Made by a program: the position numbers and the translations under genes. The notes below the pieces were generated by a model, which saw only the letters and a program-made list of their open reading frames with translations, was not told the origin of the DNA and ran no database searches. This document shows, piece by piece, positions 1-64,000 of a stretch of DNA of 64,000 bases. Within the stretch, counting starts at the first letter, position 1; each line of letters opens with the position of its first letter. The stretch is from an uncultured Acidobacteriota bacterium (lineage in GTDB: Bacteria; Acidobacteriota; Vicinamibacteria; Vicinamibacterales; 2-12-FULL-66-21). The stretch is from assembly GCA_963785755.1 (NCBI GenBank), contig CAWAXG010000075.1:676837-740836 (forward strand). The letters are read 5' to 3'.

Positions 1-92
1 TGGAACAGGCCGACAAGGGCGCGGACCTGGACTTCCTTCGAGGCTGCCGCGGCCATGCCGTGCCGCGAGAATCTCATTAGGAGAAGCTGCGC

Positions 93-845
93 TTGAACCA
101 ATACGACCTCAGAGGCCGGCGGGCCGTCGTGACCGGAGCGGCACAAGGGTTTGGACGTGCCATCGCCGAACGTTTCCTGCTGTCAGGCGCGCGCGTGGCG
201 CTGTGGGACGTCGATGCCGAGGAAACGGCGCGGACGGCGGCCGAGCTCTCGGGCGCCGGCGAGACGTTCAGCAGAACCGTCGATGTGTCGGACATCGCCG
301 AGGTGGATGCCGCGACCGCTGAGACCGTGCGCGCGTTCGGGGGTATCGACATCCTCGTCGCGAACGCCGGCATTGCCGGACCGAATCACAAGACCTGGGA
401 ATACCCGCCCGAGGACTGGCGCCGCGTCATCGACGTCGACCTGTTGAGCGTGTTCTACTGCTGCAGGGCGATCGTTCCCGTCATGCTTCAGCACAAGTAC
501 GGACGCATCGTCACGATTTCATCGGTCGCCGGGAAGGAAGGCAACGCGAACGCCTCCGCGTACAGCACGGCGAAGGCCGGCGTGATCGCCCTGACGAAGT
601 CGCTCGGCAAGGAACTGGCGGGTGAGAACATCGCGGTCAACTGCATCACGCCCGCCGCGGCGAAGACGCGCATCTTCGAACAGATGTCGCAGTCTCACCT
701 CGACTGGATGCTGTCGAAGATTCCCCGCGGACGCTTTCTGGAGATCGCAGAGCTTGCCTCGCTCGCCACCTGGCTGGCGTCGGAGGAGAACTCGTTTTCG
801 ACTGGCGCGGTGTTCGACATCAGCGGTGGACGCTCAACGTACTAG
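93..845 (+). CDS. SDR-family NAD(P)-dependent oxidoreductase
   Basis: 250-aa ORF. TTG start at 93 with AGGAGAA about 7 nt upstream. Rossmann motif VVTGAAQGFG and catalytic YSTAK (YxxxK) motif of classical SDRs. Confidence 0.85.
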   Translation: MNQYDLRGRRAVVTGAAQGFGRAIAERFLLSGARVALWDVDAEETARTAAELSGAGETFSRTVDVSDIAEVDAATAETVRAFGGIDILVANAGIAGPNHKTWEYPPEDWRRVIDVDLLSVFYCCRAIVPVMLQHKYGRIVTISSVAGKEGNANASAYSTAKAGVIALTKSLGKELAGENIAVNCITPAAAKTRIFEQMSQSHLDWMLSKIPRGRFLEIAELASLATWLASEENSFSTGAVFDISGGRSTY

Positions 846-870
846 CGAGGATGCTGAAAAACGTCGCCGC

Positions 871-966
871 GACAACTCCCAACTTCCAACCTCCAACTCC
901 CAAGGAGCTCAGAGCCGATCGACCAAGAGTTTTTTGGGAGTTGGAAGTTGGAGGTTGGAAGTTGAC
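871..966. repeat. Family A simple-word hairpin element, copy A1
   Basis: Left arm caactcccaacttccaacctccaactcccaa (873-903) and right arm ttgggagttggaagttggaggttggaagttg (934-964) are imperfect reverse complements around a ~30-nt loop. Ends in GTTGAC. Fills the SDR-FAH intergenic gap. Confidence 0.85.
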
Positions 967-1011
967 ACATTCATTTGCCTCTTCGCGAGCGCTCTCTCTC
1001 GAGGTGCGGAT

Positions 1012-1863
1012 ATGAAACTTCTCAGATACGGCCCCCCCGGACACGAGAAACCGGGGCTCCTCGATGCCGCGGGCGACATCCGCGATTTGTCCGGCGTGAT
1101 TCCCGACCTCGCCGGAGACGTGCTGCTGCCGGAGTCGTTCAAGCGTTTACGTCAGGTCGACGCCGCGACGCTCCCGCGAGTGGACGGCACGCCGCGCCTT
1201 GGTCCCTGCGTCGCCGGCGTCGGCAAGTTCATCTGCGTCGGGTTGAACTATTCCGACCACGCCGCAGAATCGGGCATGCCGGTTCCCTCGGAGCCGATCA
1301 TCTTCATGAAGGCGACCTCCTCGATCGTCGGACCGAACGACAATCTCGAGATTCCGAAGGGCTCCGGGAAGACGGACTGGGAAGTCGAGCTCGGAGTGGT
1401 CATCGGCAAGCCGGCGAAGTACATCGGGGAGACCAATGCGATGGACCACGTGGCCGGATTCTGCGTGGTGCACGACGTCTCGGAGCGCGCGTTCCAGCTC
1501 GAAGGCACGGGTCAGTGGGTCAAGGGGAAGAGCGCCGACACATTCGGACCGATCGGCCCGTGGCTTGTCACCCCCGACGAAGTGCCCGACTACCATGACC
1601 TCGACATGTGGCTCGAGGTGGACGGCCACCGCTATCAGCATGGCAATACCCGGACGATGGTGTTCGGCGTGCCGTATCTCGTCAGCTATCTGAGCCGGTT
1701 CATGAGCCTGCATCCGGGCGACATCATTTCGACCGGCACTCCGCCGGGAGTCGGCCATGGCTTGAAGCCACCCGTCTACCTCCGCGAGGGCAATGAAGTG
1801 CGCCTCGGGCTCGCCCGGCTCGGCGAACAGCGGCAGCGTGTCGTCGCGTACAGAGCTGACTGA
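1012..1863 (+). CDS. Fumarylacetoacetate hydrolase (FAH) family protein
   Basis: 283 aa from ATG 1012. The upstream part of ORF 622..1863 runs through element A1 and is not credible. FAH-fold strings VGLNYSDHA, EVELGVVIG, GDIISTGTPPGVG. Confidence 0.85.
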   Translation: MKLLRYGPPGHEKPGLLDAAGDIRDLSGVIPDLAGDVLLPESFKRLRQVDAATLPRVDGTPRLGPCVAGVGKFICVGLNYSDHAAESGMPVPSEPIIFMKATSSIVGPNDNLEIPKGSGKTDWEVELGVVIGKPAKYIGETNAMDHVAGFCVVHDVSERAFQLEGTGQWVKGKSADTFGPIGPWLVTPDEVPDYHDLDMWLEVDGHRYQHGNTRTMVFGVPYLVSYLSRFMSLHPGDIISTGTPPGVGHGLKPPVYLREGNEVRLGLARLGEQRQRVVAYRAD

Positions 1864-1902
1864 CGCCCCGCGGCGCCGGCTGACGCGAACGGTCGACACC
1901 TT

Positions 1903-3285
1903 ATGCCCCTTCCCGATTCCGCCGTCGGCGCGCTGACGGCAATCGTCGGCGCCGATTCAGTCCTCGTGAAGCCCGAGGACCTCGTGCCCTACAGCTTCGA
2001 CGGCACCGCGGCGCTCAAGCAGCGGCCCGAGGCGGTGGTCTTCCCGCGATCGACCGCACAGGTCGCCGAGTGCGTACGAACGGCCGGCGCGGCCCGCATT
2101 CCGATCGTCACCCGCGGCTCCGGAACAGGGCTGAGCGGCGGCAGCGTCCCGACACCCGGCAGCCTGGTGCTCTGTCTGGTGCACATGAACGCGATCCTCG
2201 ACGTGGATCCGCGCAACCTGACGTTGCGCGCGCAGCCCGGCGCGGTGACGCAGCGCATCGACGAAGCCGCCTCCCGCCATGGCCTCTTCTACCCGCCCGA
2301 TCCCGGATCGATGCGAATCAGCACGATTGGCGGCAATGTCGCGGAGAACTCGGGCGGACTCCGCGGCCTGAAATACGGCGTCACGCGCGACTACGTCATG
2401 GGTCTCGAAGTGGTGCTGCCGGATGGCCGGATCGCCCGCTTCGGGAACCAGTGCGTGAAGGATGTCGCCGGGTACTCGCTGAAAGACCTGTTCGTCGGCT
2501 CGGAAGGCACGCTCGGGATCATCACCGAGGTGCTGCTCAAGCTGGTGCCGCGTCCCGCGGCGAGGCGCACCATGCTCGCCCTCTACGATCGGATCGAAGA
2601 CGCCGCCGAGACGGTGTCCGCGATCGTCGCGGCACGCATCATTCCCTGCACGCTCGAGTTCCTCGACAACATGACGGCGGTGTGCGTCGAGGAGTACGCG
2701 CACGTCGGCCTGCCGACCGATTGCGCCGCCGTCCTGCTGATGGAAACCGACGGTCATCCGGCGGTCGTCGCGGACGAGGCCGCGCAGATGGAAGCGCTCG
2801 CCCGCGAGCACGGCGCGCGCGCGGTTCGCTCGGCGAAAGACGATGCCGAGGCGCTGCAGCTCGCGTCGGCGCGGCGCAACGCCTTCTCCGCGCTCGCGAG
2901 ACGACGGCCGACGACGATCCTCGAGGACGTCACGGTGCCGCGGAGCGAGCTCGCGACCATGGTCAGGTTCGTGGCGGAAACGGCCGCGGCCTTCGGACTG
3001 CAGATCGGCACGTTCGGTCATATGGGTGACGGCAACCTGCATCCGACATTCCTGGCCGACGAGCGGGATCAGGACGAGATGAACCGGGTTCACCAGGCGC
3101 TCGAAGCCATCGTCAAGCGCACGCTCGAGCTCGGCGGCACGATTACCGGTGAACACGGCGTGGGCCTGGCCAAGAAGCCGTGGATGCGGCAGCAATTCGG
3201 CGACGACAGCCTGGAGTTGATGCGCCAGATCAAACGGACGCTCGACCCGCATGGCCTGTTGAACCCGGGCAAGATGTTCGACTGA
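1903..3285 (+). CDS. FAD-linked oxidase, GlcD / D-lactate dehydrogenase family
   Basis: 460 aa. FAD-binding PCMH domain (RGSGTGLSGGS) and FAD-oxidase C-terminal domain (GEHGVGLAK). Confidence 0.85.
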   Translation: MPLPDSAVGALTAIVGADSVLVKPEDLVPYSFDGTAALKQRPEAVVFPRSTAQVAECVRTAGAARIPIVTRGSGTGLSGGSVPTPGSLVLCLVHMNAILDVDPRNLTLRAQPGAVTQRIDEAASRHGLFYPPDPGSMRISTIGGNVAENSGGLRGLKYGVTRDYVMGLEVVLPDGRIARFGNQCVKDVAGYSLKDLFVGSEGTLGIITEVLLKLVPRPAARRTMLALYDRIEDAAETVSAIVAARIIPCTLEFLDNMTAVCVEEYAHVGLPTDCAAVLLMETDGHPAVVADEAAQMEALAREHGARAVRSAKDDAEALQLASARRNAFSALARRRPTTILEDVTVPRSELATMVRFVAETAAAFGLQIGTFGHMGDGNLHPTFLADERDQDEMNRVHQALEAIVKRTLELGGTITGEHGVGLAKKPWMRQQFGDDSLELMRQIKRTLDPHGLLNPGKMFD

Positions 3286-3288
3286 TCC

Positions 3289-4599
3289 ATGCGCGCGACC
3301 CTCCAGACGATCGATTACGCGCTCCTGCAGCAGTGCATGCACTGCGGGATGTGTCTGCCGACCTGCCCCACCTACGATGCCACCGGCCGCGAGCGGAACA
3401 GCCCGCGGGGCCGCATCGCGCTGATGCGCGCCGTTGCCGACGGCGAGCTGCAGGTCTCGCAAACCTTTGCCGACGAGATGAGCTATTGCCTCGGGTGCCT
3501 GGCTTGTCAGACCGCCTGCCCGGCCGGCGTGAACTACAGTGTGCTGTTCGAGACGGCGCGCTCCGACATTCAGGACGCGGGCGTCAGCGCGAGCGTCAAG
3601 CGCCGCTTTTGGACGGCCGTAACGCTCAGGTTCCTGTTCATGCGCCCACGTGCGCTGCGCGCCGCCGGCCGGCTGCTGTGGCTGGTGCAGAAGAGCCGCC
3701 TCGACGTGCTGGCGCGCCGGACGGGACTGACCCGCCTCCTGCCCGCCGATCTTCGCCGGCTCGAGCCTCAGGCGCCCCGCGTGGCGGATGCGTTCTCGGG
3801 CACGCTGATCGCGCGCCAGGAATCACCGGACGGCACGCCGCGCTTTCGTGTCGCCCTGCTGACCGGCTGCGTGCAGGATCTGGCGTTCCCGGGCATCAAT
3901 AGGGACACCGCGGATGCGCTGCTCGCGAATGGATGCGCCGTCGAGACGCCGTCGCCGCAGCCATGCTGCGGCTCGCTCCACGCGCACAACGGCGAGCTGG
4001 CGATGGCGGCGGAGCTCGCGCGGCGCCTGATCGATCTGATTCCTCCCGATCGCTACGACGCGATCGTCACGAACGCGGGCGGATGCGGCTCGCATCTGCG
4101 GCACTATTCGTCGCTGCTCGCCGACGACCCTCGATATCGCGATCGGGCGCGGCAGTGGGACACGAAGCTGCGCGACATTCAGGAATGGCTGGTCGAAATC
4201 GGATGCCGGGAGCCGAAGGCGTCGCCCTGCGAGCGCCCGATCGCGGTCACGTACCACGAGTCGTGCCATCTGGTGCACGGCCAGAAGGTCTCGCGGCAGC
4301 CCCGCGCGCTGCTGCGGCTGTTGCCGGATGTCGCCTTGAGCGAGCTCCCCGAATCGACGTGGTGCTGTGGCAGCGCCGGCATCTACGCGCTCACGCAGCC
4401 CGATCAGGCGGAAGCTCTGCTCACTCGCAAGGTCGCGCACATCCGCTCGACCGGCGCCGGCATCGTCGCGACCGCGAACCCGGGGTGCCACCTTCAGATC
4501 GCCCGAGGCCTGCAGTCTGCCGGCCTGAAGGTCGAGGTGACGCATCCCATCTCATTGCTCGCCAACGCGTACCGGCGGGAAGGGCTGCCGAAACCCTAG
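3289..4599 (+). CDS. (Fe-S)-binding oxidase subunit, GlcF-like
   Basis: 436 aa, starting 4 nt after the previous stop. Two ferredoxin-type motifs (CMHCGMCLPTCP, CLGCLACQTACP) followed by Cys-rich CCG-type regions. No glcE-like gene lies between the two subunits. Confidence 0.8.
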   Translation: MRATLQTIDYALLQQCMHCGMCLPTCPTYDATGRERNSPRGRIALMRAVADGELQVSQTFADEMSYCLGCLACQTACPAGVNYSVLFETARSDIQDAGVSASVKRRFWTAVTLRFLFMRPRALRAAGRLLWLVQKSRLDVLARRTGLTRLLPADLRRLEPQAPRVADAFSGTLIARQESPDGTPRFRVALLTGCVQDLAFPGINRDTADALLANGCAVETPSPQPCCGSLHAHNGELAMAAELARRLIDLIPPDRYDAIVTNAGGCGSHLRHYSSLLADDPRYRDRARQWDTKLRDIQEWLVEIGCREPKASPCERPIAVTYHESCHLVHGQKVSRQPRALLRLLPDVALSELPESTWCCGSAGIYALTQPDQAEALLTRKVAHIRSTGAGIVATANPGCHLQIARGLQSAGLKVEVTHPISLLANAYRREGLPKP

Positions 4600-5337
4600 C
4601 CGCCCGCTGACGATCGCGCTACCGCGCTGCACGACGGCACGACGGCACGACGACGAGAGATCCTTGCAAAGATCCTTCGTGATCAGCGAGGACAGTCGAA
4701 TGCTGCCGGAATCCTGCGCGGCCGGACCGCGCCCGACGTCATGCCTCGGGAACAAGGCCAGCCACGGGATCAGCCACACCAGGCCGACCACCGCCGGAAT
4801 CAGGAACGCCATGCGCCAGCCGAGCGCCGACGCAATCAGCACGATCACGGGCGTCGCGACGGCCGACCCGAACTGGGCGCCGGCGTTGAACAACCCGCCG
4901 GCCGACGAACGGTTGCTCGAGGGGAACAAGCCGGCGATCGCCTTGATCCCGGCGGTGTAGTTGCCGCATTCGCTCACGCCCATCAGGAAGCGGAGCACCA
5001 CGAACCCGGCCAGGCCCGAGGCGAGCGCGTGCGCGCCGCCGACGATCGACCAGGCGACGAAGATCGCGGCCAGCCCCGCCCGCGTGCCGATCCGGTCGAT
5101 CAACGCTCCTACCGGCACCTGGCCCGCCATCATGCCGAGCTGGAAGGCCGCGGTAATGTAGGCGTACTCCGTCGCGGACAGCTGCATCGTCTCGCGCAGC
5201 ACCGGCGCGAGCACGGACAGCACCTGCCGGTCGATCAGATTGATGGCAATCGACGCCGACAGCAGCCCGACGATGGTCCAGCGCAGCCCGGACGAGACGG
5301 CCGGTTCGGCGCCGGCTGAAGCGTTCCCGGCCGTCAT
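4552..5337 (-). pseudogene. MFS transporter, N-terminal half only (truncated remnant)
   Basis: About the first 215 aa form a good six-TM MFS half (loop motif LIDRIGTR). After ...IRLSSLITKDL the similarity ends and the frame runs on into the 3' end of the convergent Fe-S gene. There is no room for TM7-12. Confidence 0.6.
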
Positions 5338-5456
5338 CGGCTCCGGTCAGCGCGCATCACGGCCAATGACGATCACGGCTGCACGAACCATGCGGGATCT
5401 CATATGCTTCCTCTGTGGCCAGGACCGGGGGACTGTCGTTATCGGGGGTGACGACC

Positions 5457-6299
5457 GTGAGTTTATCGCGTAGAAGACTCGACATTTGTTTGGCTCTGTG
5501 TTTCGCGGTGGTCGTGAATGCGGCCGTGCTGGCGCAGCAGAAGCCGGCCGGCCAGCCCTACAAACCTACCGTTGGGCAGGAAGGCAAGGACGCCGTCTGG
5601 GTGCCGACGTCAGCCGCCATGGTCGAGAAGATGCTCGACATGGCCAAGGTGACGCCGAAAGACTTCCTGATGGACCTCGGGTCCGGTGACGGCCGGATGA
5701 TCTTCGCGGCGGCGCGCCGCGGCGTACCCGCGCTCGGCGTGGAGTACAACCAGGACCTCGTCGAGCTGTCGAAGCAGGAAGCGATCAAGCAGGGGATCGC
5801 CGACAAGGCCATGTTCGCTCAGGGTGACATGTTCGCGGCCGACATCTCCAAGGCGACCGTGCTCGCGCTCTTCCTGCTCCCCAGCAACATCGAGAAGCTG
5901 GCGCCGAAGTTCCTGAATCTCAAGCCAGGATCGCGCATCGTCGCCAACACCTTCTGGGTGCAGGGATGGGAGGCGGACGAAACGTCCACGCTGGAAGAGA
6001 ACTGCGAGAACTGGTGCACGTCGCTGCTCTTCATCATCCCGTCCAAAGTCGAGGGCAAATGGCGCGCCGGCAAAGGCGATCTGGCGCTGACTCAGAAGTA
6101 TCAGATGGTGGAAGGCGCGCTGACCACCGCCAACGGAACACGCTCGACGGTCAAGGGCCGGCTGCGCGGCGATCAATTGAAGATGACCGTCGGCCAGACC
6201 GAATACGAAGGACGCGTCAACGGCGACACGATCGAGGCGTCCCCCACGTCAACATCCGGTCAGAACCCCGGCAAGCTGGTCGCTACCCGGGTTAAGTGA
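5457..6299 (+). CDS. Exported class I SAM-dependent methyltransferase-fold protein, paralogue 1
   Basis: The ORF opens at 5415. GTG 5457 gives MSLSRRRLDICLALCFAVVVNAAVLAQQ, a Sec-type signal. Motif I MDLGSGDGR, acidic motif II GVEYN, then a ~90-aa beta-rich C-terminal domain. Start choice is uncertain (5415/5448/5457). Confidence 0.75.
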   Translation: MSLSRRRLDICLALCFAVVVNAAVLAQQKPAGQPYKPTVGQEGKDAVWVPTSAAMVEKMLDMAKVTPKDFLMDLGSGDGRMIFAAARRGVPALGVEYNQDLVELSKQEAIKQGIADKAMFAQGDMFAADISKATVLALFLLPSNIEKLAPKFLNLKPGSRIVANTFWVQGWEADETSTLEENCENWCTSLLFIIPSKVEGKWRAGKGDLALTQKYQMVEGALTTANGTRSTVKGRLRGDQLKMTVGQTEYEGRVNGDTIEASPTSTSGQNPGKLVATRVK

Positions 6300-6374
6300 T
6301 TCCGGCTGGCTGCGGTTATATGATCGGTGCCGCCATGGGCGCTGCGAGCTCATGAGCTTCAAGGGAGACAACGA

Positions 6375-7202
6375 GTGCGCCTTCTACGTCAGCTGATTCA
6401 GGTTTCGGCGGCGGTCACCATTCTCACCAGCGCCGCCTGGGCGCAGGCGCCCGCCCCGGCGCAGGAACCCTTCAAGCCCACGGTTGGTCAGGCGGGCAAG
6501 GACGTCGTGTGGGTGCCAACGCCCGCAGCCCTGGTCGAGAAGATGCTCGATATGGCGAAGGTCACGCCCCAGGACCACGTCATGGATCTCGGGTCGGGCG
6601 ATGGACGGAACATCATTGCGGCGGCCAAGCGGGGCGCGACGGCGGTCGGCGTCGAATACAACCCCGACATGGTGGAGCTGTCCAAGCGCGAGGCGGCGGC
6701 GCAGGGCGTCGCCGGCAAGGCGAGCTTCATCCAGGGCGACATGTACGAGGCCGACATCTCCAAGGCCACCGTCCTGGCCTTGTTCCTCCTCCCGCACAAC
6801 CTCACCAAGCTCACGCCGAAGTTCCTCGCGCTGAAGCCGGGGACGCGAATTGTTGGCAACACATTCGCGCCGGAGGGATGGGAGGCGGACGAATCCGAGA
6901 CGATCAGCGGCGACTGCGTGAGCTGGTGCACGTCCCTGCTCTGGATCGTGCCGTCCAAGGTCGAAGGCGCCTGGAAGCTGGCAGCAGGCGACCTGGCGCT
7001 GAAGCAGGAGTTCCAGATGGTCTCCGGCACGCTCACCACGAACGGGAAGCCATCACCGGTGACCGGCAGACTGCGCGGCGATCAGATCACGTTCACCGCG
7101 GGCGGCACCGAGTACACCGGACGCGTCGCCGGCGACACGATGGAAGGCGCGGTGAAAGCGAACGCGACGAACGGTAACTGGTCCGCCACCCGCGTTCGCT
7201 GA
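6375..7202 (+). CDS. Exported class I SAM-dependent methyltransferase-fold protein, paralogue 2
   Basis: GTG 6375 has GGGAG 7 nt upstream. Signal peptide ...ILTSAAWAQA. Colinear with the upstream paralogue and roughly two thirds identical by eye. Same MDLGSGDGR / GVEYN motifs. Confidence 0.75.
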   Translation: MRLLRQLIQVSAAVTILTSAAWAQAPAPAQEPFKPTVGQAGKDVVWVPTPAALVEKMLDMAKVTPQDHVMDLGSGDGRNIIAAAKRGATAVGVEYNPDMVELSKREAAAQGVAGKASFIQGDMYEADISKATVLALFLLPHNLTKLTPKFLALKPGTRIVGNTFAPEGWEADESETISGDCVSWCTSLLWIVPSKVEGAWKLAAGDLALKQEFQMVSGTLTTNGKPSPVTGRLRGDQITFTAGGTEYTGRVAGDTMEGAVKANATNGNWSATRVR

Positions 7203-7209
7203 CGTCCGC

Positions 7210-7689
7210 TCAGCCCTTTTTGTAGGTCGTCTTCGTCGTAACCGGCGCGCCGCTCTGGAAATCCGGTCGGGTGGTCTCGACCAGCAGATTCCCTGATGGA
7301 TCGAGCGCCATCGTCATACTGACCTCGACCGGGTTTCCGTCGAAGCTCATCTTCGTAACGACGATCAACTTCCCGGCGTCCCACTTTGCCGTCGACAGCT
7401 GTTCGACCGCGTTGCCCTGAATATTCAGCGTGTTCTTGCTCTCGCTGCCATCGAGCTTGTAGACGCTGGTGAACTCCCCCATCTGGGTCGACCGCACGAT
7501 GGTCATCGATGCGGCATCCTGGGTGATGGTCGCGGACTGGCCAATGCCACCGAACCCCCCGCGGCCGCCGCCCGCCGGATCGGGAACCGCCGACCACTTT
7601 CCCGCGAAGCTTGGCGGCGATTGTGCCGACACACCGACCGCGAGAAGAGCCGTGACAACCAGTGCCGCAGATAAACGATTACGATTCAT
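7210..7689 (-). CDS. Small exported hypothetical protein
   Basis: 159 aa. Signal peptide MNRNRLSAALVVTALLAVGVSAQS, a GGGRGGFGG linker and a beta-rich mature part. Family not recognised. Confidence 0.65.
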   Translation of the reverse strand: MNRNRLSAALVVTALLAVGVSAQSPPSFAGKWSAVPDPAGGGRGGFGGIGQSATITQDAASMTIVRSTQMGEFTSVYKLDGSESKNTLNIQGNAVEQLSTAKWDAGKLIVVTKMSFDGNPVEVSMTMALDPSGNLLVETTRPDFQSGAPVTTKTTYKKG

Positions 7690-7757
7690 GCCTGCCTCCT
7701 GCTACGGGATGAGACCACATTCCGCCGATGCCGTTGAACACTATTCGGGTACGGTCA

Positions 7758-8576
7758 TCAGCTCGTCGTCGGGCGGGCATAGAGATACCCGCCGGCTTCT
7801 TCCAGCGTGATCGATGTCTCGAACAACTCGCTCAATCTGCCGCCGGTCAGGATATCGCCTCTCGCGCCGTCGGCGACGACGCGCCCCTGACGCAGCAGGA
7901 TTACACGCGCGATCTCTGGAACGATTTCCTCGATATGGTGAGTGATCAGAATCAGCGTGGTGCCGCCGCGCGCGATCTGCCTCACCCGCTCCATGAAGCC
8001 GTGCCGCGCGGCGAGATCCAAGCCGGTCGTCGGCTCGTCCAGCACCAGCGCGCGGGGGGATGTCGCGAGCACGCGCGCCAGCATTACCCGGCGAGCCTCG
8101 CCGCTCGACATCTGGTCGAGCGGACGCGCCGCCAGGTGCGCGGCGCCGACCATCTCGAGCGCGCGCGCGGTCCGTTCCTGCATCTCGGCCGTCACCGCGC
8201 CGTAGCGCAGAATGCCGTACGAATTGAGGAAGGTCGAGAGGACCGCCGTCCTTCCGGTAATTCTTCCTTCGCTGTTGCCGGCGACGAAGCGCTGATGCAG
8301 CGCAGACGAAACGATCCCGAGCTGGGAGCGAAGGTCGAAGATGTTCCAGTTGTCTTCGCCAAAGACCCGGACGGGCGGGGCGCCGTTGAGGCGCGCCAGC
8401 GGCCGTTCGTTGTGGGTGAGGAGGTTCACGAGCACCGACTTGCCGGCGCCATTCGGTCCGAGGATTACGGTGTGCTCGCCCTGATGAATCGTCAGCGTGA
8501 GGCCGTCGAGCACGCGACGGTCGTCCTTGACGACCGTCGCGTCATCGAGCTCGAGAATGGGGTCACGGAGCGTCAA
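7758..8576 (-). CDS. ABC transporter ATP-binding protein (orphan, ModF/YlmA-like single ATPase)
   Basis: 272 aa, TTG start. Walker A GPNGAGKS, signature MSSGEARRV, Walker B LVLDEPTTGLD. No permease or binding-protein gene adjacent. Confidence 0.85.
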   Translation of the reverse strand: MTLRDPILELDDATVVKDDRRVLDGLTLTIHQGEHTVILGPNGAGKSVLVNLLTHNERPLARLNGAPPVRVFGEDNWNIFDLRSQLGIVSSALHQRFVAGNSEGRITGRTAVLSTFLNSYGILRYGAVTAEMQERTARALEMVGAAHLAARPLDQMSSGEARRVMLARVLATSPRALVLDEPTTGLDLAARHGFMERVRQIARGGTTLILITHHIEEIVPEIARVILLRQGRVVADGARGDILTGGRLSELFETSITLEEAGGYLYARPTTS

Positions 8577-8577
8577 T

Positions 8578-10162
8578 CTACCTGGTGCCCCCCTTGACGC
8601 TGGGGCTGTCGTCGGCCTGCAGATCGCCGAGCGCGTACTGCATGCCGTAGAGCAGATGCTCCATCATCGACGGGATGGCGTAGACCTTCTCGTTGTGGCC
8701 GTGCGCCATGTAGAAGACGCGCCCCTTGCCGTCGCGCTTGATCCAGCTGAGCGCGTAGTCGCCGTCGGCGCGCGGGGACTGCTCCTTCTTCTTGTCCTCT
8801 TCGCACATCTTCGAATAGTCGACGCTCGTGAGCACGCGGACGTTCTGGCGCGAGTAGGTGTCGCGGCCGAACGTGTAGGTTTCGTCGAAGACGACGACCG
8901 GGCCCTTGACCTTCTTGAAGGGCGCATTGAGCGGATGGTTCGGCTCGTCGATCTTGTAGGTGATCTCCTGGCCGTCGTTCCAGTGGAACTTGAAGAAGCC
9001 GCCGATCATCTTGTTGAACTCCGGCCACGTGCCGATCTGATTGTCGGGGCCCGTCTGTGTTGCCGCCCCCTGATTCGATGGTCCAGTGCAGCCTGGCCGC
9101 GGGGGAGTTGGCGCCGGCGTCGGCGGCGGCGCTGGCCAGAGCGCCGCAAAGCGCGCCGGGAACTCCGCCTGACTCACGCGGCCGGCCTTCGCCGTGTCCA
9201 TCCGGTCGTACCACATGTCGGCGACCGCGCTGAATTCCTCACGGCTCAACCGCTGATCGCTGTTCTTGTCCCCCTGGGCCAGAAGCTGCGCGACGATCGG
9301 CCCGGCCTGACCGCCGCCGTCGCCCGCCGCCGGGTCCACGTCCACCACCGCGTCCCGCTCCGCGGCCCGGACCGCCCGCTGCGGCAGCTGCGGAGCTTCG
9401 ATGGTACGAGTCGCTCGCGGCATGGATGCCGGCGAGTCCTTTGCCGCCGCGCACGAAGTCGAGCAGTGCCTTGCGGCGCGCTTCGGTCGCCGCCGTGTCC
9501 GCCGGATCATCGAGGAAGTGCCCGGTCGTGCTCGACAGGAAGATCGCGTCGTACTGCTTCAGGTTCTGTTCGTTGATGTCCGCGGCGTTGTAGGTCGTCG
9601 TCGCCGTCCACGCGCCCGTCTTCTTCCCCATCTCCTCGATCGTGCGCGCGGCGAGCGGAATCGACGAATGCACGAATCCCGCGGCCCTGCCGAGCACGAG
9701 CACGCGGCGAGCCTGCTTCGGCTTCGCCGGCGCCTTGTCCGGCAGCGCGGCCACCATCGCCGTCACGTCCTGCGGACAGGCGGTCTGCGGATTCGAGCTC
9801 CGGCCGCCGCATTCGGGCCCCTGCGCCGCGGGCGGCGGCCGCCGGCGGGGCTGGCGGCAGCGCCGCGTTCAGACCCGTAGTGAGCTGATCCTGAGCGAGG
9901 CTGCCCGCCTTCGCGCTGTCCCACTCGCCGAACCATCGCTCGAAGGCCGACTTCATCTCGGCGCGCGTCACCGCGCCGTCCTTGTCACCGTCGACCGCCA
10001 GGAAAAACGATGCCGCTCCGGCGCCGCGCGCCGCCGCCCCCGCCGCCCCCGCGCCCCTGCGCCGGCGGAGCCTGCGCGGCGGGAACGACCGCGCCGACGG
10101 CCAGGGCCACCGCCGCACACGCCGCAGCCGCCAGCGCCCCCCTCGAAATCGTCGATCTCATG
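8578..10162 (-). pseudogene. Exported ThuA-like (trehalose-utilisation family) protein with two EF-hand loops; three frameshifts as assembled
   Basis: ATG 10162 gives signal peptide MRSTISRGALAAAAACAAVALAVGA. EF-hand 1 (DGDKDGAVTRAE), the ThuA N-half (RRVLVLGRAAGFVHSSIP...GLAGIHAASDSYH), EF-hand 2 (DKNSDQRLSREE) and the ThuA C-half (WPEFNKMIGGFFKFHW...RVFYMAHGHN) lie in successive reading frames (ORFs 9507..10118, 9239..9766, 8578..9510). Confidence 0.7.
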
Positions 10163-10208
10163 CGTCCTCCTCGAATTGGATCTATGAACCGCCGTCACCT
10201 TCGAATCG

Positions 10209-10272
10209 TGAACTCCGAACCATTTGAACACCGAACTCTTGAAGCCATGAACCTTGAACACCTTGAACCGAC
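10209..10272. repeat. Family B simple-word element, copy B1 (right arm only)
   Basis: Tandem TGAAC words (tgaactcc gaaccatt tgaacacc gaactct tgaagcca tgaacct tgaacacct tgaaccgac). Ends with the family terminus TGAACCGAC directly abutting the stop codon of the next gene. Confidence 0.75.
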
Positions 10273-11637
10273 TCAGACGGGACTCGCTTTCCGCGCCTTA
10301 GCGTCCCAAGTAAACGCCTTCCCCCCTGCCTTGATCGATTCGATCGCGAGCAGCGTCGGCAGGGTCGAGTTGAGGCCAATCGCGATATCCGCTGTTGGAC
10401 GCTCCCGCGAGCGCATGCAGTCGAGGAAGTTGCGGATATGCGCCGCCGTCGCGTCGACCATGCTTGAATCCGTGTCTCCGCCGCCTCCCGCGAAGCCGAC
10501 CTTCACGGCCTTGGCGAGCGGCTGCGGCGGGACCGGCGGCGCAGCCGTGGCTCCAGGAGCGGCTCCGGGTGCAGCGCCGCGGCCGCCGCGGCCGCCGCGC
10601 CCGGCAGGCGCTGGCCGCGGCCGCACCTCGTAGCCTTCGCGGTTGACGAGCATCAGCGCGCGATCGCCGTAGAAGTAATTGCCCCACCACGGCTCGTTGT
10701 TCGGGCCGAACAATGCCGCATTCGAGAGCGTCGCGACGAGGTTGTCGTAGCGCATCGTGACCACGTAGGTGTCCGGGACCCGCTCGGGGTTCACCGGCGT
10801 GCGGACGTACTGCGCCGCCGCCTGCACCACCTGCGGCGTCTTCTCGTCCATCTTCAGGTACCAGTTCATCACGTCGACGATATGGACGCCCCAGTCGGTG
10901 ATGTTGCCGCCGCCGTAGTCGTACCACCCGCGCCAGTTGAGACGCTGCTGCACGAATTGCTTCCGCGCGGCGGGCCCCTGGAACATCTCCCAGTTCAGCG
11001 TCGGCGGCGGATCCGTCGGCTGCGGCGGTGTCTGCTGCTGCCCTCCGCCGCCGCCACCTCCGGGCGGCGCCATGACTACGTGATTCGCGACGCCGATCCC
11101 GCCTTCCTGCACCAGCTTCGCGGCTTCCATGAAGAGCGGCCACGAGCGCTGCTGCAATCCGATCTGCACCACGCGGTTGTACTGCCGTGCCGCGTCGAGC
11201 ATCTTCAGCGCCGGATCGATCTGATTCGAGACCGGCTTTTCGCAGTACACGTCCTTCCCGGCGGCGCAGGCCTCGATGGTCATCGGACTGTGCCAGTGAT
11301 CCGGCGTCGCGATCAGGACCGCATCGATATCCTTCCGCTCGAGAATCTTCCTGTAGTCCTCGTAGGTATCGACTTTGTGCCCTGCCGACGCCAGCTTCGA
11401 CGCCGTGTTGTCGAGGCGATCCTTGGCGACGTCGCAGATCGCGGTGAAGACACTGTCCTTGTGCGACAGCCACGACTGCATGACCTGATTCCCGCGGCTG
11501 CCGGTGCCGATGATCGCCACACGGATGCGGTTGTTCGCTCCCTGCACACCGCCCTGTGCCGGCGCACCGCTGACCGCCCACGACCGCGACGACGCAACCG
11601 CCACGATGGCCGCTTCCAGGAATTGGCGTCTATCCAT
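10273..11637 (-). CDS. TAT-exported Gfo/Idh/MocA family oxidoreductase
   Basis: ATG 11637 preceded by AAGGAG. Twin-arginine signal MDRRQFLEAA. Rossmann IIGTGSRG. 454 aa with two Gly/Pro/Arg low-complexity insertions (GGGGGGGQQQTPPQP; AGRGGRGGRGAAPGAAPG). Confidence 0.85.
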   Translation of the reverse strand: MDRRQFLEAAIVAVASSRSWAVSGAPAQGGVQGANNRIRVAIIGTGSRGNQVMQSWLSHKDSVFTAICDVAKDRLDNTASKLASAGHKVDTYEDYRKILERKDIDAVLIATPDHWHSPMTIEACAAGKDVYCEKPVSNQIDPALKMLDAARQYNRVVQIGLQQRSWPLFMEAAKLVQEGGIGVANHVVMAPPGGGGGGGQQQTPPQPTDPPPTLNWEMFQGPAARKQFVQQRLNWRGWYDYGGGNITDWGVHIVDVMNWYLKMDEKTPQVVQAAAQYVRTPVNPERVPDTYVVTMRYDNLVATLSNAALFGPNNEPWWGNYFYGDRALMLVNREGYEVRPRPAPAGRGGRGGRGAAPGAAPGATAAPPVPPQPLAKAVKVGFAGGGGDTDSSMVDATAAHIRNFLDCMRSRERPTADIAIGLNSTLPTLLAIESIKAGGKAFTWDAKARKASPV

Positions 11638-11650
11638 TGTGATGCTCCTT

Positions 11651-11743
11651 GGCAACTCCCAACCTCCAACTCTCAACGCCCAAAGGCGCCGTGCGCCTTG
11701 GTTCGGATGCCTTGGGGGTGGAAGTTGGAAGTTGGTGGTTGAC
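11651..11743. repeat. Family A simple-word hairpin element, copy A2
   Basis: caactcccaacctccaactctcaacgcccaa ... ttgggggtggaagttggaagttggtggttgac. Fills the gap between the dehydrogenase stop (11755) and the Gfo start (11637). Confidence 0.85.
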
Positions 11744-11754
11744 GATATCCGTTT

Positions 11755-13379
11755 CTATTGAGGCACCAGTCGAGCCAGCAGCCCCGGTGTCGAAGCCGAC
11801 ACCGGCTGCCCCGGAGTCTGGAGAAGAAGGTACATGTGCCCATCAGGCCCGATGGCCACGTCGCGAACGCGGCCGAACTGGCTGAACACCACTTCCTGAT
11901 GCGTCACCTTGTCGCCGGTGATTTCCAGCCGGCGGAGCTGCTGTCCTGCCATGCCTCCGAGGAACAGGTTGTTTCGCCAGGCGGGATAACGCGTGCCGGT
12001 GTAGAAGACCATGCCGCTCGGCGCGAGGGTCGGCGTGTAGTACACGATCGGCTGTTCCATCCCCGGCTCGGCTCGCTTCTCCATCCCCCGCTCGATGCCG
12101 TGGGTGATGACGCCCCAGCCATAGTTCTTGCCAGCCTCGACGATGTTCAGCTCGTCGCCGCCCTGCGGGCCGTGCTCCGACTCCCACAGTTTTCCGCTGA
12201 CCGGATCCCAGGCGAACCCTTGTGGATTGCGATGGCCGTAGCTCCAGATCGACGGCACCGCTCCGGCCTTGCCGGCGAAGGGATTGTCCTTGGGAATCGA
12301 CCCGTCGTCGTTGACGCGATGGACCTTGCCGAGCGGGTTCGACACGTTCTGCGCGTTGTCGGGCACGCCGCGCTCGCCGATCGAATAGAACAGATGTCCT
12401 TGACGATCGAACGTGAACCTCGAGCCGTAGTGCGAATTGTTCGTCGTGAACAGCTCCGGCGCGGGCCGATAGATGAACTGCTGATCCACCCACTCGTTGT
12501 TCGCGTTGATCTTGCCGCGCACGATCACGGTCATCGACGGAATGTTCGGCGTCTGCGATCCGCGGCCACCCTGCGGGGGCGCCGCAGGGGCCGCATCCGG
12601 CGGAGGCGGCGTGTATCCGGGAAGCGGCTCGGAGTATGAGAGATAAATCCAGCCGGTCTTCGCGTACTGCGGATGCACCTCGACATCGAACAGGCCGGCA
12701 TCCTGCCGCTCCCACACTTTCGGCGTTCCAGTGACGGGCGGGAGCAGCTTGCCCTTGTCGACGATGCGCAGCCGCCCGGGACGCTCGGTGATCAGGATGC
12801 GGCCGTCCGGCAGGAACGCGAGCCCCCACGGCGTCTCGAGCTCCCTGGCGAGCACCTCGATCTTGAACTTCTGCTTTTCCGACGTGATGACCTGACCGTC
12901 GGGATCGGCGACGAATTGCGGGCGTGGCTTGAGGGTGCGCGGCCTGCGTGCGCAGATACGCGACGAGCTGCCAGATCTGCTGATCGTTCAGCACGTCCTT
13001 GAACGGGATCATCTCCGTCTGCGGCACGCCCTGCGCGATCACCGACGCGATGCCTTCGTCATCTTTGGCGCGCGTCCACTGGTCATCGAACAGACTCGGC
13101 GCGCGGCCCGCTTGCGCCGCGGTTCCGTGACACGGCGCGCAGCGCTCGTCGTACAGCAGCGGCCGCAGGATTGCCACGGCCGCCCCGGCCGCCCTGCATC
13201 CCGCGCGCGGGCGCGTTGCCGCGTGCCGGGTCCGGCGCACCAGCGGGCGGGTTCTGCGAAGCCGGCGGCTGTGCAGGGGCCGGTTGAGCTTGCTGCGACC
13301 CCGACATGGGCTGCCACGAACCGAACGCGGTCATGAGCAGGATGCCGGCGGCGCCGGCGACTCGAATGCAGGCTTTCAT
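11755..13379 (-). pseudogene. Cytochrome c-fused PQQ-dependent sugar dehydrogenase (SGDH/sorbosone dehydrogenase type); two frameshifts as assembled
   Basis: ATG 13379 (GAGGTG upstream) gives signal peptide MKACIRVAGAAGILLMTAFG. A mono-haem domain (CAPCHG) and the beta-propeller (ETPWGLAFLPDGR, GHRNPQGFAWDP) lie in three frames (ORFs 13083..13385, 11843..13240, 11755..12855). Confidence 0.75.
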
Positions 13380-13467
13380 CACCACCTCAGCGTGGGGATC
13401 GGATGGCCATCGAATTGTCTGGGGATACGACGCAGGTGGGAGAGGTGATTCACTGGTGTGGAAAGCC

Positions 13468-13498
13468 GATGGAGCGGGTGAATGCCACCCGCTCCATC
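13468..13498 (-). terminator. Candidate stem-loop terminator/attenuator after the TonB receptor gene
   Basis: Perfect 13-bp stem gatggagcgggtg / cacccgctccatc with a 5-nt loop, 35 nt downstream of the stop at 13533. Followed on the minus strand by only a weak U-tract (GGCUUUCC). Confidence 0.4.
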
Positions 13499-13532
13499 GC
13501 GAACGATCGTGCTCGACGCTAGTCGCGCACCA

Positions 13533-16500
13533 TCAGAACGAGAATCGGACCATCAGCTGCATCCTGCGCAGATCGAGAGCGCGGTTTGCCGCCCCGAATC
13601 CTGCGGTCCTCGGCGTCAGGCGCGCCGGATTGATCGATCCGTCCGGCAGCGTCTGCGGATTGGTGAGGGTCATGCTCGTCGGATTGTCGAAGCTGGCGTT
13701 CGTGCTGGCTTGGTCAAATATAACGGTGTTGAGCGCGTTGTACATGTCCAGCCGCACCTGCAGCGTGCGCTCGCCGCCCATGCGGATGTCCCGCGAGATC
13801 GCCAGGTCGAGGATCTTGGTGCTGCAGTCGCGCAGGATGTTCCGGCCCGATTCGAGGCCGACGCTGCCGAACTGCGGTCCCCTGACCACCGACACGTCGA
13901 ACTGGCGATACCGATCGTCCGAGCAACCGCTGCCGGGATCGCCGGTGAAGACCACCCGCGCATTGTAGTCCGGAGATCCGGTGAGGTTCGTCTGGTTGAT
14001 GCCGTTGTAGCTGAACCCGAGGTCGTAGGGCTCGCCCGAACCATACGTGAAAATGCCGGCCAGCCGCCAGTCGTTGAGGATGGCGCCGACGACATTGCCA
14101 AAGCTCTCGGGCACGGACGGCAACGCCCAGATCGCATTGGAGCTCACCCAGTGCGTCCGTCCGCCCAGCTCCTTGTTCAGCTCTTCGTACTCCGCCTGGT
14201 CGGCCCGGATGGAAATCGAGCCGTCGGCGTTGTGCGTTATCCGTTTCTGCAGGCCGGTGTTGCCGGTGAGCGCCAACTGGCCGGTGTAGTTCACGCTGTA
14301 CGAGAAGCCGTTCCGGAACCGCCGGTTCAGCGACGCCTGAATCGAGTGATAGGTGTCCTCGAAGTCGGTCGTGTTCTGGTTGATGTTGCCGAGGCCCGGA
14401 TACGGGCGGAGCAGGTTCGCGGACAGCGCGTTTGCGCCGGGAGTCGCGCTCGGTGTCGGGATGGTCGTGTTCTGATACTGCGACAGATACGCCGTGCCGA
14501 GGTCGATCGAGTTGAGGTTCACGGTCGTTCCGCCCTGGAACGTGCCCAGGCGGTTGTAGCCGTGGTTGCCGACATACGAGATGTCCATCGCCATCGACCA
14601 CGGCAGCACGCGCTGCATGCCGACGTTCCACTGCCAGGAAGACGGCACGTCCGCCTGGTACTGGAAGGTGACCAGCGAGGGAACCGGTGACGGGCTCAGC
14701 CCCGCTCCGAGCTGACTGAGCTGGCCGTTGCGGAGGTCCCGCGCCGTGGCGATCGGTGGATTGCCGGGAATGGAAAAGACGGTGTTCCCGTCAGGCCGAT
14801 CGTAGAAGAGCCCGCCGCCCGCGCGAAGCACCGTGCTCTGCGTGCCGGTCAGGTCGTACGCAACGCCGACTCTTGGCCCGACGATGAGCTTCGGCCAGGT
14901 ATAGCCGGTGTCGGCAATGCCGTCGCCGGCCTGGCGAATGCCGTTGAGCGGGTTTCCGGACCCGGGAATCGGCGTCGCGATCGCCGCCTGCGTGTTGAGC
15001 GTGCCCGGTGCCGTCAGAATCTGCCCGTTGCGCGGATCCATCGCATTCAGGGTGTTCCCTGAGCAGGTGACCGCGCCGTTGCTGCAACCCGGGATGTACA
15101 GCACCTGCTTCTGCGCGTTGTTCCAGAGCTCGGGGAAGAAGTTCGACATCTGCTGGAACTGGTCGTACTGCGGCCCCTGGCGGGTGAAGCGCATGCCGTA
15201 ATCGAGCGTCATGCGGTTGTTCACCTTCCAGTTGTCCTGGATGTAGAACTCGGTGTTGTCGTAGATCATGCTGCCCTCGACGAAGTTCGAGGCCTGCAGG
15301 TACTGCCTGAAGACGCCGGTCGCCGCGTTGGCATAGCCGAACCGCGTGTCGAGCGCGTTGTTCACGTCGTCGGCAAAGTCCACGAATCCCTGGAACGAGA
15401 GGTTGGCGATGCCACCGGCGCCGACGTTCTGCGCCTTGAAGCTGTGGTTGTTGTAGAAGCCGCCCTTGAACGTGTGCCGGCCCATGACCTTGGTCAAGCT
15501 GACGGCCACGTCCTGCGTGCGGTTGATGTTCAACCAGCCCGGATAACGCTGCTGCGGTGGCGCCGCGCCGATCCGTCCGCCCCAGCCGAACGTCGGCGGC
15601 AGGTTCAGATTCGCGCCATCCCAGAACGGCGGCTTGACGGCTTCCATGACTTCGAAGGCGTAGTAGCTCGGATTCACGTAGCCCGCGTCCTCATAGAGCG
15701 TCGGGAATCCCGGCATGCTGGTGAGGCGGTTGGACGCCTCGTTCATCAGGATGCCGTTCTCGTTGCCACCTGCCAGCTCGTTGCGGATGAACCCGTAAGT
15801 GCCTTCGAGGAAGGTCGTCGGGTTGATCGTCCAGTTGCCGGTGATCGCGTAGTTCGTCACGAAGGGATACGGCGTGTACGCGTCGCTGAAGCCGGGGATG
15901 ATGCCTGGCCTCGTGATCTTGCGTTCGCGCTGGCCCGAGTACTTGCCGGTGATGCGCCAGTTGGATGACAACTGGTAATCCAGGCGAATCGCCGGCTGCT
16001 GGATCAGGTTCTCGAACTGCGGCGCCGGAATCTCATAGTTCCAGTTGGTGGTCGGCGCCTGCTCCATGGTGGGCAGCGGGTAGCGGTTCAGCACCGCCAG
16101 GCCCGGCGTATAGAGACGGTCCTGTGGAATGCGGCCGAGAACACCACCGGCCTGGAAGCAACCGGCGGTATTCGTCGCCGTGCAGTCCAGTCCGCTCTGG
16201 TGGTCCCGAATCAGGTTGAACAGGTTGCCGTTCTGATCGCGCGTCTGCGAGAAGTCGCCGTTGCGCTCGGCCTGGGTCGGCACGCGCAGGCGAATCGGGT
16301 TGCCGTTGTTGATCGGGCTGTTCCGCGGACGGTACTCGTGCGCGTAGAAGAAGAACAGCTTGTTCTGCGCTCCCGGCTTGCCGATCGGGCCGCCGATCGA
16401 ATAGCCCCAGTCCTTTTCGTCGACGACCGGCTTGGGGTCTTTGTTCTCCTTGTTCACCCAGCTGTTCGAGTACCACTTGCTGTCCCGCTCGACGTCGTAG

Positions 16501-17265
16501 ACCGATCCGCGGAAGCGGTTCGTGCCGCTCTTGGTGACCGCGGTGACCTGCAGGCCGCTCGAACGGCCGAATTCAGCCTGGTAGCCCTGGGTGAGGATCT
16601 TCACTTCGCCGATGGACTCGGTGTTCATCGAGAGCATCTGCCCGTTGTTGCCGGTGTCCATCGCCGACGCGCCGTCCATCATGATGTTGTTCTGGCCGGC
16701 GCCGCCGAGACGCGTTGCGCCTGCCGCCCCTGACGTTCCGGCGCCGCCCTGCCCGCCCAGGATGACTCCGGGCGTGAACTGCACGGCGTTGATGAAGTTC
16801 TGCCGGTTGAACGGCAGGTTCTCGATCTGCACCTGCGCGACGGCGAACGACCGCTCCGCGCTCTGCGACTGCACGAGCAGCGATTCGGCGGTGACGTTCA
16901 CGGTTTCGGTGATCGCTCCGGTCTCGAGCGTGATCGCGGGGACGCCCACACGGTCGCCGCCGCTGACCTTGACGCCCGTCCGGCGCGAGGTCTTGAAGGA
17001 GTCCATCGAAACTTCGACGGTATAGATATCCGCGGTGACGTTCGGAAAGACGTAAACGCCAGCCTCATTGGTGACGACCGGTGCCAACTGCGTACCGCGT
17101 GACTCGCTGATGAGCACAACGGTCGCGCCGGGAATGACGCCACCCTGGGCGTCACTGACGGATCCACTGATGTTGCCCGTCGTAATCTGCGCTGAAGCAG
17201 TCGCAAAGCTCGCAAGCAGCGCGACAAGCGTGATTACGAGGACCAGAACCTCTCCTCACCTGCAT
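13533..17265 (-). CDS. TonB-dependent receptor with carboxypeptidase-regulatory-like N-terminal domain
   Basis: The 1194-aa ORF (13533..17117) carries a CarbopepD_reg-like domain (VTNEAGVYVFPNV...YTVEV), plug, large barrel and C-terminal ...LMVRFSF. Upstream, the in-frame signal h-region VLVLVITLVALLASFATASAQ has no start codon. ATG 17265 (GGAGG upstream, MQVRR) is one base out of frame, implying an indel near 17245-17253. Confidence 0.85.
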
Positions 17266-17799
17266 GCTCCCTCCTCCTCTCAACCACAAACGAACAATCC
17301 CGGCACGGCAATCGATTGCGAAACATCCGCGCCGCCTCCACCCTCGCCGAAACGAAACTTCCGTCGCAGGCCCGTACGTGCGTCCGCTCAGACGCTCCTG
17401 GTCGATCGTCTGCCGCCAAGATCCTTGTGTTGTGTGCCGATGATGTGATGTGAAGAAGTCGTGCCGCCGGGGTCGGTCAGGAGGGAATCGGGTCGCGAAT
17501 CACGGGACCGCTGCCCGGTCGCGCTGCACTGCGCGACTGTCTCGTACAGCGCCTGATCGCTGAGGAGCCTGATGCCTCTCATGCCGCCCTTCTCGAGTCT
17601 GTATCGCCCCGATGTCGGTTCCGGGTAGCGCGCAGCCTAACCCAGATTGCATGCAGAGTCCAGCACGAACAATCGATAAAACCGCTTCGATTTCCGCGCA
17701 ATCCAAGATCCTGTATGCAGACAGCTTCCATCAGCCCTGCTCGTTTCGAATCACGAAACGGACGTTCCATGCCGCGATATGAGGCTGCCGGACGGCGGG

Positions 17800-18897
17800 T
17801 CAGAATCCACGAACGCGGACCCAGAAGCTCTCTTCCCAGGTGCCCCCCGGAGGCACGCTCTGGAGGTCTTTGTAGAGCCCCTTGTGGGCGAGGTTCATTG
17901 CATTCGTGATGCCGACCATCGGCTCGAAGCAGATGTAGTTCCGGTCGCCCGCCCCCTGCCCAGCTCCGGCGCCCGTTCCGGGCTTCGGCTTCGGAGCGTA
18001 AATCACCATCGCACGGTAATTTGGGCCCAAAACCACGTCGAGCTCCTGCGCCTTTCCTTTCAGCGTCATCACCGCCCGGCCGGACCCGTCGCGGGCCAGA
18101 TCGCCAAACACGTGATCCAGGTCGTAGTCCTTCAACGGAATGACTTTCGGATCCGGAAAGAAGGATTCGATCGGCTGGGTTTCCCCGGTCGGCAGGTGGT
18201 TCGCGTCGAGCAGCCAGTGGCTCTTCGCCCCCACCGAAATCGTCCAGTCGTCGCGCATCGAGTCGGTCAGCTGAAAGTACGGATGGAACCCGATCGCGAC
18301 CGGCATCGGGTCCGTGCTCAGGTTGTCGATTCGCGTCGTCACCTGCATCACGCCGTCCTTCAGCGTGTAGGTCATGTCAATCGTGTGGGCAAACGGGAAC
18401 TGTTTGATCCACAGCGGGATTGCGATAGAACTCGAGCCGGCTCGTCGTCCGGGCAGACGTCGCGTCCGCCTTCACGTCCACGACTTTCCACTGGTTGTTG
18501 AAGGTCAGCAGGCCGTGAATCGGGATCTTCCCCCTGACGTTCCCCAGGGTCATGTCGAACTCGTAGCGCTTGCCGTTGGCGTAGAACGCCTGCTCGTCGA
18601 GCCGGTTCGCCCACGGTGCGAGAAAGGGATTGCCGTTGAAGCCGGGGCGCGTCTTGAACTCCTCGATCGAGGCATACGGCCACCGGAGGACGTTGTGCCC
18701 TTTCACCTTCATCTCGAACGCGAGGTTGCCGACCGACGGCAGGATCGAGATCGTCGTCTGATACTTCGAGTCGTGCAGCTCGACGACGTCGCCGGTCTGC
18801 TTCGCGGTGTACTGTTGCGCAGCGGCCGGGGCGGCGACGATCGCGAATGCGGTCACGTCAGAACCACCACTGCGGCCCGCCGTCGTGTCTGCATCAT
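17800..18897 (-). pseudogene. Exported aldose 1-epimerase family protein; two compensating frameshifts as assembled
   Basis: ATG 18897 (MMQTRRRAAVVVL...) and the C-terminal part (17800..18375, ...GFHPYFQL...) share one frame. The middle 18377..18856 (...FLAPWANRLDEQAF...) is in another. The second junction is at a GGG/CCC run near 18413-18418 (RLEFYRNP | LWIKQFPFAHTIDMTYTL). Confidence 0.7.
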
Positions 18898-18947
18898 GGG
18901 TGAATGCTTCGCCTCATCTGTGGGACCCGTGCGGGACCCGTCCCGCG

Positions 18948-19754
18948 TCAGCGCGCGCCTCGACCGATCTCTTCGGCCGCCTCCTTCAGGATGGGCAGGA
19001 ACTCACGCTGCAACGTCCTGGTTTCGACGCGGCCTGCTTGAACCCCGACGTTGAGCGCCGCCACGACCGCGCCGTCGTGCCGATGGATCGGGACGGCGAT
19101 CGATCGCAGTCCCAGCTCGAGCTCCTGATCGACAATCGCGTGGCCCTGGGCCCGCACGCGATCGATCTCCGCACGGAGCTCTTTCCTGTCCACAATCGTC
19201 CGATCGGTCCGCCGGGTCAGCCTGACTTGCGAGAAGAAACGCACCAGCTGCTCGTTGCTGCCATACGCGAGGAGCACCCGGCCCGATGCCGTGCATGCGG
19301 CGGGCAGGCGGCTGCCGACCGCGATTTCGACCGACAGGATACGCCGGGTCGCGACCCGCGCTACGAAAACTATTTCATCGCGATCGAGCACGGCAACAGC
19401 GGTGGCTTCCTGCAAGCGTCCGGAAACCCGTTCGAGGACGGGCTGTGCTGTCATCGCGATGGATGAGGTCCCGAGATACGCCTGCCCGAGCGCAAGGACG
19501 GCTGGGGTCAGCTCGAAGCCGCCGTTGGCTGGCGCGGCATAGCCCAGGACGTGAAGAGTGTGCAGGCACCGGCGTGCAGACGCACGGGACAGGCCGGTCA
19601 CGGCAGCGACCTCAGCGCCCGAGAGCGGACTCCGCCCTTTCCCGAACGCTCTGATCACTGACAAGCCGCGGGCCAGCGATTCCATGTAGTACGGATCGCT
19701 CGGTCGCGTCTCGCCGGAGGCCGTAAGCGTCACCCCTGAAGCGGAGTCGGGCAT
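18948..19754 (-). CDS. IclR family transcriptional regulator (PcaR/PcaU-like by context)
   Basis: 268 aa from ATG 19754. N-terminal wHTH (SLARGLSVIRAF...VTGLSRASARRCLHTL) and a C-terminal IclR effector domain. Lies about 3 kb from the end of the pca operon. Confidence 0.8.
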   Translation of the reverse strand: MPDSASGVTLTASGETRPSDPYYMESLARGLSVIRAFGKGRSPLSGAEVAAVTGLSRASARRCLHTLHVLGYAAPANGGFELTPAVLALGQAYLGTSSIAMTAQPVLERVSGRLQEATAVAVLDRDEIVFVARVATRRILSVEIAVGSRLPAACTASGRVLLAYGSNEQLVRFFSQVRLTRRTDRTIVDRKELRAEIDRVRAQGHAIVDQELELGLRSIAVPIHRHDGAVVAALNVGVQAGRVETRTLQREFLPILKEAAEEIGRGAR

Positions 19755-20086
19755 CCGCTTCCGCACTTTCGTTCGCGCCGGCTCGAGCCTTCGTCGCGTC
19801 GCCAAGACACCGCATCCTCGGACCGGCGGGCGGACACTGTCAAGACGAATATCGAAGCGGGCGGGCGGTAATCGCCCGGCGAGCGGAAACCGCACAACGA
19901 ACGCGTCACCGCCCGCGCACTCACAATTGCGGTGTCCGGACTGACAAATCCGCCACGTTCCCTGCCGAACGCCTTTGTAAGTACCGGTCCCCGCAGCAGT
20001 TGCTGACGCCTCCGTCCGGCGCGGGATGTGCAGGCACTGCTGAGCCACCCAGCAAATCACGGCCGTCGTGCTCCCGAGGTAAACCC

Positions 20087-22601
20087 ATGTTCCCTCGCAC
20101 TCGCCGTCTGCTCGTGGTCATCGGCGTTCTGATCGGTCAGCCCGCGCTGCACGCCTGGTCCCCGTCACTGATGGGTGACCGCGTCGAGTGGGCTGCGGCC
20201 GGCGCGGCCCAGAGCTGCTCCTACAGTCTGTCCGCCACCAGTGCCTCAGTGTCTTCGACCGGAACCACCGCCGGCTCGCTGTCGGTCGTCACCGGCACCA
20301 ACTGTTCCTGGACCTCGGTCAGCCACGACGCGTGGATCACGGTGACAGGTGGCGCGAGCGGAACGGGAATCGGTCAAGTCGCGTACAGCGTCGCCGCGAA
20401 CACGACCGGCGGCCAGCGCGTCGGCACCATGACGATCGCCGGCATGACCTACACGGTGACCCAGAGCGCGACCGGCTGCACGGTCAACCTCTCCGCGACC
20501 AGCGCCTCGGTCCCCTCGACCGGCAGCACCGCGGGCGCGTTGTCCGTCGTCACGGGCACGAGCTGTTCATGGACGGCGGTCAGCAACGCCGCCTGGATCA
20601 CCGTCACGAACGGCGCCAGCGGAACGGGAATCGGTCAGGTCGCGTACACCGTTGCGGCGAACACGACCGGCAGCCAGCGCGTCGGCACCATGACCATCGC
20701 CGGGCAGACCTTCACGGTCACCCAGAGCGGAAGCAGTTGCACGTACAGCCTCTCGGCGACGAGCGCCGCCGTGCCTTCGACCGGCAGCTCCGCCGGCGCG
20801 TTGTCCATCGTCAGCGGCACCAGCTGTTCATGGACGGCGGTCAGCAACGCCGCCTGGATCACCGTCACGAACGGCGCGAGCGGATCCGGAATCGGTCAGG
20901 TCGCGTACACCGTCGCCGCGAACACGACCGGCAGTCAGCGCGTCGGCACCATGACCATCGCCGGGCAGACCTTCACGGTCACCCAGAGCGGAGCCAGTTG
21001 CACCTACAGCCTCTCGGCGACGAGCGCCGCCGTGCCTTCGACCGGCAGCACCGCCGGCGCGTTGTCCATCGTCAGCGGCACCAGCTGTTCATGGACGGCG
21101 GTCAGCAACGCCGCCTGGATCACGGTCACAACGGCGCGAGCGGATCCGGAATCGGTCAGGTCGCGTACACCGTGGCCGCGAACACGACGGGCAGTCAGCG
21201 CGTCGGCACCATGACGATCGCCGGGCAGACCTACACGGTCACCCAGGCCGCCGCCAGTTGCACCTACAGCCTCTCGGCAACGAGCGCCTCCGTGCCTTCG
21301 ACCGGCAGCACCGCCGGCGCGTTGTCCATCGTCACGGGCACGAGCTGTTATGGACGGCCGTCAGCAACGCCGCCTGGATCACGGTCACCAACGGCGCGAG
21401 CGGATCCGGAATCGGTCAGGTCGCGTACACCGTGGCCGCGAACACGACGGGCAGTCAGCGCGTCGGCACCATGACGATCGCCGGGCAGACCTACACGGTC
21501 ACCCAGGCCGCCGCCAGTTGCACCTACAGCCTCTCGGCAACGAGCGCCTCCGTGCCTTCGACCGGCAGCACCGCGGGATCGTTGTCCGTCGTCACGGGCA
21601 CGAGCTGTTCATGGACCGCCGTCAGCAACGCCGCCTGGATCACGGTCACCAACGGCGCGAGCGGATCCGGAATCGGTCAGGTCTCGTACACCGTCGCGGC
21701 GAACACGACCAGCAGCCAGCGAGTCGGGACCATGGCGGTCGCCGGAATTGGGTTCACCGTGACCCAGGCCGCCGCCAGCTGTTCGTACAGCCTCTCCGCA
21801 ACCAGCGCCTCCGTCCCGTCGACCGGCAGCACGGCCGGAGCGGCATCCGTCGTCACGGGCACGAGCTGTTTCTGGAACGCCTTCAGCAGCGCTGCGTGGA
21901 TCACGGTGACGAGCGGCGCGAGCGGAACGGGAATCGGTCAGGTCGCGTACAGCGTTGCGGCGAATACGACCGGCGGTCAGCGCATCGGCACGATGACGAT
22001 CGCGGGGATCACGTTCACCGTTACGCAGGCCGCCGCCAGCTGCACCTACAGCCTCTCGGCAACGAGCGCCTCCGTGCCCTCGACCGGCAGCACCGCGGGC
22101 GCGTTGTCCGTGGTCACGGGCACGAGCTGTTCATGGACAGCCGTCAGCAACGCCGGCTGGATCACGGTCACCAACGGCGCGAGCGGATCCGGAATCGGTC
22201 AGGTCGCGTACACCGTAGCGGCGAATACGACGAGCAGTCAGCGGGTCGGCACCATGACGATCGCCGGGCAGACCTTCACAGTCACCCAGAGTGGAAGCAG
22301 TTGCACGTATAGCCTCTCGGCGACGAGCGCCTCGGTGCCGTCGACCGGCAGCACCGCGGGCGCGCTGTCCGTCGTCACCGGCACGAGCTGTTCGTGGACC
22401 GCGGTCAGCAACGCCGCCTGGATCACGGTCACCAACGGCGCGAGCGGATCCGGAATCGGTCAGGTCGCGTACACCGTAGCGGCGAATACGACGAGCAGTC
22501 AGCGGGTCGGCACCATGACGATCGCCGGGCAGACCTTCACAGTCACCCAGGCCGGCTCGACAACACTCAGCGCGCCGACGGGCCTTCGCGTCGTCAAGTG
22601 A
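20087..22601 (+). pseudogene. Secreted protein of nine tandem BACON-like domains; two 1-nt deletions as assembled
   Basis: ATG 20087 gives signal MFPRTRRLLVVIGVLIGQPALHA. The repeat unit is ~87 aa: SC(T/S)YSLSATSA.VPSTGS.AG.LS.V.GTSCSWTAVSNAAWITVTNGASG.GIGQVAYTVAANTT.SQRVGTMTIAGQTFTVTQ. The frame changes at 21129 (caccaacgg read as cacaacgg) and 21349 (ctgttcatgg read as ctgttatgg), splitting it into ORFs 20000..21214, 20188..21474 and 21258..22601. Confidence 0.75.
20213..22550 (+). repeat. 9 x ~261-bp tandem coding repeat
   Basis: The period is visible directly (e.g. 20741 vs 21001). Runs of about 180 nt are identical between units (21131-21314 vs 21391-21574). Confidence 0.9.
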
Positions 22602-22625
22602 CACTTGGAGAGAGTGCTGACGCAT

Positions 22626-22644
22626 TGGAGGTTGGAAGTTAACG
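22626..22644. repeat. Family A half-element, copy A3 (solo G-rich arm)
   Basis: ttggaggttggaagttaac sits in the 43-bp convergent gap. No complementary CCAAC arm nearby. Confidence 0.5.
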
Positions 22645-23530
22645 CTACGCCAAACCAAAAAGCTTCAGCGCGTTCTCTTTGAGAATCAGCGGCCGCACTT
22701 CGTCTTTGATCGCGATCTTCTCGAAGTCCGCCAGCCATCGATCCGGCGTGATCCACGGATAGTCCGAGCCGAACAGCACCTTGTGCCTGAGCAGTGAGTT
22801 GGCGTATTGCACGAGCGCCGGCGGAAAGTACTTGGGCGACCACCCGGACAGATCGATGTAGACGGTCGGCTTGTGCAGGCAGATCGAAATGGCTTCGTCC
22901 TGCCATGGGAACGACGGGTGCGCCATGATGATTGGCAGCTCGGGAAAATCGACAGCCACGTCATCGATGGGCATCGGGTTTCCGGTACTTGAGACGAATG
23001 CCGGCGCCGCCGGGTACACCGGTGCCGATCCCGCTGTGCCCGGTATGAAACAGAACCGGAAGCTTCGCCTCGGCGAACACCTCGTAGAGCGGGTAGGCGA
23101 TCGGGTCGTTCGGGAAGAACTGCTGGGCGGGCGGATGCAGTTTGAGGCCGTGGACGAGACCCGTCGCAATCAGCCGCTTCGCCTCCCGAACGGCCTCAGG
23201 GCCGCGTGTGGGATCGAGGCTGACGAACGCCAGGGCGATGTCCGCGTTGTCCGCGGCGAAGCGGAGAACCTCGTCGTTCGAGACCTGCCGGCGGCCGGAA
23301 AGCCGCTCGTCCACTGTGAACACTACAAACGCGATCCGGCGCGAACGGTAGTACTCCGCGAGGGCCGCCGGATTTCGCGGGGCGCCGCTGTCCCCGAAGG
23401 ACTTGCGCGCCGCGGCGTCGGCCACCGAGGCCTCCTCGACCTCGAGGTGCACGTGCACGTCGAATCCAGCCAGCTGCGTTTGATCAATCCCGGAACGTCG
23501 TTCCACGTGACTGTTGTCCTTCCCCGACAT
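22645..23530 (-). pseudogene. Amidohydrolase_2 family (ACMSD/LigW-type) metal-dependent hydrolase/decarboxylase; one frameshift as assembled
   Basis: The N-half (FDVHVHLE...VLFHTGHSG...GIRLKY) is in ORF 22961..23560 and the C-half (GNPMPIDDVAVDFPELPIIMAHP...LFGSDYPW) in ORF 22645..23169. The junction is at taccggaaaccc near 22980-22986. Start is ATG 23530 or GTG 23506, overlapping the upstream gene end. Confidence 0.7.
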
Positions 23531-25304
23531 CGATAACGGTTTCCGGCCGTGTGGTCGCATACAGGGCGTCGACCAGCGTCGCGCGATTCACCAGCACGGC
23601 ATTCTGGTTGACGGAGCCCTTTTCGGTGACTTCGTGCGCATCGATAGCGGGCGGCGCCTCGAGGATTACGGCGCGCCTGATCGACGTGGAGCTTCCGGGA
23701 AACATCGCCGCGAACGTCTCGAGCAGTTGCCGGATCTGCTCGTCGAATCGGACCGGCCCCAGCCCGCGACGCGTCTCGACGTTCGGGAAGATCAGCGCGG
23801 CCACGAACTCCCGATCGTGGCCCGCGATCACCACGTCGTGCACGACCGGGCCGCAATGCGCGAGGAACGCAATGCGAAGCGGCCCCACCCGTACCCACGT
23901 ACCGGTCGCCAGCTTGAAGTCCTCGGACAATCGCCCTTCGAAGGCGAATCCGCGGGAAGGGTCGTTCGCGTCGACGAAGCCGAGCGCATCGCCGAGCCGG
24001 TAGTATCCCTCCTCGTCGAATGCCGCGCGCGTCATTTCAGGATCCCGCCAGTATCCAGGGGTGATCGTGGGACCGCGCAGGCGCCCTTCGAGGTGCCGTC
24101 CCACCGGTGCCAGCTTGAGCTCCACGCCGGGGACCGGCACACCGATCCGGCCTCCCGTGAAATCCGCGTCGCCGGCACAGAGCGCAAAGGGTGCGCTCTC
24201 CGTTGCACCGAGGCCGGTCACGAGCGGAATCCTGCTCCCTCGTGCCTCGCGCGCCACGGCGTCGAGATCGTCCGCCACCTGCTGCCGCAGCGCCGCCGCA
24301 GCGCAGAAGAGCATCCGCAACCGGCTGAAGAACCGCGTGCGAAGCGCCGCATTCGAGCGAAGCCGCGGCACGAGCAGATCGTAGCCACGCGGCACGTTGA
24401 AGTACGCCGTGGCAGCGATGTCGCTGAGATTCGCCACGGTCGTCTCGAACCCCTCGGCCGTGGGCTTGCCATCGTCGATGTAAAGCGTTCCGCCGTTGTA
24501 CAGGACGATGCCGAAGTTGTGGTTGCCGCCGAAGGTGTGATTCCAGGGCAGCCAGTCGCACAGGACGGGCGGACTCTCGACGAGGATTGGCAGGACCGTC
24601 CGGATCATTTCCTGGTTCGCGCAGAGCATCCGCTGCGTGTTGATCACGCCCTTGGGCCTCCCGGTCGATCCCGACGTATAGAGGATCTTGGCGATCGTGT
24701 CTCCGCTGACACGGCGGTGCGCGTCGTCCACCGCGTCCGTGGGGTCAACCGACGTCAACTCGTCGAAGGACGTGGTGCCTGAGAGCGACCCGGAACAGGT
24801 CACGACTTCGACGCCGCGGCCATCCATGTTGGACAGCGCACGCTGGTAGCACTCGCCCTCCGCCGCGAACACAAGCCCGGGACGGAGCGCGGACCACACG
24901 GCTTTCAGCGTCGTGTACTCGCGGGCGATGAGCGAGTAGGCCGGCGCAACGGGGACGTACATCACTCCCGCATACATCGCGCCGAGCGCGAGCAGACCAT
25001 GCTCGATGCTGTTGCCTGACAGTATGACGACCGGACGGTCGGCGGAGAGCTTCCGGTCGATGAGCGACTGCGCGATTGCGCGGACACGCCTCAGCGTCTC
25101 CGCGTACGACACGCTGCGCCACGCTCCCTGGGCGTCGCGGCGCGCGAGAAACGCACGGTCAGGCTCCTCTGCTGCCCAGGATTCCAACCGCTCAGTGATC
25201 CTGCCGGGATACGCGCCGAGCGGATGCGGCGACCGCGCGTAGACAACACCGCCCGGGGCGCGGTCGATCAGCGTTACAGGTGACAGGATTCGGGATCGTT
25301 CCAT
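23484..25304 (-). CDS. AMP-dependent acyl-CoA synthetase, feruloyl-CoA-synthetase-like
   Basis: 606 aa. AMP-binding motif YTSGSTGRPKGV. Length and N-terminal region resemble the hydroxycinnamate/feruloyl-CoA ligase type. Substrate not established. Confidence 0.7.
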   Translation of the reverse strand: MERSRILSPVTLIDRAPGGVVYARSPHPLGAYPGRITERLESWAAEEPDRAFLARRDAQGAWRSVSYAETLRRVRAIAQSLIDRKLSADRPVVILSGNSIEHGLLALGAMYAGVMYVPVAPAYSLIAREYTTLKAVWSALRPGLVFAAEGECYQRALSNMDGRGVEVVTCSGSLSGTTSFDELTSVDPTDAVDDAHRRVSGDTIAKILYTSGSTGRPKGVINTQRMLCANQEMIRTVLPILVESPPVLCDWLPWNHTFGGNHNFGIVLYNGGTLYIDDGKPTAEGFETTVANLSDIAATAYFNVPRGYDLLVPRLRSNAALRTRFFSRLRMLFCAAAALRQQVADDLDAVAREARGSRIPLVTGLGATESAPFALCAGDADFTGGRIGVPVPGVELKLAPVGRHLEGRLRGPTITPGYWRDPEMTRAAFDEEGYYRLGDALGFVDANDPSRGFAFEGRLSEDFKLATGTWVRVGPLRIAFLAHCGPVVHDVVIAGHDREFVAALIFPNVETRRGLGPVRFDEQIRQLLETFAAMFPGSSTSIRRAVILEAPPAIDAHEVTEKGSVNQNAVLVNRATLVDALYATTRPETVIDVGEGQQSRGTTFRD

Positions 25305-25318
25305 CGAGATCTGATGCG

Positions 25319-25554
25319 CGTCGGTTCAAATGTTCAAGGGTTCAGGAGTTCAGAGGTTCGGGTTCAGGGATTCAACAGTTCGGGTTCAACAGTTCGAGCG
25401 TTCAAGGTTCAGCGATCTCGCCGCTGATCTCTCGAATCTTGGACATCTGAACCTGAACCCCTGAACCCCGAAGCCTTGAACCTGAACATCTGACCCCCCG
25501 AACCCTTGAACCCGAACCTCTGAACCCTTGAACTCTTGAACCATTGAACCGACG
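25319..25554. repeat. Family B simple-word palindrome, copy B2
   Basis: CGTCGGTTCA + ~12 GTTCR words (25319-25411), a 34-nt loop, ~13 TGAAC words, then TGAACCGACG (25446-25554). The outer ~45 nt of the arms are well complementary. Fills the gap between the FadB-like stop (25569) and the ligase start (25304). Confidence 0.9.
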
Positions 25555-25568
25555 AAAGCGGCGCGAGA

Positions 25569-27689
25569 TCACCGTCGCCGATCGTGATCCCTGAACGTCC
25601 CCCCGGCCGCGGCCAACCGCGACAAGAGCGGCGCGGGCGACCACCGTTCCCCGTGCTCGCGATGAAACGCGGCGACTCGTTCGTGGATCACCGGCAGGCC
25701 GACGAGGTCGGCGTGGAACATCGGACCGCCGCGCCACGCTGGAAAGCCATAGCCGTTGGCGTAGATGACGTCGATGTCCGATGCCCGGCCCGCGGACCCG
25801 TCCTCGACGATTCGCGCGCCTTCGTTGACCAGCGCATAGATGCAGCGTTCGACGATCTCCCGATCGGTGAACGTCCGCTGCGGAATGCCGGCCTCCCTCG
25901 CGGTTGCCTTGATCAAGTCGTTCACGATCGGGTCGGGTGAAGGCTTGCGGTTCTCATCGTAGCGATACCAGCCGCTGCCGCTCTTCTGCCCGACTCGGCC
26001 AAGCTCGTAGAGCTTGTCGGCAACCAGCGGCCTGCGGCCACTTCCGTCGCGAAAGTGACCGAGCTCCTGACGCACGCGCCACGCGACATCGATGCCGGCC
26101 ATGTCATCGACCGCGAAAATGCCCATCGCCATCCCGAAATCGGTGAGCGCCCGGTCCACCTGTTCGGGCGTCGCGCCCTCTTCGACCAGGAACTGCGCTT
26201 CGTACATGTAGGGGAACATCATGCGGTTGCCGACGAACCCGCGGCAGTTCGCCACCACCACCCCGACCTTCCCCAGCCGCCTGGCGAACGCGAGACCGGT
26301 CGCGAGCACGTCTGCCTGGGTTGCCTGCCCGCGCACGATCTCGAGCAGCCGCATCACGTGGGCGGGACTGAAAAAGTGGAGGCCGATGACCTGTCCGGGA
26401 CGCGAGGTCGCGCCCGCGATCGCGTCGATGTCGAGCGTCGAGGTGTTCGTCGCGAGCACGGCGGACGGCCTGGCCACGCCATCGAGCTCACGAAAAATCT
26501 GCTTCTTCAGCTCGAGGCTCTCGAAGACCGCTTCGACAATCAGATCGGCGGCGCTGAAGCCGTCGTAGGACAGCGATGGTTGGATGCGTGCGAGCCGGTC
26601 AGCGACGTCTTCCCGTGTCAGCCGGCCGCGGCTGATCGACGATTCGTAGTTGCGCTGAATCGTCCCGATACCCGCATCGAGGGCAGCCTGCGAGCCTTCC
26701 TTGATGGTGACCTGAAGCCCCGCGTTCGCGCACGCGATGGCGATGCCGCCTCCCATCGTGCCGGCGCCGACGACGGCCACCCGGGAGATCGGCCGCGGCG
26801 CGGCGTCCTTCGGAAGATCCCGCACTTTCGAGACGGCCCGCTCCGCGAAGAACAGATGAATCAGGGCCTTCGCCTGGTCCGTCTCGACGCACTCGAAGAA
26901 CAGCTCGCGTTCGCGGCGGCAGCCGTCGGCAAAGGACATCGTGGTTGCTGCGTCGATGGCGTCGATCGCCTTCAAGGGCGCTGTTTGACGACGGCGGACT
27001 TTCGCGGCGAGCTCGCGGGCGGCGGCAAACAACGGGGCATTCTCCGCTGGAGACCCGAGCCGGTCGGATTTCGCGCTGGTCCTCCGTCCGCTCGTGCCGC
27101 TGGCCGCGACCTCGCGGGCGAAGCTGATCGACTCGGCCACGAGATCGCCTTCGATCACCGCGTCGATGAGACCGGCCGCAACCGCGTCACGGCCTTTGAG
27201 CGGCCGGCCCGTCACGCACATGTCGAGGGCCTTCGCGACGCCGACCAGCCGCGGGAGCCGCTGTGTGCCTTCCGCGCCGGGAATGATCCCGAGGTTCACC
27301 TCGGGCTGGCCAATCAGCGCGTCGGCGACGGCGACGCGATAGTGCCCCGCCATCGCGAGCTCGAGCCCGCCGCCGAGCGCCGTGCCATGGATCGCCATGA
27401 CGATCGGCTTGCGGCAGTCCTCGATCCGGGCGAGGAGGTCGTGAAGGTCGGCGGCCGCAGCGCGATTGCCCCACGCCGCCGCCTCCAGGCTGGCGATATC
27501 GGCGCCCGCGACGAACGTCTTTCCCGCGCCCTTGAGCACGATCGCGCGAACCGACACGTCCTGCTCCGCTGCCGCGAGCGCCTCGACGATGGCGTCGGGC
27601 ACGCCGGGGCTGAGCGCATTGACCGGAGGATTGTCGATTTCGAGGAGCCGCACACCGTCGTGTGCACTGACCTGTACGAGGTTCGTCAT
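25569..27689 (-). CDS. Bifunctional enoyl-CoA hydratase / 3-hydroxyacyl-CoA dehydrogenase (FadB/FadJ-like)
   Basis: 706 aa from ATG 27689 (ATGA overlap with the upstream stop). N-terminal crotonase fold (NPPVNAL...GGGLELAMA) and a central NAD-binding VVGAGTMGGGIA. Confidence 0.85.
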   Translation of the reverse strand: MTNLVQVSAHDGVRLLEIDNPPVNALSPGVPDAIVEALAAAEQDVSVRAIVLKGAGKTFVAGADIASLEAAAWGNRAAAADLHDLLARIEDCRKPIVMAIHGTALGGGLELAMAGHYRVAVADALIGQPEVNLGIIPGAEGTQRLPRLVGVAKALDMCVTGRPLKGRDAVAAGLIDAVIEGDLVAESISFAREVAASGTSGRRTSAKSDRLGSPAENAPLFAAARELAAKVRRRQTAPLKAIDAIDAATTMSFADGCRRERELFFECVETDQAKALIHLFFAERAVSKVRDLPKDAAPRPISRVAVVGAGTMGGGIAIACANAGLQVTIKEGSQAALDAGIGTIQRNYESSISRGRLTREDVADRLARIQPSLSYDGFSAADLIVEAVFESLELKKQIFRELDGVARPSAVLATNTSTLDIDAIAGATSRPGQVIGLHFFSPAHVMRLLEIVRGQATQADVLATGLAFARRLGKVGVVVANCRGFVGNRMMFPYMYEAQFLVEEGATPEQVDRALTDFGMAMGIFAVDDMAGIDVAWRVRQELGHFRDGSGRRPLVADKLYELGRVGQKSGSGWYRYDENRKPSPDPIVNDLIKATAREAGIPQRTFTDREIVERCIYALVNEGARIVEDGSAGRASDIDVIYANGYGFPAWRGGPMFHADLVGLPVIHERVAAFHREHGERWSPAPLLSRLAAAGGTFRDHDRRR

Positions 27690-28843
27690 TCGCGTGTTCT
27701 GTCGAGCTCTTCCGCCGCGATGTGAAATGCGGTGTTCGCCGCCGGCACTCCGGCGTAGACCGCCAGCTGCAGCAGCACCTCTTGCAGGTCGCACTGTTCG
27801 AGCTCGTGCGTCAGGCCTGTCCGGACGTGCAGCCGGAATTCCTCCCAGCGCCCGAGCGCGGCGGTCGTCGTGAGCACGAGAAGACGGCGCGTTCGATGAT
27901 CGAGGCCCGGCCGCGCCCAGATCGTTCCCCAGGGAAACCGGGTGATCAGCTCCTGGAAGTCTCTGGTGAGGTCCGTCGCGGCGGCCGTGCTGGCGTCCAC
28001 GTGCGCGTCACCGAGTACGGCTCGCCGAACTGCCATGCCGGTCTCGATCGAGCCGTCAGCAGGCTTGATGAGGAAATCGAGCACCGTGGCAGCGAACGTT
28101 CGCGGCCGTTCGATGTTCGAGAGATGCGCCGTCTGCAGCCGCAGTGCTTTCGCCCCGGCAATCGACTCCATCAGCCGCTCGCTGTGCGGACTCCAGGGTG
28201 TGGACACGTCACGATCGCCGCCGATGACGAGCGTGGGAGCGCGGATGGATCGGATCGTTGCGGTCTGGTCCATATCGCGAATCGCGGCGCAGCAGCCGGC
28301 GTAGCCGATCGGATCGGTGGCCAGGAACGTGCGCCGGATCGAGCCCACAATCGGCGCCGTCGGCTGGAGCACCGCCGGCGAAAAGAACCGCCCCATCACC
28401 ATCTCGACGACGGCGGCCATGCCACCGTCGAGCACCGCGCGGCGGCGATTCTCCATGGCCGCCGGGTCGGTCAGCCGCGGCGACGTGTTCGCGAGGACCA
28501 GCTGCGTGATCCGATCCGGCGCGCGGACGGCCAGCCATTGACCGATCATGCCGCCGAGCGACAGGCCGCAGAACGCGAACGTCGCCGCGCCCGCCGCATC
28601 CGCGACGGCGAGTGCATCATTCGCCAGCTGTTCGATCGAGTAGTCTCCGGGCGTCGCAGACGAGGCGCCATGTCCGCGGGTGTCGAAGCGCAGGATGCGG
28701 AAATGCGGCAGCCAGTCGGCGATCTGCGGATCCCACATCCCATGATCGAGCCCGAGGGAATGCGACAACATCAACGCCGGACGGCCTTCCGCGCCATCGT
28801 CGCGGTAATACAGCCGCGCGCCGTTGGACTCGACGAACGCCAT
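27686..28843 (-). CDS. pcaL: Fused 3-oxoadipate enol-lactonase / 4-carboxymuconolactone decarboxylase
   Basis: 385 aa from ATG 28843. The alpha/beta-hydrolase part has nucleophile elbow GLSLGG. The C-terminal ~120 aa is a carboxymuconolactone decarboxylase (AhpD-like) domain. The start shares a base with the pcaB stop. Confidence 0.85.
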   Translation of the reverse strand: MAFVESNGARLYYRDDGAEGRPALMLSHSLGLDHGMWDPQIADWLPHFRILRFDTRGHGASSATPGDYSIEQLANDALAVADAAGAATFAFCGLSLGGMIGQWLAVRAPDRITQLVLANTSPRLTDPAAMENRRRAVLDGGMAAVVEMVMGRFFSPAVLQPTAPIVGSIRRTFLATDPIGYAGCCAAIRDMDQTATIRSIRAPTLVIGGDRDVSTPWSPHSERLMESIAGAKALRLQTAHLSNIERPRTFAATVLDFLIKPADGSIETGMAVRRAVLGDAHVDASTAAATDLTRDFQELITRFPWGTIWARPGLDHRTRRLLVLTTTAALGRWEEFRLHVRTGLTHELEQCDLQEVLLQLAVYAGVPAANTAFHIAAEELDRTRE

Positions 28844-30204
28844 CACGACCCCTCGCTGCCTGGAGCCGCGGATTCGGCGAGCAGTTGCCGGCGCAACGCC
28901 TCCGACTCTCCCAGATACTGCTCCGGCCGATCGACGCCTTCCAATGCCCTGGCTATCACCGCGTTCGTCAGCTCGGGCATCGCCCGCAGCACGTCGTGGA
29001 ACGAACGGTCCGACTCCTGGCTCCGCCGCACGGCCTCGGTGACGAGTCGCCGGGCGATGGCCGGCCCGACGTGAGGTCCGAGCGCGACGACCGCACGTTC
29101 CGCGAAGATGACCCCGGCCGTCGCGTCCAGATTCGCCTGCATCCTCGACGTGTTGACGCTCAGCCCCTCGAGGGCAGCCGCCACCGCGGCAGCCGCCGAT
29201 CCGGTGGTCTGCACGATCGACGCGATCGTTGGCCATTCCGCCTGGCTCCCGCCGACCGAACGCTCGTGCTCCTGCACCATCCCGGTGAGGAAGGCGGCCA
29301 CCAGACCCGGCATCCGCGTCGCCGCCGCGATCGCCACTGCCGAGCCCGCGGGGTTGCGCTTGTGCGGCATGCTCGAGGATCCCCCACCGCGTTCCGCAAC
29401 CTCACCGACCTCGGCCTGCATCAGCAGCGAAACGTCGCGCGCGATCTTGCCGAGCACCGCGGTGTACAACCCCATCGCCGCGATCGCCCCGCCCAGACGA
29501 TCCCGATCGGTGTGCCAGGGTGGCGCGGGACCAAGATCCAGCTCGGTCGCGAGCTCCATCGCGACAATGGCCGCGCGATCGCCGAACGCCGCCCTGGTCC
29601 CCGCCGCTCCCCCGAACTCGAGGACGAGCGCCGCGTGCCAGGCCGCCGACAGGCGCGACCACGATCGACTCAACGCCGCGCACCAGCCGGCGGCCTTCAG
29701 GCCAAAGGTGATCGGGGTGGCGGGCTGCAGGAGCGTGCGTCCCAGCATCACGGTCGAGGCATGCGCCTCCGAGAGCGTCCGCAGGGCGCGATCGATTCGG
29801 GCATGATCCGCCGCGAGCAGCGACTTCGCCCGCTTGAGGAGCAGTACCATCGCCGTGTCGGCGACATCCTGGCTGGTGGCCCCCCAGTGGACGTACTGCG
29901 CGCTCTCCGGATCGATTGCGCGGACTCGCTCGGTCAGCGCGCCCACGAGCGGAATCACCGGCGTGGCCGACTGGCGTGCCTCGCGGGCGATGGCGGCCAC
30001 GTCGAAGCGCTTCGCCTCGGCGGCCGCGGCGATGGCTTCCGCGACGGCCTCCGGAACGATGTCCGCGCGCGCGGCGGCGCGCGCCAGCGCCACCTCGAAA
30101 TCGAGCATGGCCTGCAGCACCGACTGGTTCGAGAAGACTTCGGCGAGCGAATCGGTCGTGGCGAGGCACTCGATCAGCCGCACGCTGCTCATGTTCTCGG
30201 CCAT
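28843..30204 (-). CDS. pcaB: 3-carboxy-cis,cis-muconate cycloisomerase
   Basis: 453 aa from ATG 30204. Fumarate-lyase superfamily signature GSSSMPHKRNP. Sits between pcaG and pcaL. Confidence 0.85.
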   Translation of the reverse strand: MAENMSSVRLIECLATTDSLAEVFSNQSVLQAMLDFEVALARAAARADIVPEAVAEAIAAAAEAKRFDVAAIAREARQSATPVIPLVGALTERVRAIDPESAQYVHWGATSQDVADTAMVLLLKRAKSLLAADHARIDRALRTLSEAHASTVMLGRTLLQPATPITFGLKAAGWCAALSRSWSRLSAAWHAALVLEFGGAAGTRAAFGDRAAIVAMELATELDLGPAPPWHTDRDRLGGAIAAMGLYTAVLGKIARDVSLLMQAEVGEVAERGGGSSSMPHKRNPAGSAVAIAAATRMPGLVAAFLTGMVQEHERSVGGSQAEWPTIASIVQTTGSAAAAVAAALEGLSVNTSRMQANLDATAGVIFAERAVVALGPHVGPAIARRLVTEAVRRSQESDRSFHDVLRAMPELTNAVIARALEGVDRPEQYLGESEALRRQLLAESAAPGSEGS

Positions 30205-30208
30205 CGCA

Positions 30209-30787
30209 TCAGAAATCGAAGAACACCGTTTCCCGATCTCCCTGGAGATGAATGGCGAAGTCCCATGTGTCCGGCGAGTCCCCGGCCGGCGACGCGAGTA
30301 GCGTCTCACGCCGGCTGGCCGGCACGAGCGCAAGGATCGGATCGGCGGCGAGCCCGGCGCCGCCGGCGAAATAGATGCGGGTGTAGACCTGACGCAGCAG
30401 GCCGCGCGCGAGCAGGCACACATTGATGTGCGCCGCCTGCGCCGGCCCGGCGCCGGCCGGCACCGGACCGGGATGGATCGTCTCGAAGACACACGCGCCG
30501 TTCCCGTCGGTCGGCAGCCGTCCGAAGCCGGTGAAAGTTTCGGCTGGTTCGCCGCTGGGCGATCGCTGCGGATACGCGCCCTGACGATCGGCGTGGTAGA
30601 TCTCGACCAGCGCATCGGGAACGGGCATCCCGTCACCGTCGAAAACTCGCACCCGCACCTTGATGCGCGCTCCAGCGTCGTTCGTGGCCGCGATGCGGCC
30701 GAGCGCGTCGTTGGTCGCCAGGCCGAAATGAAAGAACGGCCCGACCGTCTGCGACGGACTCGCGATCGGCCGGCTCTCGTCGGTCAT
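30209..30787 (-). CDS. pcaG: Protocatechuate 3,4-dioxygenase alpha subunit
   Basis: 192 aa from ATG 30787, with a 4-nt overlap with the pcaH stop. N-terminal PSQTVGPFFHFGL typical of PcaG. Confidence 0.85.
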   Translation of the reverse strand: MTDESRPIASPSQTVGPFFHFGLATNDALGRIAATNDAGARIKVRVRVFDGDGMPVPDALVEIYHADRQGAYPQRSPSGEPAETFTGFGRLPTDGNGACVFETIHPGPVPAGAGPAQAAHINVCLLARGLLRQVYTRIYFAGGAGLAADPILALVPASRRETLLASPAGDSPDTWDFAIHLQGDRETVFFDF

Positions 30788-31479
30788 GTGCGCTGCTCGA
30801 ACGGCGTCGAGTGGCGGCCGCGCAGCACGATGTCGAACCGGTAGCCGAGCGCCCACTCGGGTTCGGTGAGGCCCAGATCGAACTGCGAGATCAGCCGCTG
30901 GCGCGCCCGCTCGTCGGGAATCGACTGAAAGATCGGATCGTGCGGAAACAGCGGATCGTTGGGAAAGTACATCTGCGTGACCAGCCGCGACAGGAACGAC
31001 GTGCCGAACAGCGAGAAGTGAATGTGCGCGGGCCGCCACGCGTTCGGGTGATTGCGCCACGGATACGCACCCGGCTTGATGGTCACGAACCGGTAGCGCC
31101 CGTCGGCGTCGGTCATCGTCCGCCCCGCGCCGGTGAAATTCGGATCGAGCGGCGCCGGATGATCGTCCCGGGCATGAATGTACCGGCCGGCGGCATTGCA
31201 CTGCCAGAGCTCGATCAAGGTGTTCGGCACCGCGCGACCATCCTCGTCGATCACACGTCCGGCCACCACGATCCGCTCGCCTTGCGGCTCGCCGGCATGC
31301 TGGCGCGTGAGATCGTTGTCCACCTCTCCTATCGGCAGGTCGCCGAACAGCGGCGAGGCCAGATCCGTGAAGGTGCCGGGGATGCGGATCTGCGGCTGCT
31401 GCGGCGCGCGCCGGATGGTCGACTGGTACGGCGGATAGAAGAGCGACGGCTGGCTGTGCTGGCAATCCTGGCTGCTCAT
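30784..31479 (-). CDS. pcaH: Protocatechuate 3,4-dioxygenase beta subunit
   Basis: 231 aa. Intradiol dioxygenase core ELWQCNAAGRYIH...TIKPGAYPWRNHPNAWRPAHIHFSLFG. Confidence 0.9.
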   Translation of the reverse strand: MSSQDCQHSQPSLFYPPYQSTIRRAPQQPQIRIPGTFTDLASPLFGDLPIGEVDNDLTRQHAGEPQGERIVVAGRVIDEDGRAVPNTLIELWQCNAAGRYIHARDDHPAPLDPNFTGAGRTMTDADGRYRFVTIKPGAYPWRNHPNAWRPAHIHFSLFGTSFLSRLVTQMYFPNDPLFPHDPIFQSIPDERARQRLISQFDLGLTEPEWALGYRFDIVLRGRHSTPFEQRT

Positions 31480-31519
31480 GCGCGCAGGATGATGATACCG
31501 TCTCCCGGGAACGGCCGGG

Positions 31520-32617
31520 TCAACCCCACACCTCCTTCGCGACCAGCCCGACGAGCTCGAGCTTCCGCCGCTGATCGTCCGGCGACACGCTGTTTCCCTC
31601 GTGCGTCGACGCGAAGCCGCACTGAGGGCTCAACGCCAGCCGTTCGAGGGGAACAATCTTCGAGGCCTCGGCAATGCGGGTCCGGATCTCCTCCTGGCTC
31701 TCGAGACGCGGCACCTTGGTGCTGATCAATCCGAGCACGACAATGCGGTCGTCCGGGACGTGGCGCAGAGGCTCGAACGTGCCCGACCGTTCATCGTCGT
31801 ACTCGAGCAGGAACCGATCGAACCTGGCGCGGGTGAAGATCCGCGCCGCGATCCGGTCGTAGCCGCCCGACGCGTAGAACATGCTCTTGTGATTGCCGCG
31901 GCAGATGTGGATGCCGAAGGTGATGCCGGGGTGGCCCTCGATGATCGCGTTGTCGAGCTCGATGCACGCGTCGAGCATACGATCCGGATCGTTGCCGCGC
32001 TGCCGGTAGCCCTCGCGGATGTTCTCGTCGAGCAGCGCCGCGTACTGCGGCGCGTCGATCTGGACGTATTCGCAGCCGAGGCGGCCGAGCTCCGCGATCT
32101 CGCGACGGGTGAAATCGACGAGGTCCGCGAGATACGCGTCGCGCGTGGCGTAGGCACTGCGCGACCGGTCGGGATCGTAGTAGGCGGCGGCCTGCTGCGC
32201 GCTGATCAGCGTCACCTTCACGGGCCGGCGGGTCCGGCCGCGCAGGTAGGTGAACTCCTCGACGGCCATCTGCCGGCGCCATCGGAGCCTGTCCACGACC
32301 ACCGGCCGTTTCAACGCGGCCTGATGGCCGTCGTTGTCCCGGAACGTAATCGACCACCCCGCGTATTTGTCGAAGCCTTCGAGCGCCTCGACGAGGTGAC
32401 CGTAGAACGCGTAGCGCCGCAGCTCGCCGTCGGTGATCACATCGAGGCCGGCGGATTCCTGCAGCGCGACCGCCTCGTCTATTGCGCGATCCTCAATCGC
32501 CTTGAACGCGGCCGCGCCCAGTTCGCCGCGCTCGAGCTGGTCGCGCGCGGCGAGAAGGCTGGCCGGCCGAAGCAGGCTGCCGACGACGTCGGCTCTCCTG
32601 GAATGCTGCATCACCAT
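31520..32617 (-). CDS. MetE-like (cobalamin-independent methionine synthase C-terminal domain family) Zn methyltransferase homologue
   Basis: About 365 aa from ATG 32617 (the ORF opens at 32638, inside element B3). Candidate Zn ligands are retained: H-x-C in FGIHICRGN, Glu in LLEYDDE, Cys in LSPQCGFAS. Confidence 0.7.
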   Translation of the reverse strand: MVMQHSRRADVVGSLLRPASLLAARDQLERGELGAAAFKAIEDRAIDEAVALQESAGLDVITDGELRRYAFYGHLVEALEGFDKYAGWSITFRDNDGHQAALKRPVVVDRLRWRRQMAVEEFTYLRGRTRRPVKVTLISAQQAAAYYDPDRSRSAYATRDAYLADLVDFTRREIAELGRLGCEYVQIDAPQYAALLDENIREGYRQRGNDPDRMLDACIELDNAIIEGHPGITFGIHICRGNHKSMFYASGGYDRIAARIFTRARFDRFLLEYDDERSGTFEPLRHVPDDRIVVLGLISTKVPRLESQEEIRTRIAEASKIVPLERLALSPQCGFASTHEGNSVSPDDQRRKLELVGLVAKEVWG

Positions 32618-32627
32618 ACGCGATCTT

Positions 32628-32797
32628 CGTCGGTTCAAAGGTTCAGGAGTTCAAGCGGTTCGGGTTCAGGGGTTCAGCGGTTCAAGGGTTCGACAGGGTT
32701 CAGAGGTTCAACCTCCCGCGCGAACTCTCGAACGACTGAACCTGAACCTCTGAACCCGAACCCGTGAACGCCTGAACTGCTGAACGCTTGAACCGAC
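32628..32797. repeat. Family B simple-word palindrome, copy B3
   Basis: CGTCGGTTCA + ~10 GTTCR words, loop cctcccgcgcgaactctcgaacgac, then TGAAC words ending TGAACCGAC. Fills the gap between the pcaF stop (32802) and the MetE-like start. Confidence 0.9.
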
Positions 32798-32801
32798 TCC
32801 A

Positions 32802-34013
32802 TCAGACCTTTTCAATCACCATCGCAATTCCCTGTCCCACGCCTATGCACATCGTGCACAGCGCATAGCGGCCGCCGAGGCGCCGGAGCTGATACATCGC
32901 CGTCGTGACCAGCCGCGCGCCGCTGGCGCCGAGGGGGTGGCCGATCGCAATCGCTCCGCCGAGCGGGTTCACATGCGGGGCATCGTCTGGAACGCCCAGT
33001 TCCCGGAGGACGGCGAGCGCCTGCGCCGCGAACGCCTCGTTCAACTCGATGACATCCATCTGATCGATCCGCAGGCCGGCGCGATCGAGCAGCTTTCGCG
33101 ACGCCGGCACCGGTCCGATCCCCATGACACGGGGAGCGACTCCCGCGACCGCCGCCGCGACGTATCGCGCCCGGGGGCGAAGGCTGTATTCCGTCACCGC
33201 CTTTTCCGAAGCAAGCAGCAGCGCGCAGGCACCGTCATTGATGCCCGACGCGTTGCCGGCGGTCACCGAGCCGTCGGGCCGGACGACGGGCTTGAGCTTC
33301 GAGAGCGCCTCGCGGGTCGTGTCGGGACGCGGGTGCTCATCGGTCTCGACGTTGACGGCCCCCTTGCGCTGATGGACGCTGACCGGAACGATTTCATCGG
33401 CGAGCCGGCCGTCGGCGATCGCCGCCGCCGCGCGCTGCTGGCTGCGAAACGCGAACGCGTCCTGATCCTCGCGGGACACGCCGTACGCCGCGGCGACGTT
33501 CTCCGCCGTTTCGGCCATCGAGTCGATGCCGTACGCCTCCTGCATCCGGGGATTGACGAACCGCCAGCCGAGCGTGCTGTCTTCGAACTTGATCGAACGG
33601 GAGAACGGCGCGTCGGTCTTGCTCATGACGAACGGCGCCCGCGACATGCTCTCGACACCGCCGGCGACAACCAGATCCATTTCACCCGTGGCAATCGCCC
33701 GGGCGGCGATCGCGACTGCCTCCAGGCTGGACCCGCAGAGCCGGTTGACCGTCACGCCGGGCACATCCTCGGGAAGCCCCGCGAGCAGCAACGCCATCCG
33801 CGCGACGTTCCGGTTGTCCTCGCCAGCCTGATTGGCGCAGCCATAGATCACGTCATCGATCCGGTGCCAGTCGACCCGGGAGTTGCGATGACGGAGCGCC
33901 TGAATGGGCACCGCGGCGAGATCATCGGTGCGAACGCCGGCGAGTGCCCCGCCATACCGTCCGAACGGGGTCCGCACCGCATCGCAGATATACACTGCAT
34001 TCGAGTCGGGCAT
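32802..34013 (-). CDS. pcaF: 3-oxoadipyl-CoA thiolase / acetyl-CoA C-acyltransferase
   Basis: 403 aa. N-terminus [29 protein letters not shown] and [22 protein letters not shown] are typical of PcaF/PaaJ thiolases. Active-site NRLCGSS and C-terminal CIGVGQG. Confidence 0.85.
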
Positions 34014-34030
34014 TGTCTCCTCATGGATCT

Positions 34031-34296
34031 CGTCGGTTCAGTAGTTCAAGGGTTCAAGGGTTCACGGGTTCGGGTTCAGAGGTTCAAAGGTTCGATTCAG
34101 CGTTCAAAGGTTCAAAGGTTCGATGCGGTTGCTCGAGCGACCGCGCGCCAGCGAGCGCGGCTGAGTTCCAGTTGAACATTTGAACCACGGACGCCGAACC
34201 TGAACTCTTGAACCTTGGAACTCTTGAACTCTTGAACCTTGAACCTTGAACCCTTGAACCCTTGAACCCTTGAACCCCTGAACCTTTGAACCGACG
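34031..34296. repeat. Family B simple-word palindrome, copy B4 (largest)
   Basis: CGTCGGTTCA + ~11 GTTCR words (to ~34125), a 45-nt GC loop with its own small stem (ccgcgc...gcgcgg), then ~14 TGAAC words ending TGAACCGACG. Occupies most of the divergent region between pcaF (start 34013) and the cytochrome c gene (start 34347). Confidence 0.9.
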
Positions 34297-34346
34297 ACAA
34301 TCCAGCATCGTACAACCGCCCCGATTGTCTGTATCATCGAGTTGAA

Positions 34347-35465
34347 ATGAGCATCAGGATTCCCCACCGAATATGGCGTGCGGGCTCGCTCGTCGGACTG
34401 GCTCTGGTCACTCTGGTCTGGGCGTCCGGATTGGCGCAGGAAACGGCGAAGCCGGCGCAGGTGTCGACAGAGGATGCCCGCGGTCAGGAGACCTTCCTGC
34501 GGGTCTGTTTGAAGTGCCACCCGGCGGAACGCGTGACCGCCGAGGGGCGATCGCGCTCGCAATGGGAAAACACGATGATCGCGATGCAGACTTCGCGCGG
34601 CGCCGTGATCACACCGGAAGAGTTCGACATCGTCTTGAACTACCTGACGAAGTTTCACGGACGGGATGGCGCGCCAGCTCCGGGCGGAGCTGCGCCGGCG
34701 GCGGCCGGGCGTGGGCCGCGCGCGAACGTCGGCGCGGCGGACCGGCATCGTGTGGAACCAGCCGCTGCCGCGCGCGGCCAGAAGATCTACGCCGCCGAGT
34801 GCGTCACGTGTCACGGTGCGAGCGCGCGCGGAACCGAGCGCGGGCCGAACCTGATCCGATCGACCAGGGTCCTGCGCGACCGCTACGGCAGCGCGATTGG
34901 CCCGCTGCTCAAGCAGGGCCACCCCATGCAGACCGCGACGTCGAGCGCCAGCCTGACGACGGAGCAGATCACCGATCTCTCCCACTTCATCTGGGATCGC
35001 ATCAATAACACGCTGCGAGGATCCCCGGAGTTCGACGTCAAGAACGTCCTGAGCGGGGACCCAAAGGCCGGCGAGGCCTATTTCACGGGCGAAGGCCGCT
35101 GCAGCACGTGTCACTCGTCGACCGGCGACCTCGCGGGCTACGGCAAGCGCTATCAGCCGGTCGACATCCAGCAGCGCTTCGTCTTCCCGTTTGCGCTCGG
35201 TGGGCGCGGCCGGGGCGCAGGCCGACAGCAGGTCGTCGTCACGGTGACGATTCCCGGCCGGCCGCCGGTCTCGGGCGTCCTCGTCAGCATGGACGACTTC
35301 CACGTCGCGCTGCGCGATTCGGCCGGCGACTACAGGTCGTGGGCCCGCACGGACGACATGAAGATCGCGAGAAAAGACCCGTTCGCCGCGCACGTGGAGC
35401 TGCTCGACCGCCTCACGGACAAGACCATGCACGACGTCGTCGCTTATCTGGAGTCGTTGAAATGA
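34347..35465 (+). CDS. Exported tri-haem c-type cytochrome
   Basis: 372 aa. Signal peptide ...LVTLVWASGLAQE. Three CxxCH motifs (CLKCH, CVTCH, CSTCH). Directly upstream of a PQQ dehydrogenase. Confidence 0.8.
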   Translation: MSIRIPHRIWRAGSLVGLALVTLVWASGLAQETAKPAQVSTEDARGQETFLRVCLKCHPAERVTAEGRSRSQWENTMIAMQTSRGAVITPEEFDIVLNYLTKFHGRDGAPAPGGAAPAAAGRGPRANVGAADRHRVEPAAAARGQKIYAAECVTCHGASARGTERGPNLIRSTRVLRDRYGSAIGPLLKQGHPMQTATSSASLTTEQITDLSHFIWDRINNTLRGSPEFDVKNVLSGDPKAGEAYFTGEGRCSTCHSSTGDLAGYGKRYQPVDIQQRFVFPFALGGRGRGAGRQQVVVTVTIPGRPPVSGVLVSMDDFHVALRDSAGDYRSWARTDDMKIARKDPFAAHVELLDRLTDKTMHDVVAYLESLK

Positions 35466-35485
35466 GATGGAGCACTATGACTAAC

Positions 35486-35605
35486 GTCCTCAACTCCCAA
35501 CTCTCCAACTTCGCCCCGCCTCCGCGCAGCGCGATCGGCATCGACGCGTCGCCGGAGCGCGGCGGAGAATCGGCGAGTTGGGAGTTATCGCAGACTCTTG
35601 TTGAC
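35486..35605. repeat. Family A simple-word hairpin element, copy A4
   Basis: Left arm gtcctcaactcccaactctccaacttcgcc, a ~55-nt GC loop, and a short right arm ggcgagttgggagtt. A GTTGAC word at 35600-35605 overlaps the TTG start codons of the next gene. Confidence 0.7.
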
Positions 35606-37178
35606 AGCCCTGGCCTTCGTCGCAGCCGCCTCCATGCTGGTGAGCGCCCAGGGCCGCATGGATCCCGCGAAGCTGCTGAAGCCGGCGACCGACAGCTGGC
35701 CGACGTTCAATGGTGATTACTCCGGCCGGCGCTTCAGCCCGCTGACGAAGATCACGAACGGCAACGTGCAGCAGCTGAGTCTCGCGTGGATGCACCGGAT
35801 CACCGGCACGGGGCTGGGCGCCATCAAGAGCACACCGCTGCAGATCAACGGCGTCCTCTACTTCACCGTACCCGATCACGTCTGGGCCGTCGACGCCCGC
35901 ACCGGCCGCGAGATCTGGCACTACCAGTGGCAGACGACCGGCGGCAACCATCTGGGCAACCGCGGCGTCGCGGTGCACGAGGACTGGCTCTATTTCGAGA
36001 CGCCCGACTGCTTCCTCATCTCGCTGAACCTCAAGGACGGCAAGGAACGCTGGCGCAAGCAGATCTGCGACATCGACCGCTTCTACTACGCGTCGGTCGC
36101 GCCGACGATCATCAAGGATCAGCTGATCGTGGGCGTCAGCGGCGACGACTTCGATATCCCGGGCTACATCCAGTCGCACAACGCGGAGAGCGGCGAGTTC
36201 CAGTGGCGGTTCTATACCGTTCCGCAGAAGGCGGGCGATCCCGGATCGGAGAGCTGGCCGAACGAGGAGATGGCCAGGCACGGCGGCGGCATGACGTGGC
36301 AGCCGATCACCTACGACCCCGAGCTCAACTACGTCTTCGTGACCACCGGCAACCCGCAGCCGGTGATCGCGCACAAGAACCGCCCCGGCGACAATCTGTT
36401 CACCGGCTCGATCGTCGCGGTGCGCGCCGACTCCGGCTCATTGGCGTGGGCGTTCCAATCCTCACCGCACGACACGCACGACTGGGACTCGACGCAGACG
36501 GCGGTCTTGATCGACGACGAAGCCGGCGGACAGAAGCGCAAGCTGATTGCCCAGGCCGCCCGGAACGGCCACTACTTCCTGCTCGATCGCACCAACGGCA
36601 AAGCGATCGTCTCCGCTGAGTACGTCAAGAGCAACTGGTGGAAAGGCTACGACGCCAAGGGTCAGCCGATTCCCGACCCCGCCAAGATGCCGCAGGTCGA
36701 CGGCGCACTCGTGTCGCCGAACCAGGGCGGCGCGACCAACTGGCAATCGCCCAGCTTCAGCCCGCTGACCGGCCTGTTCTACGTGAGCGCCGCGCGCGCC
36801 TACAGCATCTATTACATCTACGACCCGAGCGAGAACCCGATGGGATGGGGCGGATTCGATCGCGGCGGCTGGTCCGAGTCGATGCTCCAGGCGATCGACT
36901 ACAAGACCGGCAAGGTTCGCTGGACGCACAAATGGGAGGGCAACGCGGCGCGCAGCGGGATCGTCAGCACCGCCGGCAACGTGCTGTTCACCGGCGGTCC
37001 CTCCAACGACATCGTCGCGCTCGACGCCACGACCGGAAAGGCGCTCTGGCATGCCGGCATCAACGGCCCGATCACGAATGGCCCTATTACCTACGAGCTC
37101 GATGGACGGCAGTACGTGATCGCTGCGTCGGGAGATACTCTTTGGGCGTTCGTGCTCAACTCCACGCCGTCGAAGTGA
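35598..37178 (+). CDS. PQQ-dependent dehydrogenase (quinoprotein alcohol/sugar dehydrogenase beta-propeller)
   Basis: 526 aa. TTG start (35598 or 35601), with no ATG/GTG upstream in frame. Signal-like LTALAFVAAASMLVSAQG. N-terminus WPTFNGDYSGRRFSPL and repeated propeller W-motifs. N-terminus uncertain. Confidence 0.8.
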   Translation: MLTALAFVAAASMLVSAQGRMDPAKLLKPATDSWPTFNGDYSGRRFSPLTKITNGNVQQLSLAWMHRITGTGLGAIKSTPLQINGVLYFTVPDHVWAVDARTGREIWHYQWQTTGGNHLGNRGVAVHEDWLYFETPDCFLISLNLKDGKERWRKQICDIDRFYYASVAPTIIKDQLIVGVSGDDFDIPGYIQSHNAESGEFQWRFYTVPQKAGDPGSESWPNEEMARHGGGMTWQPITYDPELNYVFVTTGNPQPVIAHKNRPGDNLFTGSIVAVRADSGSLAWAFQSSPHDTHDWDSTQTAVLIDDEAGGQKRKLIAQAARNGHYFLLDRTNGKAIVSAEYVKSNWWKGYDAKGQPIPDPAKMPQVDGALVSPNQGGATNWQSPSFSPLTGLFYVSAARAYSIYYIYDPSENPMGWGGFDRGGWSESMLQAIDYKTGKVRWTHKWEGNAARSGIVSTAGNVLFTGGPSNDIVALDATTGKALWHAGINGPITNGPITYELDGRQYVIAASGDTLWAFVLNSTPSK

Positions 37179-37195
37179 TGACGATGACTGAAGAC

Positions 37196-37356
37196 GTCAA
37201 CTTCCAACTCCCAATCTCCAACTCCCAACTTCCAAAGCGAATGGCTCGTAGCATTGGGGTGAAAATCGCAGCGATCTACCCGATTGCACCGGCTTTCACC
37301 CAGGCGAGTTCCGGCGACTCGCTTTGGGAGTTGGAGATCGGGAGTTGGGAGTTGAC
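37196..37356. repeat. Family A simple-word hairpin element, copy A5
   Basis: gtcaacttccaactcccaatctccaactcccaacttccaaagcga (37196-37240), a 77-nt loop, then tcgctttgggagttggagatcgggagttgggagttgac (37318-37356). The arms differ by one hexamer unit. Ends 13 nt before ATG 37369. Confidence 0.9.
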
Positions 37357-37368
37357 GAGAGTGCACCT

Positions 37369-38193
37369 ATGAAATTCGCGACCTGCAACGAACACTTCGA
37401 GGGCTGGGCGTTCGATCGGCTCTGCAAATACGTGAAGAGCGTGGGCTATGACGGCGTCGAGCTTGCCCCGTTTACACTCGCCCCACGGATCACCGATCTC
37501 GGGCCGGTCGAACGCGCGGTCCTGCGCGAGCAGGCAGACGTCGCCGGCGTGCAGATCATCGGCCTCCATTGGCTGCTCGCCGGCACACAGGGCTTCTATC
37601 TCACCTCCGCGGACGAGGAGACGCGCGCGCAGACCGGCGAGTATCTGATCGAGCTTGCGAAGGCGACGCGGGATCTCGGCGGCGACCTGATGGTGTTCGG
37701 ATCGCCGAAACAGCGGTCGCTGCTCCCCGGCGTGTCCTGGGATCAGGCGTTCGATTACGCCGCGGAGACCTTTCGCCGGGTCATGCCGGCAATCGCGGAC
37801 TGCGGCGTGATGCTGTGCATGGAGCCGCTGGCGCCGGTCGAGACGGATTTCATCAACACCTGCGCCGAGGGCGCGCGTCTCATGGAAGCCGTGGCGCATC
37901 CCAACTTCGTCCTGCACCTGGATGTGAAGGCGATGTCGAGCGAGGACCGGCCCGTCGTCGATCTGATTCGCCAGTACATCCCGCGCACCGGCCACTTCCA
38001 CGCCAACGACCCGAACAAGCGGGGACCCGGGTTCGGCGACGTCGACTTCGTCCCGATCTTCCGCGCCCTGCGCGAGTCCGGCTATGACCGGTGGGTTTCA
38101 GTGGAGGTCTTCGACTACACCCCGGACCCCGAAACCATCGCGAGCAAGAGCATCGAATATATGAGGGAGACGGCTGGACGCTATTTCGATTGA
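37369..38193 (+). CDS. Sugar phosphate isomerase/epimerase (xylose isomerase-like TIM barrel)
   Basis: 274 aa from ATG 37369 (the ORF opens inside element A5). AP-endonuclease-2/TIM-barrel family pattern (...GYDGVELAP..., ...CMEPL..., ...HFHAND..., ...WVSVEVF). Confidence 0.8.
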   Translation: MKFATCNEHFEGWAFDRLCKYVKSVGYDGVELAPFTLAPRITDLGPVERAVLREQADVAGVQIIGLHWLLAGTQGFYLTSADEETRAQTGEYLIELAKATRDLGGDLMVFGSPKQRSLLPGVSWDQAFDYAAETFRRVMPAIADCGVMLCMEPLAPVETDFINTCAEGARLMEAVAHPNFVLHLDVKAMSSEDRPVVDLIRQYIPRTGHFHANDPNKRGPGFGDVDFVPIFRALRESGYDRWVSVEVFDYTPDPETIASKSIEYMRETAGRYFD

Positions 38194-39056
38194 CCGCCGG
38201 ACCGCGTGAGATCCCGCAGATTCCGGCCGCAGATCGTGCTGGCCTCGAACTTGTCCCCCTTGGGACCGGTCCAGTGCGTCTCCAGGCTGATCCAGCCCTT
38301 GTAGCCATCGCGCTCGAGCGCGCTGATCTGCCCTTTCCAGTCGATCCCCATCTCACCGACCGGGCCCCAGGTCGGCTTGAAATCCTTCACGTAACAGTCC
38401 TTGGCGTGCACGTGGACGATCTGATCCGCGGGGAGCATCGCGTACCCCTCGGGGAACGGTTTCTCTCCGAGGATCGACGCGTTCGCCGGATCCCAGAGGA
38501 TCTTGACGGCCGGATGCCGGAAGCTGGCGAACAGCTTCGCCGTTTCGCCCGCGGTCGCCACATTGCACGCGTGCTCGTTCTCGAGGGCAATGACGACGCC
38601 GCGCTTCGCGGCTTCGTCACCGAGCGCCTGAAGCGCGGCCGCGACGCGGTCGTAGGTGCGCTCCGGCTCGACGGTCCGCCAGTACCAGAACACGCGGATG
38701 ATCCGCGCGCCGGCCCGCTCGGCGACTTCGAACGCCCGCTGCGTGAGCCGCGGCTGATCCTCGTAGGTATGAGCCGAGCCGAACACGTCGTGCTGGACGC
38801 GGCTGTCCAGCGCCGGAGCATCCGGCAGCACACACTTCAGGAGCGGTGAGGCCAGCGAGACGACTTCCATGCCGTGGGCTTTGACCGCCGCGCGCACGCG
38901 ATCGACTTCGTCATCGCTCAGATCGATCATGTTCCGGCCGAACGCGACCCGCAGTTCCGCGCCGGTCATGCCGACATCCGCCATGCCCTTGAGAGCCGAC
39001 TCGAGATCGTTCGGCGAGAATTCGTCGGTGATGGCCGCGATGGGATAGACGCTCAT
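38181..39056 (-). CDS. Sugar phosphate isomerase/epimerase (xylose isomerase-like TIM barrel)
   Basis: 291 aa from ATG 39056 (ATGA overlap with the MFS stop). ...VIALENEH..., ...HVHAKD..., ...WISLETH. Its 3' end overlaps the convergent gene by 13 nt. Confidence 0.8.
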   Translation of the reverse strand: MSVYPIAAITDEFSPNDLESALKGMADVGMTGAELRVAFGRNMIDLSDDEVDRVRAAVKAHGMEVVSLASPLLKCVLPDAPALDSRVQHDVFGSAHTYEDQPRLTQRAFEVAERAGARIIRVFWYWRTVEPERTYDRVAAALQALGDEAAKRGVVIALENEHACNVATAGETAKLFASFRHPAVKILWDPANASILGEKPFPEGYAMLPADQIVHVHAKDCYVKDFKPTWGPVGEMGIDWKGQISALERDGYKGWISLETHWTGPKGDKFEASTICGRNLRDLTRSGGQSK

Positions 39057-40393
39057 TCGGGAAGTGGCTTTCCTTTGGTTTCCGGCGCAAAGGGCACCGT
39101 CGCAAGACCGATCAGGAACACGAGACACATCGTGACGCCGGCATAGCGCATCGGCTCGGGATAGCCGGCATACACACGGCTGGTCAGCAGGCCGAGCGCC
39201 AGCGGCCCGATCGCAGCGACGAACCGGCCGACGTTGTAGCAGAACGAGGTGCCGGTGCTGCGCAGGCGCGTCGGGAACAATTCCGGCAGATAGATCGCGT
39301 AGCCGCCGAACAGCGCCAGCTGGCAGAAGCCCATCATCGGAATCATCCAGAAGATGTCGCTGAAGGTGTTGAGGTTCCAGAACGTGTAGGCCGTCGAGAA
39401 CATCGCCGCGACGAAGGCGATGGCAAACGCCTTCCTGCGGCCGATCTTCTGCGTCACGTGCGTGAACACGTAGATCCCGAAGAACGCCCCGAGGTTCTGC
39501 AGCAACGAGACCATGCCGATCCAGAACGTGACCTGTCCGGGCGACAGGTTCGATCGTTCCAGCACCGTCCGGAACAGGTCGAAGCTGAAGAAGCCGATGC
39601 CCCACAAGCCGACGACGCCGGCGAACGCCAGCAGCATGCCGATGATCGCGTTGTAGCGCCAGCGCGGATCCGAGAACAGCTCCGTCATCGAGCCGCGGCG
39701 CGCCCCGGCCTTGGCTTCGCGCTGCCACCGCTCCGGCTCCTTCAACTTCTTGAACACCACGATGCAGAGCAGCGCCGGGAGCGAGCCGACGAGAAACATC
39801 GCGCGCCAGGCGCTGTCGATCACGCCCGCCGACTGCATCGAGCCCAGGATGATCCCGACGGTGGCGGCCATCATGTTGCCGACCGCCGACGACGCCTGGA
39901 GCCAGCCGAGCGCGTAGGGCCGCGCCCGATCGGGCAATGACTCGGCGACGAGCGCAACGCCGACCGCGAACTGCCCGCCGACACCGAGTCCGGTCAGGAA
40001 CCGGTAGAACGCGAAGTCCCACACGCCGACGGAGAAGACGCTCAGCCCCGTGAACATCGAATACAGCAGGATGGTGTAGACCATCGTCCGCGCGCGGCCG
40101 ATGCGATCGCCGAGAATCCCGAAATAGACGCCGCCGGTCGCCCAGCCGATGATGAAAATCGTCGTGGCGTAGCCGGCGTACTCGGCGATGTTGGCCGGCG
40201 TCGCGCCGGGCCCCAGCAGCTCGGCAATCGCGGGTCTCCTCGCGAGATTGAAGAGCTGCTGATCCATCGTGTCGAACAGCCAGCCGAGCGACGCGACCAC
40301 GAGGACGAACCAGTGGCCCCGATTGAGCTCGCGATACCAGGGCCCGGACACCTGCGCGGCGGGGGCGGAGACGGAATTGGTCGGATGCATCAT
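39053..40393 (-). CDS. MFS transporter (sugar-type, in rhamnose operon)
   Basis: 446 aa, 12 predicted hydrophobic segments, loop motif GDRIGRAR. The start overlaps the rhaM stop (ATGA). Confidence 0.85.
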   Translation of the reverse strand: MMHPTNSVSAPAAQVSGPWYRELNRGHWFVLVVASLGWLFDTMDQQLFNLARRPAIAELLGPGATPANIAEYAGYATTIFIIGWATGGVYFGILGDRIGRARTMVYTILLYSMFTGLSVFSVGVWDFAFYRFLTGLGVGGQFAVGVALVAESLPDRARPYALGWLQASSAVGNMMAATVGIILGSMQSAGVIDSAWRAMFLVGSLPALLCIVVFKKLKEPERWQREAKAGARRGSMTELFSDPRWRYNAIIGMLLAFAGVVGLWGIGFFSFDLFRTVLERSNLSPGQVTFWIGMVSLLQNLGAFFGIYVFTHVTQKIGRRKAFAIAFVAAMFSTAYTFWNLNTFSDIFWMIPMMGFCQLALFGGYAIYLPELFPTRLRSTGTSFCYNVGRFVAAIGPLALGLLTSRVYAGYPEPMRYAGVTMCLVFLIGLATVPFAPETKGKPLPE

Positions 40394-40725
40394 CGGCGAT
40401 CGGGATCCGGTTTATCGAGATGGAAGACTTCGTCGAGCGTGCGGCTGAGCGGCCGGCCGTCGTCGGTCGACGGCATCACGTCACGCATGTGGCGCCACCA
40501 GCGCTGGCAGACCTCGGTCGCCGCGACCGCCTCCCAGCGCTCCTGGGTGTCGAACTCCACGTAAGCGAATAGATCGTTGGTGTCGCGGTCGATGAAGATC
40601 GAATAGTTCTGCACGCCATGGGCCTGCAGCGTGTCGGCCAGCTCCTGCCAGATCGGCTGATGGCGACGGACGTACTCGTCCTGCTGGCCGGGATGGACCG
40701 ACATTCGGAAGGCACGCCTGATCAC
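40390..40725 (-). CDS. rhaM: L-rhamnose mutarotase
   Basis: 111 aa from GTG 40725 (GTGA overlap with the rhaI stop). (V)[28 protein letters not shown]...[18 protein letters not shown]...VCQRWWRHM is colinear with YiiL/RhaM. Confidence 0.85.
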
Positions 40726-41993
40726 GACCGCCCGGCGAGGACCTGTTCCTCGTACGTCCTGATTTCCTGCAGCCAGGCGGCGCCCGGCGGGACGTTCGAC
40801 CATTCGCAGTAGCGATCCCAGACGGCGCCGAACGGCAGGGTCTTGGTTTCTTCCAGGAGCGCCAGACGGCCGGTGTAATCGCCCGCCGCTTCGAGCGTGC
40901 GCAGCGTGTCCGCGGGTTCGAGCAGCGCCTTGAGCAGCGACTTGATCATGTTCCTGGTGCCTATCGTCCACGCGGCGACCCGGTTGATGCTCGCGTCGAA
41001 ATAGTCGAGCCCGATGTGCACACGCTCGAGGAAGTTGCCACGGACGAGCTCCTGACCGATCGCCTCGAGATCGTCGTTGAGGACGACGACGTGGTCGCTG
41101 TCCCAGCGGACGCCCCGGCTCACATGGAGCATGATCTCCGGCAGGAACGAAAGAATCGAGCTGATCTTGTCGGTGACCGTTTCGGTCGGGTGGTAATGCC
41201 CGGAATCGAGCGTGAGCAGTTTGCCACGCGAGAGCGCGTAGCCGTAATAGAACTCGTGCGACCCCACCGTATAGCTTTCGCAGCCGATGCCGAACAGCTT
41301 GCCCTCGACCGAGTCGCGATTGCAGGCCGGATCGATGTGCTCGTCGAAGATGGCGTCGAGCGCGCTGACCAGCCGCTCGCGCGGCTGCACGCGGTCGATC
41401 GGCGTGTCCTTCATGCCGTCGGGGATCCAGAAGTTCGTCAGGCAGGGCGTGTTGAGCGTCTTGCCGATGATCGCGCCGATCCGGCGGCAGGCGATGCCGT
41501 GCGCAATCCAGAACTCGCGGATCGCGTTGTCGGCGTGCGACAGCGTGAAGTTGTCGGCCGCGTTCGGATGCGAGAAGAACGTGGGGTTGAAATCCAGCCC
41601 GATGCGGAGGTGCCTGGCCCAGTCGATCCAGCCGGCAAAGTGTTCGGGACCGATCTGGTCGCGGTCGACCATGCGGCCGCCGAATTCGCCATAACTGGCG
41701 TGCAGGTTGAACCGGTGGGTGCCGGGAATCAGCGACAGCGCTTTCTCGGCATCGGCGCGCAACTCGTCCGGCGTCCGTGCCTTGCCGGGATAGTTGCCGG
41801 TCGCGGCCAGACCGCCGCCGAGCCCGGTGCCGAACCGCTCGAATCCGCCGACGTCATCTCCCTGCCAGCAATGGAGCGAGACGGACACCTCGGCCAGCCG
41901 CTTCAACGCCGCATCGGCGTTGACCCCCAGCTCGGCGTATCGTTCCTTCGCGATGTCATAGGCTCGTTCGGTTGAATGGCTTGGCATGGTCAC
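40722..41993 (-). CDS. rhaI: L-rhamnose isomerase (Pseudomonas stutzeri / rhizobial RhaI type, TIM barrel)
   Basis: 423 aa. N-terminus ...[41 protein letters not shown] is typical of this isomerase family. Followed by rhaM. Confidence 0.75.
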
Positions 41994-42039
41994 GTCCTCG
42001 CGGCCGGTTCACGGCGCCTCAGCATATCGCAAAGCTAAT

Positions 42040-42170
42040 CTCTCTCCCCCCGGGGGACTTCGTCCCCCGGACCCCCTTACACGCTCGCTCGCGGGGGCCC
42101 CCATGCCCCGCTCCGCTCTCGTGGCTCGCTCGCTTCGCTCACTCGCGACCGTCCGCGAGTCAGTCGGGTG
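42040..42170. repeat. CTCGCT/GAGCGA-word spacer with short GC hairpins (element E)
   Basis: 9-bp stem ccgggggac/gtcccccgg with a 3-nt loop (42050-42070). Then acgctcgctcgcggg...ccgctccgctctcgtggctcgctcgcttcgctcactcgcg, with further small stems (actcgcg/cgcgagt). Lies between the esterase stop (42174) and the rhaI start (41993). Confidence 0.6.
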
Positions 42171-42173
42171 CTC

Positions 42174-42824
42174 TCAGCTTAGAAGCCCCCGCACGGCCTC
42201 GATCTCGTCGTCGACCACCGTGTGCCCCATCTGCTCGTAGATGCGCTCGTCCACTCGCGCGTTCATCCGGCGGAACACCTCCGCCGTCTCGTGCACACGC
42301 TCCAGCGGAATGTGCGAATCGACGTCGCTGCAGCCCAGGAAAACCGGCGTTCCGGCAAGCGAACCCGGGTAGTCACGGGGGGTTCCTGGAGGCCCGATCA
42401 GGCCGCCGCTCAGGCCGGCGATTGCCGCATAGCGCCGCGGATGACGGGCGGCGAATTCGAGAGACAGGCACGCCCCCTGCGAAAAGCCGACGAACCCGAC
42501 ACGGTCATGTGCGATCCCCTCAGCCGCGAGCCTGGCGACCAGCTTCTCGAGGACGCCCAGCGCCGACGACAGGTACGGTTCGTTCCTCTCGATTGGAGTC
42601 AGGAACGAATACGGGTACCAGCTGTGCGCCGCTGCCTGCGGCGCCACATACGCGACATCCTTCAATCGGAACTCGCGTGCCAGGCCCAGAATATCCTCGG
42701 CCGACGCGCCCCGGCCGTGAACCAGGACAACCGTCAGCCTCGCATCCGCCGGTTGTGGACCATCGGTCAAGACCAGCTGTCCGGCATGGGGGTCGGGACT
42801 CGTGTGTGTCATGAGTGGCGTCAT
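42174..42824 (-). CDS. Phospholipase/carboxylesterase family alpha/beta hydrolase
   Basis: 216 aa from ATG 42824 (or 42812). VVLVHGRGASAEDI, nucleophile elbow GFSQGA, C-terminal ...MGHTV. Confidence 0.75.
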   Translation of the reverse strand: MTPLMTHTSPDPHAGQLVLTDGPQPADARLTVVLVHGRGASAEDILGLAREFRLKDVAYVAPQAAAHSWYPYSFLTPIERNEPYLSSALGVLEKLVARLAAEGIAHDRVGFVGFSQGACLSLEFAARHPRRYAAIAGLSGGLIGPPGTPRDYPGSLAGTPVFLGCSDVDSHIPLERVHETAEVFRRMNARVDERIYEQMGHTVVDDEIEAVRGLLS

Positions 42825-42840
42825 CGACAAGGCGGAGCGG

Positions 42841-43161
42841 TCAGCCCGCCTCACGTTCGAACGTGAGGTACAGCGGACCGGCTCCGAGAAGACCGAGCAA
42901 GGAAAACGTGCCGACCCCGGGCCGGTTGATCGCAATGAAGCGTGCGTGCTCGCCGGGACGGAGATCGAGGTCCAACGTCTTCCAGAACAGCGTGTTGTGA
43001 GCGCGAATGCGATGCTCGCCGGGAGTGACGTCGCGGGTCACGGTGTCTCCGAACAGCAGCGTGCCGAACGACTCGCCGTCGAGCGACACCACGATCTGAC
43101 GATCCCTCACGTCCTTCGGATGCCGGCGAGTCACGGTGACCCGGGCGCTCGGGTTATCCAC
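42841..43161 (-). CDS. Hypothetical protein
   Basis: 106-aa ORF with coding-like composition and a C-terminal hydrophobic segment (GVGTFSLLGLLGAGPLYL). No family recognised. Confidence 0.45.
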   Translation of the reverse strand: MDNPSARVTVTRRHPKDVRDRQIVVSLDGESFGTLLFGDTVTRDVTPGEHRIRAHNTLFWKTLDLDLRPGEHARFIAINRPGVGTFSLLGLLGAGPLYLTFEREAG

Positions 43162-43252
43162 GAGTCAATTGTATCGGGCGCGCTGCGCCGCTTGCGACTG
43201 TGACAAGCTGCAGGTAGCAGGGCGCAAGGAACAAAGAGGGAGATCGGCGGAC

Positions 43253-43258
43253 TATAAT
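43253..43258 (+). promoter_or_regulatory. Candidate -10 box (TATAAT)
   Basis: A perfect TATAAT in a GC-rich context, 19 nt upstream of ATG 43278. No convincing -35 or Shine-Dalgarno. Confidence 0.25.
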
Positions 43259-43277
43259 CCGGCGGGCTTCGGGCCAC

Positions 43278-44693
43278 ATGCATTCGCAGCGCGCTGATCG
43301 ATCGATGAGGTGGATCACCACCGCCGTGGAAGTGGCTGCCCTCGCGACCATCCTTTGTTCGGCAGCTTGTGCGTCCGCACCCCCGGCGCGAAGTGGGGCC
43401 ACGGACGAATTCGCTATCGGTGTCGCGGCCGTCGACATCACTCCCGATGAACCGATCCGCCTGACCGGGTATGGCAATCGGACGACCCCGACTGGTGAGG
43501 TGCGTCAGCGTCTGCGCGCGAAGGCTCTCGCGTTCGGCGCCGACGGTCAGCAGCCATCCGTCCTCATCACCACCGACTTGATCGGCTTGCCGATGAGTCT
43601 CACCGACGCGGTCGCGCGGCGGCTGGCGCCGGCGAAGATCGAACGGGCACGGTTGGCGATCACGGCAACGCACACGCATACCGGGCCGAGCATCGCGGGT
43701 GTGCTTCCGCACATCTTTGCCTCGCCGCTCACGCCAGACGAGACGAAGGCGATCGAACGCTACACGACGGACCTCACCGAGAAGCTGACACGCGTTGCCT
43801 CTGCGGCGCTCGCGGATCGGCGCCCGGCACGGCTCGCATTCGGTCAGGGGACGGCGCGATTCGCCGCGAACCGGCGGGTCCTGAAGGACGGCAAGTGGAC
43901 CGCGTTCGGCATCGAGGCGGCCGGACCGGTCGATCACGACCTGCCGGTGCTGGCGGTGCGGGCGCCGGATGGCGTCCTGCGCGCGGTGCTCGTCAACTAC
44001 GCGTGCCACGCGACCACTTTCGGCGGCAACGACAATTTCATTCACGGCGACTGGCCAGGATCGGTCCAGGCCCTGATCGAGGAGCAGCACCCGCAGGCGA
44101 TCGCGCTGGTGACGGTCGGGGCCGGCGCGGATGCGAACCCGAACCCGCGCAGCGCCGGCCTCCAGGATGTCGAGCGTCACGCACGCGAGATCGCCGATGA
44201 AGTGAAGCGGCTGCTCGGGACGCCGATGACACGGATCACGGCGCCGCCAGCAGGCCGATTCCGAGCGGTGGAGATCGCGTTCGACCGAGTCCCCAGCCGT
44301 CAGGAGTGGGAAGCGCAGACGTCGAGAAACGATGCGATAGGGCATCACGCTCGCGCCGTGCTCGCGCGTCTCGACAAGGGCGAGGCGATCCCGTCGACCG
44401 CGCCGTACCCGGTTCAAACCTGGACGTTCAGCAACGAACTGGCGATGGTGTTTCTCGGCGGCGAAGTCGTGTCGGATTATTCGCTGCGCCTCAAACGCGA
44501 GCTCGACGGCGCCAGGCTCTGGGTCACGGCCTACGCGAATGACGTCCCGTTCTATGTCGCGTCGCGGCGGATGATTCCGGAAGGCGGATACGAGGTCGAC
44601 CGTTCGATGACCTACTATGGGCAGCCAGCTCCACTTGCCGCGGACACGGAGGAACGAATCGTGACCGCGGTGCGGGAGCTGTTGGGGAGATGA
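43278..44693 (+). CDS. Exported neutral/alkaline ceramidase-like N-terminal domain protein
   Basis: 471 aa with a signal-like N-terminus. FAIGVAAVDITPDEPIRLTGYGNR...RAKALAF...LITTDLIGLP fits the ceramidase N-domain family. Assignment is moderate. Confidence 0.55.
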   Translation: MHSQRADRSMRWITTAVEVAALATILCSAACASAPPARSGATDEFAIGVAAVDITPDEPIRLTGYGNRTTPTGEVRQRLRAKALAFGADGQQPSVLITTDLIGLPMSLTDAVARRLAPAKIERARLAITATHTHTGPSIAGVLPHIFASPLTPDETKAIERYTTDLTEKLTRVASAALADRRPARLAFGQGTARFAANRRVLKDGKWTAFGIEAAGPVDHDLPVLAVRAPDGVLRAVLVNYACHATTFGGNDNFIHGDWPGSVQALIEEQHPQAIALVTVGAGADANPNPRSAGLQDVERHAREIADEVKRLLGTPMTRITAPPAGRFRAVEIAFDRVPSRQEWEAQTSRNDAIGHHARAVLARLDKGEAIPSTAPYPVQTWTFSNELAMVFLGGEVVSDYSLRLKRELDGARLWVTAYANDVPFYVASRRMIPEGGYEVDRSMTYYGQPAPLAADTEERIVTAVRELLGR

Positions 44694-44895
44694 GCCACGT
44701 GCAACGTGCCACGGGCTACGTGCGCACGTGCTGTCGTGCCACGCTGCCACGTGCGCACGTGCATTTTGTGCGCACGTGCATTTTGTGCTCACGTGCTTAC
44801 GTGCTTGTGCTCACGTGCTTTGTGCCCGTCGCACGTAGCACGCAGGACGTAGCACGAAAAGCACGTGAGCACTCAGCGCGTGGCACGCGGCACGT
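44694..44895. repeat. Family C simple-word palindrome (ACGTGC / CACGTG words), copy C1
   Basis: About 15 GTGC-words at ~8-nt spacing (44694-44830), then an opposed GCAC-word arm (44831-44895) ending in TTTT on the plus strand. Fills the whole convergent gap 44694-44898. Confidence 0.85.
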
Positions 44896-44898
44896 TTT

Positions 44899-45474
44899 CT
44901 ACTTCTCCGCGGGCGGACAGCTGCCTGACGCCTCACGCACCGAGACGACCTCGAACTCCTTCAGGTTGAGGTCCTGTCCCGCCGGATCGACCTTGCCACC
45001 CGGCGTTGCGGGTTGAGCGGCCGCCCCTTCGGCGGAATCCTTGATCTTTCCGACGATCTCCACCTTCTTACCCACGTGCTGCTCGGCCTGACCCTCGCCG
45101 GGTCCCGTCAATTCATAGGCCTCGCCAGCGGCGCCGCTCGTGCCGACGGCTTCTGGTGTCGCGGGTCTTTCGGCTGACGCCGTGGCGCCCGTCGAAACGG
45201 TCGCGTTCACGAGGACGAACTCATTGGCCGCCCCTGCGCCGGTCCCGGCCGCGCCTCCGGCGCCTGCACTCTTCGCGCGGCGGTAATCCGCTTCGCGCTG
45301 CACGCACCCGACGATCGTCATCTGCGGCTGAGCCGCGGCGGGCGCTGGCTCTTGCGCGGCGGGCGCACCGCCCGCGGGCGGCGCAGTAGGCTGCTGTGTC
45401 GCCTGCGCGAACACAGCCATACTCATGGCCAGCACAGCTGCTGAACACGTCGCGCCTGTAATCAATCGGTTCAT
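44899..45474 (-). CDS. Exported Ala/Gly/Pro-rich hypothetical protein
   Basis: 191 aa from ATG 45474. Signal MNRLITGATCSAAVLAMSMAVFAQA, low-complexity middle, structured C-terminus (KKVEIVGKIKD...LNLKEFEVVSV). Confidence 0.55.
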   Translation of the reverse strand: MNRLITGATCSAAVLAMSMAVFAQATQQPTAPPAGGAPAAQEPAPAAAQPQMTIVGCVQREADYRRAKSAGAGGAAGTGAGAANEFVLVNATVSTGATASAERPATPEAVGTSGAAGEAYELTGPGEGQAEQHVGKKVEIVGKIKDSAEGAAAQPATPGGKVDPAGQDLNLKEFEVVSVREASGSCPPAEK

Positions 45475-45572
45475 CGGTGCTACTCCTTCACCTGCAGAGT
45501 GATTCGCATAGCACCTTCCTGCAATGCTCAGACCGCTTTCGCGATTGAGGATGCGGTCGTCCCCCGCAGCCG

Positions 45573-46979
45573 TCACTGCGGCGCGAGACGCGGGGCCGGG
45601 CGGGGCGGGCTCTGCCGGCTCATCTCGGTGCCTCTCGTGGTGATGGAGTACTTCGCGAGCATGTTGGGACGCTCCCACGCGGGCATCGCGCGGCGGTCCC
45701 GCAGGAACTTGAAGTAGTTCGCGGCCACTTCGGCGAAGTGCGCCTCGTGGCCGACGCGGAACGCGTCGGGAATGGCGACGTGGATGTCGGCGCCGCGATC
45801 GTGCACGGCAATCCCCGGATACCGGCCCTGCAGCGCCTTGACTCTCGCGTTGACGGCTGCCAGCACCTCGGCTTTCATCGTGGCCTCGACTGGGACGACG
45901 TACAGCTCCGGCCGGAATCGATCGGCGCGGGTCTGACGCACGTCGATGCGGGCGCGCGAGCCGCGATAGAACGCGAAGTGTGAATCGCCCGAACCTGGCG
46001 ACGCTTCCCAGTCCCAGATCACGTTCAACTTCGTGTGGATCCCGCGCACGGCGTACGAGACGAGCGTGTTGCAGTAGTACTCGAGCGTGCCCCCCTTCAC
46101 CGATCCGGCGATGCTGGCCGGGAAGCCAGGTTCACCGGTGACGCGCCGAAAATCGGTTTCCGGAATCTTCGTCGGCCAGCGCTGGGCGCCGGTGATCTCG
46201 ATGTCGGCCCGATAGTCGAGCGCCTGCTCGGGAAAGAGCGTCCACTGGACCAGATCGACCAGGTGCGTGCCGACGTCGTTCAGCCCTTCGGTCTCGGCCG
46301 CATCGAAGAACCAGGCCGGCCTGATATTGGGCGCGCCCGCCACCGTCTTCATCAAGTAATGGACGCTCTCCATGTAGACGGCAGGGTCGTCCGGCGTTCC
46401 TCGCACGATCGAGCCGAACGTCGCGGGATCGTTCACGAGCTCGCGCTGCAGGATGGACGTGATTTCGAAACGCTCGGTCATGATGTCGTATGCGACGACG
46501 CCCTTCGCATCAGCGTCCGCCAGCGCCGCATCGAGCTTCTCGAGATCCGCGGAGGCCAGGATCCACGGCTTGTCGGCGAGGACGTTCAACCCGCCGGCCA
46601 CGGACGAGACGATGCGCTCGATCTTGGGGCGATTCCGGCCCGACAGCACGACGACGTTGCCCGGCCGTTCGCGGAGCATGCGCTCGAAGAAATCAGGACC
46701 CGTGTGCACCTCGACCTGCCACGACGTCGGCCGCTCGCCGCGGGTGTTGAAGGACGACACCCGCTTCAGGTGCTCGAGCAGATCCGGACCGAGCGGCGCG
46801 TAGACGTCCACGCGAGGCGCCACGTCCGGATACATTTCCTTTTGAATCAGCGCGGCGTGGAAATGTCCCGGGTCCGCGGTCATCAGCCGCACGCTCGGTG
46901 CCGCGCGTCCGCTCTGGCCCGTCACCGCCGCACCTGCGAGCACGATGGCCGCCAGCGCCACGATCGTCTTGATCTGCAT
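45573..46979 (-). CDS. Exported putative oxidoreductase (Gfo/Idh/MocA-related, oxidoreductase C-terminal domain family)
   Basis: 468 aa. Signal [35 protein letters not shown]... and a central LADKPW motif recall the secreted putative-oxidoreductase family. Confidence 0.55.
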
Positions 46980-47003
46980 CTCCGCCGCCTCGTCATCCGA
47001 TGT

Positions 47004-47246
47004 CTACTTTCGTTGGATCAGCACGATATCCGAATTGGGATGGTTGAGCGACGCCAGGATCTGGGCTTCGCGCTGAAAGCGTGCCAGCCGTTGGGAATCG
47101 GCGGCGAAGATATCCGGCAGCACCTTGAGCGCGACATCGCGCTGCAGCTCCAGATCGCGTGCACGGAAGACTTCTCCCATGCCGCCGCGGCCGATGGCGG
47201 CGACGACCTCATACGGTCCGAGACGCATACCGGGAGCGACACCCAT
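47004..47246 (-). pseudogene. Ser/Thr protein kinase, N-terminal ~75-aa fragment
   Basis: [37 protein letters not shown]...[15 protein letters not shown] gives a Gly-rich loop, the VAIK-type Lys and the start of helix C. It stops 10 codons later, 25 nt before the next gene. Confidence 0.65.
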
Positions 47247-47353
47247 GCCGAACGGCCGAAAAACCCGCCGATTATACGTCGCGCGACAGGCGATCATCCC
47301 CCGTGCGGCAGCGCCTTTGCGCTGAAGGTCGATCGCGCGGCGCGTGACCCGCC

Positions 47354-47359
47354 TATAAT
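47354..47359 (+). promoter_or_regulatory. Candidate -10 box (TATAAT)
   Basis: A perfect TATAAT 16 nt upstream of ATG 47376 of the hybrid kinase. No clear -35 or SD. Confidence 0.25.
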
Positions 47360-47375
47360 CAGCACAACTGCGCGT

Positions 47376-50406
<3,031 letters not shown>

Positions 50407-50410
<4 letters not shown>

Positions 50411-51266
50411 GCAAGATCCTGATAGTGGATGACGATCGCACGACCCGGCACGTCCTGCGGCGAGTGCTCACCGCCGCCGGGTTCACGACCACCGTGGCGA
50501 AGGATGGTGTCGAGGCGTTGAAACTGCTCCGGGCGCGCCGCTACGACCTGCTCCTGCTGGACGTCTGGATGCCTCGAATGAACGGGCTCGATCTCCTCAC
50601 GCAACTGCGGAGCCGCAAGACCCGGCCACGCGTCGTCGTCATGACCTCTGACGATGCCCCCGAGACGCTGCTCAAGGCGGTCCGCGAACAGGCCTACCAG
50701 TACGTGAACAAGCCGATTGAGCCGAAGGCGCTCCTGCAGACGGTTCGCGACGTGCTCAAGGCGCAGGCTCCGCCGCCGATCGAAGTCGTCTCGGCCCGGC
50801 CGGAATGGGTGGAGCTGGTCGTCCCGTGTACGCGCGACGCCGCCGAGCGCATCCAGAATGTGGTGACCCAGCTCGACGCCCACCTGGATCCCGAGCTGCG
50901 GGAATCGATCGCGTACGCGTTTCGGGAGCTGCTGCTGAACGCCGTGGAATGGGGGGCAAGCTCGATCCGAGCCGCAAGGTCCGGATCTCCTGCCTGCGGG
51001 CCAAGCGGATGCTGATCTATCGCATCGCCGATCCCGGGTCCGGATTCAATATCGAGAACCTGCCGCATGCGGCGATCGGCCACGAGCCGGAGGAACCGAT
51101 CGCCCACGTGCTCGTCCGCGAAGCCAAGGGGCTCCGGCCGGGCGGGTTCGGGCTGTTGATGGTGCGGGCGAGTGTCGACGAGCTGCTCTACAACGAGAAG
51201 CGGAACGAGGTCGTCTTCGTGAAATACCTCGATCCCAAGCCGGCGTCAGACAAGCAAACGGGCTGA
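50407..51266 (+). pseudogene. Response regulator receiver fused to an RsbW/SpoIIAB-like HATPase domain; one frameshift as assembled
   Basis: REC (ILIVDDD...LLLLDVWMPRMNG) in ORF 50407..51015 and the HATPase_c_2-like part (RISCLRAKRMLIYRIADPGSGF) in ORF 50805..51266. The junction is at the G6 run 50951-50956 (G7 restores ...NAVEWGGKLDPSRKV). The start overlaps the kinase stop (ATGA). Confidence 0.75.
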
Positions 51267-51296
51267 GGATCGGTTCCGGATCGAGTGCTGAACGAT

Positions 51297-52241
51297 CTAT
51301 CCGCCGTAGTAGCCGCTGCGAGCCTTTACTGTCGCCGACGGCCGCTTGACCCGGACGTCGAGCCGGCGCCACTCGCGGCCTGCTGAGGCCGCTTCGATCG
51401 CGAGCACGTACTGTTGCCGCAGCTCGCCGACGAGGCTCGACGCGGCGACCACGGTTTCGGGGAAAGTGCTCGCGAAGACCAGCTTGCCCCCTGTCCATTC
51501 CGCGAGATCCCGCAGGTCTGCAGCTTCCGAGGCAGCAGCGCGCTCGACTGACTCCAGCATCGACGCGCTGATCGATGGATGGCACGGTCGCCACGACGTA
51601 GACAGGTACCGCAATAGAGCTGGCCAGGCCGGACACCTCCGGCGGCGGTCAACGTCGCTGCTGGTATCGATTCCGTCCGTGAGGACGATGATGGCTTTGT
51701 GCGCAGCCGACCGCTCCGACAGCTTGCGGGCCGCCGCTGCCGTCGCGTCGTAGAGCGATGTCGAACCGAACGGCGAGAATTCGTCCAGCGCGCCCCTGAG
51801 CTCGTCCAGATTCGTCGTGAACGGACGGCGCTCATGAAGCTGCGAATCGAAAGTGAAGACCGCGACCTCGTCCTGGCCAGGGCTGAGCTGCGACAACACC
51901 GAGTCGAACGTCTGGCGCGCCATCGCCAGCTTCGACGCCATGCTCATGCTGCCGCTCATGTCTACGAGAATGGCCAGACTGACGGGCGAGCGCAGATCCG
52001 CGCGGATGGACAGGATCTGCCGGAGCTGACCGTTGTCGCGGACCTCGAAGTCTTCGGCCGTCAGGCCGTGCAGCGGGCGCCCCCGATTGTTCCGCACTGA
52101 CGCCTGGATCGTGACGACGTCAGCCGAGCTGCGGAACCGCTGACGCGGCTCCGAATCGGGGGCCTGTGCAAAGAGCGGCGCCATTCCCGAAAAAACGAGA
52201 AGGAACACCACCACGAGGGTCTGACGGATTCGTACTTTCAT
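51297..52241 (-). CDS. Exported von Willebrand factor A (VWA) domain protein
   Basis: 314 aa. Signal ...LLVFSGMAPLFAQA. MIDAS ILVDMSGSMS. The ORF is open, but about 51550-51650 reads better in another frame (EVSGLASSIAVPVYVVATVPSIDQR, ORF 51046..51636), i.e. a compensated pair of indels. Confidence 0.75.
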   Translation of the reverse strand: MKVRIRQTLVVVFLLVFSGMAPLFAQAPDSEPRQRFRSSADVVTIQASVRNNRGRPLHGLTAEDFEVRDNGQLRQILSIRADLRSPVSLAILVDMSGSMSMASKLAMARQTFDSVLSQLSPGQDEVAVFTFDSQLHERRPFTTNLDELRGALDEFSPFGSTSLYDATAAAARKLSERSAAHKAIIVLTDGIDTSSDVDRRRRCPAWPALLRYLSTSWRPCHPSISASMLESVERAAASEAADLRDLAEWTGGKLVFASTFPETVVAASSLVGELRQQYVLAIEAASAGREWRRLDVRVKRPSATVKARSGYYGG

Positions 52242-52450
52242 GATCGCCCTGCGATCCGGACGAAGCGGGCACGGACAGGCTGACGACAGCTCCGCCTGGG
52301 CAGCTCGGCCGGCTACTGATTTTGGGGAACGACTTATGATAACACGATACGGTTCCGGTGAATATGGAGGATCCGGGAATCGTTGAGGTGAAAGCCAGAT
52401 CGGCTGGGGCCGGCCTCCAGAAGTCCTATCGGCCCGCCGGCACTGCCGCG

Positions 52451-53321
52451 TCAGTGCGTCATCGCGTGCAGCAAGACGTTGATTCCAAAGGCATAGCCGC
52501 CGGGGGAGAACTGGCGGAAAAAGGCTGGATCTTCGCCTTCACGCTCCCATGAGTCTGCGATGTCCGTGTTGTGCGTCATCACGACGAGAATGCGGCCGGC
52601 ATGGTCGCGGATGACCCGGAAATGCACTTCCTCACTGTCGAATCCCCGCTCCGAGGTGATGCTCCCCCCTACCCCGCGCCAGAACTGGATATTGGTGATC
52701 TGCGGCGCGTTGGCGACATTGAACTGGCTCCGGAAGATGGGGTCGTTAGCCGGTACGTCGATAATCGGGTACGTCGGAGGGTGGCAGAACCGTCGCGATT
52801 TGCCGGGTCCAGTGCTCCCACGCCGCCGTCCCCCAGAAATCGTCGACCCACAGGAACCCGCCCTTGAGCAGGTACTCGCGAAGGCGATTCGCCTCCTCCG
52901 GCGTAATGCCGACGGTCCCGACGTCGGACGCCATCGTGAAGGGACAGTTGAACAGGGCGTCATCGGTCAGCCGCACGACCCAGTGATTGGGCTGGCCCCG
53001 CTCGTCCCGGCTGATGCGGGTCTTGGTGAGCTCTGACAGCCGAGTCATCAGATTGATGTCCGCGTAGGGGTAGTCCGTAGTCCAGCCCATGCCCATCGGC
53101 TCTTCTCGAACGCGGTCGTACATGATGCGGCAGAACGTGAAATCCGCATCAGGCATCTCGGGCGGCGCGAAGCGGGCGGGGAATCGGCCCTCGCGAAACC
53201 GCCACTGGCCGAATGCGACCCCCGCGAAGAGCAGCAGGAGCGGAACCCACACCACGGGCGAGCGGAGTCCGCGAGCGACTACGCCGGCGCCAGCGTGCAT
53301 GACGAAGCCGGGAAGCTTCAT
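52451..53321 (-). pseudogene. DUF4159-like membrane-anchored protein; one frameshift as assembled
   Basis: ATG 53321 and an N-terminal TM (VVWVPLLLLFAGVAF). The N-half is in ORF 52746..53555 and the C-half (IIDVPANDPIFRSQF...VMTHNTDIADSWE) in ORF 52451..52963. The junction is near 52768-52775. Family call is from memory of DUF4159 proteins. Confidence 0.5.
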
Positions 53322-53384
53322 GACCTGCCTTACGCGATTGTAGTCTCGGCCGGACCGGACAGCTGATGCTATCGTTTTGCACAG

Positions 53385-54712
53385 ATGTCTGACAGCCGCA
53401 AACGCCGATTTCCCTTGCTCCCGTGGGTGTTGCTGGCTGCCGGCCTGGTCATTGGCGCGGGCGATGGGCCCCGACAGACGCAGTACGCCGGCCGCGCAAA
53501 CCGACGCGGCGGCGAGCGGCAGCGGCGGCATCAATCGCCCGGAGCACCGCGACAAGGCCCATCTGATTCTGATCTCGTTCGACGGATTTCGCGCAGATTA
53601 CTTCGATCGGTTCGACCTGCCGAACATCCGCCGCGTACTCCGGCGCGGGGTGCGCGCACCGAGCGATGATCCCGGTGTTTCCGTCCGTGACGTTTACGAA
53701 CCATTACTCGCTGGTGACCGGCCTCTATCCCGAGCGCCACGGCATCGTCGCCAACAGCTTCTACGATCCGGGACGCAAGGCCAGCTATTCGTTTCGCGAC
53801 CAGAAGACAGTTACCGATGGCACCTGGTATCGCGGCGAGCCGATCTGGGTGACCGCCGAGTCGCAGGGCATGGTGTCGGCCTGTTTCTTCTGGCCTGGAT
53901 CGGAAGCCGCGATCAAAGGCATCCGCCCGACGCATTGGAACACATACGATTCGAACGTCCCGAACAACACACGGATGGAGAGCGTGCTCGGCTGGCTGCG
54001 CCTGCCGGACGAGAGCCGCCCTCACGTCATCACCACGTATTTCGCCGATCTCGATGCGGCATCCCACCGCGGCAGGCTCGATGGCGCCGGTATCGGGGAG
54101 GCCCTGACCTCGCTCGACCGCACCCTCGGGCTGCTCCTCGACGGCATCGAGGCCCTGCCGATACGCGATCGCGTGTACGTCCTGCTCACGTCGGACCATG
54201 GAATGGTGGAAACGGCGGCGTCACGAACCGTTCTGATCGGATCGCTCGTGGACTCGGCAACCGTCCGGGTCGGATTCGCCGGAGCGGTGGCGAGCCTGCA
54301 CGTGTCTGGCGGTCCGGATCAGGCGCTGAAAACGCGGGACCAGGCCAACGCCCAACTGAAGAACGGCCGCGCTTATCTGCGAGCAGAACTGCCGGAGCGG
54401 TACCATTACCGGGCCGATCCTCGAGCTGGCGACGTCGTGATTGTGATGGACGAGGGCTGGACAGCCGAGACGTCGATCATCTCGAAGCTTCGCATCGTCG
54501 GACCATGGGGCGAACATGGCTGGGATCCGGCGCTGCAGTCCATGCGCGCGATCTTCGCCATTGCCGGCCCAGGCCTGCGGGAGGGAATCACGATTCCGGA
54601 GGTCGACAGCGTCGACGTCTATCCGCTGATGACCGAGCTCCTGGGCTTGCGCGCAGCGGACGGCATCGACGGGCGCGCGGACCGGATACGCCGTCAGATC
54701 CTTCGTAATTGA
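53385..54712 (+). pseudogene. Ectonucleotide pyrophosphatase/phosphodiesterase (NPP, alkaline-phosphatase superfamily); two frameshifts as assembled
   Basis: Signal peptide from ATG 53385. HLILISFDGFRADY is in the frame of ORF 53377.., and MIPVFPSVTFTNHYSLVTGLYPERHGIVAN...LTSDHGM in ORF 53666..54712. Junctions are at the C4 run 53469-53472 and near 53660-53666. Confidence 0.75.
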
Positions 54713-54770
54713 AGCGCCGGCGACGCCCTGCCAGCGCGGGAGTCAGCCGCGAATGGTAGGATGCAACCTT

Positions 54771-54829
54771 GGGAATCGGGACTCGGGACTGGGGCTGGTC
54801 TCGGGATCGGGGATCAGGATCGGGGAATT
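54771..54829. repeat. GGGATC/GGGACT-word tandem spacer (element D)
   Basis: gggaatc gggactc gggactg gggctggtctc gggatc ggggatcag gatc ggggaatt. About 7-nt period, one orientation only. Lies 80 nt upstream of ATG 54908. Confidence 0.7.
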
Positions 54830-54907
54830 CCGTTGCTCCTCCAGGGGTTACGGGTATCTGTGGGATGCGGGGACTTTGATTTCCGCCGGACACCAGCACA
54901 GCCTGTC

Positions 54908-56134
54908 ATGCGCCACGCGCGATTCCTTATAGTTCTGCTCATCGGCACGGTCGTGCTGGGCGGTCTGTCACTGGCCGCGCAGAGCACGCCGGTGGATCCG
55001 AATGCGCCCGGGGGGCGCGAGCTCGTCGCCCTGACCGAATTCGACATTCTCAGCACCAAGGCCGGCTACATTCCCTCCGACGAGTTCATCAAGTTCCTGA
55101 ACGACGGGACCGCCGGGATCAAGGAGCAGGACCTGTTCGCCGGACGTGGCCCGCTCGCTATCCTGTTCATCGTGTTCGTCGGCGGACTTGCGCTGAACCT
55201 CACGCCCTGCGTCCTGCCGATGATTCCGATCAACCTGGCGATCATTGGGGCCGGGACGCAGGCGGGATCGCGGCGTCGCGGGCTTCTCCTCGGTTCAGCG
55301 TACGGACTGGGAATGGCGCTCGCGTATGGAGCGCTCGGCCTCGTCGTGACGCTGACGGCCAGCACGTTCGGGACCGTGAACGCGTCGCCCTGGTTCAACC
55401 TCGCCATCGCCGTGCTCTTCGTCGTGCTCGCGCTGGCGATGTTCGATCGGATCAACATCGACTTCTCACACCTTCTGAGCCGCGTGCGGGTCGGCACGCC
55501 GGGCCGCGGCAACTTCGTCGTCTCGTTCGTGATGGGGGGGATTGCCGCACTGCTCGCAGGCGCGTGCGTGGCGCCGGTCGTCATCCAGGTGGTGCTCTTC
55601 GCGAGCAACCTGTATGCGAACGGCACGCCGATCGCGCTCGCGCTGCCCTTCGTGCTCGGACTGGGGATGGCGCTGCCCTGGCCGATCGCCGGCGCCGGCC
55701 TGGCCGCGCTCCCGAAACCCGGACGCTGGATGGTCAGGGTCAAACAGGCGTTCGGCGTCGTCATTCTCGCGACCGCCGCCTACTACGGCTATGAGTCCTA
55801 CAGCCTGTTCCGCCACGCCAGCGGCGGCAGCGCGATCGCCGCGGCAGGTGTCGGTGAAGGCGGCTGGCACCCTTCGCTGCTGGAAGGGCTCGAGGTCGCG
55901 AAACGTGAAAACAAGCCGGTGATGATCGACATGTGGGCCACCTGGTGCAAGTCGTGCGGCGTCATGGACAACACAACCTTCAAGGATCCGAAAGTGATCG
56001 CCGCGCTCGACCGCTTCGTGAAGGTCAGATTTCAGGCCGAGGACCCCGAGGCAGAGCCCGCGAGAAGCGTCATGTGGCGATTCGATGCGATCGGCCTTCC
56101 AACCTACGTCATCCTCCAACCTCGTTCACGCTGA
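54908..56134 (+). CDS. Thiol:disulfide interchange protein (DsbD/CcdA membrane domain + C-terminal thioredoxin fold)
   Basis: 408 aa from ATG 54908. Membrane domain with LTPCVLPMIP and a second Cys-containing TM. C-terminal thioredoxin motif WATWCKSCG. Confidence 0.8.
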   Translation: MRHARFLIVLLIGTVVLGGLSLAAQSTPVDPNAPGGRELVALTEFDILSTKAGYIPSDEFIKFLNDGTAGIKEQDLFAGRGPLAILFIVFVGGLALNLTPCVLPMIPINLAIIGAGTQAGSRRRGLLLGSAYGLGMALAYGALGLVVTLTASTFGTVNASPWFNLAIAVLFVVLALAMFDRINIDFSHLLSRVRVGTPGRGNFVVSFVMGGIAALLAGACVAPVVIQVVLFASNLYANGTPIALALPFVLGLGMALPWPIAGAGLAALPKPGRWMVRVKQAFGVVILATAAYYGYESYSLFRHASGGSAIAAAGVGEGGWHPSLLEGLEVAKRENKPVMIDMWATWCKSCGVMDNTTFKDPKVIAALDRFVKVRFQAEDPEAEPARSVMWRFDAIGLPTYVILQPRSR

Positions 56135-56193
56135 GCGCGACCGGCCGCTCCGACCGTGCGATGCATGAACACCGCTGCTCAGGATTCTGAAGC

Positions 56194-58329
56194 ATGTGGA
56201 CAGTCAGGCATCGCAGTCAGCCGCTGATCGCCCTCGCGCTCGCCGTGTCGGCGTTCGTCCTCACGGAGGCACAGCGTCCGCCATCGCCATCCGCCAATTA
56301 CCACGCCTGGTCCGTCTACGGCGGCGGCCCGGAGCAGCTGCGCTACTCGAGCCTGACCCAGATCAATCGAAACAACGTGAAGCAGCTCGAGGTCGCGTGG
56401 ACCTACGACAGCGGTGAGTCCGGCGATCTGCAGACGCAGCCGATCATCGTCGACGGCGTGCTCTACGGCTACACGCCCGCGCAGAAGGTGTTCGCGCTCG
56501 ACGCGGGAAGCGGCAAGGCCCTGTGGACGTTCGACGCGAAGCTGCAGGGCCGCGGGCCGATTCGCGGCCTGATGTTCTGGGCTGGTGACCGGAACAACGA
56601 AGCACGACTCCTCGCGCCGGCGCACGAGTACATCTACGCCCTCAACCCCCGCACAGGCGTCCCGATCGCGACGTTCGGCGACGGCGGCCGCATCGATCTT
56701 CGCAACAATCTTGGCCGCGATCCGAAAGGTCAATCGGTGCGGCTGACCACGCCGGGCGTGATTTTCAAAGACCTGATGATCGTGGGAGGACGCGTCAACG
56801 AAGGCCTCCCTGGCTCGCCCGGACACATCCGCGCCTACGACGTACGCACCGGGGCGCTGCGCTGGACGTTCCATACCATTCCGCATCCCGGGGAAGTCGG
56901 CTACGAGACCTGGTCGAAGGACTCATGGACCTACAGCGCCGGGGCGAACAGCTGGCCCGGAATGGCGCTCGACGAACGCCGCGGCATCGTCTTCGTCCCG
57001 ACCGGTTCCGCGGCGGCCGACTTCTACGGCGCGAATCGTCTCGGCGACAATCTCTTCGCCAACACGCTGCTCGCGCTGAACGCCGAAACCGGAAAGCGGA
57101 TCTGGCATTTCCAGATCGTCCGCCACGACATTCTCGACCGCGATCTCCCGACGCCGCCGAACCTCGTGACGGTACGCCAGAACGGCCGGGTCATCGACGC
57201 GGTGGCGCAGGCGACGAAGCACGGCTATGTCTTCCTGTTCGATCGCGCGAACGGCAAACCGCTCTTCCCGATCGAGCAGCGGAAGTTCCCGGCGAGCGAC
57301 GTGCCGGGCGAAGTCGCGGCCGCGACCCAGCCGATCCCCACCCTGCCGAAGCCGTTCGCGCGGCAGGTCCTCACGCGCGACATGCTCACGAGCCGGACGC
57401 CCGAAGCGCAGAAATGGGCCCAGGAGGAATTCGACAAGTACCGCAGCAACGGGCCGTTCGCGCCGCTGACCGTCGGGCAGCAGACCTTCGTCTTCCCCGG
57501 TTACGATGGCGGCGCCGAATGGGGCGGCTCGGCGTTCGACCCGACCACCGGCCTCCTCTACATCAACGCGAACGACATCGCGTGGAGCGGGTCGCTGGCG
57601 CCCGACGACGCGGGACAGAGCGGGCGGAGCTTGTACTTGAGGGACTGCGCGAGCTGCCATCGCGACGATCGGGCCGGCACTCCGCCGCAGATTCCCTCGC
57701 TCATCGGGATCGCCGAGCGCAAATCGCGGCCCGAGCTCACGGCCGTCATCCAGAAGGGAGGGGGCCGCATGCCTGCCTTCCCCAACCTGCAGCCGTTCGC
57801 GGTCAACGCGATCGTGCAGTACCTGGCGACAGGTGAAGACACGCCGACGCCCGCGGCCACCGTGTCCGACACCTACGTCAAATACCGTTTCACCGGCTAC
57901 CGGAAGTTCCTCGATCCCGATGGCTATCCCGCGGTGGCGCCGCCGTGGGGTACGCTCAACGCGATCAACCTGAGCACCGGCGCCTATGCGTGGCAGATCC
58001 CGTTCGGCGAATACCCGGAGCTGGCCGCGAAGGGCTTGAAGAACACCGGCAGCGAGAACTATGGCGGCCCCATCGTGACCGCTGGCGGGCTGCTCTTCAT
58101 CGGCGCGACCAACCACGACCGCAAGTTCCGCGCGTTCGACAAGGCCACGGGCGAGCTGCTCTGGGAGACGCTCCTGCCATTCTCGGGCAATGCCACGCCG
58201 GCCACGTATGAGGTGAACGGCCGCCAGTTCGTGGTCATTGCGGCGTCGGGCGGGAAGTCACGCGAGCCGAAAGGCGGCGTTTATGTCGCGTTCGCGCTGC
58301 CGTCGAAGCCGGCCAAATCAGGCAGTTAG
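56194..58329 (+). CDS. PQQ-dependent quinohaemoprotein dehydrogenase (propeller with embedded cytochrome c domain)
   Basis: 711 aa, with a signal peptide. PQQ-propeller repeats lie on both sides of a mono-haem segment (CASCHRDDRAG...GGGRMPAFPNL). Confidence 0.75.
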   Translation: MWTVRHRSQPLIALALAVSAFVLTEAQRPPSPSANYHAWSVYGGGPEQLRYSSLTQINRNNVKQLEVAWTYDSGESGDLQTQPIIVDGVLYGYTPAQKVFALDAGSGKALWTFDAKLQGRGPIRGLMFWAGDRNNEARLLAPAHEYIYALNPRTGVPIATFGDGGRIDLRNNLGRDPKGQSVRLTTPGVIFKDLMIVGGRVNEGLPGSPGHIRAYDVRTGALRWTFHTIPHPGEVGYETWSKDSWTYSAGANSWPGMALDERRGIVFVPTGSAAADFYGANRLGDNLFANTLLALNAETGKRIWHFQIVRHDILDRDLPTPPNLVTVRQNGRVIDAVAQATKHGYVFLFDRANGKPLFPIEQRKFPASDVPGEVAAATQPIPTLPKPFARQVLTRDMLTSRTPEAQKWAQEEFDKYRSNGPFAPLTVGQQTFVFPGYDGGAEWGGSAFDPTTGLLYINANDIAWSGSLAPDDAGQSGRSLYLRDCASCHRDDRAGTPPQIPSLIGIAERKSRPELTAVIQKGGGRMPAFPNLQPFAVNAIVQYLATGEDTPTPAATVSDTYVKYRFTGYRKFLDPDGYPAVAPPWGTLNAINLSTGAYAWQIPFGEYPELAAKGLKNTGSENYGGPIVTAGGLLFIGATNHDRKFRAFDKATGELLWETLLPFSGNATPATYEVNGRQFVVIAASGGKSREPKGGVYVAFALPSKPAKSGS

Positions 58330-59522
58330 TTGTTCTTCTGACGCACGAGTTCCTCCAGCACGTCGGCCGCACGATCGATCTCGATTTCCGTGTTGTAAAA
58401 GTGCGGCGCCATCCGGATCCCGGCGCCGGGGCGATAGTCGACGATCACCGCGCGGCGAATCAGCTCCTGGGTCACCGCGTAGCCATCGGGTACGTCGATG
58501 ATCACCGCGCCGGCGCGCTCCGCATCGTCGTCTGGCGTGTTGATGCGAAAGCCGGCGCTGCGCGCGCGATCGATCAGCCGGCGTGTCAGCCGCAGTGACT
58601 TCGAGCGGATCGCCTCGACGCCGATCTCCGCGACGATCTCGTAGCCGGCTCGCGCGGAGTAGAGCGCGGGGACGTTCGGGGTACCGCTCTGAAAGCGCTC
58701 CGGCGCGCTCGCATAGCGGATCGGCGCCGCTTCGAACGCAAACGGATCCTCGTGCGCCGCCCAGCCGACGAACGCCGGCTCGAGGCTGTTCGCGAGATCG
58801 GGCCGCACGTAGAGATAGCCGGCCCCTGGTCCGCCGCACAGCCACTTGACCGATCCGCCCACGGCGAAACCGGCGCCGAGCGCCTGGAGGTCGACCGGGA
58901 TCACACCGGCCGCCTGATAGATATCGAGGATGACGTGCGCCCCGACGCGGTGCGCCTTCTCGATGACCGCCTCCGCGCGCTGGATGTAACTGCTGCGGAA
59001 CAGCACGAGCGACAGCGGCACCAGGACGGTCCGATCGTCGATCGCCTCGAGCAGCCGGTCGAGGTTCGTCCGTATCCCGTCGTCCGAGGGAACGATGACG
59101 ATCTCTGCGCCGTAGCGCCGGAACCCCTCGAACAGGTAGATGTTCGTCGGGAACTCGAGATCGGTCATGACGATCCTGCGCCGCGGGCCGTCGTAGCGAA
59201 AACACGATCCGATGATCCCCTGCGCGACGCTGGCGTTCTGGTGCATCGAGATGGTGCGCGGCGGCGCACCAACGATCGGCGCGAGCAGATCGCCGACGGT
59301 GCGGCCCATCTCCCACCATCCCTCCGACCACGCCCGCACTCCCCGGCTGCTCCACGCCTCGGCGAAGGCCGCGAGGCGCGCATGCGCCCGGCGCGGCATG
59401 GCGCCGAGCGAATGGCTCACGAGGTAGGTGCAGGTGTCGACGATGGGGAATTCGGCGCGCCAGGAAGCGAGCGGATCGTCGCCGGCGAGCGGTGGCCCGG
59501 AAAGTGGCGGCAATGTCGGCAC
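58326..59522 (-). CDS. Kynureninase-like / class V aminotransferase-fold PLP enzyme
   Basis: 398 aa from GTG 59522, 2 nt after the upstream stop. The upstream part of ORF 58326..60524 is an out-of-frame overlap of the ALDH gene. PLP-lysine region GGSVKWLCGGPGAGYLY resembles the kynureninase motif. The 3' end overlaps the convergent gene by 4 nt. Confidence 0.6.
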   Translation of the reverse strand: MPTLPPLSGPPLAGDDPLASWRAEFPIVDTCTYLVSHSLGAMPRRAHARLAAFAEAWSSRGVRAWSEGWWEMGRTVGDLLAPIVGAPPRTISMHQNASVAQGIIGSCFRYDGPRRRIVMTDLEFPTNIYLFEGFRRYGAEIVIVPSDDGIRTNLDRLLEAIDDRTVLVPLSLVLFRSSYIQRAEAVIEKAHRVGAHVILDIYQAAGVIPVDLQALGAGFAVGGSVKWLCGGPGAGYLYVRPDLANSLEPAFVGWAAHEDPFAFEAAPIRYASAPERFQSGTPNVPALYSARAGYEIVAEIGVEAIRSKSLRLTRRLIDRARSAGFRINTPDDDAERAGAVIIDVPDGYAVTQELIRRAVIVDYRPGAGIRMAPHFYNTEIEIDRAADVLEELVRQKNN

Positions 59523-59524
59523 GA

Positions 59525-60976
59525 TCAGAGGTTCAAATCGATCCAGACCGCCTTGACCTGCGTGTAGTGCTCGAGCGCGTGCGCGCTCATTTCGCGGCCG
59601 AACCCGCTCTGCTTGTATCCACCGAACGGTGCGGCGGTGTCGTAGACGTTGTAGGTATTCACCCACACCGTGCCGGCCTGCAGCTTCTTCGCCACGTAGT
59701 GCGCCTTCTTGATGTCGCGGGTCCAGACGCCGGCCGCGAGTCCGTACTGGCTCTCGTTCGCCTTCGCAATGGCCTCGTCCAGGTCCGCGAACTCGATCGC
59801 GGCCAGGACCGGCCCGAAGATCTCCTCGCGCGAAATCGTCATCTCGGACTTGACGTCGGCGAAGACGGTCGGCTGGACGAAATAACCCTTGCCGGTGCCG
59901 ATGTCGGCGCGTTGACCGCCGGCCATGAGCGTCGCCCCTTCGCGCTTCCCCGATTCGATGTAGCCGAGCACGGTGTCGAGCTGCTTCTTCGAAGAGATCG
60001 CGCCGAAGCGAGTCTTGGGATCCATCGGGTCGCCAGGCACCATCTTCTTCGCCCGGGCCGCGAGCTTGTCGAGAAACTCGTCCTTGATGGAACGGTCGAC
60101 CAGGAGCCTGGAGCCGGCGGCGCAGACCTCCCCCTTGCCGTAGAAGATGCCGATGGTGGCGCCGCGGACCGCGGCCTCCATGTCGGCGTCCGGCAGCACG
60201 ATGTTGGGGGATTTTCCGCCGAGCTCCAGCGTGATCTTCTTGAGCGTGTCGGCGGCGCTCCTCATGATCGACTTCCCGGTGCCGGTATCGCCGGTGAAGG
60301 CGACCTTGTCGATCCCCGGATGCTCCACAATCGCCTGGCCGACCGTCGATCCCGGACCGGTGATGACGTTCAGCACGCCCGGGGGCAGTCCCACTTCCAC
60401 GGCGATCTCGCCGAGTGCCAGGGCCGTGAGCGGAGTCTGGCTCGCGGGCTTGAGGATCACCGTGTTGCCGCAGGCCAGGGCGGGCGCCACTTTCCAGGCC
60501 GCGAGCAGCAGCGGGAAGTTCCACGGCACGATGGCGGCAACGACCCCGACCGGCTCGCGCAGCGTGTAGGTGAGATGGTTACCCTTGACCGGGATCGTCT
60601 CACCCATCAACTTGTCCGACCAGCCGCCGTAATACTCGAAGCACTCGGCCGCCGCCGGGATCTCGATCTGCCGTGACTCCGTGATCGGCTTGCCGTTGTG
60701 CAGGGTTTCGAGCCGCGCGACATGGTCCGCCCGCTCCATCAACCGGTCGCCGAGCTTCCGCACCAGGCGCCCGCGCTCGCGCGCGGACATCGCGCTCCAC
60801 GGCCCGGCCAGCGCCGCTCGCGCCGCCGCCACCGCGGCATCGACATCGGACGCGTTCGCCGCCGCGACCTCGGCAATCACCTCTTCGGTCGCGGGATTCA
60901 CCACCGGCATCGTCTGTCCGGACGACGAGCCGCGCCATTCGTTGTTGATGAAGAGAGCTCCAGCCTGCGACGTCAA
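59525..60976 (-). CDS. NAD(P)-dependent aldehyde dehydrogenase (BoxD-like by position)
   Basis: About 483 aa from TTG 60976 (MTSQAGALFINNEW...). The ORF opens at 61006 inside element A6. Catalytic motifs LELGGKSP and GEVCAAGSRLLV. Confidence 0.8.
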   Translation of the reverse strand: MTSQAGALFINNEWRGSSSGQTMPVVNPATEEVIAEVAAANASDVDAAVAAARAALAGPWSAMSARERGRLVRKLGDRLMERADHVARLETLHNGKPITESRQIEIPAAAECFEYYGGWSDKLMGETIPVKGNHLTYTLREPVGVVAAIVPWNFPLLLAAWKVAPALACGNTVILKPASQTPLTALALGEIAVEVGLPPGVLNVITGPGSTVGQAIVEHPGIDKVAFTGDTGTGKSIMRSAADTLKKITLELGGKSPNIVLPDADMEAAVRGATIGIFYGKGEVCAAGSRLLVDRSIKDEFLDKLAARAKKMVPGDPMDPKTRFGAISSKKQLDTVLGYIESGKREGATLMAGGQRADIGTGKGYFVQPTVFADVKSEMTISREEIFGPVLAAIEFADLDEAIAKANESQYGLAAGVWTRDIKKAHYVAKKLQAGTVWVNTYNVYDTAAPFGGYKQSGFGREMSAHALEHYTQVKAVWIDLNL

Positions 60977-61127
60977 CTCGCTCAGCTCCCAACTCCCGAC
61001 TCCCAAGAAGCATCAGTCGAACGAGCTGGGTGGAATACGTGACAACGAGCTCTCCGAGTACGACTTTCACCCGGCGCTGTCGAACCTCGCGCGTTGGCAG
61101 TTGGGAGTTGGGAGTGTGGGAGTTGAC
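60972..61127. repeat. Family A simple-word hairpin element, copy A6
   Basis: gtcaactcgctcagctcccaactcccgactcccaa (60972-61006), an ~87-nt loop, then ttggcagttgggagttgggagtgtgggagttgac (61094-61127). Fills the boxB-ALDH gap. The terminal GTCAAC contains the probable TTG start on the minus strand. Confidence 0.85.
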
Positions 61128-61136
61128 GTCATGTCG

Positions 61137-62555
61137 TCAGGCCTCGGTCCTGACATACTCGAAGTCGAGCGGCAGCCGGTTGATGCCCCGCAAAGGCGGC
61201 GCGATGTAGTTTGCGAACTTCCCGGGCTCGTACACCGGCTCCGCCATGATGCTGAGGAGGTAGTCGCGGTCCGCCGCCGAAGGCAGCCATTCGTGCTTCC
61301 GCCGTTCCCAGTCCTCATCGGAGATCGGCGCCCCGTTGGGGTCGAAGTGCAGCGCCGAGAACATGCCGATCCCGCGGTTGAACTTGCGATCGGGCAATCG
61401 TACCCGTTCGGACATGCCGTGGCGTTCGAAGATCTTGTTCCACCGCTCGATGCCCGCCTGGCAGTCGCCGACGTACCAGTCGCGCAGCACCTCGTTCATC
61501 GCGGTGCGCATCGGGATCGCGCGGCGCGTGAGCGTGCCTTCGGCGGCAACCTCGAGCTCGTAGAACTTGTCGACGACCACGTGATCGTCCCACTTCTCTT
61601 CCTGCGCCCGGCCCTTCAGGCCGTTGGCGAAGTACGACGCGGCGTTGGTCGAGATCTCGTTGCCGTGCAGATCGAGCGACAGGCTGAACCACAGGTTGAT
61701 GAACTTCTGGATCGTCGGCAGGTCGATCCCGCCAAGCCGGCGCACGTCCTCCGAGAACCCGGCCTGCTTCATCAGCTGGCAGGTGCGCTCGATGATGCGC
61801 GCGACGCCGGTTTCACCGACGAACATGTGGTGCGCTTCCTCGGTGAGCATGAACCGCGTCGTCCGCGACAGCGGATCCAATGAACTCTCGGACAGCGACA
61901 ACAGCTGCGACTTGCCATCGCGATCGGTGAACATGGTGAACATGAAGAAGTCGAGCCAGTTGTCGATCGGCTCGTTGAACGCGTCGAGGATGCGCGGCTT
62001 GTCCCGGTTGCCGCTCTGCCGCGCCAGCAGCTCCTCGGCCTCGTCGCGGCCGTCGCGGCCGAAGTAGGAGTGCAGCAGGTAGACCATCGCCCAGAGGTGC
62101 CTTCCCTCCTCGACATTCACCTGGAACAGATTGCGCAGATCGTACAGGCTCGGGCAGCGCTGGCCGAGCCATCGCTGCTGCTCGACGCTCGCGGGCTCGG
62201 TGTCCCCCTGCGTCACGATCAGGCGCCGGAGCTGATTACGGAATTCCCCGGGCACCTCGTGCCACACCGGCTGGCCGGCGAAATCGCCGAACCCGATGCG
62301 CCGGTCGTGGACTGGATCGGCCAGAAAGATGCCCCACCGGTATTCGGGCAGCTTCACGTACTCGAAGTGCGCCCACCCCGAGGGATCGACGCTCACCGCG
62401 GTGCGGACGTAGACCTGGTGATAGTCCTGGAACCCCTGCGGTCCCATGTCGCGCCACCACTGGATATACGCGGGCTGCCAGTGCTCGAGCGCCCGCTGCA
62501 GCCGCTTGTTGCTCGACAGACCGACGTTGTTGGGAATCTTTTCGGCGGAAATCAT
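61137..62555 (-). CDS. boxB: Benzoyl-CoA 2,3-epoxidase (oxygenase) component B
   Basis: 472 aa. N-terminus MISAEKIPNNVGLSSNKRLQRALEHWQPAYIQWW is typical of BoxB. Di-iron ExxH motifs NVEEGRHLW and LTEEAHHMF. Confidence 0.85.
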   Translation of the reverse strand: MISAEKIPNNVGLSSNKRLQRALEHWQPAYIQWWRDMGPQGFQDYHQVYVRTAVSVDPSGWAHFEYVKLPEYRWGIFLADPVHDRRIGFGDFAGQPVWHEVPGEFRNQLRRLIVTQGDTEPASVEQQRWLGQRCPSLYDLRNLFQVNVEEGRHLWAMVYLLHSYFGRDGRDEAEELLARQSGNRDKPRILDAFNEPIDNWLDFFMFTMFTDRDGKSQLLSLSESSLDPLSRTTRFMLTEEAHHMFVGETGVARIIERTCQLMKQAGFSEDVRRLGGIDLPTIQKFINLWFSLSLDLHGNEISTNAASYFANGLKGRAQEEKWDDHVVVDKFYELEVAAEGTLTRRAIPMRTAMNEVLRDWYVGDCQAGIERWNKIFERHGMSERVRLPDRKFNRGIGMFSALHFDPNGAPISDEDWERRKHEWLPSAADRDYLLSIMAEPVYEPGKFANYIAPPLRGINRLPLDFEYVRTEA

Positions 62556-62556
62556 T

Positions 62557-62676
62557 CACGTGCTCCGTGCTACGTGCTGGGTGCGAACGTGCCTCGTGCT
62601 ACATGCACACGTGCGGACGTGCCGATCGTGCTACGGGCTACGTGCGGACGTGCTTTTGTGCTACGTGCTTCGTGCC
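62557..62676. repeat. Family C simple-word array, copy C2 (single orientation)
   Basis: About 13 GTGC words at ~8-nt spacing (cacgtgct ccgtgct acgtgctgg gtgcga acgtgcct cgtgct ...), directly abutting the boxB start codon. Followed by an 8-bp stem cttccggc/gccggaag (62693-62712). Confidence 0.8.
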
Positions 62677-62759
62677 TCTCGCTACCTCGTGGCTTCCGGC
62701 TTCAGCCGGAAGGACCGTGCCCTTGCCGGAAGACTCTGGGCTTCAGCGGTCGACCATGA

Positions 62760-64000
62760 CTATGTCCTATTGAAATCGAACTCCGCCCTTCCCTGCGTCC
62801 CGTAGGCCGTCAGCGCGCCCTTCTCACCGACGGCGTTCGGCCGGATGAAGATCCAGTTCTGCCAGGCGGTGAGCCGGCCGAAGATCTTGGTTTCCATCGT
62901 TTCCGGTCCAGCGAAGCGCAGGTTGGCTTCCATCCCCGTCAGGGCGTCAGGCGACAAGGCGGCGCGGCTTTCGATTGCCAGGCGCACCTCGTCGTCCCAG
63001 TCCAGATCGTCCGGCGCGAATGACACGAGACCGGCCTCGAGCGCCTCTGACGCGTCGAACGGCTTGCTTTCCTCGAGCAGCTCGCCGACGAGCTCGGGCT
63101 GCGCGAGCAGGCGGGTCTCGAGGCGCGTGAGGCCGTTGCTCATCTTCAGCAGACCGCCGTTCATGCCCGAAAGCGCGATCGCGTTGGGGCGGTCCGGATC
63201 GTCGAGCATGTAGGAGCGATCCGCCGCGAGCGCGAGCTCGAACAGCGTGCCGGCAAAACAGCTCCCCGGCTCGATCAGCGCGAAGAAGCTGCGCGACGTC
63301 AGGTCCATGCGCTTCAGCGTTCGCTTGATCAGGTGCACGATTTCGCCGACGAGCCAGTGGGCCTGATGTTCGAGCAGGGCCGCGTCGACCGCAAGGACAT
63401 CCGCGGCGCTCCCCTGCGTCTTGACCACGACCGTGCCGATGAGCGACTCGTTCAAGCGAAGCCGCAGCAGCACGTCGTCGAGCTCGCGGAACGCGCGCAA
63501 TGGCCAGAATCGATCGCCCGCGGCGACGATGGCTTCAGGCGCCGCCGGCTGAGGTCCGTCCGGCGCGGTGATCGTCAACGTCGCGACCCGCTTCTCGCGA
63601 TCGATGTCCAGTGACACGGCGGAATAGCGAATCGTCGAGTCGCTGACGGTTGGACTGAGCGGATTCAGCTTGATGCCCGGTCCGGACGCCGGACGGCTCG
63701 AGAGCCCGGCCAGCTCATTGGCCCTGCGCGCCACGCGCTCCCTGAACTGGCTCGTCGGATGCACCGCGTCGACGAGGCGCCACTCGACGGCGCGCTTCCC
63801 CTTGACGCCTTCCGCCACCGTGCCGAAGAAGTCCGCGAGATCACGACGGACCTTCCGCTTGTCAACGAGACGAGTCAACCCGCCGGTGCCCGGCAGCACG
63901 CCGAGGAGCGGCGTTTCGGGAAGGCTGACCGCGGAATTGCCATCGTCGACGAGCAGGATCTCATCGCACGCCAGCGCGAGCTCGTAGCCGCCGCCGGCGC
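62760..64000 (-). CDS. boxC: 2,3-epoxybenzoyl-CoA dihydrolase / benzoyl-CoA-dihydrodiol lyase (partial, N-terminus beyond window)
   Basis: The frame is open to the window edge. A crotonase-fold segment ...GGGYELALACDEILLVDD...LPGTGGLTRL is followed by a long C-terminal domain. Immediately upstream of boxB. Confidence 0.75.
   Translation of the reverse strand, partial: AGGGYELALACDEILLVDDGNSAVSLPETPLLGVLPGTGGLTRLVDKRKVRRDLADFFGTVAEGVKGKRAVEWRLVDAVHPTSQFRERVARRANELAGLSSRPASGPGIKLNPLSPTVSDSTIRYSAVSLDIDREKRVATLTITAPDGPQPAAPEAIVAAGDRFWPLRAFRELDDVLLRLRLNESLIGTVVVKTQGSAADVLAVDAALLEHQAHWLVGEIVHLIKRTLKRMDLTSRSFFALIEPGSCFAGTLFELALAADRSYMLDDPDRPNAIALSGMNGGLLKMSNGLTRLETRLLAQPELVGELLEESKPFDASEALEAGLVSFAPDDLDWDDEVRLAIESRAALSPDALTGMEANLRFAGPETMETKIFGRLTAWQNWIFIRPNAVGEKGALTAYGTQGRAEFDFNRT

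Follow-up and report, generated by a model that had tools for sequence, protein, structure and literature searches.

The stretch of DNA analysed here (the window; 64,000 nucleotides, ~66% GC) contains six copies of a repeat, family A, which are designated A1 to A6; the family motif was found at all six of the positions listed for it in the original prediction. Gene strands in the window were assigned from the GC content of codon positions, and the genes neighbouring the repeats were labelled by Pfam. The ~40 window genes that were scanned with Pfam had metabolic, transport and regulatory functions only: no transposase, integrase, reverse transcriptase or RAYT gene was among them, and the first three of these gene types were also absent from the Pfam labels carried by the sequence L001 for the part that corresponds to window positions 35654-48335. 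No parent insertion sequence (IS) with family A termini was found in the window, no tRNA was associated with the family A copies, and a scan of positions 34000-38500 returned neither sigma-70 promoters nor intrinsic (U-tract) terminators. The direct neighbours of the copies are ordinary metabolic genes on both strands, with irregular spacing.

A1 (positions 871-966) is a short form of the element, composed of a C-rich arm (C-arm, 873-903, 4.4 units of CAACTCC), a loop (904-933) and a G-rich arm (G-arm, 934-964, 4.4 units of TTGGAAG) that is followed by GAC. It is located 25 nt past the stop codon of an SDR gene (845) and 45 nt ahead of the ATG of an FAA-hydrolase gene (1012). A2 (11651-11743), also a short form, is placed between two minus-strand genes, 11 nt past the stop codon (11755) that ends a GSDH gene and 13 nt ahead of the ATG of a GFO/IDH/MocA gene (11637), whose AAGGAG sits between A2 and that ATG. 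A3 (22626-22644) is a half copy, a solitary G-arm of ~2.5 units found 25 nt past the stop of a BACON-repeat gene (22601). A4 (35486-35589) has a GC-rich inner palindrome between two outer heptamer arms (35491-35510 and 35573-35587).

The two remaining copies are long forms. A5 (37195-37357) reads CGT, C-arm (37198-37233, 5.4 units), core (37234-37325), G-arm (37326-37354, 4.4 units) and ACG, and is placed 16 nt past the stop of a PQQ-dehydrogenase gene (37178) and 11 nt ahead of an ATG at 37369. A6 (60970-61129) is situated between two minus-strand genes, 7 nt past a stop at 61137, with the termini ACGTCAAC..GTTGACGT and a core at 61005-61095; the start codon of the aldehyde dehydrogenase (ALDH) gene is probably the TTG at 60976, within the terminal GTTGAC of A6. 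As originally described, the elements occupy short gaps beside genes. Their placement between co-directional genes was borne out for A1, A2, A5 and A6 and does not apply to A4, which breaks into the PQQ-dehydrogenase gene at its ancestral 5' coding end.

Heptamer arms and hairpin structure

The repeat unit was first proposed as a hexamer (CCAACT/AGTTGG). Tandem Repeats Finder gave a period of 7 for every arm (2.4-5.4 copies per arm) and motif matches were spaced by 7 nt; the true unit is the heptamer CCAACTY/RAGTTGG. The arms of A5 were likewise thought to differ by a 6-nt ACTTCC and instead differ by one heptamer, seen as a 7-nt bulge (CUUCCAA) in the minimum free energy (MFE) fold. When both strands were searched for GGRAGTTGGRRGTTG with up to two mismatches, 24 matches were obtained, all of them within A1-A6, compared with 0.28 ± 0.53 expected from 100 dinucleotide-preserving shuffles of the window.

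In its general plan the element has a left arm of (CCAACTY)n and a right arm of (RAGTTGG)n, often bounded by (C)GTCAAC...GTTGAC(G). The long form measures ~150-160 nt and has a conserved rod-like core of ~91 nt; the short forms have heterogeneous apices. The termini are semi-conserved only, with (C/T)GTCAAC at about 19 of 58 ends (approximately one third): A5 and A6 have this motif, A1 and A2 lack it at their left ends, and it is base-paired rather than unpaired. The GTTGAC that was said to close every G-arm does abut the arm in A1, A2, A5 and A6, and in A4 it lies ~13 nt beyond the arm, with positions 35588-35600 in between. No internal dyad was found within the CCAACTY or RAGTTGG arms, which pair only with each other.

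All five full copies folded better than their shuffled versions (z -4.8 to -9.9), in agreement with the predicted hairpins. MFE values were -97.7 kcal/mol for A5 (z -9.9), -57.6 kcal/mol for A1 (z -8.5), -82.5 kcal/mol for A6 (z -6.3), -62.4 kcal/mol for A4 (z -5.3) and -50.8 kcal/mol for A2 (z -4.8), and the remaining intergenic gaps showed no structural excess (z -2.1 to +2.2). The longest and best inverted repeats of the window are the family A copies and the members of two more microsatellite-armed families. Rfam searches gave no match at the gathering score and only sub-threshold miRNA hairpins at E≤1; an existing repeat entry, which would have counted against the original prediction, was not found in Rfam. 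Family A is a genuine dispersed set of hairpin-forming, non-coding elements with 7-base microsatellite arms.

The first of the two other families (family B, positions 25319-25554, 32629-32797 and 34035-34292, with a solo arm at 10187-10272) is built of GGTTCARG units, is G-first and has ends that read CGTCGGTTCA...TGAACCGACG. The second (family C, 44696-44895 and 62558-62675) is built of ACGTGCY units. L130, a syntenic relative with 78% nucleotide identity over 32.8-42 kb of the window, also carries palindromes of AAGGCAA and CGCAGTC units. All these families have in common a unit period of 7 (to 8) nt, and approximately ten microsatellite-armed palindromes of three unit types, five of them full family A copies, take up most of the structured intergenic space of the window.

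The conserved core and occurrence in other genomes

The loops of family A were described as unrelated to one another. This does not hold for A5 and A6, whose loops share the ~91-nt core: they can be aligned together with the loops of four elements from other metagenome-assembled genomes (MAGs) of Acidobacteriota (L007b, L079, L051 and L066). The core blocks occur in the order TTCGA ... GGGTGRAAGTCG ... CGACTTCYACCC ... TCGAA. RNAalifold folded the core into a single long rod of 43 pairs, 13 of which were changed on both sides; 85% of cells could pair in this structure versus 32-47% when the partners were slid by 1-3 columns, and covariation was 0.239 versus at most 0.106 for the slid partners. 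A leave-out covariance model was then built from the four cores of the other genomes only, with the arms excluded, and was searched against the 64-kb window. Its two best matches were exactly the loops of A5 (E 4e-8) and A6 (E 2e-5); the third had an E value of 0.33. The core scored about equally on both strands, and L007b matched L079 better as its reverse complement; the core is therefore itself nearly dyad-symmetric, with neither orientation relative to transcription favoured.

Species-representative genomes were scanned with GGRAGTTGGRAGTTGG, which gave at least 120 loci. Further copies do exist, as anticipated: among the matches listed, the same architecture was present in at least 16 Acidobacteriota/Vicinamibacterales MAGs, with at least about 24 C-arm-first copies in high-GC loci of Acidobacteriota, Vicinamibacterales or Vicinamibacteria and no genuine G-first pair in these MAGs. 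The only G-first call among them, at L049, was rejected, as it comes from two adjacent elements. With these repeat-bearing MAGs as the basis of its assignment, the window most probably derives from an acidobacterium of the Vicinamibacterales type, probably a soil bacterium. The matches listed for Cyanobacteria and Bacteroidota were direct arrays in one orientation, of the STRR type, and GGRAGTTGGRAGTTGG itself was found in such direct arrays at loci of Nostoc, Rivularia, Calothrix, Chamaesiphon and Flavobacterium. In other lineages, related units form hairpins that are G-first: these were seen in Gemmatimonadaceae (L120), in Tepidisphaeraceae (L021) and on a viral contig (L243). A scan of viral contigs gave 72 matches that were mostly single, L243 having four G-first hairpins of a related unit, and no sign of a phage-borne family was obtained.

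The copies are intergenic and not strewn through coding DNA, as had been expected. With rough gene calls, the setting of 25 copies was assigned: co-directional genes flank 18 of them, convergent genes 4 and divergent genes 3. Nearly all copies begin 0-27 nt from a stop codon, and their distance to the next start varies widely. The literature searches made here turned up no account of elements of this type in Vicinamibacteria or Acidobacteria.

Dispersal and variation between strains

L007b and L079 lie on different contigs of the same MAG and are ~85% identical over the aligned stretch, with higher identity within the arms and the core. Their similarity ends at the arm ends, and their flanks are unrelated, with no target-site duplication (TSD). 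A variant unit, CAATCTC/GAGATTG, is common to A5, the A4 alleles of L124 and L125, and the elements L022, L051 and L053; in A5 itself CAATCTC occurs in the left arm and the one-base variant GAGATCG in the right arm, where L002 has GAGATTG.

In L130, the stop codon of the cytochrome c gene overlaps the ATG of the PQQ-dehydrogenase gene (ATGAGACAGAGC...) and no hairpin is present, so that the A4 site is empty. The ancestral ATG is retained in the window (ATGAGATGGAGC, 35462), where it overlaps the cytochrome c stop. Because of these two observations A4 is interpreted as an insertion into the coding 5' end of the gene, placed between the ATG at 35462 and the core of the signal peptide of the PQQ dehydrogenase. 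The inserts of L124 (92 nt) and L125 (83 nt) keep the reading frame from this ATG, but the 99-nt insert of the window does not.

A metagenome scan that used the protein encoded downstream gave site states in more distant relatives (up to 85% amino-acid identity). In L130 (78% nucleotide identity) the A4 site is empty, and in L128 (82% nucleotide identity in the adjacent gene) the A5 site is nearly so. Empty sites were seen only in relatives at 78-83% identity, with no clean filled/empty pair between near-identical strains; among strains that are more than 95% identical no empty allele was found, and the hairpin was altered or replaced instead. The original prediction held that MITE-like transposition was not supported by the window alone. 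Its observation on TSDs was confirmed, since no direct repeats surround A1-A6, L007b or L079, whereas its caution about mobility needs revising in the light of the L007b/L079 paralogues and the empty A4 site of L130: these two results together indicate that copies have spread, by a route that leaves no TSD.

Near-identical strains were compared at the A4, A5 and A6 sites by means of contigs from other samples whose proteins beside the site are identical to those of the window; searches for exact protein matches around A1 and A2 gave no contigs. Differences were counted as events per 100 nt inside the hairpin and in the rest of the alignment ('outside'). The values were 5.8 inside and 0.33 outside for A6 against L123, 5.3 and 0.63 for A5 against L002, 10.8 and 0 (over 1665 nt) for A4 against L125, and 19 and 1.4 for A4 against L124. 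The hairpins thus carry ~8-17 times more differences than flanks in which the strains are ~99% identical, in comparison sequences that are mostly short-read metagenome assemblies, where palindromes and microsatellites are error-prone. The number of units varies at a single locus (A6 against L123, A4 against L124 and L125, B3 against L124). Arm change by whole units and C/T substitutions, which had been attributed to slippage, is in keeping with these gains and losses of units between strains and with the 5-19 versus 0-1.4 events per 100 nt.

Change is not confined to unit number. Across strains, the GC-rich inner palindrome of A4 is heavily rewritten while the outer arms are kept, and every variant is still palindromic. 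In L001, between flanks that are 99.5% identical, an unrelated palindrome takes the place of both the entire A5 hairpin and the final five or six codons of the gene upstream, and the A4 site of L126 holds a different repeat, which resembles window positions 4606-4650. The orthologous A5 site contains a (GGAAGTT)n arm in L127, a degenerate CCCAA/TTGGGA hairpin in L130, three CTCCTAG units overlapping the stop codon in L128, and other hairpins in other distant relatives. No second copy of the alternative hairpins of L001, L124 and L132 was found in the sequences compared.

Related repeat systems and possible explanations

The closest known case is that of the inverted GGGAATC heptamer pairs of Xanthomonas, and family A is a variant of this known kind of repeat. 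Heptameric GGGAATC and GGGGA(C/T)T repeats were reported in Xanthomonas and Nostoc (Rehm et al., 2015; PMC4692102); X. campestris has ~186 GGGAATC repeats per genome, 70-75 of which form close inverted pairs. According to the same study, the Xanthomonas repeats are enriched between aligned ORFs, lie within about 50 bp of stop codons or overlap them, vary in length between species and are not tied to IS or other mobile elements (PMC4692102). Membership of this repeat type was also judged by G-quadruplex potential, for which four or more G3 tracts and preferably four units would be expected. Family A resembles them in its tandem G-rich heptamers within a ~65% GC genome, in its inverted pairs able to form stem-loops, in its intergenic position near stops among ordinary metabolic neighbours, and in a unit number that varies between relatives. 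It differs in its unit (GGRAGTT), in that nearly every copy found in this lineage is an inverted pair, in that the C-rich arm follows the stop codon where the G-rich strand does so in Xanthomonas, and in that most arms are without four G3 tracts. The ~91-nt core and the near-identical paralogues that show dispersal have not been reported for Xanthomonas.

REP/BIME sequences and REPINs, including the GTAG- and CGTC-tagged super-families, were described by Di Nocera et al. (2013; PMC3733652), who also mention the Rickettsia RPEs and their CGTC end; the REP unit is itself a palindrome of 20-40 nt with a 5-13-bp stem. Family A shares with REPs and REPINs an extragenic location, in most cases 3' of a gene and between ORFs that are co-directional or convergent, together with the lack of a TSD, inverted pairing into larger hairpins, occasional intragenic copies and the presence of several families per genome. 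A looser likeness is the CGTC at many family A and family B ends, found at only about one third of ends. Unlike in REPs, each arm of family A is a non-palindromic microsatellite, and no RAYT was seen among the ~40 genes scanned.

MITE-like long palindromes include the ERIC/IRU sequences, the Correia elements of Neisseria and the RPEs of Rickettsia, all of which have terminal inverted repeats of fixed sequence; Correia elements have a TA duplication, and RPEs can sit in frame within protein-coding genes. Like ERIC, Correia and RPE elements, family A consists of imperfect palindromes of ~100-160 nt dispersed in intergenic DNA that is probably transcribed, and A4 lies in frame within a gene in L124 and L125, as RPEs can. 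To our knowledge, none of the ERIC/IRU, Correia or RPE families has microsatellite arms of variable unit number, and in contrast to MITEs the family A copies show no TSD. Intergenic heptanucleotide tandem arrays are also known as the STRR heptamers of cyanobacteria and as the TAACTGA direct repeats of Beggiatoaceae, Cyanobacteria and Bacteroidetes (MacGregor, 2015; PMC4679880). These are like family A in being intergenic arrays of heptanucleotides and unlike it in having one orientation, a frequent position just upstream of starts and no inverted partner. The attC sites of integrons have R''/R' core sites (RYYYAAC and GTTRRRY) and are found beside an intI gene, with a series of cassettes that have no promoters; the arms of family A read YYYYAAC/GTTRRRR and have housekeeping neighbours.

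On balance, we favour the reading of family A as a REP- or MITE-like palindromic element, selfish or neutral, with hypermutable microsatellite arms and possible secondary RNA effects. It would be lineage-specific to Acidobacteriota of the Vicinamibacterales type, with a lifestyle like that of REP, MITE, ERIC and RPE elements. Such an element would have spread by a copy mechanism that produces no TSD and whose enzyme is not in the window; candidate agents are a single-strand transposase of the Y1/RAYT type, or template switching and illegitimate recombination. Its hypermutability may stem from replication slippage in the 7-nt arrays combined with deletion and repair provoked by hairpins or cruciforms, and its placement behind stop codons may correspond to the positions where such insertions are tolerated. 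As most copies occupy operon-like gaps, they are probably transcribed. The transcript would fold into arm stems of ~22-33 bp, lengthened by pairing of the core, and these stems could influence the stability or processing of mRNA 3' ends or transcriptional read-through, as a side effect or a secondary use.

This reading is ranked above two others. The palindromes may have arisen in situ, by local slippage growth of a microsatellite, formation of the inverted partner by intrastrand template switching, and convergence on a favoured unit, which would place them in one class with the Xanthomonas GGGAATC arrays and their inverted pairs. Many units of 7-8 nt (GGTTCARG, ACGTGCY, AAGGCAA, CGCAGTC and CTCCTAG) share the architecture in the window and its relatives, unit number is strain-variable, and placement at stop codons, length variation and the lack of a link to mobile elements were all noted by Rehm et al. 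(2015; PMC4692102). Given the varied heptamer arrays at the A5 site of L127, L128 and L130 and the other 7-8-nt families, generation in situ fits those data as well as insertion does. It is nevertheless considered unlikely, for it accounts neither for a ~91-nt non-repetitive core at unrelated sites in different MAGs, nor for the variant-unit order that copies share, a polarity that is strictly C-first in at least 16 genomes, or a full element (A4) in a coding 5' end at a site that is empty in a relative. A more radical proposal is that an active, sequence-independent process working in 7-nt steps writes and rewrites perfect palindromes of many heptamer units, those of families A, B and C among them, in the gaps behind Vicinamibacterales stop codons. 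If true, this would explain hairpins that are several-fold more divergent than their flanks and yet dyad-symmetric, as well as the swaps of whole hairpins between strains that are 99.5% identical; we consider it improbable. Its agent would be an undescribed dedicated enzyme or hairpin-templated repair pathway, in place of ordinary slippage and transposition. The other main alternative is a selected RNA stem-loop, intercistronic or within a 3' UTR, serving as a terminator without U-tract, an RNase III site, a block to 3'-exonucleases or a translational-coupling device in which a ribosome at the upstream stop melts the C-arm and frees the SD-like GGAG/GGAGG of the G-arm beside the downstream start. 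Starts of elements 0-27 nt past stops, the 18 of 25 copies between co-directional genes, very stable stems and pairing maintained by compensatory change agree with such a role, as do the 11-45 nt that separate the G-arm end from the following start codon in A1, A2 and A5, the probable TTG starts of two genes in or beside the terminal GTTGAC, and the persistence of some hairpin at the A5 site even after family replacement. The selfish or neutral reading was ranked higher because the strand asymmetry expected of a selected sense RNA was not seen: the sense strand folded better in 10 of 16 cases, G-U pairs numbered 50 in sense versus 42 in antisense, and the core scored roughly equally on both strands. 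A selected RNA is further opposed by the absence of a U-tract terminator in the 34000-38500 scan and by copies between convergent genes, between divergent genes and within a gene, and a required site-specific function by extreme variability at ~99% identity and near-empty orthologous sites; it is judged unlikely overall.

Function at the DNA level, with (GGGAGTT)n G-arms as G-quadruplexes, C-arms as i-motifs, or the repeats read by a protein, so as to act on replication, supercoiling or transcription, is considered very improbable. The strands do look symmetric, (GGGAGTT)4 in L123 matches the G3N4 quadruplex pattern, and related heptamers form G-quadruplexes in vitro (Rehm et al., 2015; PMC4692102). 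However, most arms have fewer than four G3 tracts (one in A1, three in A5 and A6), many units are GGAAGTT or GGAGGTT, the complementary arm at a distance of 16-95 nt favours a duplex hairpin, and no candidate binding protein was found. A G-quadruplex as the defining property of the family is ruled out on sequence, only some copies, such as L123, having four G3 tracts. An assembly artefact, or integron recombination sites of the attC type, would be the least credible explanation of all. Palindromes and microsatellites do assemble poorly, but the architecture recurs across many studies, in JGI, Logan and NCBI assemblies made independently. The arms superficially resemble core sites (YYYYAAC ... 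GTTRRRR against RYYYAAC ... GTTRRRY), yet the copies have ordinary metabolic neighbours on both strands at irregular spacing, no cassette array is present, and the genes scanned in the window include no integrase; readings as attC sites, CRISPR or retrons are ruled out by context. The outward-facing TTGAC ends were also considered as -35 boxes, a reading that was dropped because no sigma-70 promoter was found in 34000-38500.

Vicinamibacteria are abundant in soil and have almost no molecular genetics. The microsatellite-armed palindromes are by far the fastest-changing DNA of the window between strains, and could serve as high-resolution strain markers. They are likely to be break points in assemblies, and gene callers begin or extend ORFs inside them, as at the ALDH start and the N-terminus of the PQQ dehydrogenase. 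The unexplained preference for heptamer repeats in bacteria, so far described from Xanthomonas and cyanobacteria, is extended to another phylum and is now linked to an element that is dispersed and whose core is both structured and conserved. Family A thus offers a system for asking how repeats spread without a visible transposase, and whether the fate of operon mRNAs is shaped by them.

Strain differences at the A4 and A5 sites

Two hairpins of family A (heptamer arms CCAACTY/RAGTTGG, C-rich arm first) were compared with contigs of other strains. At the A5 site, the entire hairpin was swapped for an unrelated GC-rich palindrome in strain contig L001 (window 37160-37367 versus L001:1507-1662), within flanks that are 99.5% identical. 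The swap extends into the PQQ-dehydrogenase gene, whose final five or six codons are replaced as well. The L001 palindrome has arms GCCGCGCCGCTGAAGCGGCGCGCTACGGG and direct CGGCAGTAGC words on both sides; no further copies of it were found among the fetched sequences.

The A4 hairpin bears on the start of the PQQ-dehydrogenase gene. In strain contigs L124 (4116-) and L125 (1201-), the insert is in frame and gene callers run the gene from the ancestral ATG through the hairpin. In the window (35462-35605) the insert is out of frame, and the only possible starts are TTG codons at 35598 or 35601. This could be a genuine difference in frame or a homopolymer error (ACGTCC versus ACGTC). The A4 site of a further strain contig, L126 (1250-1295), carries a stretch 91% similar to the window segment 4606-4652, an octamer array (GCACGACG x3) lying where two converging or overlapping ORFs meet. 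An MFS gene there (4552-5337) appears to be cut short, as it covers only positions 2-184 of the 347 in the profile.

Families B and C

Family B comprises hairpins at 25319-25554, 32629-32797 (B2) and 34035-34292 (B3), and a solo arm at 10187-10272. The arms are built from units of 6-8 nt (GGTTCARG/CYTGAACC), the G-rich arm precedes the other, and the termini are well conserved (CGTCGGTTCA...TGAACCGACG). B3 is flanked by divergent genes. The window and L124 differ in its unit count, while L130, a syntenic contig of a related species, has an empty site at this position. At the B2 position, L124 (88-1480; 95% identity) has instead a perfect AT-rich hairpin (GGGGGTCGGATCTTGTATTTTCAACAT...) and an additional esterase gene. 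A hairpin of similar type is present in another comparison contig, L132.

Family C consists of two arrays (44696-44895 and 62558-62675) of partially self-complementary 7-8 nt units (ACGTGCY/CACGTGC), one between convergent and the other between co-directional genes. The first array (C1) diverged little between the window and L001 (2 events per 100 nt).

Other features of the window

A C-rich segment of 155 nt (42037-42193) is missing from L001 (6332-6349). It also takes the place of the final codons of the minus-strand hydrolase gene (Abhydrolase_2/DLH), and has no obvious membership in a hairpin family. The tandem repeat at 20216-22554 (nine copies of a 261-nt unit, 88% identity) codes for a protein of repeated BACON domains, in a gene ending at 22601. 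Aldose 1-epimerase is divided over two adjacent minus-strand ORFs, one (17800-18375) matching the C-terminal half of the Pfam profile and the other (18377-18856) the N-terminal half; the gene has a frameshift, is a pseudogene or contains a sequencing error.

Palindromes in other contigs

Near the counterpart of the B2 site, L130 (1200-1440) has palindromes of other heptamer units, AAGGCAA/TTGCCTT and CGCAGTC/GGCTGCG. An 18-kb IMG/VR contig of 64% GC (L243) carries four hairpins whose arms consist of (GAGAGTT)n and (AACTCTC)n (401-512, 1276-1344, 8883-8965 and 9652-9742), immediately upstream of ORF starts. These are G-first, the reverse of the C-first polarity of family A in the Acidobacteriota.

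Follow-up and report, generated by a model that had tools for sequence, protein, structure and literature searches.

The STRR sequences of cyanobacteria form hairpins between genes, for example between hupS and hupL; their role is unknown, and functions in transcript stability or translational coupling have been proposed (PMC2670836). The heptamers GGGAATC and GGGGA(T/C)T of Xanthomonas and Nostoc are approximately 90% intergenic and lie just downstream of ORFs, at a much greater distance from the next ORF; most of the flanking genes are co-oriented. No preference for either strand is seen, array length differs strongly even among close relatives, and slippage, favored by the heptamer unit, has been proposed as the cause (PMC4692102; Rehm et al. 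2015). REP/BIME elements, with their GTAG-tagged and CGTC-tagged members, are extragenic palindromes that are located mostly 3' of genes, where the flanking ORFs are unidirectional or convergent. Transcription of these elements is probable; many are arranged as inverted dimers that form larger hairpins, and strains differ in their presence or absence (PMC3733652; Di Nocera et al. 2013). Finally, the TAACTGA repeats of the Beggiatoaceae and some cyanobacteria are intergenic arrays of directly repeated heptamers in which one word is used genome-wide, across distant taxa (PMC4679880).

In this study, we have analyzed C1, an array of ACGTGC words that fills the gap between two convergent genes of a soil acidobacterium of the Vicinamibacterales. 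Its closest known relatives are the cyanobacterial STRR sequences and the Xanthomonas and Nostoc heptamers, with the REP elements as a looser parallel. Like the STRR sequences of heterocystous cyanobacteria, C1 and its sister arrays are built from tandem units of approximately 7 nt, fall into several word families per genome, are intergenic (including sites within operons, which are probable ones in the case of the arrays) and can form hairpins through opposed arrays. However, STRR sequences are strict heptamers, whereas the words found here are different, GC-rich, 7 to 8 nt long and separated by variable spacers, and they occur in the phylum Acidobacteriota; furthermore, inverted pairing with a fixed polarity is the rule for the long elements described here and the whole gap is filled, unlike in STRR. 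The strict definition of STRR (a heterocystous cyanobacterium and the words STRR1 to STRR3) does not extend to C1, whose host belongs to the Vicinamibacterales. The broader properties of STRR and heptamer repeats are all present, namely a tandem unit of approximately 7 nt, many intergenic copies and families (in 64 kb) and variation in unit number between relatives. Judged by analogy, the anatomy and dynamics of C1 match those of intergenic heptamer or octamer tandem repeats, a class that has been little studied.

The other comparisons are less close. The Xanthomonas and Nostoc heptamers are G-rich, were investigated for their ability to form G-quadruplexes and mostly occur as one direct array with approximately four units; unlike them, the ACGTGC words are unable to form G-quadruplexes and form duplex hairpins of up to 400 nt instead. 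REP/BIME elements share with the arrays an extragenic location, mostly downstream of ORFs and between unidirectional or convergent genes, but REPs are units of 20 to 40 bp with a fixed stem-loop and, for the GTAG REPs, a RAYT transposase, whereas the unit here is a word of 7 to 8 nt and the length is open-ended. C1 has neither a conserved unit of 20 to 40 bp nor a GTAG or CGTC tag. The TAACTGA arrays comprise two to six copies that lie nearly always just upstream of start codons, run forward and are essentially never inverted. In the literature, we found no paper on such repeats in Vicinamibacter, Luteitalea or Acidobacteria.

Anatomy of C1 and its sister arrays

Unless another locus is named, coordinates refer to the window, which is the whole 64-kb stretch of DNA that was analyzed. 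C1 occupies a convergent gap that measures 205 bp from stop codon to stop codon; its limits (44694-44898) follow from the stop codon of the plus-strand gene at 44691-44693 and that of the minus-strand gene (CTA) at 44899-44901. The features of the locus are as follows.

44694-44895, no strand assigned: C1, the ACGTGC-word hairpin array, which fills the convergent gap
43305-44693, plus strand: upstream convergent gene, neutral-ceramidase-like (PF04734, from Pfam), 462 aa in public assemblies, with the stop codon TGA
44899-45474, minus strand: downstream convergent gene, encoding a secreted protein of 191 aa, supported by independent gene calls in four public assemblies
44697-44823, plus strand: 5' arm of C1, with 15 GTGC-type words (ACGTGC core, period 7 to 9)
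44751-44784, plus strand: exact tandem duplication, two copies of the 17-nt unit GTGCGCACGTGCATTTT
44824-44895, plus strand: 3' arm of C1, with opposed GCAC/GCACGT words, pairing with both ends of the 5' arm
44895-44898, plus strand: TTTT run that closes the C1 structure, directly before the minus-gene stop CTA

A preliminary description, made from the letters of the sequence, had reported a 205-bp gap with about 15 GTGC-type words, an opposed GCAC arm, a TTTT before the minus-gene stop and an exact repeat present twice. All of these features were recovered, and the exact repeat proved to be the 17-nt unit in tandem. The 15 GTGC occurrences lie at 44699-44822 with spacings of 6 to 9 nt, apart from two exceptions of 14 to 15 nt, and the opposed GCAC/GCACG words are located at 44831-44890. 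The first bases of C1 are GCCACGTGC and the last are GCACGTTTT. The palindrome CACGTG, which the same description had emphasized, is indeed present eight times in C1; the unit that the family conserves, however, is a different one. The 191-aa secreted protein matched no Pfam family.

Folding of both transcripts, a check that had been proposed at the outset, showed that both strands are strongly structured: the RNA fold energies were -137.6 kcal/mol for the plus strand (z -8.9) and -133.7 kcal/mol for the minus strand (z -8.6), the DNA fold energy was -82.7 kcal/mol (z -8.6), and none of 200 shuffles matched the fold energy of C1. The predicted structure is a branched hairpin of approximately 200 nt, with an outer stem (44697-44732 with 44860-44895; 36 nt, 83% complementary), two local hairpins within the 5' arm, whose length is about double that of the 3' arm, and a long inner stem (44807-44821 with 44858-44872; 15 nt, 100% complementary). 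A mirror-arm test in ungapped register, which is limited by indels, suggested that in some elements the arms mirror each other to a greater extent than the words alone require, with 0.95 versus 0.63 for an element at another locus (L005) and 0.65 versus 0.48 for C1; further elements are homogeneous arrays, for which register is irrelevant. A search of the whole window against Rfam produced no match at the gathering score, and a permissive Rfam search gave only chance matches to eukaryotic miRNA hairpins, far below threshold; a known RNA family was therefore rejected.

The arrangement of the words is far from random. The pattern ACGTGC-N1-3-ACGTGC is found six times in the 64-kb window, against 0.07 expected from shuffles, and all six matches lie within C1 or within an array at 62556-62676. 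The preliminary description had called for a genome-wide search for further ACGTGC arrays; within the 64 kb this second array was present, and metagenomes yielded at least 120 stretches. Tandem Repeats Finder and a k-mer cluster scan detected approximately 11 arrays of 7- to 8-nt words in the 64 kb. Every one of them is intergenic, and their words define no fewer than four families, which we designate A (CAACTCC), B (GGTTCAAG), C (ACGTGC) and D (GTCCCGA). Together, the arrays account for 2.5% of the window; their share of its noncoding DNA, estimated from a crude gene map, is at least approximately 15%. In most of them a word array is followed by an inverted array, with a fold energy of about -0.5 kcal/mol per nt. 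The sister arrays of C1 are the following, with no strand assigned except for C2.

62556-62676, plus strand: C2, second ACGTGC array, one-directional, approximately 16 words
25321-25553: B1, a hairpin of GGTTCA(A/G)G ... CTTGAACC words, between co-directional minus-strand FadB-like and acyl-CoA ligase genes
32630-32797: B2, family B, with the termini CGTCGGTTCA ... TGAACCGAC as in B1
34033-34295: B3, family B, in a divergent gap flanked by a minus-strand thiolase gene starting at 34013 and a plus-strand cytochrome c gene starting at 34347
10185-10270: B4, family B, one arm only, made up of TGAAC words with TGAACCGAC at the end
872-966: A1, a CAACTCC ... GGAGTTG hairpin, between SDR and FAA-hydrolase genes
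11652-11738: A2, CAACTCC family
37196-37356: A3, CAACTCC family, between two co-directional genes
60984-61127: A4, CAACTCC family, between boxB-like and aldehyde dehydrogenase genes
54771-54826: D, a short GGGACTC/TCGGGA (GTCCCGA) array

Arrays therefore occur in convergent gaps (C1), in co-directional gaps (boxC-boxB-aldehyde dehydrogenase and FadB/acyl-CoA ligase) and in a divergent gap (B3). C2 fills most of the gap between the stop of a boxC-like gene and the start of a boxB-like gene, both on the minus strand, and its last word supplies the GGAG located 7 nt before the ATG of the boxB-like gene. On crude gene calls, array sides lay within 20 nt of gene 3' ends approximately 20 times versus approximately 6 times for 5' ends, and the orientation of one-directional arrays relative to the adjacent genes was divided 8 versus 8, which gives no rule.

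Distribution of the words and history of the convergent gap

The flanking gene has its best relatives in Vicinamibacterales/Acidobacteriota MAGs (58 to 69% identity). Several of the related loci carry words of their own: CCCAACT-type words in L004, L005, L006 and L012, GCACGT words in L011, GGGATTC words in L014 and GGTCGCC words directly after the ortholog in L006. In contrast to these, L002, L003 and L007 are poor in arrays. In non-acidobacterial loci retrieved with the same query, arrays were virtually absent. In metagenome contigs, a four-word ACGTGC pattern was found in the at least 120 stretches mentioned above, approximately half of them on GC-rich contigs (GC at least 0.6). Among the matches listed, 87 arrays on GC-rich contigs comprised 881 words, with a period of 7 in 246 cases and of 8 in 369. 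The core conserved among these listed words is ACGTGC, in which A (82%) and C (81%) precede a GTGC anchor, and at the preceding position, where a C would turn the core into CACGTG, C accounts for 31%, G for 40%, T for 21% and A for 8%. Arrays of families B and C occur together on three further contigs. Nine matches came from viral contigs that are unrelated and often low in GC, and these were mostly perfect one-directional octamer arrays. Because perfect TGACGTGC-type arrays occur in such unrelated contigs, ACGTGC-type words can arise independently; the viral arrays are not informative on mobility.

Three contigs that originate from other samples (L145, L146 and L147) are 99.7, 99.0 and 97.3% identical to positions 38305-49709 of the window, and all of them carry C1. 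The 17-nt unit is present in two copies in the window and in one copy in L146 and L147, and L145 has a TTTT deletion; the 17-nt and TTTT indels are the largest in the 7 to 11 kb aligned, and the other differences within C1 are a few SNPs. The same convergent gene pair is found in L148 (80% protein identity), L149 (70%) and L011 (67%); there, the two genes are separated by 44, 87 and 81 nt, respectively, and each gap contains one simple hairpin and no array. The hairpin of L011 is followed by a T-tract on the minus strand and constitutes a canonical terminator for the minus-strand gene. Strains with at least 97% identity carry C1, and relatives with a protein identity of 80% or less lack it, which shows that the array is young.

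The ceramidase-like protein ends in ...VRELLGR* here versus ...LAGTFAK* or ...FTRR* in the array-free orthologs, and it is four residues shorter at its C terminus than all of these orthologs; the C terminus encoded by the minus-strand gene is unchanged relative to its relatives. The different end of the upstream protein in the array-bearing lineage shows that C1 took over the ancestral spacer together with four codons. Sequence comparison thus places C1 exactly where the three relatives have a small terminator-type hairpin and shows that the upstream gene has lost its four final codons to the array.

Sister arrays also differ between relatives. A3 is missing from the syntenic site of L006, where the gap is approximately 37 nt. 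Between the window and a contig that is 99.5% identical to it (L001), A4 holds 9 of the 58 differences, and array D differs by exactly one 7-nt word. Some differences of 1 nt between assemblies may represent long-read errors, as the window contains split ORFs. Those split ORFs, which are a sign of indel errors, together with the tendency of repeats to break assemblies (several contigs, for example L001, end inside arrays), might be taken to mean that C1 is an assembly artifact or a chance stretch of low-complexity sequence. The probability of this is negligible: C1 is near identical in four independent assemblies from JGI and ENA samples, a recovery that effectively refutes such an origin, and the statistics of the words are far beyond chance.

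Polarity of the hairpins and competing readings of C1

The hairpins have a fixed polarity. Among the matches listed, the hairpin-type C elements consist of a CGTGC-run followed by a GCACG-run in all 10 independent cases and never show the reverse order; the same polarity was seen by eye in L053 and L047, and the contigs that carry the polar C hairpins are mutually unrelated. A fixed inside-out polarity was likewise found in four of four B hairpins and in all A hairpins. The listed C hairpins all begin with CACGTGC and end with GCACGT, and within the window GTCGGTTCA is found solely at three B left ends and TGAACCGAC solely at four B right ends. B1 to B3 and some A elements start with CGTC. The elements range in size from 60 to approximately 400 nt, and their central regions and loops are unrelated. 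No target-site duplication was present at the ends of C1, L047, L048, L053, L068, L073 or B1 to B3, and a Pfam scan of approximately 40 window proteins detected no transposase, RAYT or IS element.

The sense and antisense strands were compared for eight elements whose orientation relative to the genes is known, and no consistent bias in fold energy or G-U counts was revealed. Since the hairpin arrays show no sense-strand advantage in energy or in G-U pairs, selection at the RNA level is not demonstrated, and because there is no such bias, strand-specific RNA selection also fails to account for the polarity. When the strain SNPs in C1 were mapped onto the MFE structure, none was compensatory and most weakened pairs, but these SNPs are too few to count as a test against the structure. 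The fixed polarity is explained neither by duplex thermodynamics nor by strand-specific RNA selection, and slippage alone accounts neither for this polarity nor for the recurrence of the same words in different genera. These findings suggest either that the elements of a family are copies of one another, generated by a REP- or MITE-like spread, or that the orientation of the arms about the dyad is recognized by a protein.

The arrays show that a class of such repeats exists, with several word families, in this genome and in related ones. Taken together, these data make it probable that C1 belongs to this class, which is dispersed and intergenic in the Vicinamibacterales, that its length changes are driven by slippage, that the elements of one family are related by copying and that a 3' stem-loop role has been acquired at this particular site. 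An element of this class consists of a 7- to 8-nt word in tandem, usually followed by an inverted array, so that a long imperfect palindrome results. C1 would have grown and shrunk by slipped-strand mispairing, and the fixed polarity and shared termini point to copying as the relationship between elements of the same family. If transcribed, C1 would, by virtue of its position, form a large 3' stem-loop cluster of both convergent mRNAs and, like the hairpin that it replaced, may stop RNA polymerase through its hairpin and short plus-strand U run, block 3' exonucleases or do both. We infer this role because C1 replaced a terminator-type hairpin, starts 1 to 4 nt after the stop codons and has a U run on the plus strand, and because hairpin clusters without U tracts are able to terminate transcription (PMC8355165). 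Any terminator-like function would be a consequence of the landing site and not the reason that the class exists.

As in intrinsic and hairpin-cluster terminators, C1 is a GC-rich hairpin cluster that begins a few nucleotides past a stop codon (1 to 4 nt past each of the two), has a short plus-strand U run and is equivalent in position to the simple hairpins of the orthologous gaps. Three terminator-like sites were detected on the plus strand, among them the closing stem with TTTTC and an internal hairpin at 44748-44778 followed by CATTTT; the same scan found no terminator-like site on the minus strand, and the U run, which is restricted to the plus strand, is short (4 U). The internal hairpin depends on the 17-nt duplication and is therefore not shared by the two strains that lack the duplication. 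The original suggestion of a bidirectional or plus-strand terminator is supported in part. As far as the sequence allows, the terminator reading appears plausible for C1 locally and insufficient for the class. Termination cannot be the purpose of the class, because sister arrays lie between co-directional genes that are likely to form operons and in a divergent promoter gap. It had also been remarked that C1 is far longer than a terminator needs to be, and the gaps of the relatives, 44 to 87 nt with one hairpin, bear this out: intrinsic terminators measure 20 to 60 nt, whereas C1 comprises approximately 200 nt of repeated words, has no U tract on its minus strand and, unlike such terminators, has family members at nonterminator positions. 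C1 owes its excess length to the repeat family to which it belongs, whose arrays grow by word units.

It could still be argued that C1 is a purpose-built bidirectional terminator or insulator, selected against transcriptional collision of the convergent genes. Its extreme stability on both strands, its U run, its convergent setting, its substitution for the simple hairpin of the relatives and the capacity of hairpin clusters to terminate (PMC8355165) would all fit, but a much shorter gap suffices in those relatives, elements of the same kind occupy probable operons and a promoter gap, the minus strand lacks a terminator-like site, one of the plus-strand sites needs a duplication that is missing in two strains, and no compensatory substitutions were observed. 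We regard such a dedicated function as improbable. A similarly low probability is assigned to the idea that the array provides sites for a sequence-specific, probably dimeric DNA-binding protein, either a regulator or a nucleoid-associated coat. The core is well conserved over many genomes (A 82%, C 81% and the GTGC anchor), its ACGT is palindromic, a fixed polarity about the dyad could reflect oriented protein binding, and some arrays lie directly upstream of genes, as do C2 and an array of L011 (16269-16373) with an adjacent TATAAT. The preliminary description had based this idea on CACGTG as a classic dimer site; it is not supported, since the core is ACGTGC, CACGTG is completed in only 31% of words, the period is 7 to 8 bp and not the helical repeat of 10 to 11, and C1 lies between two stop codons in a gap where no promoter-like site was found. 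Furthermore, word number is polymorphic among near-identical strains, one-directional arrays show no orientation preference relative to genes (8 versus 8), and at least three unrelated word families (GGTTCAAG, CAACTCC and GTCCCGA) share the period, the inverted architecture and the filling of gaps. Because unrelated families share this architecture, a separate protein would be needed for each of them.

Closer to the dispersed-repeat reading that we favor, and overlapping with it, is the proposal that C1 is a nonautonomous mobile element, REP- or MITE-like, that arrived in one piece through the action of a transposase or recombinase recognizing the palindromic arms and whose internal word number drifted later; the difference is that its origin would lie in transposition and not in growth in situ. 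The polarity, constant on unrelated contigs in 10 of 10 C, four of four B and all A hairpins, the shared C termini (CACGTGC and GCACGT) and the B-specific end sequences GTCGGTTCA and TGAACCGAC, the presence or absence of elements at syntenic sites (A3 versus L006, and C1 versus L148, L149 and L011) and the occurrence of the same word families in different genera are consistent with such an origin, as is the CGTC with which A and B elements often start, which recalls the CGTC-tagged REPs (PMC3733652). In contrast, the inspected ends lack a target-site duplication, the elements have no conserved interior and vary from 60 to approximately 400 nt, many arrays are one-directional, perfect TGACGTGC-type arrays occur in unrelated viral contigs, the approximately 40 window proteins scanned against Pfam include no transposase, and C1 replaced the ancestral spacer and four codons instead of adding to them. 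The arms of C1 are inverted by construction, as in a MITE, but without a target-site duplication; the copies of a MITE have internal sequence in common and descend from an autonomous IS, whereas the central regions here are unrelated and no IS was detected among the window proteins scanned. Insertion as a discrete mobile unit is therefore unlikely. We would put forward, as a tentative and somewhat doubtful extension of the dispersed-repeat reading, that Vicinamibacterales carry polar word-array palindromes of multiple families (GGTTCAAG, ACGTGC, CAACTCC and others) that are copied from site to site, keeping their inside-out orientation and termini, by a candidate structure- or sequence-specific enzyme, the arms then being expanded by slippage up to the neighboring genes. 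They would replace native terminators, split operons and promoter gaps and would account for a considerable part of the intergenic DNA. If true, the arrays would represent a new REP-like genome parasite or architectural element and not passive microsatellites.

Consequences for Vicinamibacterales genomes

The Vicinamibacterales rank with the most abundant bacteria of soils, and nearly all that is known of them comes from metagenome-assembled genomes. Repeats that fill gaps break such assemblies, as seen from the several contigs that end within arrays; they also mislead gene callers, since ORFs run into arrays, and they complicate the prediction of terminators, promoters and small RNAs in this group. 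With these arrays, the poorly understood intergenic repeats of heptamers and octamers, described in cyanobacteria and xanthomonads, reach a third phylum that is unrelated to the other two. The arrays add two features, a strict inside-out polarity of the hairpins and their substitution for native terminator hairpins. Should the elements be copied and not grown in place, they would point to a mobilizing activity of unknown kind; if they act as RNA 3' structures, they would provide ready-made variation in terminator strength between strains.

Among 881 words, the sharing of a block between arrays was judged to be compatible with chance and was not taken as evidence of relatedness. One such block, ACGGGCTACGTG, is present in C1, C2, L011 and L094, and C1 and L011 share a 20-nt identity.

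Word turnover and possible origin of the arrays

A single 7-nt word is all that separates array D (window 54771-54826), whose words are GTCCCGA, from its counterpart in the 99.5%-identical contig L001 (7801-7856). At L006, from an acidobacterial relative, two other arrays lie directly 3' of the orthologous ceramidase-like gene (11327-11630), CCAACTC-type words coming first and about 15 GGTCGCC words after them; therefore, different lineages have gained arrays of different words at one gene end.

The 44-nt gap in L148, the 80%-identity relative (2949-2992), ends ...CCACGTTGCAC before the minus-gene stop, and the corresponding end of the window gap that holds ACGTGC array C1 (44885-44898) reads ...GGCACGTTTTC. 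CACGTT adjoining the minus-gene stop is common to both, a weak hint that growth of the ACGTGC array might have been seeded by this motif. In contig L047, a short C-type hairpin (4421-4560) has mutually complementary flanks, CCTTTCGAT ... ATCGAAGG, and looks as if words had grown or been inserted within the loop of an older hairpin.

Word hairpins of families A and B

Family B word hairpins, GGTTCAAG ... CTTGAACC
25321-25553, element B1
32630-32797, element B2
34033-34295, element B3, occupying a divergent promoter gap
10185-10270, element B4, a single arm

The family B elements have the termini CGTCGGTTCA ... TGAACCGAC(G) in common, and throughout the 64-kb window these two 9-mers are confined to the ends of B elements. 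The right-arm words of this family include an outward-facing TTGAAC that is similar to a -35 box.

Family A word hairpins, CAACTCC ... GGAGTTG
872-966, element A1
11652-11738, element A2
37196-37356, element A3
60984-61127, element A4

Family A elements frequently start with (GA)CGTCAAC and finish with GTTGACG, and both A3 and A4 contain a second, inner hairpin, GGGTGAAA...TTTCACCC. Words of this family are also present in other genera (the acidobacterial relatives L004, L005, L006, and L012).

Arrays at start codons and in viral contigs

One-directional ACGTGC/GCACGT arrays lie directly 5' of start codons at C2 (window 62556-62676) and in the 67%-identity relative L011 (16269-16373), where TATAAT lies inside the small hairpin that closes the array. 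The final word of C2 and the start codon read GGAGCACGTGA-ATG; the Shine-Dalgarno-like GGAG of the boxB-like gene therefore comes from C2.

Unrelated viral contigs, a number of them low in GC, carry perfect one-directional octamer arrays of the TGACGTGC or GCACGTAT type with as many as 14 copies, and ACGT-core octamer microsatellites are therefore not restricted to Acidobacteria.

Octamer arrays in viral contigs
L151, 7331-7440
L153, 1722-1767
L158, 10679-10764

Assembly breaks and interrupted reading frames

Many metagenome contigs stop within a word array (L001 at its position 1, equivalent to window 62627; also, for example, L030, L032, L052, L074, L078, and L100), so that short-read assembly of the genomes concerned breaks at the arrays. 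At window 20216-22554, a 261-nt unit repeated nine times in tandem with 88% identity encodes BACON-domain repeats; the frame is interrupted, giving two or more overlapping ORFs (20000-21214 and 21258-22601), so that this is a pseudogene or else the assembly has introduced a frameshift. The aldose 1-epimerase at 17800-18856 likewise falls into two neighbouring ORFs (17800-18375 and 18377-18856). This again points to a frameshift, which may be genuine or an indel error of long-read sequencing, and it bears on how single-base differences within the arrays are read.

Follow-up and report, generated by a model that had tools for sequence, protein, structure and literature searches.

Is a palindromic repeat that carries a start codon in its end a device for controlling translation, or has a gene taken its start site from a repeat that is there for other reasons? 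This question is raised by a spacer in the 64,000-nucleotide stretch of DNA from an uncultured Vicinamibacterales bacterium that we analyzed (hereafter the window). The spacer lies upstream of an aldehyde dehydrogenase (ALDH) gene and is filled by A6, a member of a repeat family that we refer to as family A. The first-pass annotation had proposed that the G-rich arm of such elements resembles stacked Shine-Dalgarno (SD) sites, that the hairpin would sequester them, and that the elements control, or have captured, initiation of the downstream cistron.

The probable ALDH start codon within A6

The features at this junction, all on the minus strand, are the following.

59525..60976, minus strand: ALDH coding sequence (PF00171), 483 aa counted from the TTG
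60969..61130, minus strand: A6, a long form of 162 nt, an imperfect palindrome filling the spacer between the boxB-like and ALDH genes, of the form GTCAA-(CTCCCAA)n…(TTGGGAG)n-TTGAC
60969..61006, minus strand: A6 3' arm, G-rich and SD-like, mRNA sense TTGGGAG-TCGGGAG-TTGGGAG-CTGAGCGAG-TTGAC-GTC
60974..60976, minus strand: TTG, likeliest ALDH start codon, inside the terminal GTTGAC (60977-60972)
60986..60990, minus strand: GGGAG, an SD-like word exactly 9 nt upstream of the TTG
61067..61132, minus strand: small ORF of 21 codons, whose ATG is 4 nt past the upstream stop, crossing the whole 5' arm and ending at GGG-TGA in the loop
61094..61130, minus strand: A6 5' arm, C-rich and anti-SD-like, mRNA sense GAC-GTCAA-CTCCCAC-ACTCCCAA-CTCCCAA-CTGCCAA
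61127-61118, minus strand: mate terminus of A6, sequence read GTCAACTCCC
61137..62555, minus strand: upstream cistron, 472 aa, no Pfam hit on record, with its TGA (61139-61137) 6-9 nt before A6

We take the upstream cistron to be boxB-like. It had been suggested that TTG 60974-60976 is the only plausible ALDH start and that GGGAG lies 9 nt before it. The spacing was confirmed on minus-strand coordinates, and the claim of a unique start needs a qualification. No in-frame ATG or GTG occurs in the interval from the stop at 61013-61015 to the conserved FINNEW motif, where the only canonical starts are TTG 61006 and TTG 60976. The former is likewise inside the A6 arm and in frame, and ALDH could start there instead.

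Comparative and gene-calling evidence, on which our assignment is based, supports initiation on TTG 60976. A JGI gene call on a 99%-identical contig begins at this codon and yields a protein of 483 aa; ALDH orthologues are 480-496 aa long, and among the 120 listed, at least 10 have a literal "LT" at their N-terminus, which corresponds to TTG-ACN. In orthologues that lack the element, a gap of 1-16 nt separates the stop from the start. Seven related loci have the element at the same junction of boxB stop and ALDH start, with ALDH starting on the terminal TTGAC (they include L001, L197, L198/199, L200 and L018). The N-terminal tails at element-bearing loci vary in length and residues while the frame is kept. 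The expected N-terminal peptide would be (M)TSQAGALFINNEWR for the terminal TTG, MGVGSWELSELTSQ… for TTG 61006 and MPVVNPATEE… for the Met in QTMPVVNP. Two more loci were considered as independent cases of a terminal TTG start and rejected: the L110 frame breaks twice relative to its orthologues L192 and L159, probably because of long-read indel errors, and the real start of L087 is probably an ATG at +70.

The probable ALDH start codon and the sole SD-like word at working distance both lie within the terminal inverted repeat of A6, and the seven loci support the part of the original proposal according to which initiation has been "captured" at this junction.

The SD-like and anti-SD-like character ascribed to the two arms is borne out by calculation. 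Family A units pair with a generic anti-SD at -7.0 to -10.8 kcal/mol (the anti-SD sequence was assumed, and there is no 16S gene within the window), compared with -6.5 and -9.0 kcal/mol for two genuine SDs nearby. The 21 nt before the A6 TTG give a duplex of -10.8 kcal/mol. In a perfect 3' arm, GGGAG occurs 7 nt upstream of every TTG, the terminal one included; the distance from GGGAG to the start is 9 nt in A6 and 13-16 nt in another copy, A4, where it is borderline given an expected distance of about 5-10 nt.

The idea that the hairpin sequesters this sequence fares differently from copy to copy. The predicted fold of the A6 mRNA has an energy of -91.8 kcal/mol (z = -5.1), and its stem contains the SD word as well as the TTG. 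Opening the A6 start region (-18..+12) has a predicted cost of 37.9 kcal/mol, versus a median of 12.8 kcal/mol for 17 crudely called starts. At such a cost, the SD would not be accessible to a 30S subunit unless ribosomes from upstream opened it. If a ribosome occupies the upstream stop, the predicted cost is lower, at 28 kcal/mol for the region as a whole and 8 kcal/mol around the start codon. The corresponding costs are 22.3 kcal/mol for A4 and an ordinary 14.2, 11.2 and 11.7 kcal/mol for A5, A2 and A1, so that sequestration is supported, as a prediction, for A6 only.

Family A in the window and in other genomes

Family A, a palindromic repeat scattered through genomes of Vicinamibacteria (Acidobacteriota), is built from two inverted heptamer arrays, (CTCCCAA)n and (TTGGGAG)n, which have a period of 7 nt (TTGGGAG) and are closed by GTCAAC/GTTGAC. 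The window holds five copies, each located between co-directional genes. Those other than A6 are as follows.

870..967, plus strand: A1, a short form whose loop measures 16 nt; ATG 1012, downstream, comes with a GAGGTG of its own
11650..11744, minus strand: A2, a short form; ATG 11637, downstream, comes with an AAGGAG of its own
35486..35605, plus strand: A4, degenerate, between a cytochrome c gene stop (35463-35465) and a PQQ dehydrogenase gene
37195..37357, plus strand: A5, a long form lying between the stop of the PQQ dehydrogenase (37176-37178) and ATG 37369 of the following gene

Short forms measure 54-113 nt and long forms 124-183 nt, and each arm has 3-5 TTGGGAG/CTCCCAA units, in all five copies of the window as well as in those obtained from other genomes. 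An alignment of A6, A5, L203, L197 and L198 reveals an inner core common to these long forms, GGGTGAAAGTCG…TTTCACCCAG. The fold z-scores of A5 and A4 are -8.5 and -2.9, respectively. With at most one mismatch, GGGAGTTGAC occurs 11 times in the window where 3.6 occurrences are expected, and none of 100 shuffles reached 11. The terminal inverted repeats GTCAACTCCC…GGGAGTTGAC are 96% paired across orthologues, as is looked for in a MITE. Copies everywhere end in TTGAC, including those that face gene 3' ends, and this terminus pairs with the GTCAA opposite. Since the element is a palindrome, a C-rich arm that comes first and a G-rich arm beside the downstream gene are automatic on either strand, and this order carries no independent information.

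A genome scan with GGGAGTTGGGAGTTGAC returned at least 115 matches, and for 65 matches a partner arm could be identified. The hosts among the 80 matches listed are mostly Vicinamibacterales, Vicinamibacteria or Acidobacteriota MAGs. Similar arrays also turned up in Planctomycetota and Bacteroidota.

A5 and A2, which had been described as ending 13 nt before the start codon, end about 12 nt before it (ATGs 37369 and 11637). For A4, it had been claimed that the PQQ dehydrogenase has no in-frame ATG or GTG and starts on tandem TTG codons overlapping a GTTGAC. The first point is incorrect, as ATG 35634 and GTG 35640 are in frame, but both are located inside the signal peptide. The gene call made for the source contig starts at ATG 35634. 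The candidate starts are TTG 35598, TTG 35601 and ATG 35634; exact-protein look-ups found neither TTG-initiated version, from 35598 or from 35601, on record. Moreover, the A4 GTTGAC (35600-35605) is 2 nt off the heptamer register and separated from the paired arm by 19 nt. Elsewhere, ATGs located 2-13 nt past the terminus have the last GGGAG as their sole SD-like word; those of L099, L159, L192, L173, L196, L098 and L092 are 2-5 nt after GTTGAC.

Possible roles of the repeat and of its start site

We think that family A is, rather probably, a palindromic repeat of the region after stop codons, and that ALDH adopted the terminal TTG and GGGAG of A6 as a by-product. Under this explanation, the family would lodge in transcribed spacers a few nucleotides past stop codons, like REP, ERIC and cyanobacterial STRR repeats, and its likeness to a start site would belong to the repeat sequence itself and not be the reason for the repeat's existence. 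At A6 the repeat may have landed in a tight stop-start junction, where ALDH would have come to use the terminal TTG as its start and the repeat's GGGAG as its SD, an arrangement then presumably inherited across several species. As the paired arms are predicted to bury the A6 start region in the mRNA, ALDH synthesis probably depends on ribosomes from the upstream cistron. These ribosomes would either finish the upstream gene 6-9 nt short of the stem or read the short ORF through the 5' arm.

It might seem natural to read the same hairpin as a dedicated device, in which stacked SD sites and a start codon are locked until a signal or upstream translation opens them. The SD-like arm (-7 to -10.8 kcal/mol) and the predicted burial at A6 are what such a device would show, and its arms co-vary: pairing extends to 96% of cells in six orthologous A6-type copies (from only about 3 independent lineages), with compensatory changes at 8 of the 33 pairs, a result that 0 of 500 shuffles reached. 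In tandem contexts, moreover, the perfectly conserved terminus is on the stop side in 25 cases and on the start side in 7, suggesting a different pressure on the start-side arm. However, the positional tie of the family is to stop codons: termini lie a median of 6 nt past the stop codon, and 58 of 79 distances are within -5 to +14 nt. The 49 copies with classifiable gene contexts comprise 32 tandem, 14 convergent and 3 divergent ones, and the convergent copies have no downstream start. None of 26 start-facing copies from other genomes requires its terminal TTG as a start, and in the window the A1, A2 and A5 starts have ordinary opening costs, with A1 and A2 having SDs of their own. Two sister families, B and C, share the architecture and placement and come equally near start codons, yet they have no SD complementarity (-1.0 and +0.5 kcal/mol, respectively, against the anti-SD). 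Nor was there the sense-strand excess of G·U in tandem contexts that would be a sign of RNA-level selection (28 G·U versus 32 A·C), so the palindrome may be kept at the DNA level and not as an RNA hairpin. An ungapped analysis of 65 copies (59% paired versus 57% in shuffles) speaks neither for nor against pairing, as varying unit lengths make the register drift past about 19 nt. Overall, we regard control as the family's purpose as quite improbable. A possibility that we take more seriously, while holding it short of probable, is that family A acts at transcript ends, as a terminator or pause site lacking a U-tract or as a barrier to 3' exonucleases that shapes mRNA stability and polarity, with the overlap with starts being incidental. 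The short distance past stop codons, the preponderance of convergent over divergent contexts and the very stable stems all agree with this, and such a role is established for REP/BIME and proposed for STRR hairpins (PMC2670836; PMC3733652). On the other hand, no terminator-like or promoter pattern was found on either strand in 60800-61300. The GC-rich hairpin of A6 has no U-tract after it, and an intrinsic terminator at A6 was rejected; with no promoter found around A6, a role of GTTGAC as an outward -35 box is without support there. In addition, the 32 tandem copies lie between co-directional genes that are likely operon partners; complete termination there would leave the second gene unexpressed. 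An effect on transcript ends is compatible with adoption of the start site as a by-product and could be the primary effect of the family.

Two further alternatives concern how the ALDH start itself arose or is reached. One resembles the MIRU case: a short ORF would run from a 5'-terminal (A/G)TG through the element to the TGA of GTTGAC, with a TTGA overlap, so that ribosomes melt the hairpin and restart downstream. L001, L197 and L198/199 indeed have an ORF of 51-53 codons from just past the upstream stop to the terminal TGA, and this frame is open in 29 of 34 long strand-copies versus 22 and 15 for the other two frames. In L203, P0133 and P0143 the same frame is fused to PQQ dehydrogenase, in L203 because its terminus reads GTTGTC. 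Against this, the ORF is broken in the A6 of the window, where a stop in the loop follows 21 codons, and it is absent from L200 and L018. The lengths modulo 3 of 17 long copies are distributed 6/7/4, which argues that an in-frame TGA ending is not selected, and the open frame may be mere inheritance from a master copy. We consider a conserved relay of this kind very doubtful. The other alternative is that the TTG predates the element, i.e., that a TTG start of ALDH was in place before the repeat inserted directly against it, the GTTGAC overlap being a target site or a coincidence. In a close relative without the element (L201/202), ALDH starts on a TTG with its own AGGAG. The ancestral start may therefore already have been TTG, and the first-pass statement that the element "supplied" the codon is not provable; in L198, too, another TTG follows the terminal one at a distance of two codons. 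However, TTGAC belongs to family A copies wherever they are, L201 has TTGAGC and not TTGAC, and other element-free orthologues start on GTG or ATG. On balance we think it unlikely that the TTG came first. A last idea, also unlikely in our estimation, is that the repeat is a self-contained "coupling cassette" that, being palindromic, loops out of the mRNA and keeps the upstream stop and downstream TTG side by side, so that ribosomes would restart on the repeat's own TTG and SD. The stop would then be 6-9 nt before the stem and the TTG in its last 5 nt, and the restarting ribosomes would be either those that terminate or those on an element-spanning ORF ending in TTGA. If this were true, the family could colonize tight operon junctions without polar damage, and its tolerance so near stop and start codons across Vicinamibacteria would be explained.

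Comparison with known repeats and implications

Rfam covariance models at gathering thresholds gave no match in the whole window, and a literature search with the repeat strings found no relevant paper. The closest likeness is to the STRR hairpins of cyanobacteria, e.g., between hupS and hupL, which were proposed to stabilize transcripts or confer translational coupling (PMC2670836). Family A shares with them tandem 7-nt units, an intergenic and often intercistronic location and the potential to form hairpins; moreover, several unrelated heptamer families coexist per genome in both settings. It differs in having defined GTCAAC/GTTGAC termini and a conserved inner core in long forms, and behaves as a discrete dispersed element. 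STRR1-3 are from heterocystous or filamentous cyanobacteria, and the host here belongs to Vicinamibacterales and the units have other sequences. The STRR units are CCCCAGT, TTGGTCA and CAACAGT. We know of no STRR that donates a start codon.

Like REP/BIME and REPIN elements, family A is palindromic, extragenic and found just past stop codons in transcribed regions; REP/BIME occur in tens to hundreds of copies per genome and influence the stability or polarity of mRNA. A REP, however, is a single imperfect palindrome that measures 20-40 nt and has a GTAG or CGTC head left unpaired, and CGTC REPs have stems of 8-9 bp and loops of 4-5 nt (PMC3733652). Some family A termini read CGTCAAC…GTTGACG, with CGTC paired with GACG in the stem, and the arms are heptamer arrays in elements of 54-183 nt; we therefore rejected membership among REPs or REPINs on the basis of stem and loop size.

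ERIC/IRU, Correia (NEMIS) and BOX elements are also repeats of about 100-150 nt with inverted termini that are co-transcribed and form long RNA hairpins altering the expression of flanking genes, but they do not have arms made of short tandem repeats. A TA target is duplicated by Correia elements, which also have promoter boxes; the flanks of the window copies and further listed copies, judged by eye, have no visible common direct repeat of the kind that a target-site duplication would leave, and no promoter pattern was seen around A6. MIRU, attributed to Supply et al. (1997), reportedly lie between operon cistrons and contain small ORFs whose start and stop overlap the flanking genes, which preserves translational coupling. 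The ORFs of L001, L197 and L198 that end in TTGA are similar, but MIRU are direct tandem repeats of 46-101 bp, unlike the palindromes of family A, in which a spanning ORF is not conserved.

The predicted location of the A6 start in a stem whose other strand is in or next to the upstream reading frame resembles MS2 coat/replicase and IS10 fold-back inhibition. Those are bespoke local hairpins, however, and the A6 stem would come from a mobile repeat and be far more stable (about -90 kcal/mol). Coupling in which upstream ribosomes unfold a stem that locks a downstream start is described by the operon model of Tian and Salis (PMC4538824). Start codons for expressed ORFs can come from pneumococcal BOX modules (PMC3049150).

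A practical consequence is that gene starts beside such repeats are called inconsistently in these very abundant, mostly uncultured soil bacteria. One repeat has led to three outcomes, i.e., it was read through as a 575-aa protein, the protein was cut to a version without a signal peptide, or a TTG start was called. N-termini and signal-peptide predictions near these repeats therefore need care. The ALDH junction would be a clear case in which a gene acquired its initiation codon and ribosome-binding word from a repeat, selfish or structural, with subsequent inheritance across species. Post-stop-codon spacers of Acidobacteriota hold many repeat families, only one of which is SD-like. It appears that STRR-like hairpin repeats of short period also occur outside cyanobacteria, so the long-standing question of the function of STRR-type repeats may be approached in more lineages.

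Family A copies and the pairing of their arms

The genome of the window (Vicinamibacterales, Acidobacteriota) has a G+C content of 65.9%. The window's proteins are also encoded by a JGI soil contig and a 1.3-Mb ENA contig, and their closest named homologues come from Vicinamibacterales MAGs. Family A, a dispersed palindromic repeat, has a heptamer as its unit. Its copy A6 lies between a boxB-like 472-aa gene and an aldehyde dehydrogenase (ALDH) gene; the A6 rows below were read from the sequence, with arms in mRNA sense.

Features of A6 and other family A copies in the window
61139-61137, minus: stop codon TGA of the 472-aa gene upstream of A6
6-9 nt, minus: spacer from this TGA to A6
5' arm, minus: GAC-GTCAA-CTCCCAC-ACTCCCAA-CTCCCAA-CTGCCAA
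87 nt, minus: middle part between the arms
3' arm, minus: TTGGGAG-TCGGGAG-TTGGGAG-CTGAGCGAG-TTGAC-GTC, then the ALDH body
870-967, 11650-11744, ~35486-35605, 37195-37357: four further family A copies

With at most one mismatch, GGGAGTTGAC occurs 11 times in the window, against 3.6 expected. An inner core, GGGTGAAAGTCG…TTTCACCCAG…TTCG, is shared by A6, A5 and the A4 orthologue in locus L203 of another genome, the three long copies, and by copies at orthologous loci; family A therefore represents copies of one dispersed element, not locally grown arrays. A scan of the window with Rfam gave no match to the element.

Six orthologous copies from the ALDH junction, representing only about three lineages, were aligned and scored on the 33-pair arm helix. 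In this alignment 96% of cells are paired and 8 of the 33 pairs have two-sided changes; none of 500 shuffles matched these values, and slid controls fell to 26-52% paired. Sense-strand G·U pairs are not in excess in 32 tandem contexts from other genomes (28 G·U vs 32 A·C mismatches). The alignment indicates that the palindrome is conserved, which may be at the RNA or the DNA level.

Candidate start codons at A6 and A4

The first-pass annotation had placed the ALDH start at the TTG within the terminal GTTGAC of A6, and this assignment is well supported by a gene call, by element-bearing orthologues and by the window sequence, which has no ATG or GTG in the ALDH frame upstream of the conserved LFINNEW…NPATEE block. 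There, the frame has just two canonical starts, TTG 61006 and TTG 60976. In L001, a 99% identical JGI contig, ALDH is called from the equivalent of TTG 60976 (483 aa). The best 120 homologues are 480-496 aa long, and their N-termini lie 5-19 residues before the INNEW block (8-11 in 106 of the 120). For at least 10 of these 120 the recorded protein literally begins with leucine-threonine, which corresponds to TTG-ACN (e.g., LTKDSKRLF, LTLTSDQIRALELF, LTSRTDQ… and LTEITEIARQLF).

Among the orthologous loci compared, L001, L197 and L198/199 have a family A element at exactly the boxB-like/ALDH junction, and L200 and L018 have a diverged one (units CAAATCCC/CAAGCTCC and GGAGCTTG/GGGATTTG). In every one of these loci the element begins 6-10 nt past the upstream stop and terminates in (G/T)TTGAC, the TTG of which is the ALDH start. 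The stretch after TTG-AC varies between loci in sequence and residue number, with the frame always kept, and is therefore translated. In element-free orthologues the two genes are 1-16 nt apart. Such orthologues start at GTG, at ATG or, in L201/202, at a TTG with its own AGGAG; the ancestral start may already have been TTG before the element arrived. On this sequence evidence, it is very likely that the ALDH start codon belongs to the 3' arm of the repeat, with the terminal TTG as the most probable one.

The analogous claim for A4, the copy before the PQQ dehydrogenase, is less secure. Among the canonical starts in frame, TTG 35598 and TTG 35601 alone retain the signal peptide, but ATG 35634 and GTG 35640, further downstream, are also in frame, although the annotation had seen no such codon. 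The gene caller of the source contig used ATG 35634, with loss of the signal peptide, and an exact-protein look-up found no recorded PQQ dehydrogenase beginning at either TTG. The signal peptide from these TTGs has no positive charge; in orthologues, which start with MKR or MRR, the LLKP motif follows after 15-75 residues (median 33). In L203, a full family A copy separates the cytochrome c stop, which forms an ATGA overlap, from the PQQ dehydrogenase, and the gene call runs from the ATG of this ATGA through the whole element into the dehydrogenase (575 aa). The overlap lies at 35462-35465 in the window and at 601-604 in L203, and its ATG is in the dehydrogenase frame in L203 and out of frame in the window. 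A4 has either a TTG start in its G-rich arm, or an element that forms an N-terminal extension in some strains, or an indel error.

Shine-Dalgarno likeness, predicted burial and upstream translation

The G-rich arm does resemble Shine-Dalgarno (SD) sequence, as had been proposed. Against a generic 16S tail, which was assumed (the window has no rRNA gene), family A units have duplex energies of -7.0 to -10.8 kcal/mol, compared with -9.0 and -6.5 kcal/mol for genuine SDs in the A2 flank and in L201, -1.0 kcal/mol for repeat family B and +0.5 kcal/mol for family C. GGGAG stands 7 nt upstream of each TTG of a perfect arm, and 9 nt upstream in A6.

The companion claim, that the hairpin buries this sequence, applies less widely. 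The predicted A6 mRNA fold (-91.8 kcal/mol, z = -5.1) holds the SD word and the TTG in its stem. The computed cost of opening -18..+12 around the start is 37.9 kcal/mol for A6, 22.3 for A4, 14.2 for A5 (the copy after the PQQ dehydrogenase), 11.2 for A2 and 11.7 for A1, against a median of 12.8 (range 8.9-31) for 17 other, crudely defined starts. In this model, sequestration of the start is a real prediction for A6, a marginal one for A4, and absent for A1, A2 and A5. A ribosome placed on the upstream stop lowers the computed A6 cost to 28 kcal/mol over the whole region and to 8 within the start codon region. Unfolding of intergenic structure by ribosomes is a well-established way of coupling cistrons.

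Translation of an ORF spanning the element is a minor rival, or a contributing mechanism, at the A6 junction. In its favour, L001 (1496-1651), L197 and L198/199 have a 51-53 codon ORF that starts at an (A/G)TG formed at the element's 5' terminus, spans the whole element and stops at the TGA within GTTGAC, where its stop codon and the ALDH TTG overlap in TTGA. However, it is absent in L200 and L018, and element length modulo 3 gives no sign of selection for it. In A6, an ATG at 61132-61130, 4 nt past the upstream stop, begins an ORF of 21 codons, which extends across the entire 5' arm and terminates within the loop; its translation would free the 3' arm. The product of the spanning ORF, which also occurs in L203 (601-770), is (M)(T)STPN.QLPTPK…LGSWELGVGS. 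Of 34 long strand-copies, 29 have the frame of this ORF open, and gene callers join it to the PQQ dehydrogenase in two 575-aa proteins (P0133, P0143). MIRU elements likewise have a small ORF between cistrons, with overlaps of stop and start codons.

Placement across genomes and sister repeats

Scanning species-representative genomes with GGGAGTTGGGAGTTGAC matched at least 115 stretches, and most of the 80 matches listed are from Vicinamibacterales, Vicinamibacteria or Acidobacteriota MAGs. Among the stretches matched, the perfect terminus faces the 3' end of a gene in 64 cases and the start of one in 26, with 21 unclear; the 65 copies with a recognisable partner arm are 54-183 nt long, in contexts that include 32 tandem, 14 convergent and 3 divergent. 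The distance from the preceding stop codon to the terminus has a median of 6 nt (-5 to +14 in 58/79), and the positions of downstream starts vary more widely (+2 to +62 nt). In none of these 26 start-facing copies is the terminal TTG needed as a start; one candidate, L087, has a better ATG at +70. In about ten genes next to matched copies, the ATG lies 2-13 nt past the terminus and the last GGGAG is the sole SD-like word. In the tandem contexts among these copies, the perfectly conserved terminus is stop-side in 25 and start-side in 7 (p ~0.002 by our own binomial estimate, with contexts crudely inferred), which hints that start-side arms were reshaped.

L110, L192 and L159 keep a family A copy ending GTTGACAGATG before the same gene, whose N-terminus has the motif IAIVGFGLIGGS. 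L110, from a long-read MAG, was rejected as a terminal-TTG start: its gene has two frame breaks, probably assembly indels, which call for caution in inferring start codons from long-read assemblies, the window's source contig included.

Exact matches to GGGAGTTGGGAGTTGAC also occur in Planctomycetota, Bacteroidota and Lentisphaeria MAGs (L088, L094, L114, L140, L142, L150), within other heptamer arrays with a common xxxGTTG core (units such as AGTTGAC, AGTTGGT and GAGTTGA…). These recall cyanobacterial STRR3, whose unit is CAACAGT, and may reflect a cross-phylum phenomenon or mis-binning.

Many other families with a 7-8-nt period occupy the same kind of spacer in the window and orthologous loci. 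Family B forms long palindromes with 8-nt-repeat arms, (GGTTCAAG)n/(CTTGAACC)n, closed by CGTCGG…CCGACG, and ends 10-14 nt before ATGs that lack any SD. The arms of family C are built of heptamers, (CGTGCTA)n/(TAGCACG)n.

Copies of families B and C
10231-10272, 25319-25555, 32627-32797, 34030-34297 (window): family B
44705-44743, 62588-62665 (window) and 2340-2445 (L203): family C

The 268-nt family B copy at 34030-34297 takes up most of a spacer between divergent genes, whose two promoters must therefore be inside or next to this copy. In L203, the junction that corresponds to A5 has family C in place of family A; related genomes therefore have different repeat families at the same operon junction. 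At least six further short-period families occur at the junction upstream of ALDH orthologues (L008, L011, L012, L021, L028, L032, L035, L055), with units CACGAAGG, GATTGCG, CAATCGC, CTGGAAA, CACGGGTT and GTGAAAA. Some are direct arrays with no inverted partner, which in L012 and L028 continue straight into the ATG. Elsewhere in the window, a 261-nt unit (87 codons) is repeated nine to ten times in tandem at 20204-22653, with 62-100% identity between copies, and is presumably a repeated domain within a large gene.

Because the sister families lie as near to starts, this closeness characterises the class as a whole, in a genome that is compact. Family A is the sole SD-like family among those compared, and mainly because its non-SD-like sisters share the closeness, we read its SD-likeness as incidental, though exploitable.

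The closest known match to family A is cyanobacterial STRR, 7-bp tandem repeats with hairpins in intercistronic spacers, for example that of hupS and hupL, for which a role in stabilisation or translational coupling was proposed (PMC2670836). REP/BIME and CGTC-REPs are likewise palindromes that follow stop codons, but their architecture is different (PMC3733652), and BOX elements are able to supply start codons (PMC3049150). Our literature search found no description of such repeats in Acidobacteria.

The first-pass annotation was largely right in its observation. Its broader suggestion, that the elements control or have captured initiation, fits the junctions where SD and start appear co-opted, but the sister families and the tie to stop codons argue against family-wide control of translation. 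The narrower reading is of a post-stop-codon palindromic repeat whose terminal words seem, at some junctions, to have been taken over as SD and start codon. At A6, the modelled fold predicts that ALDH would depend on upstream translation.
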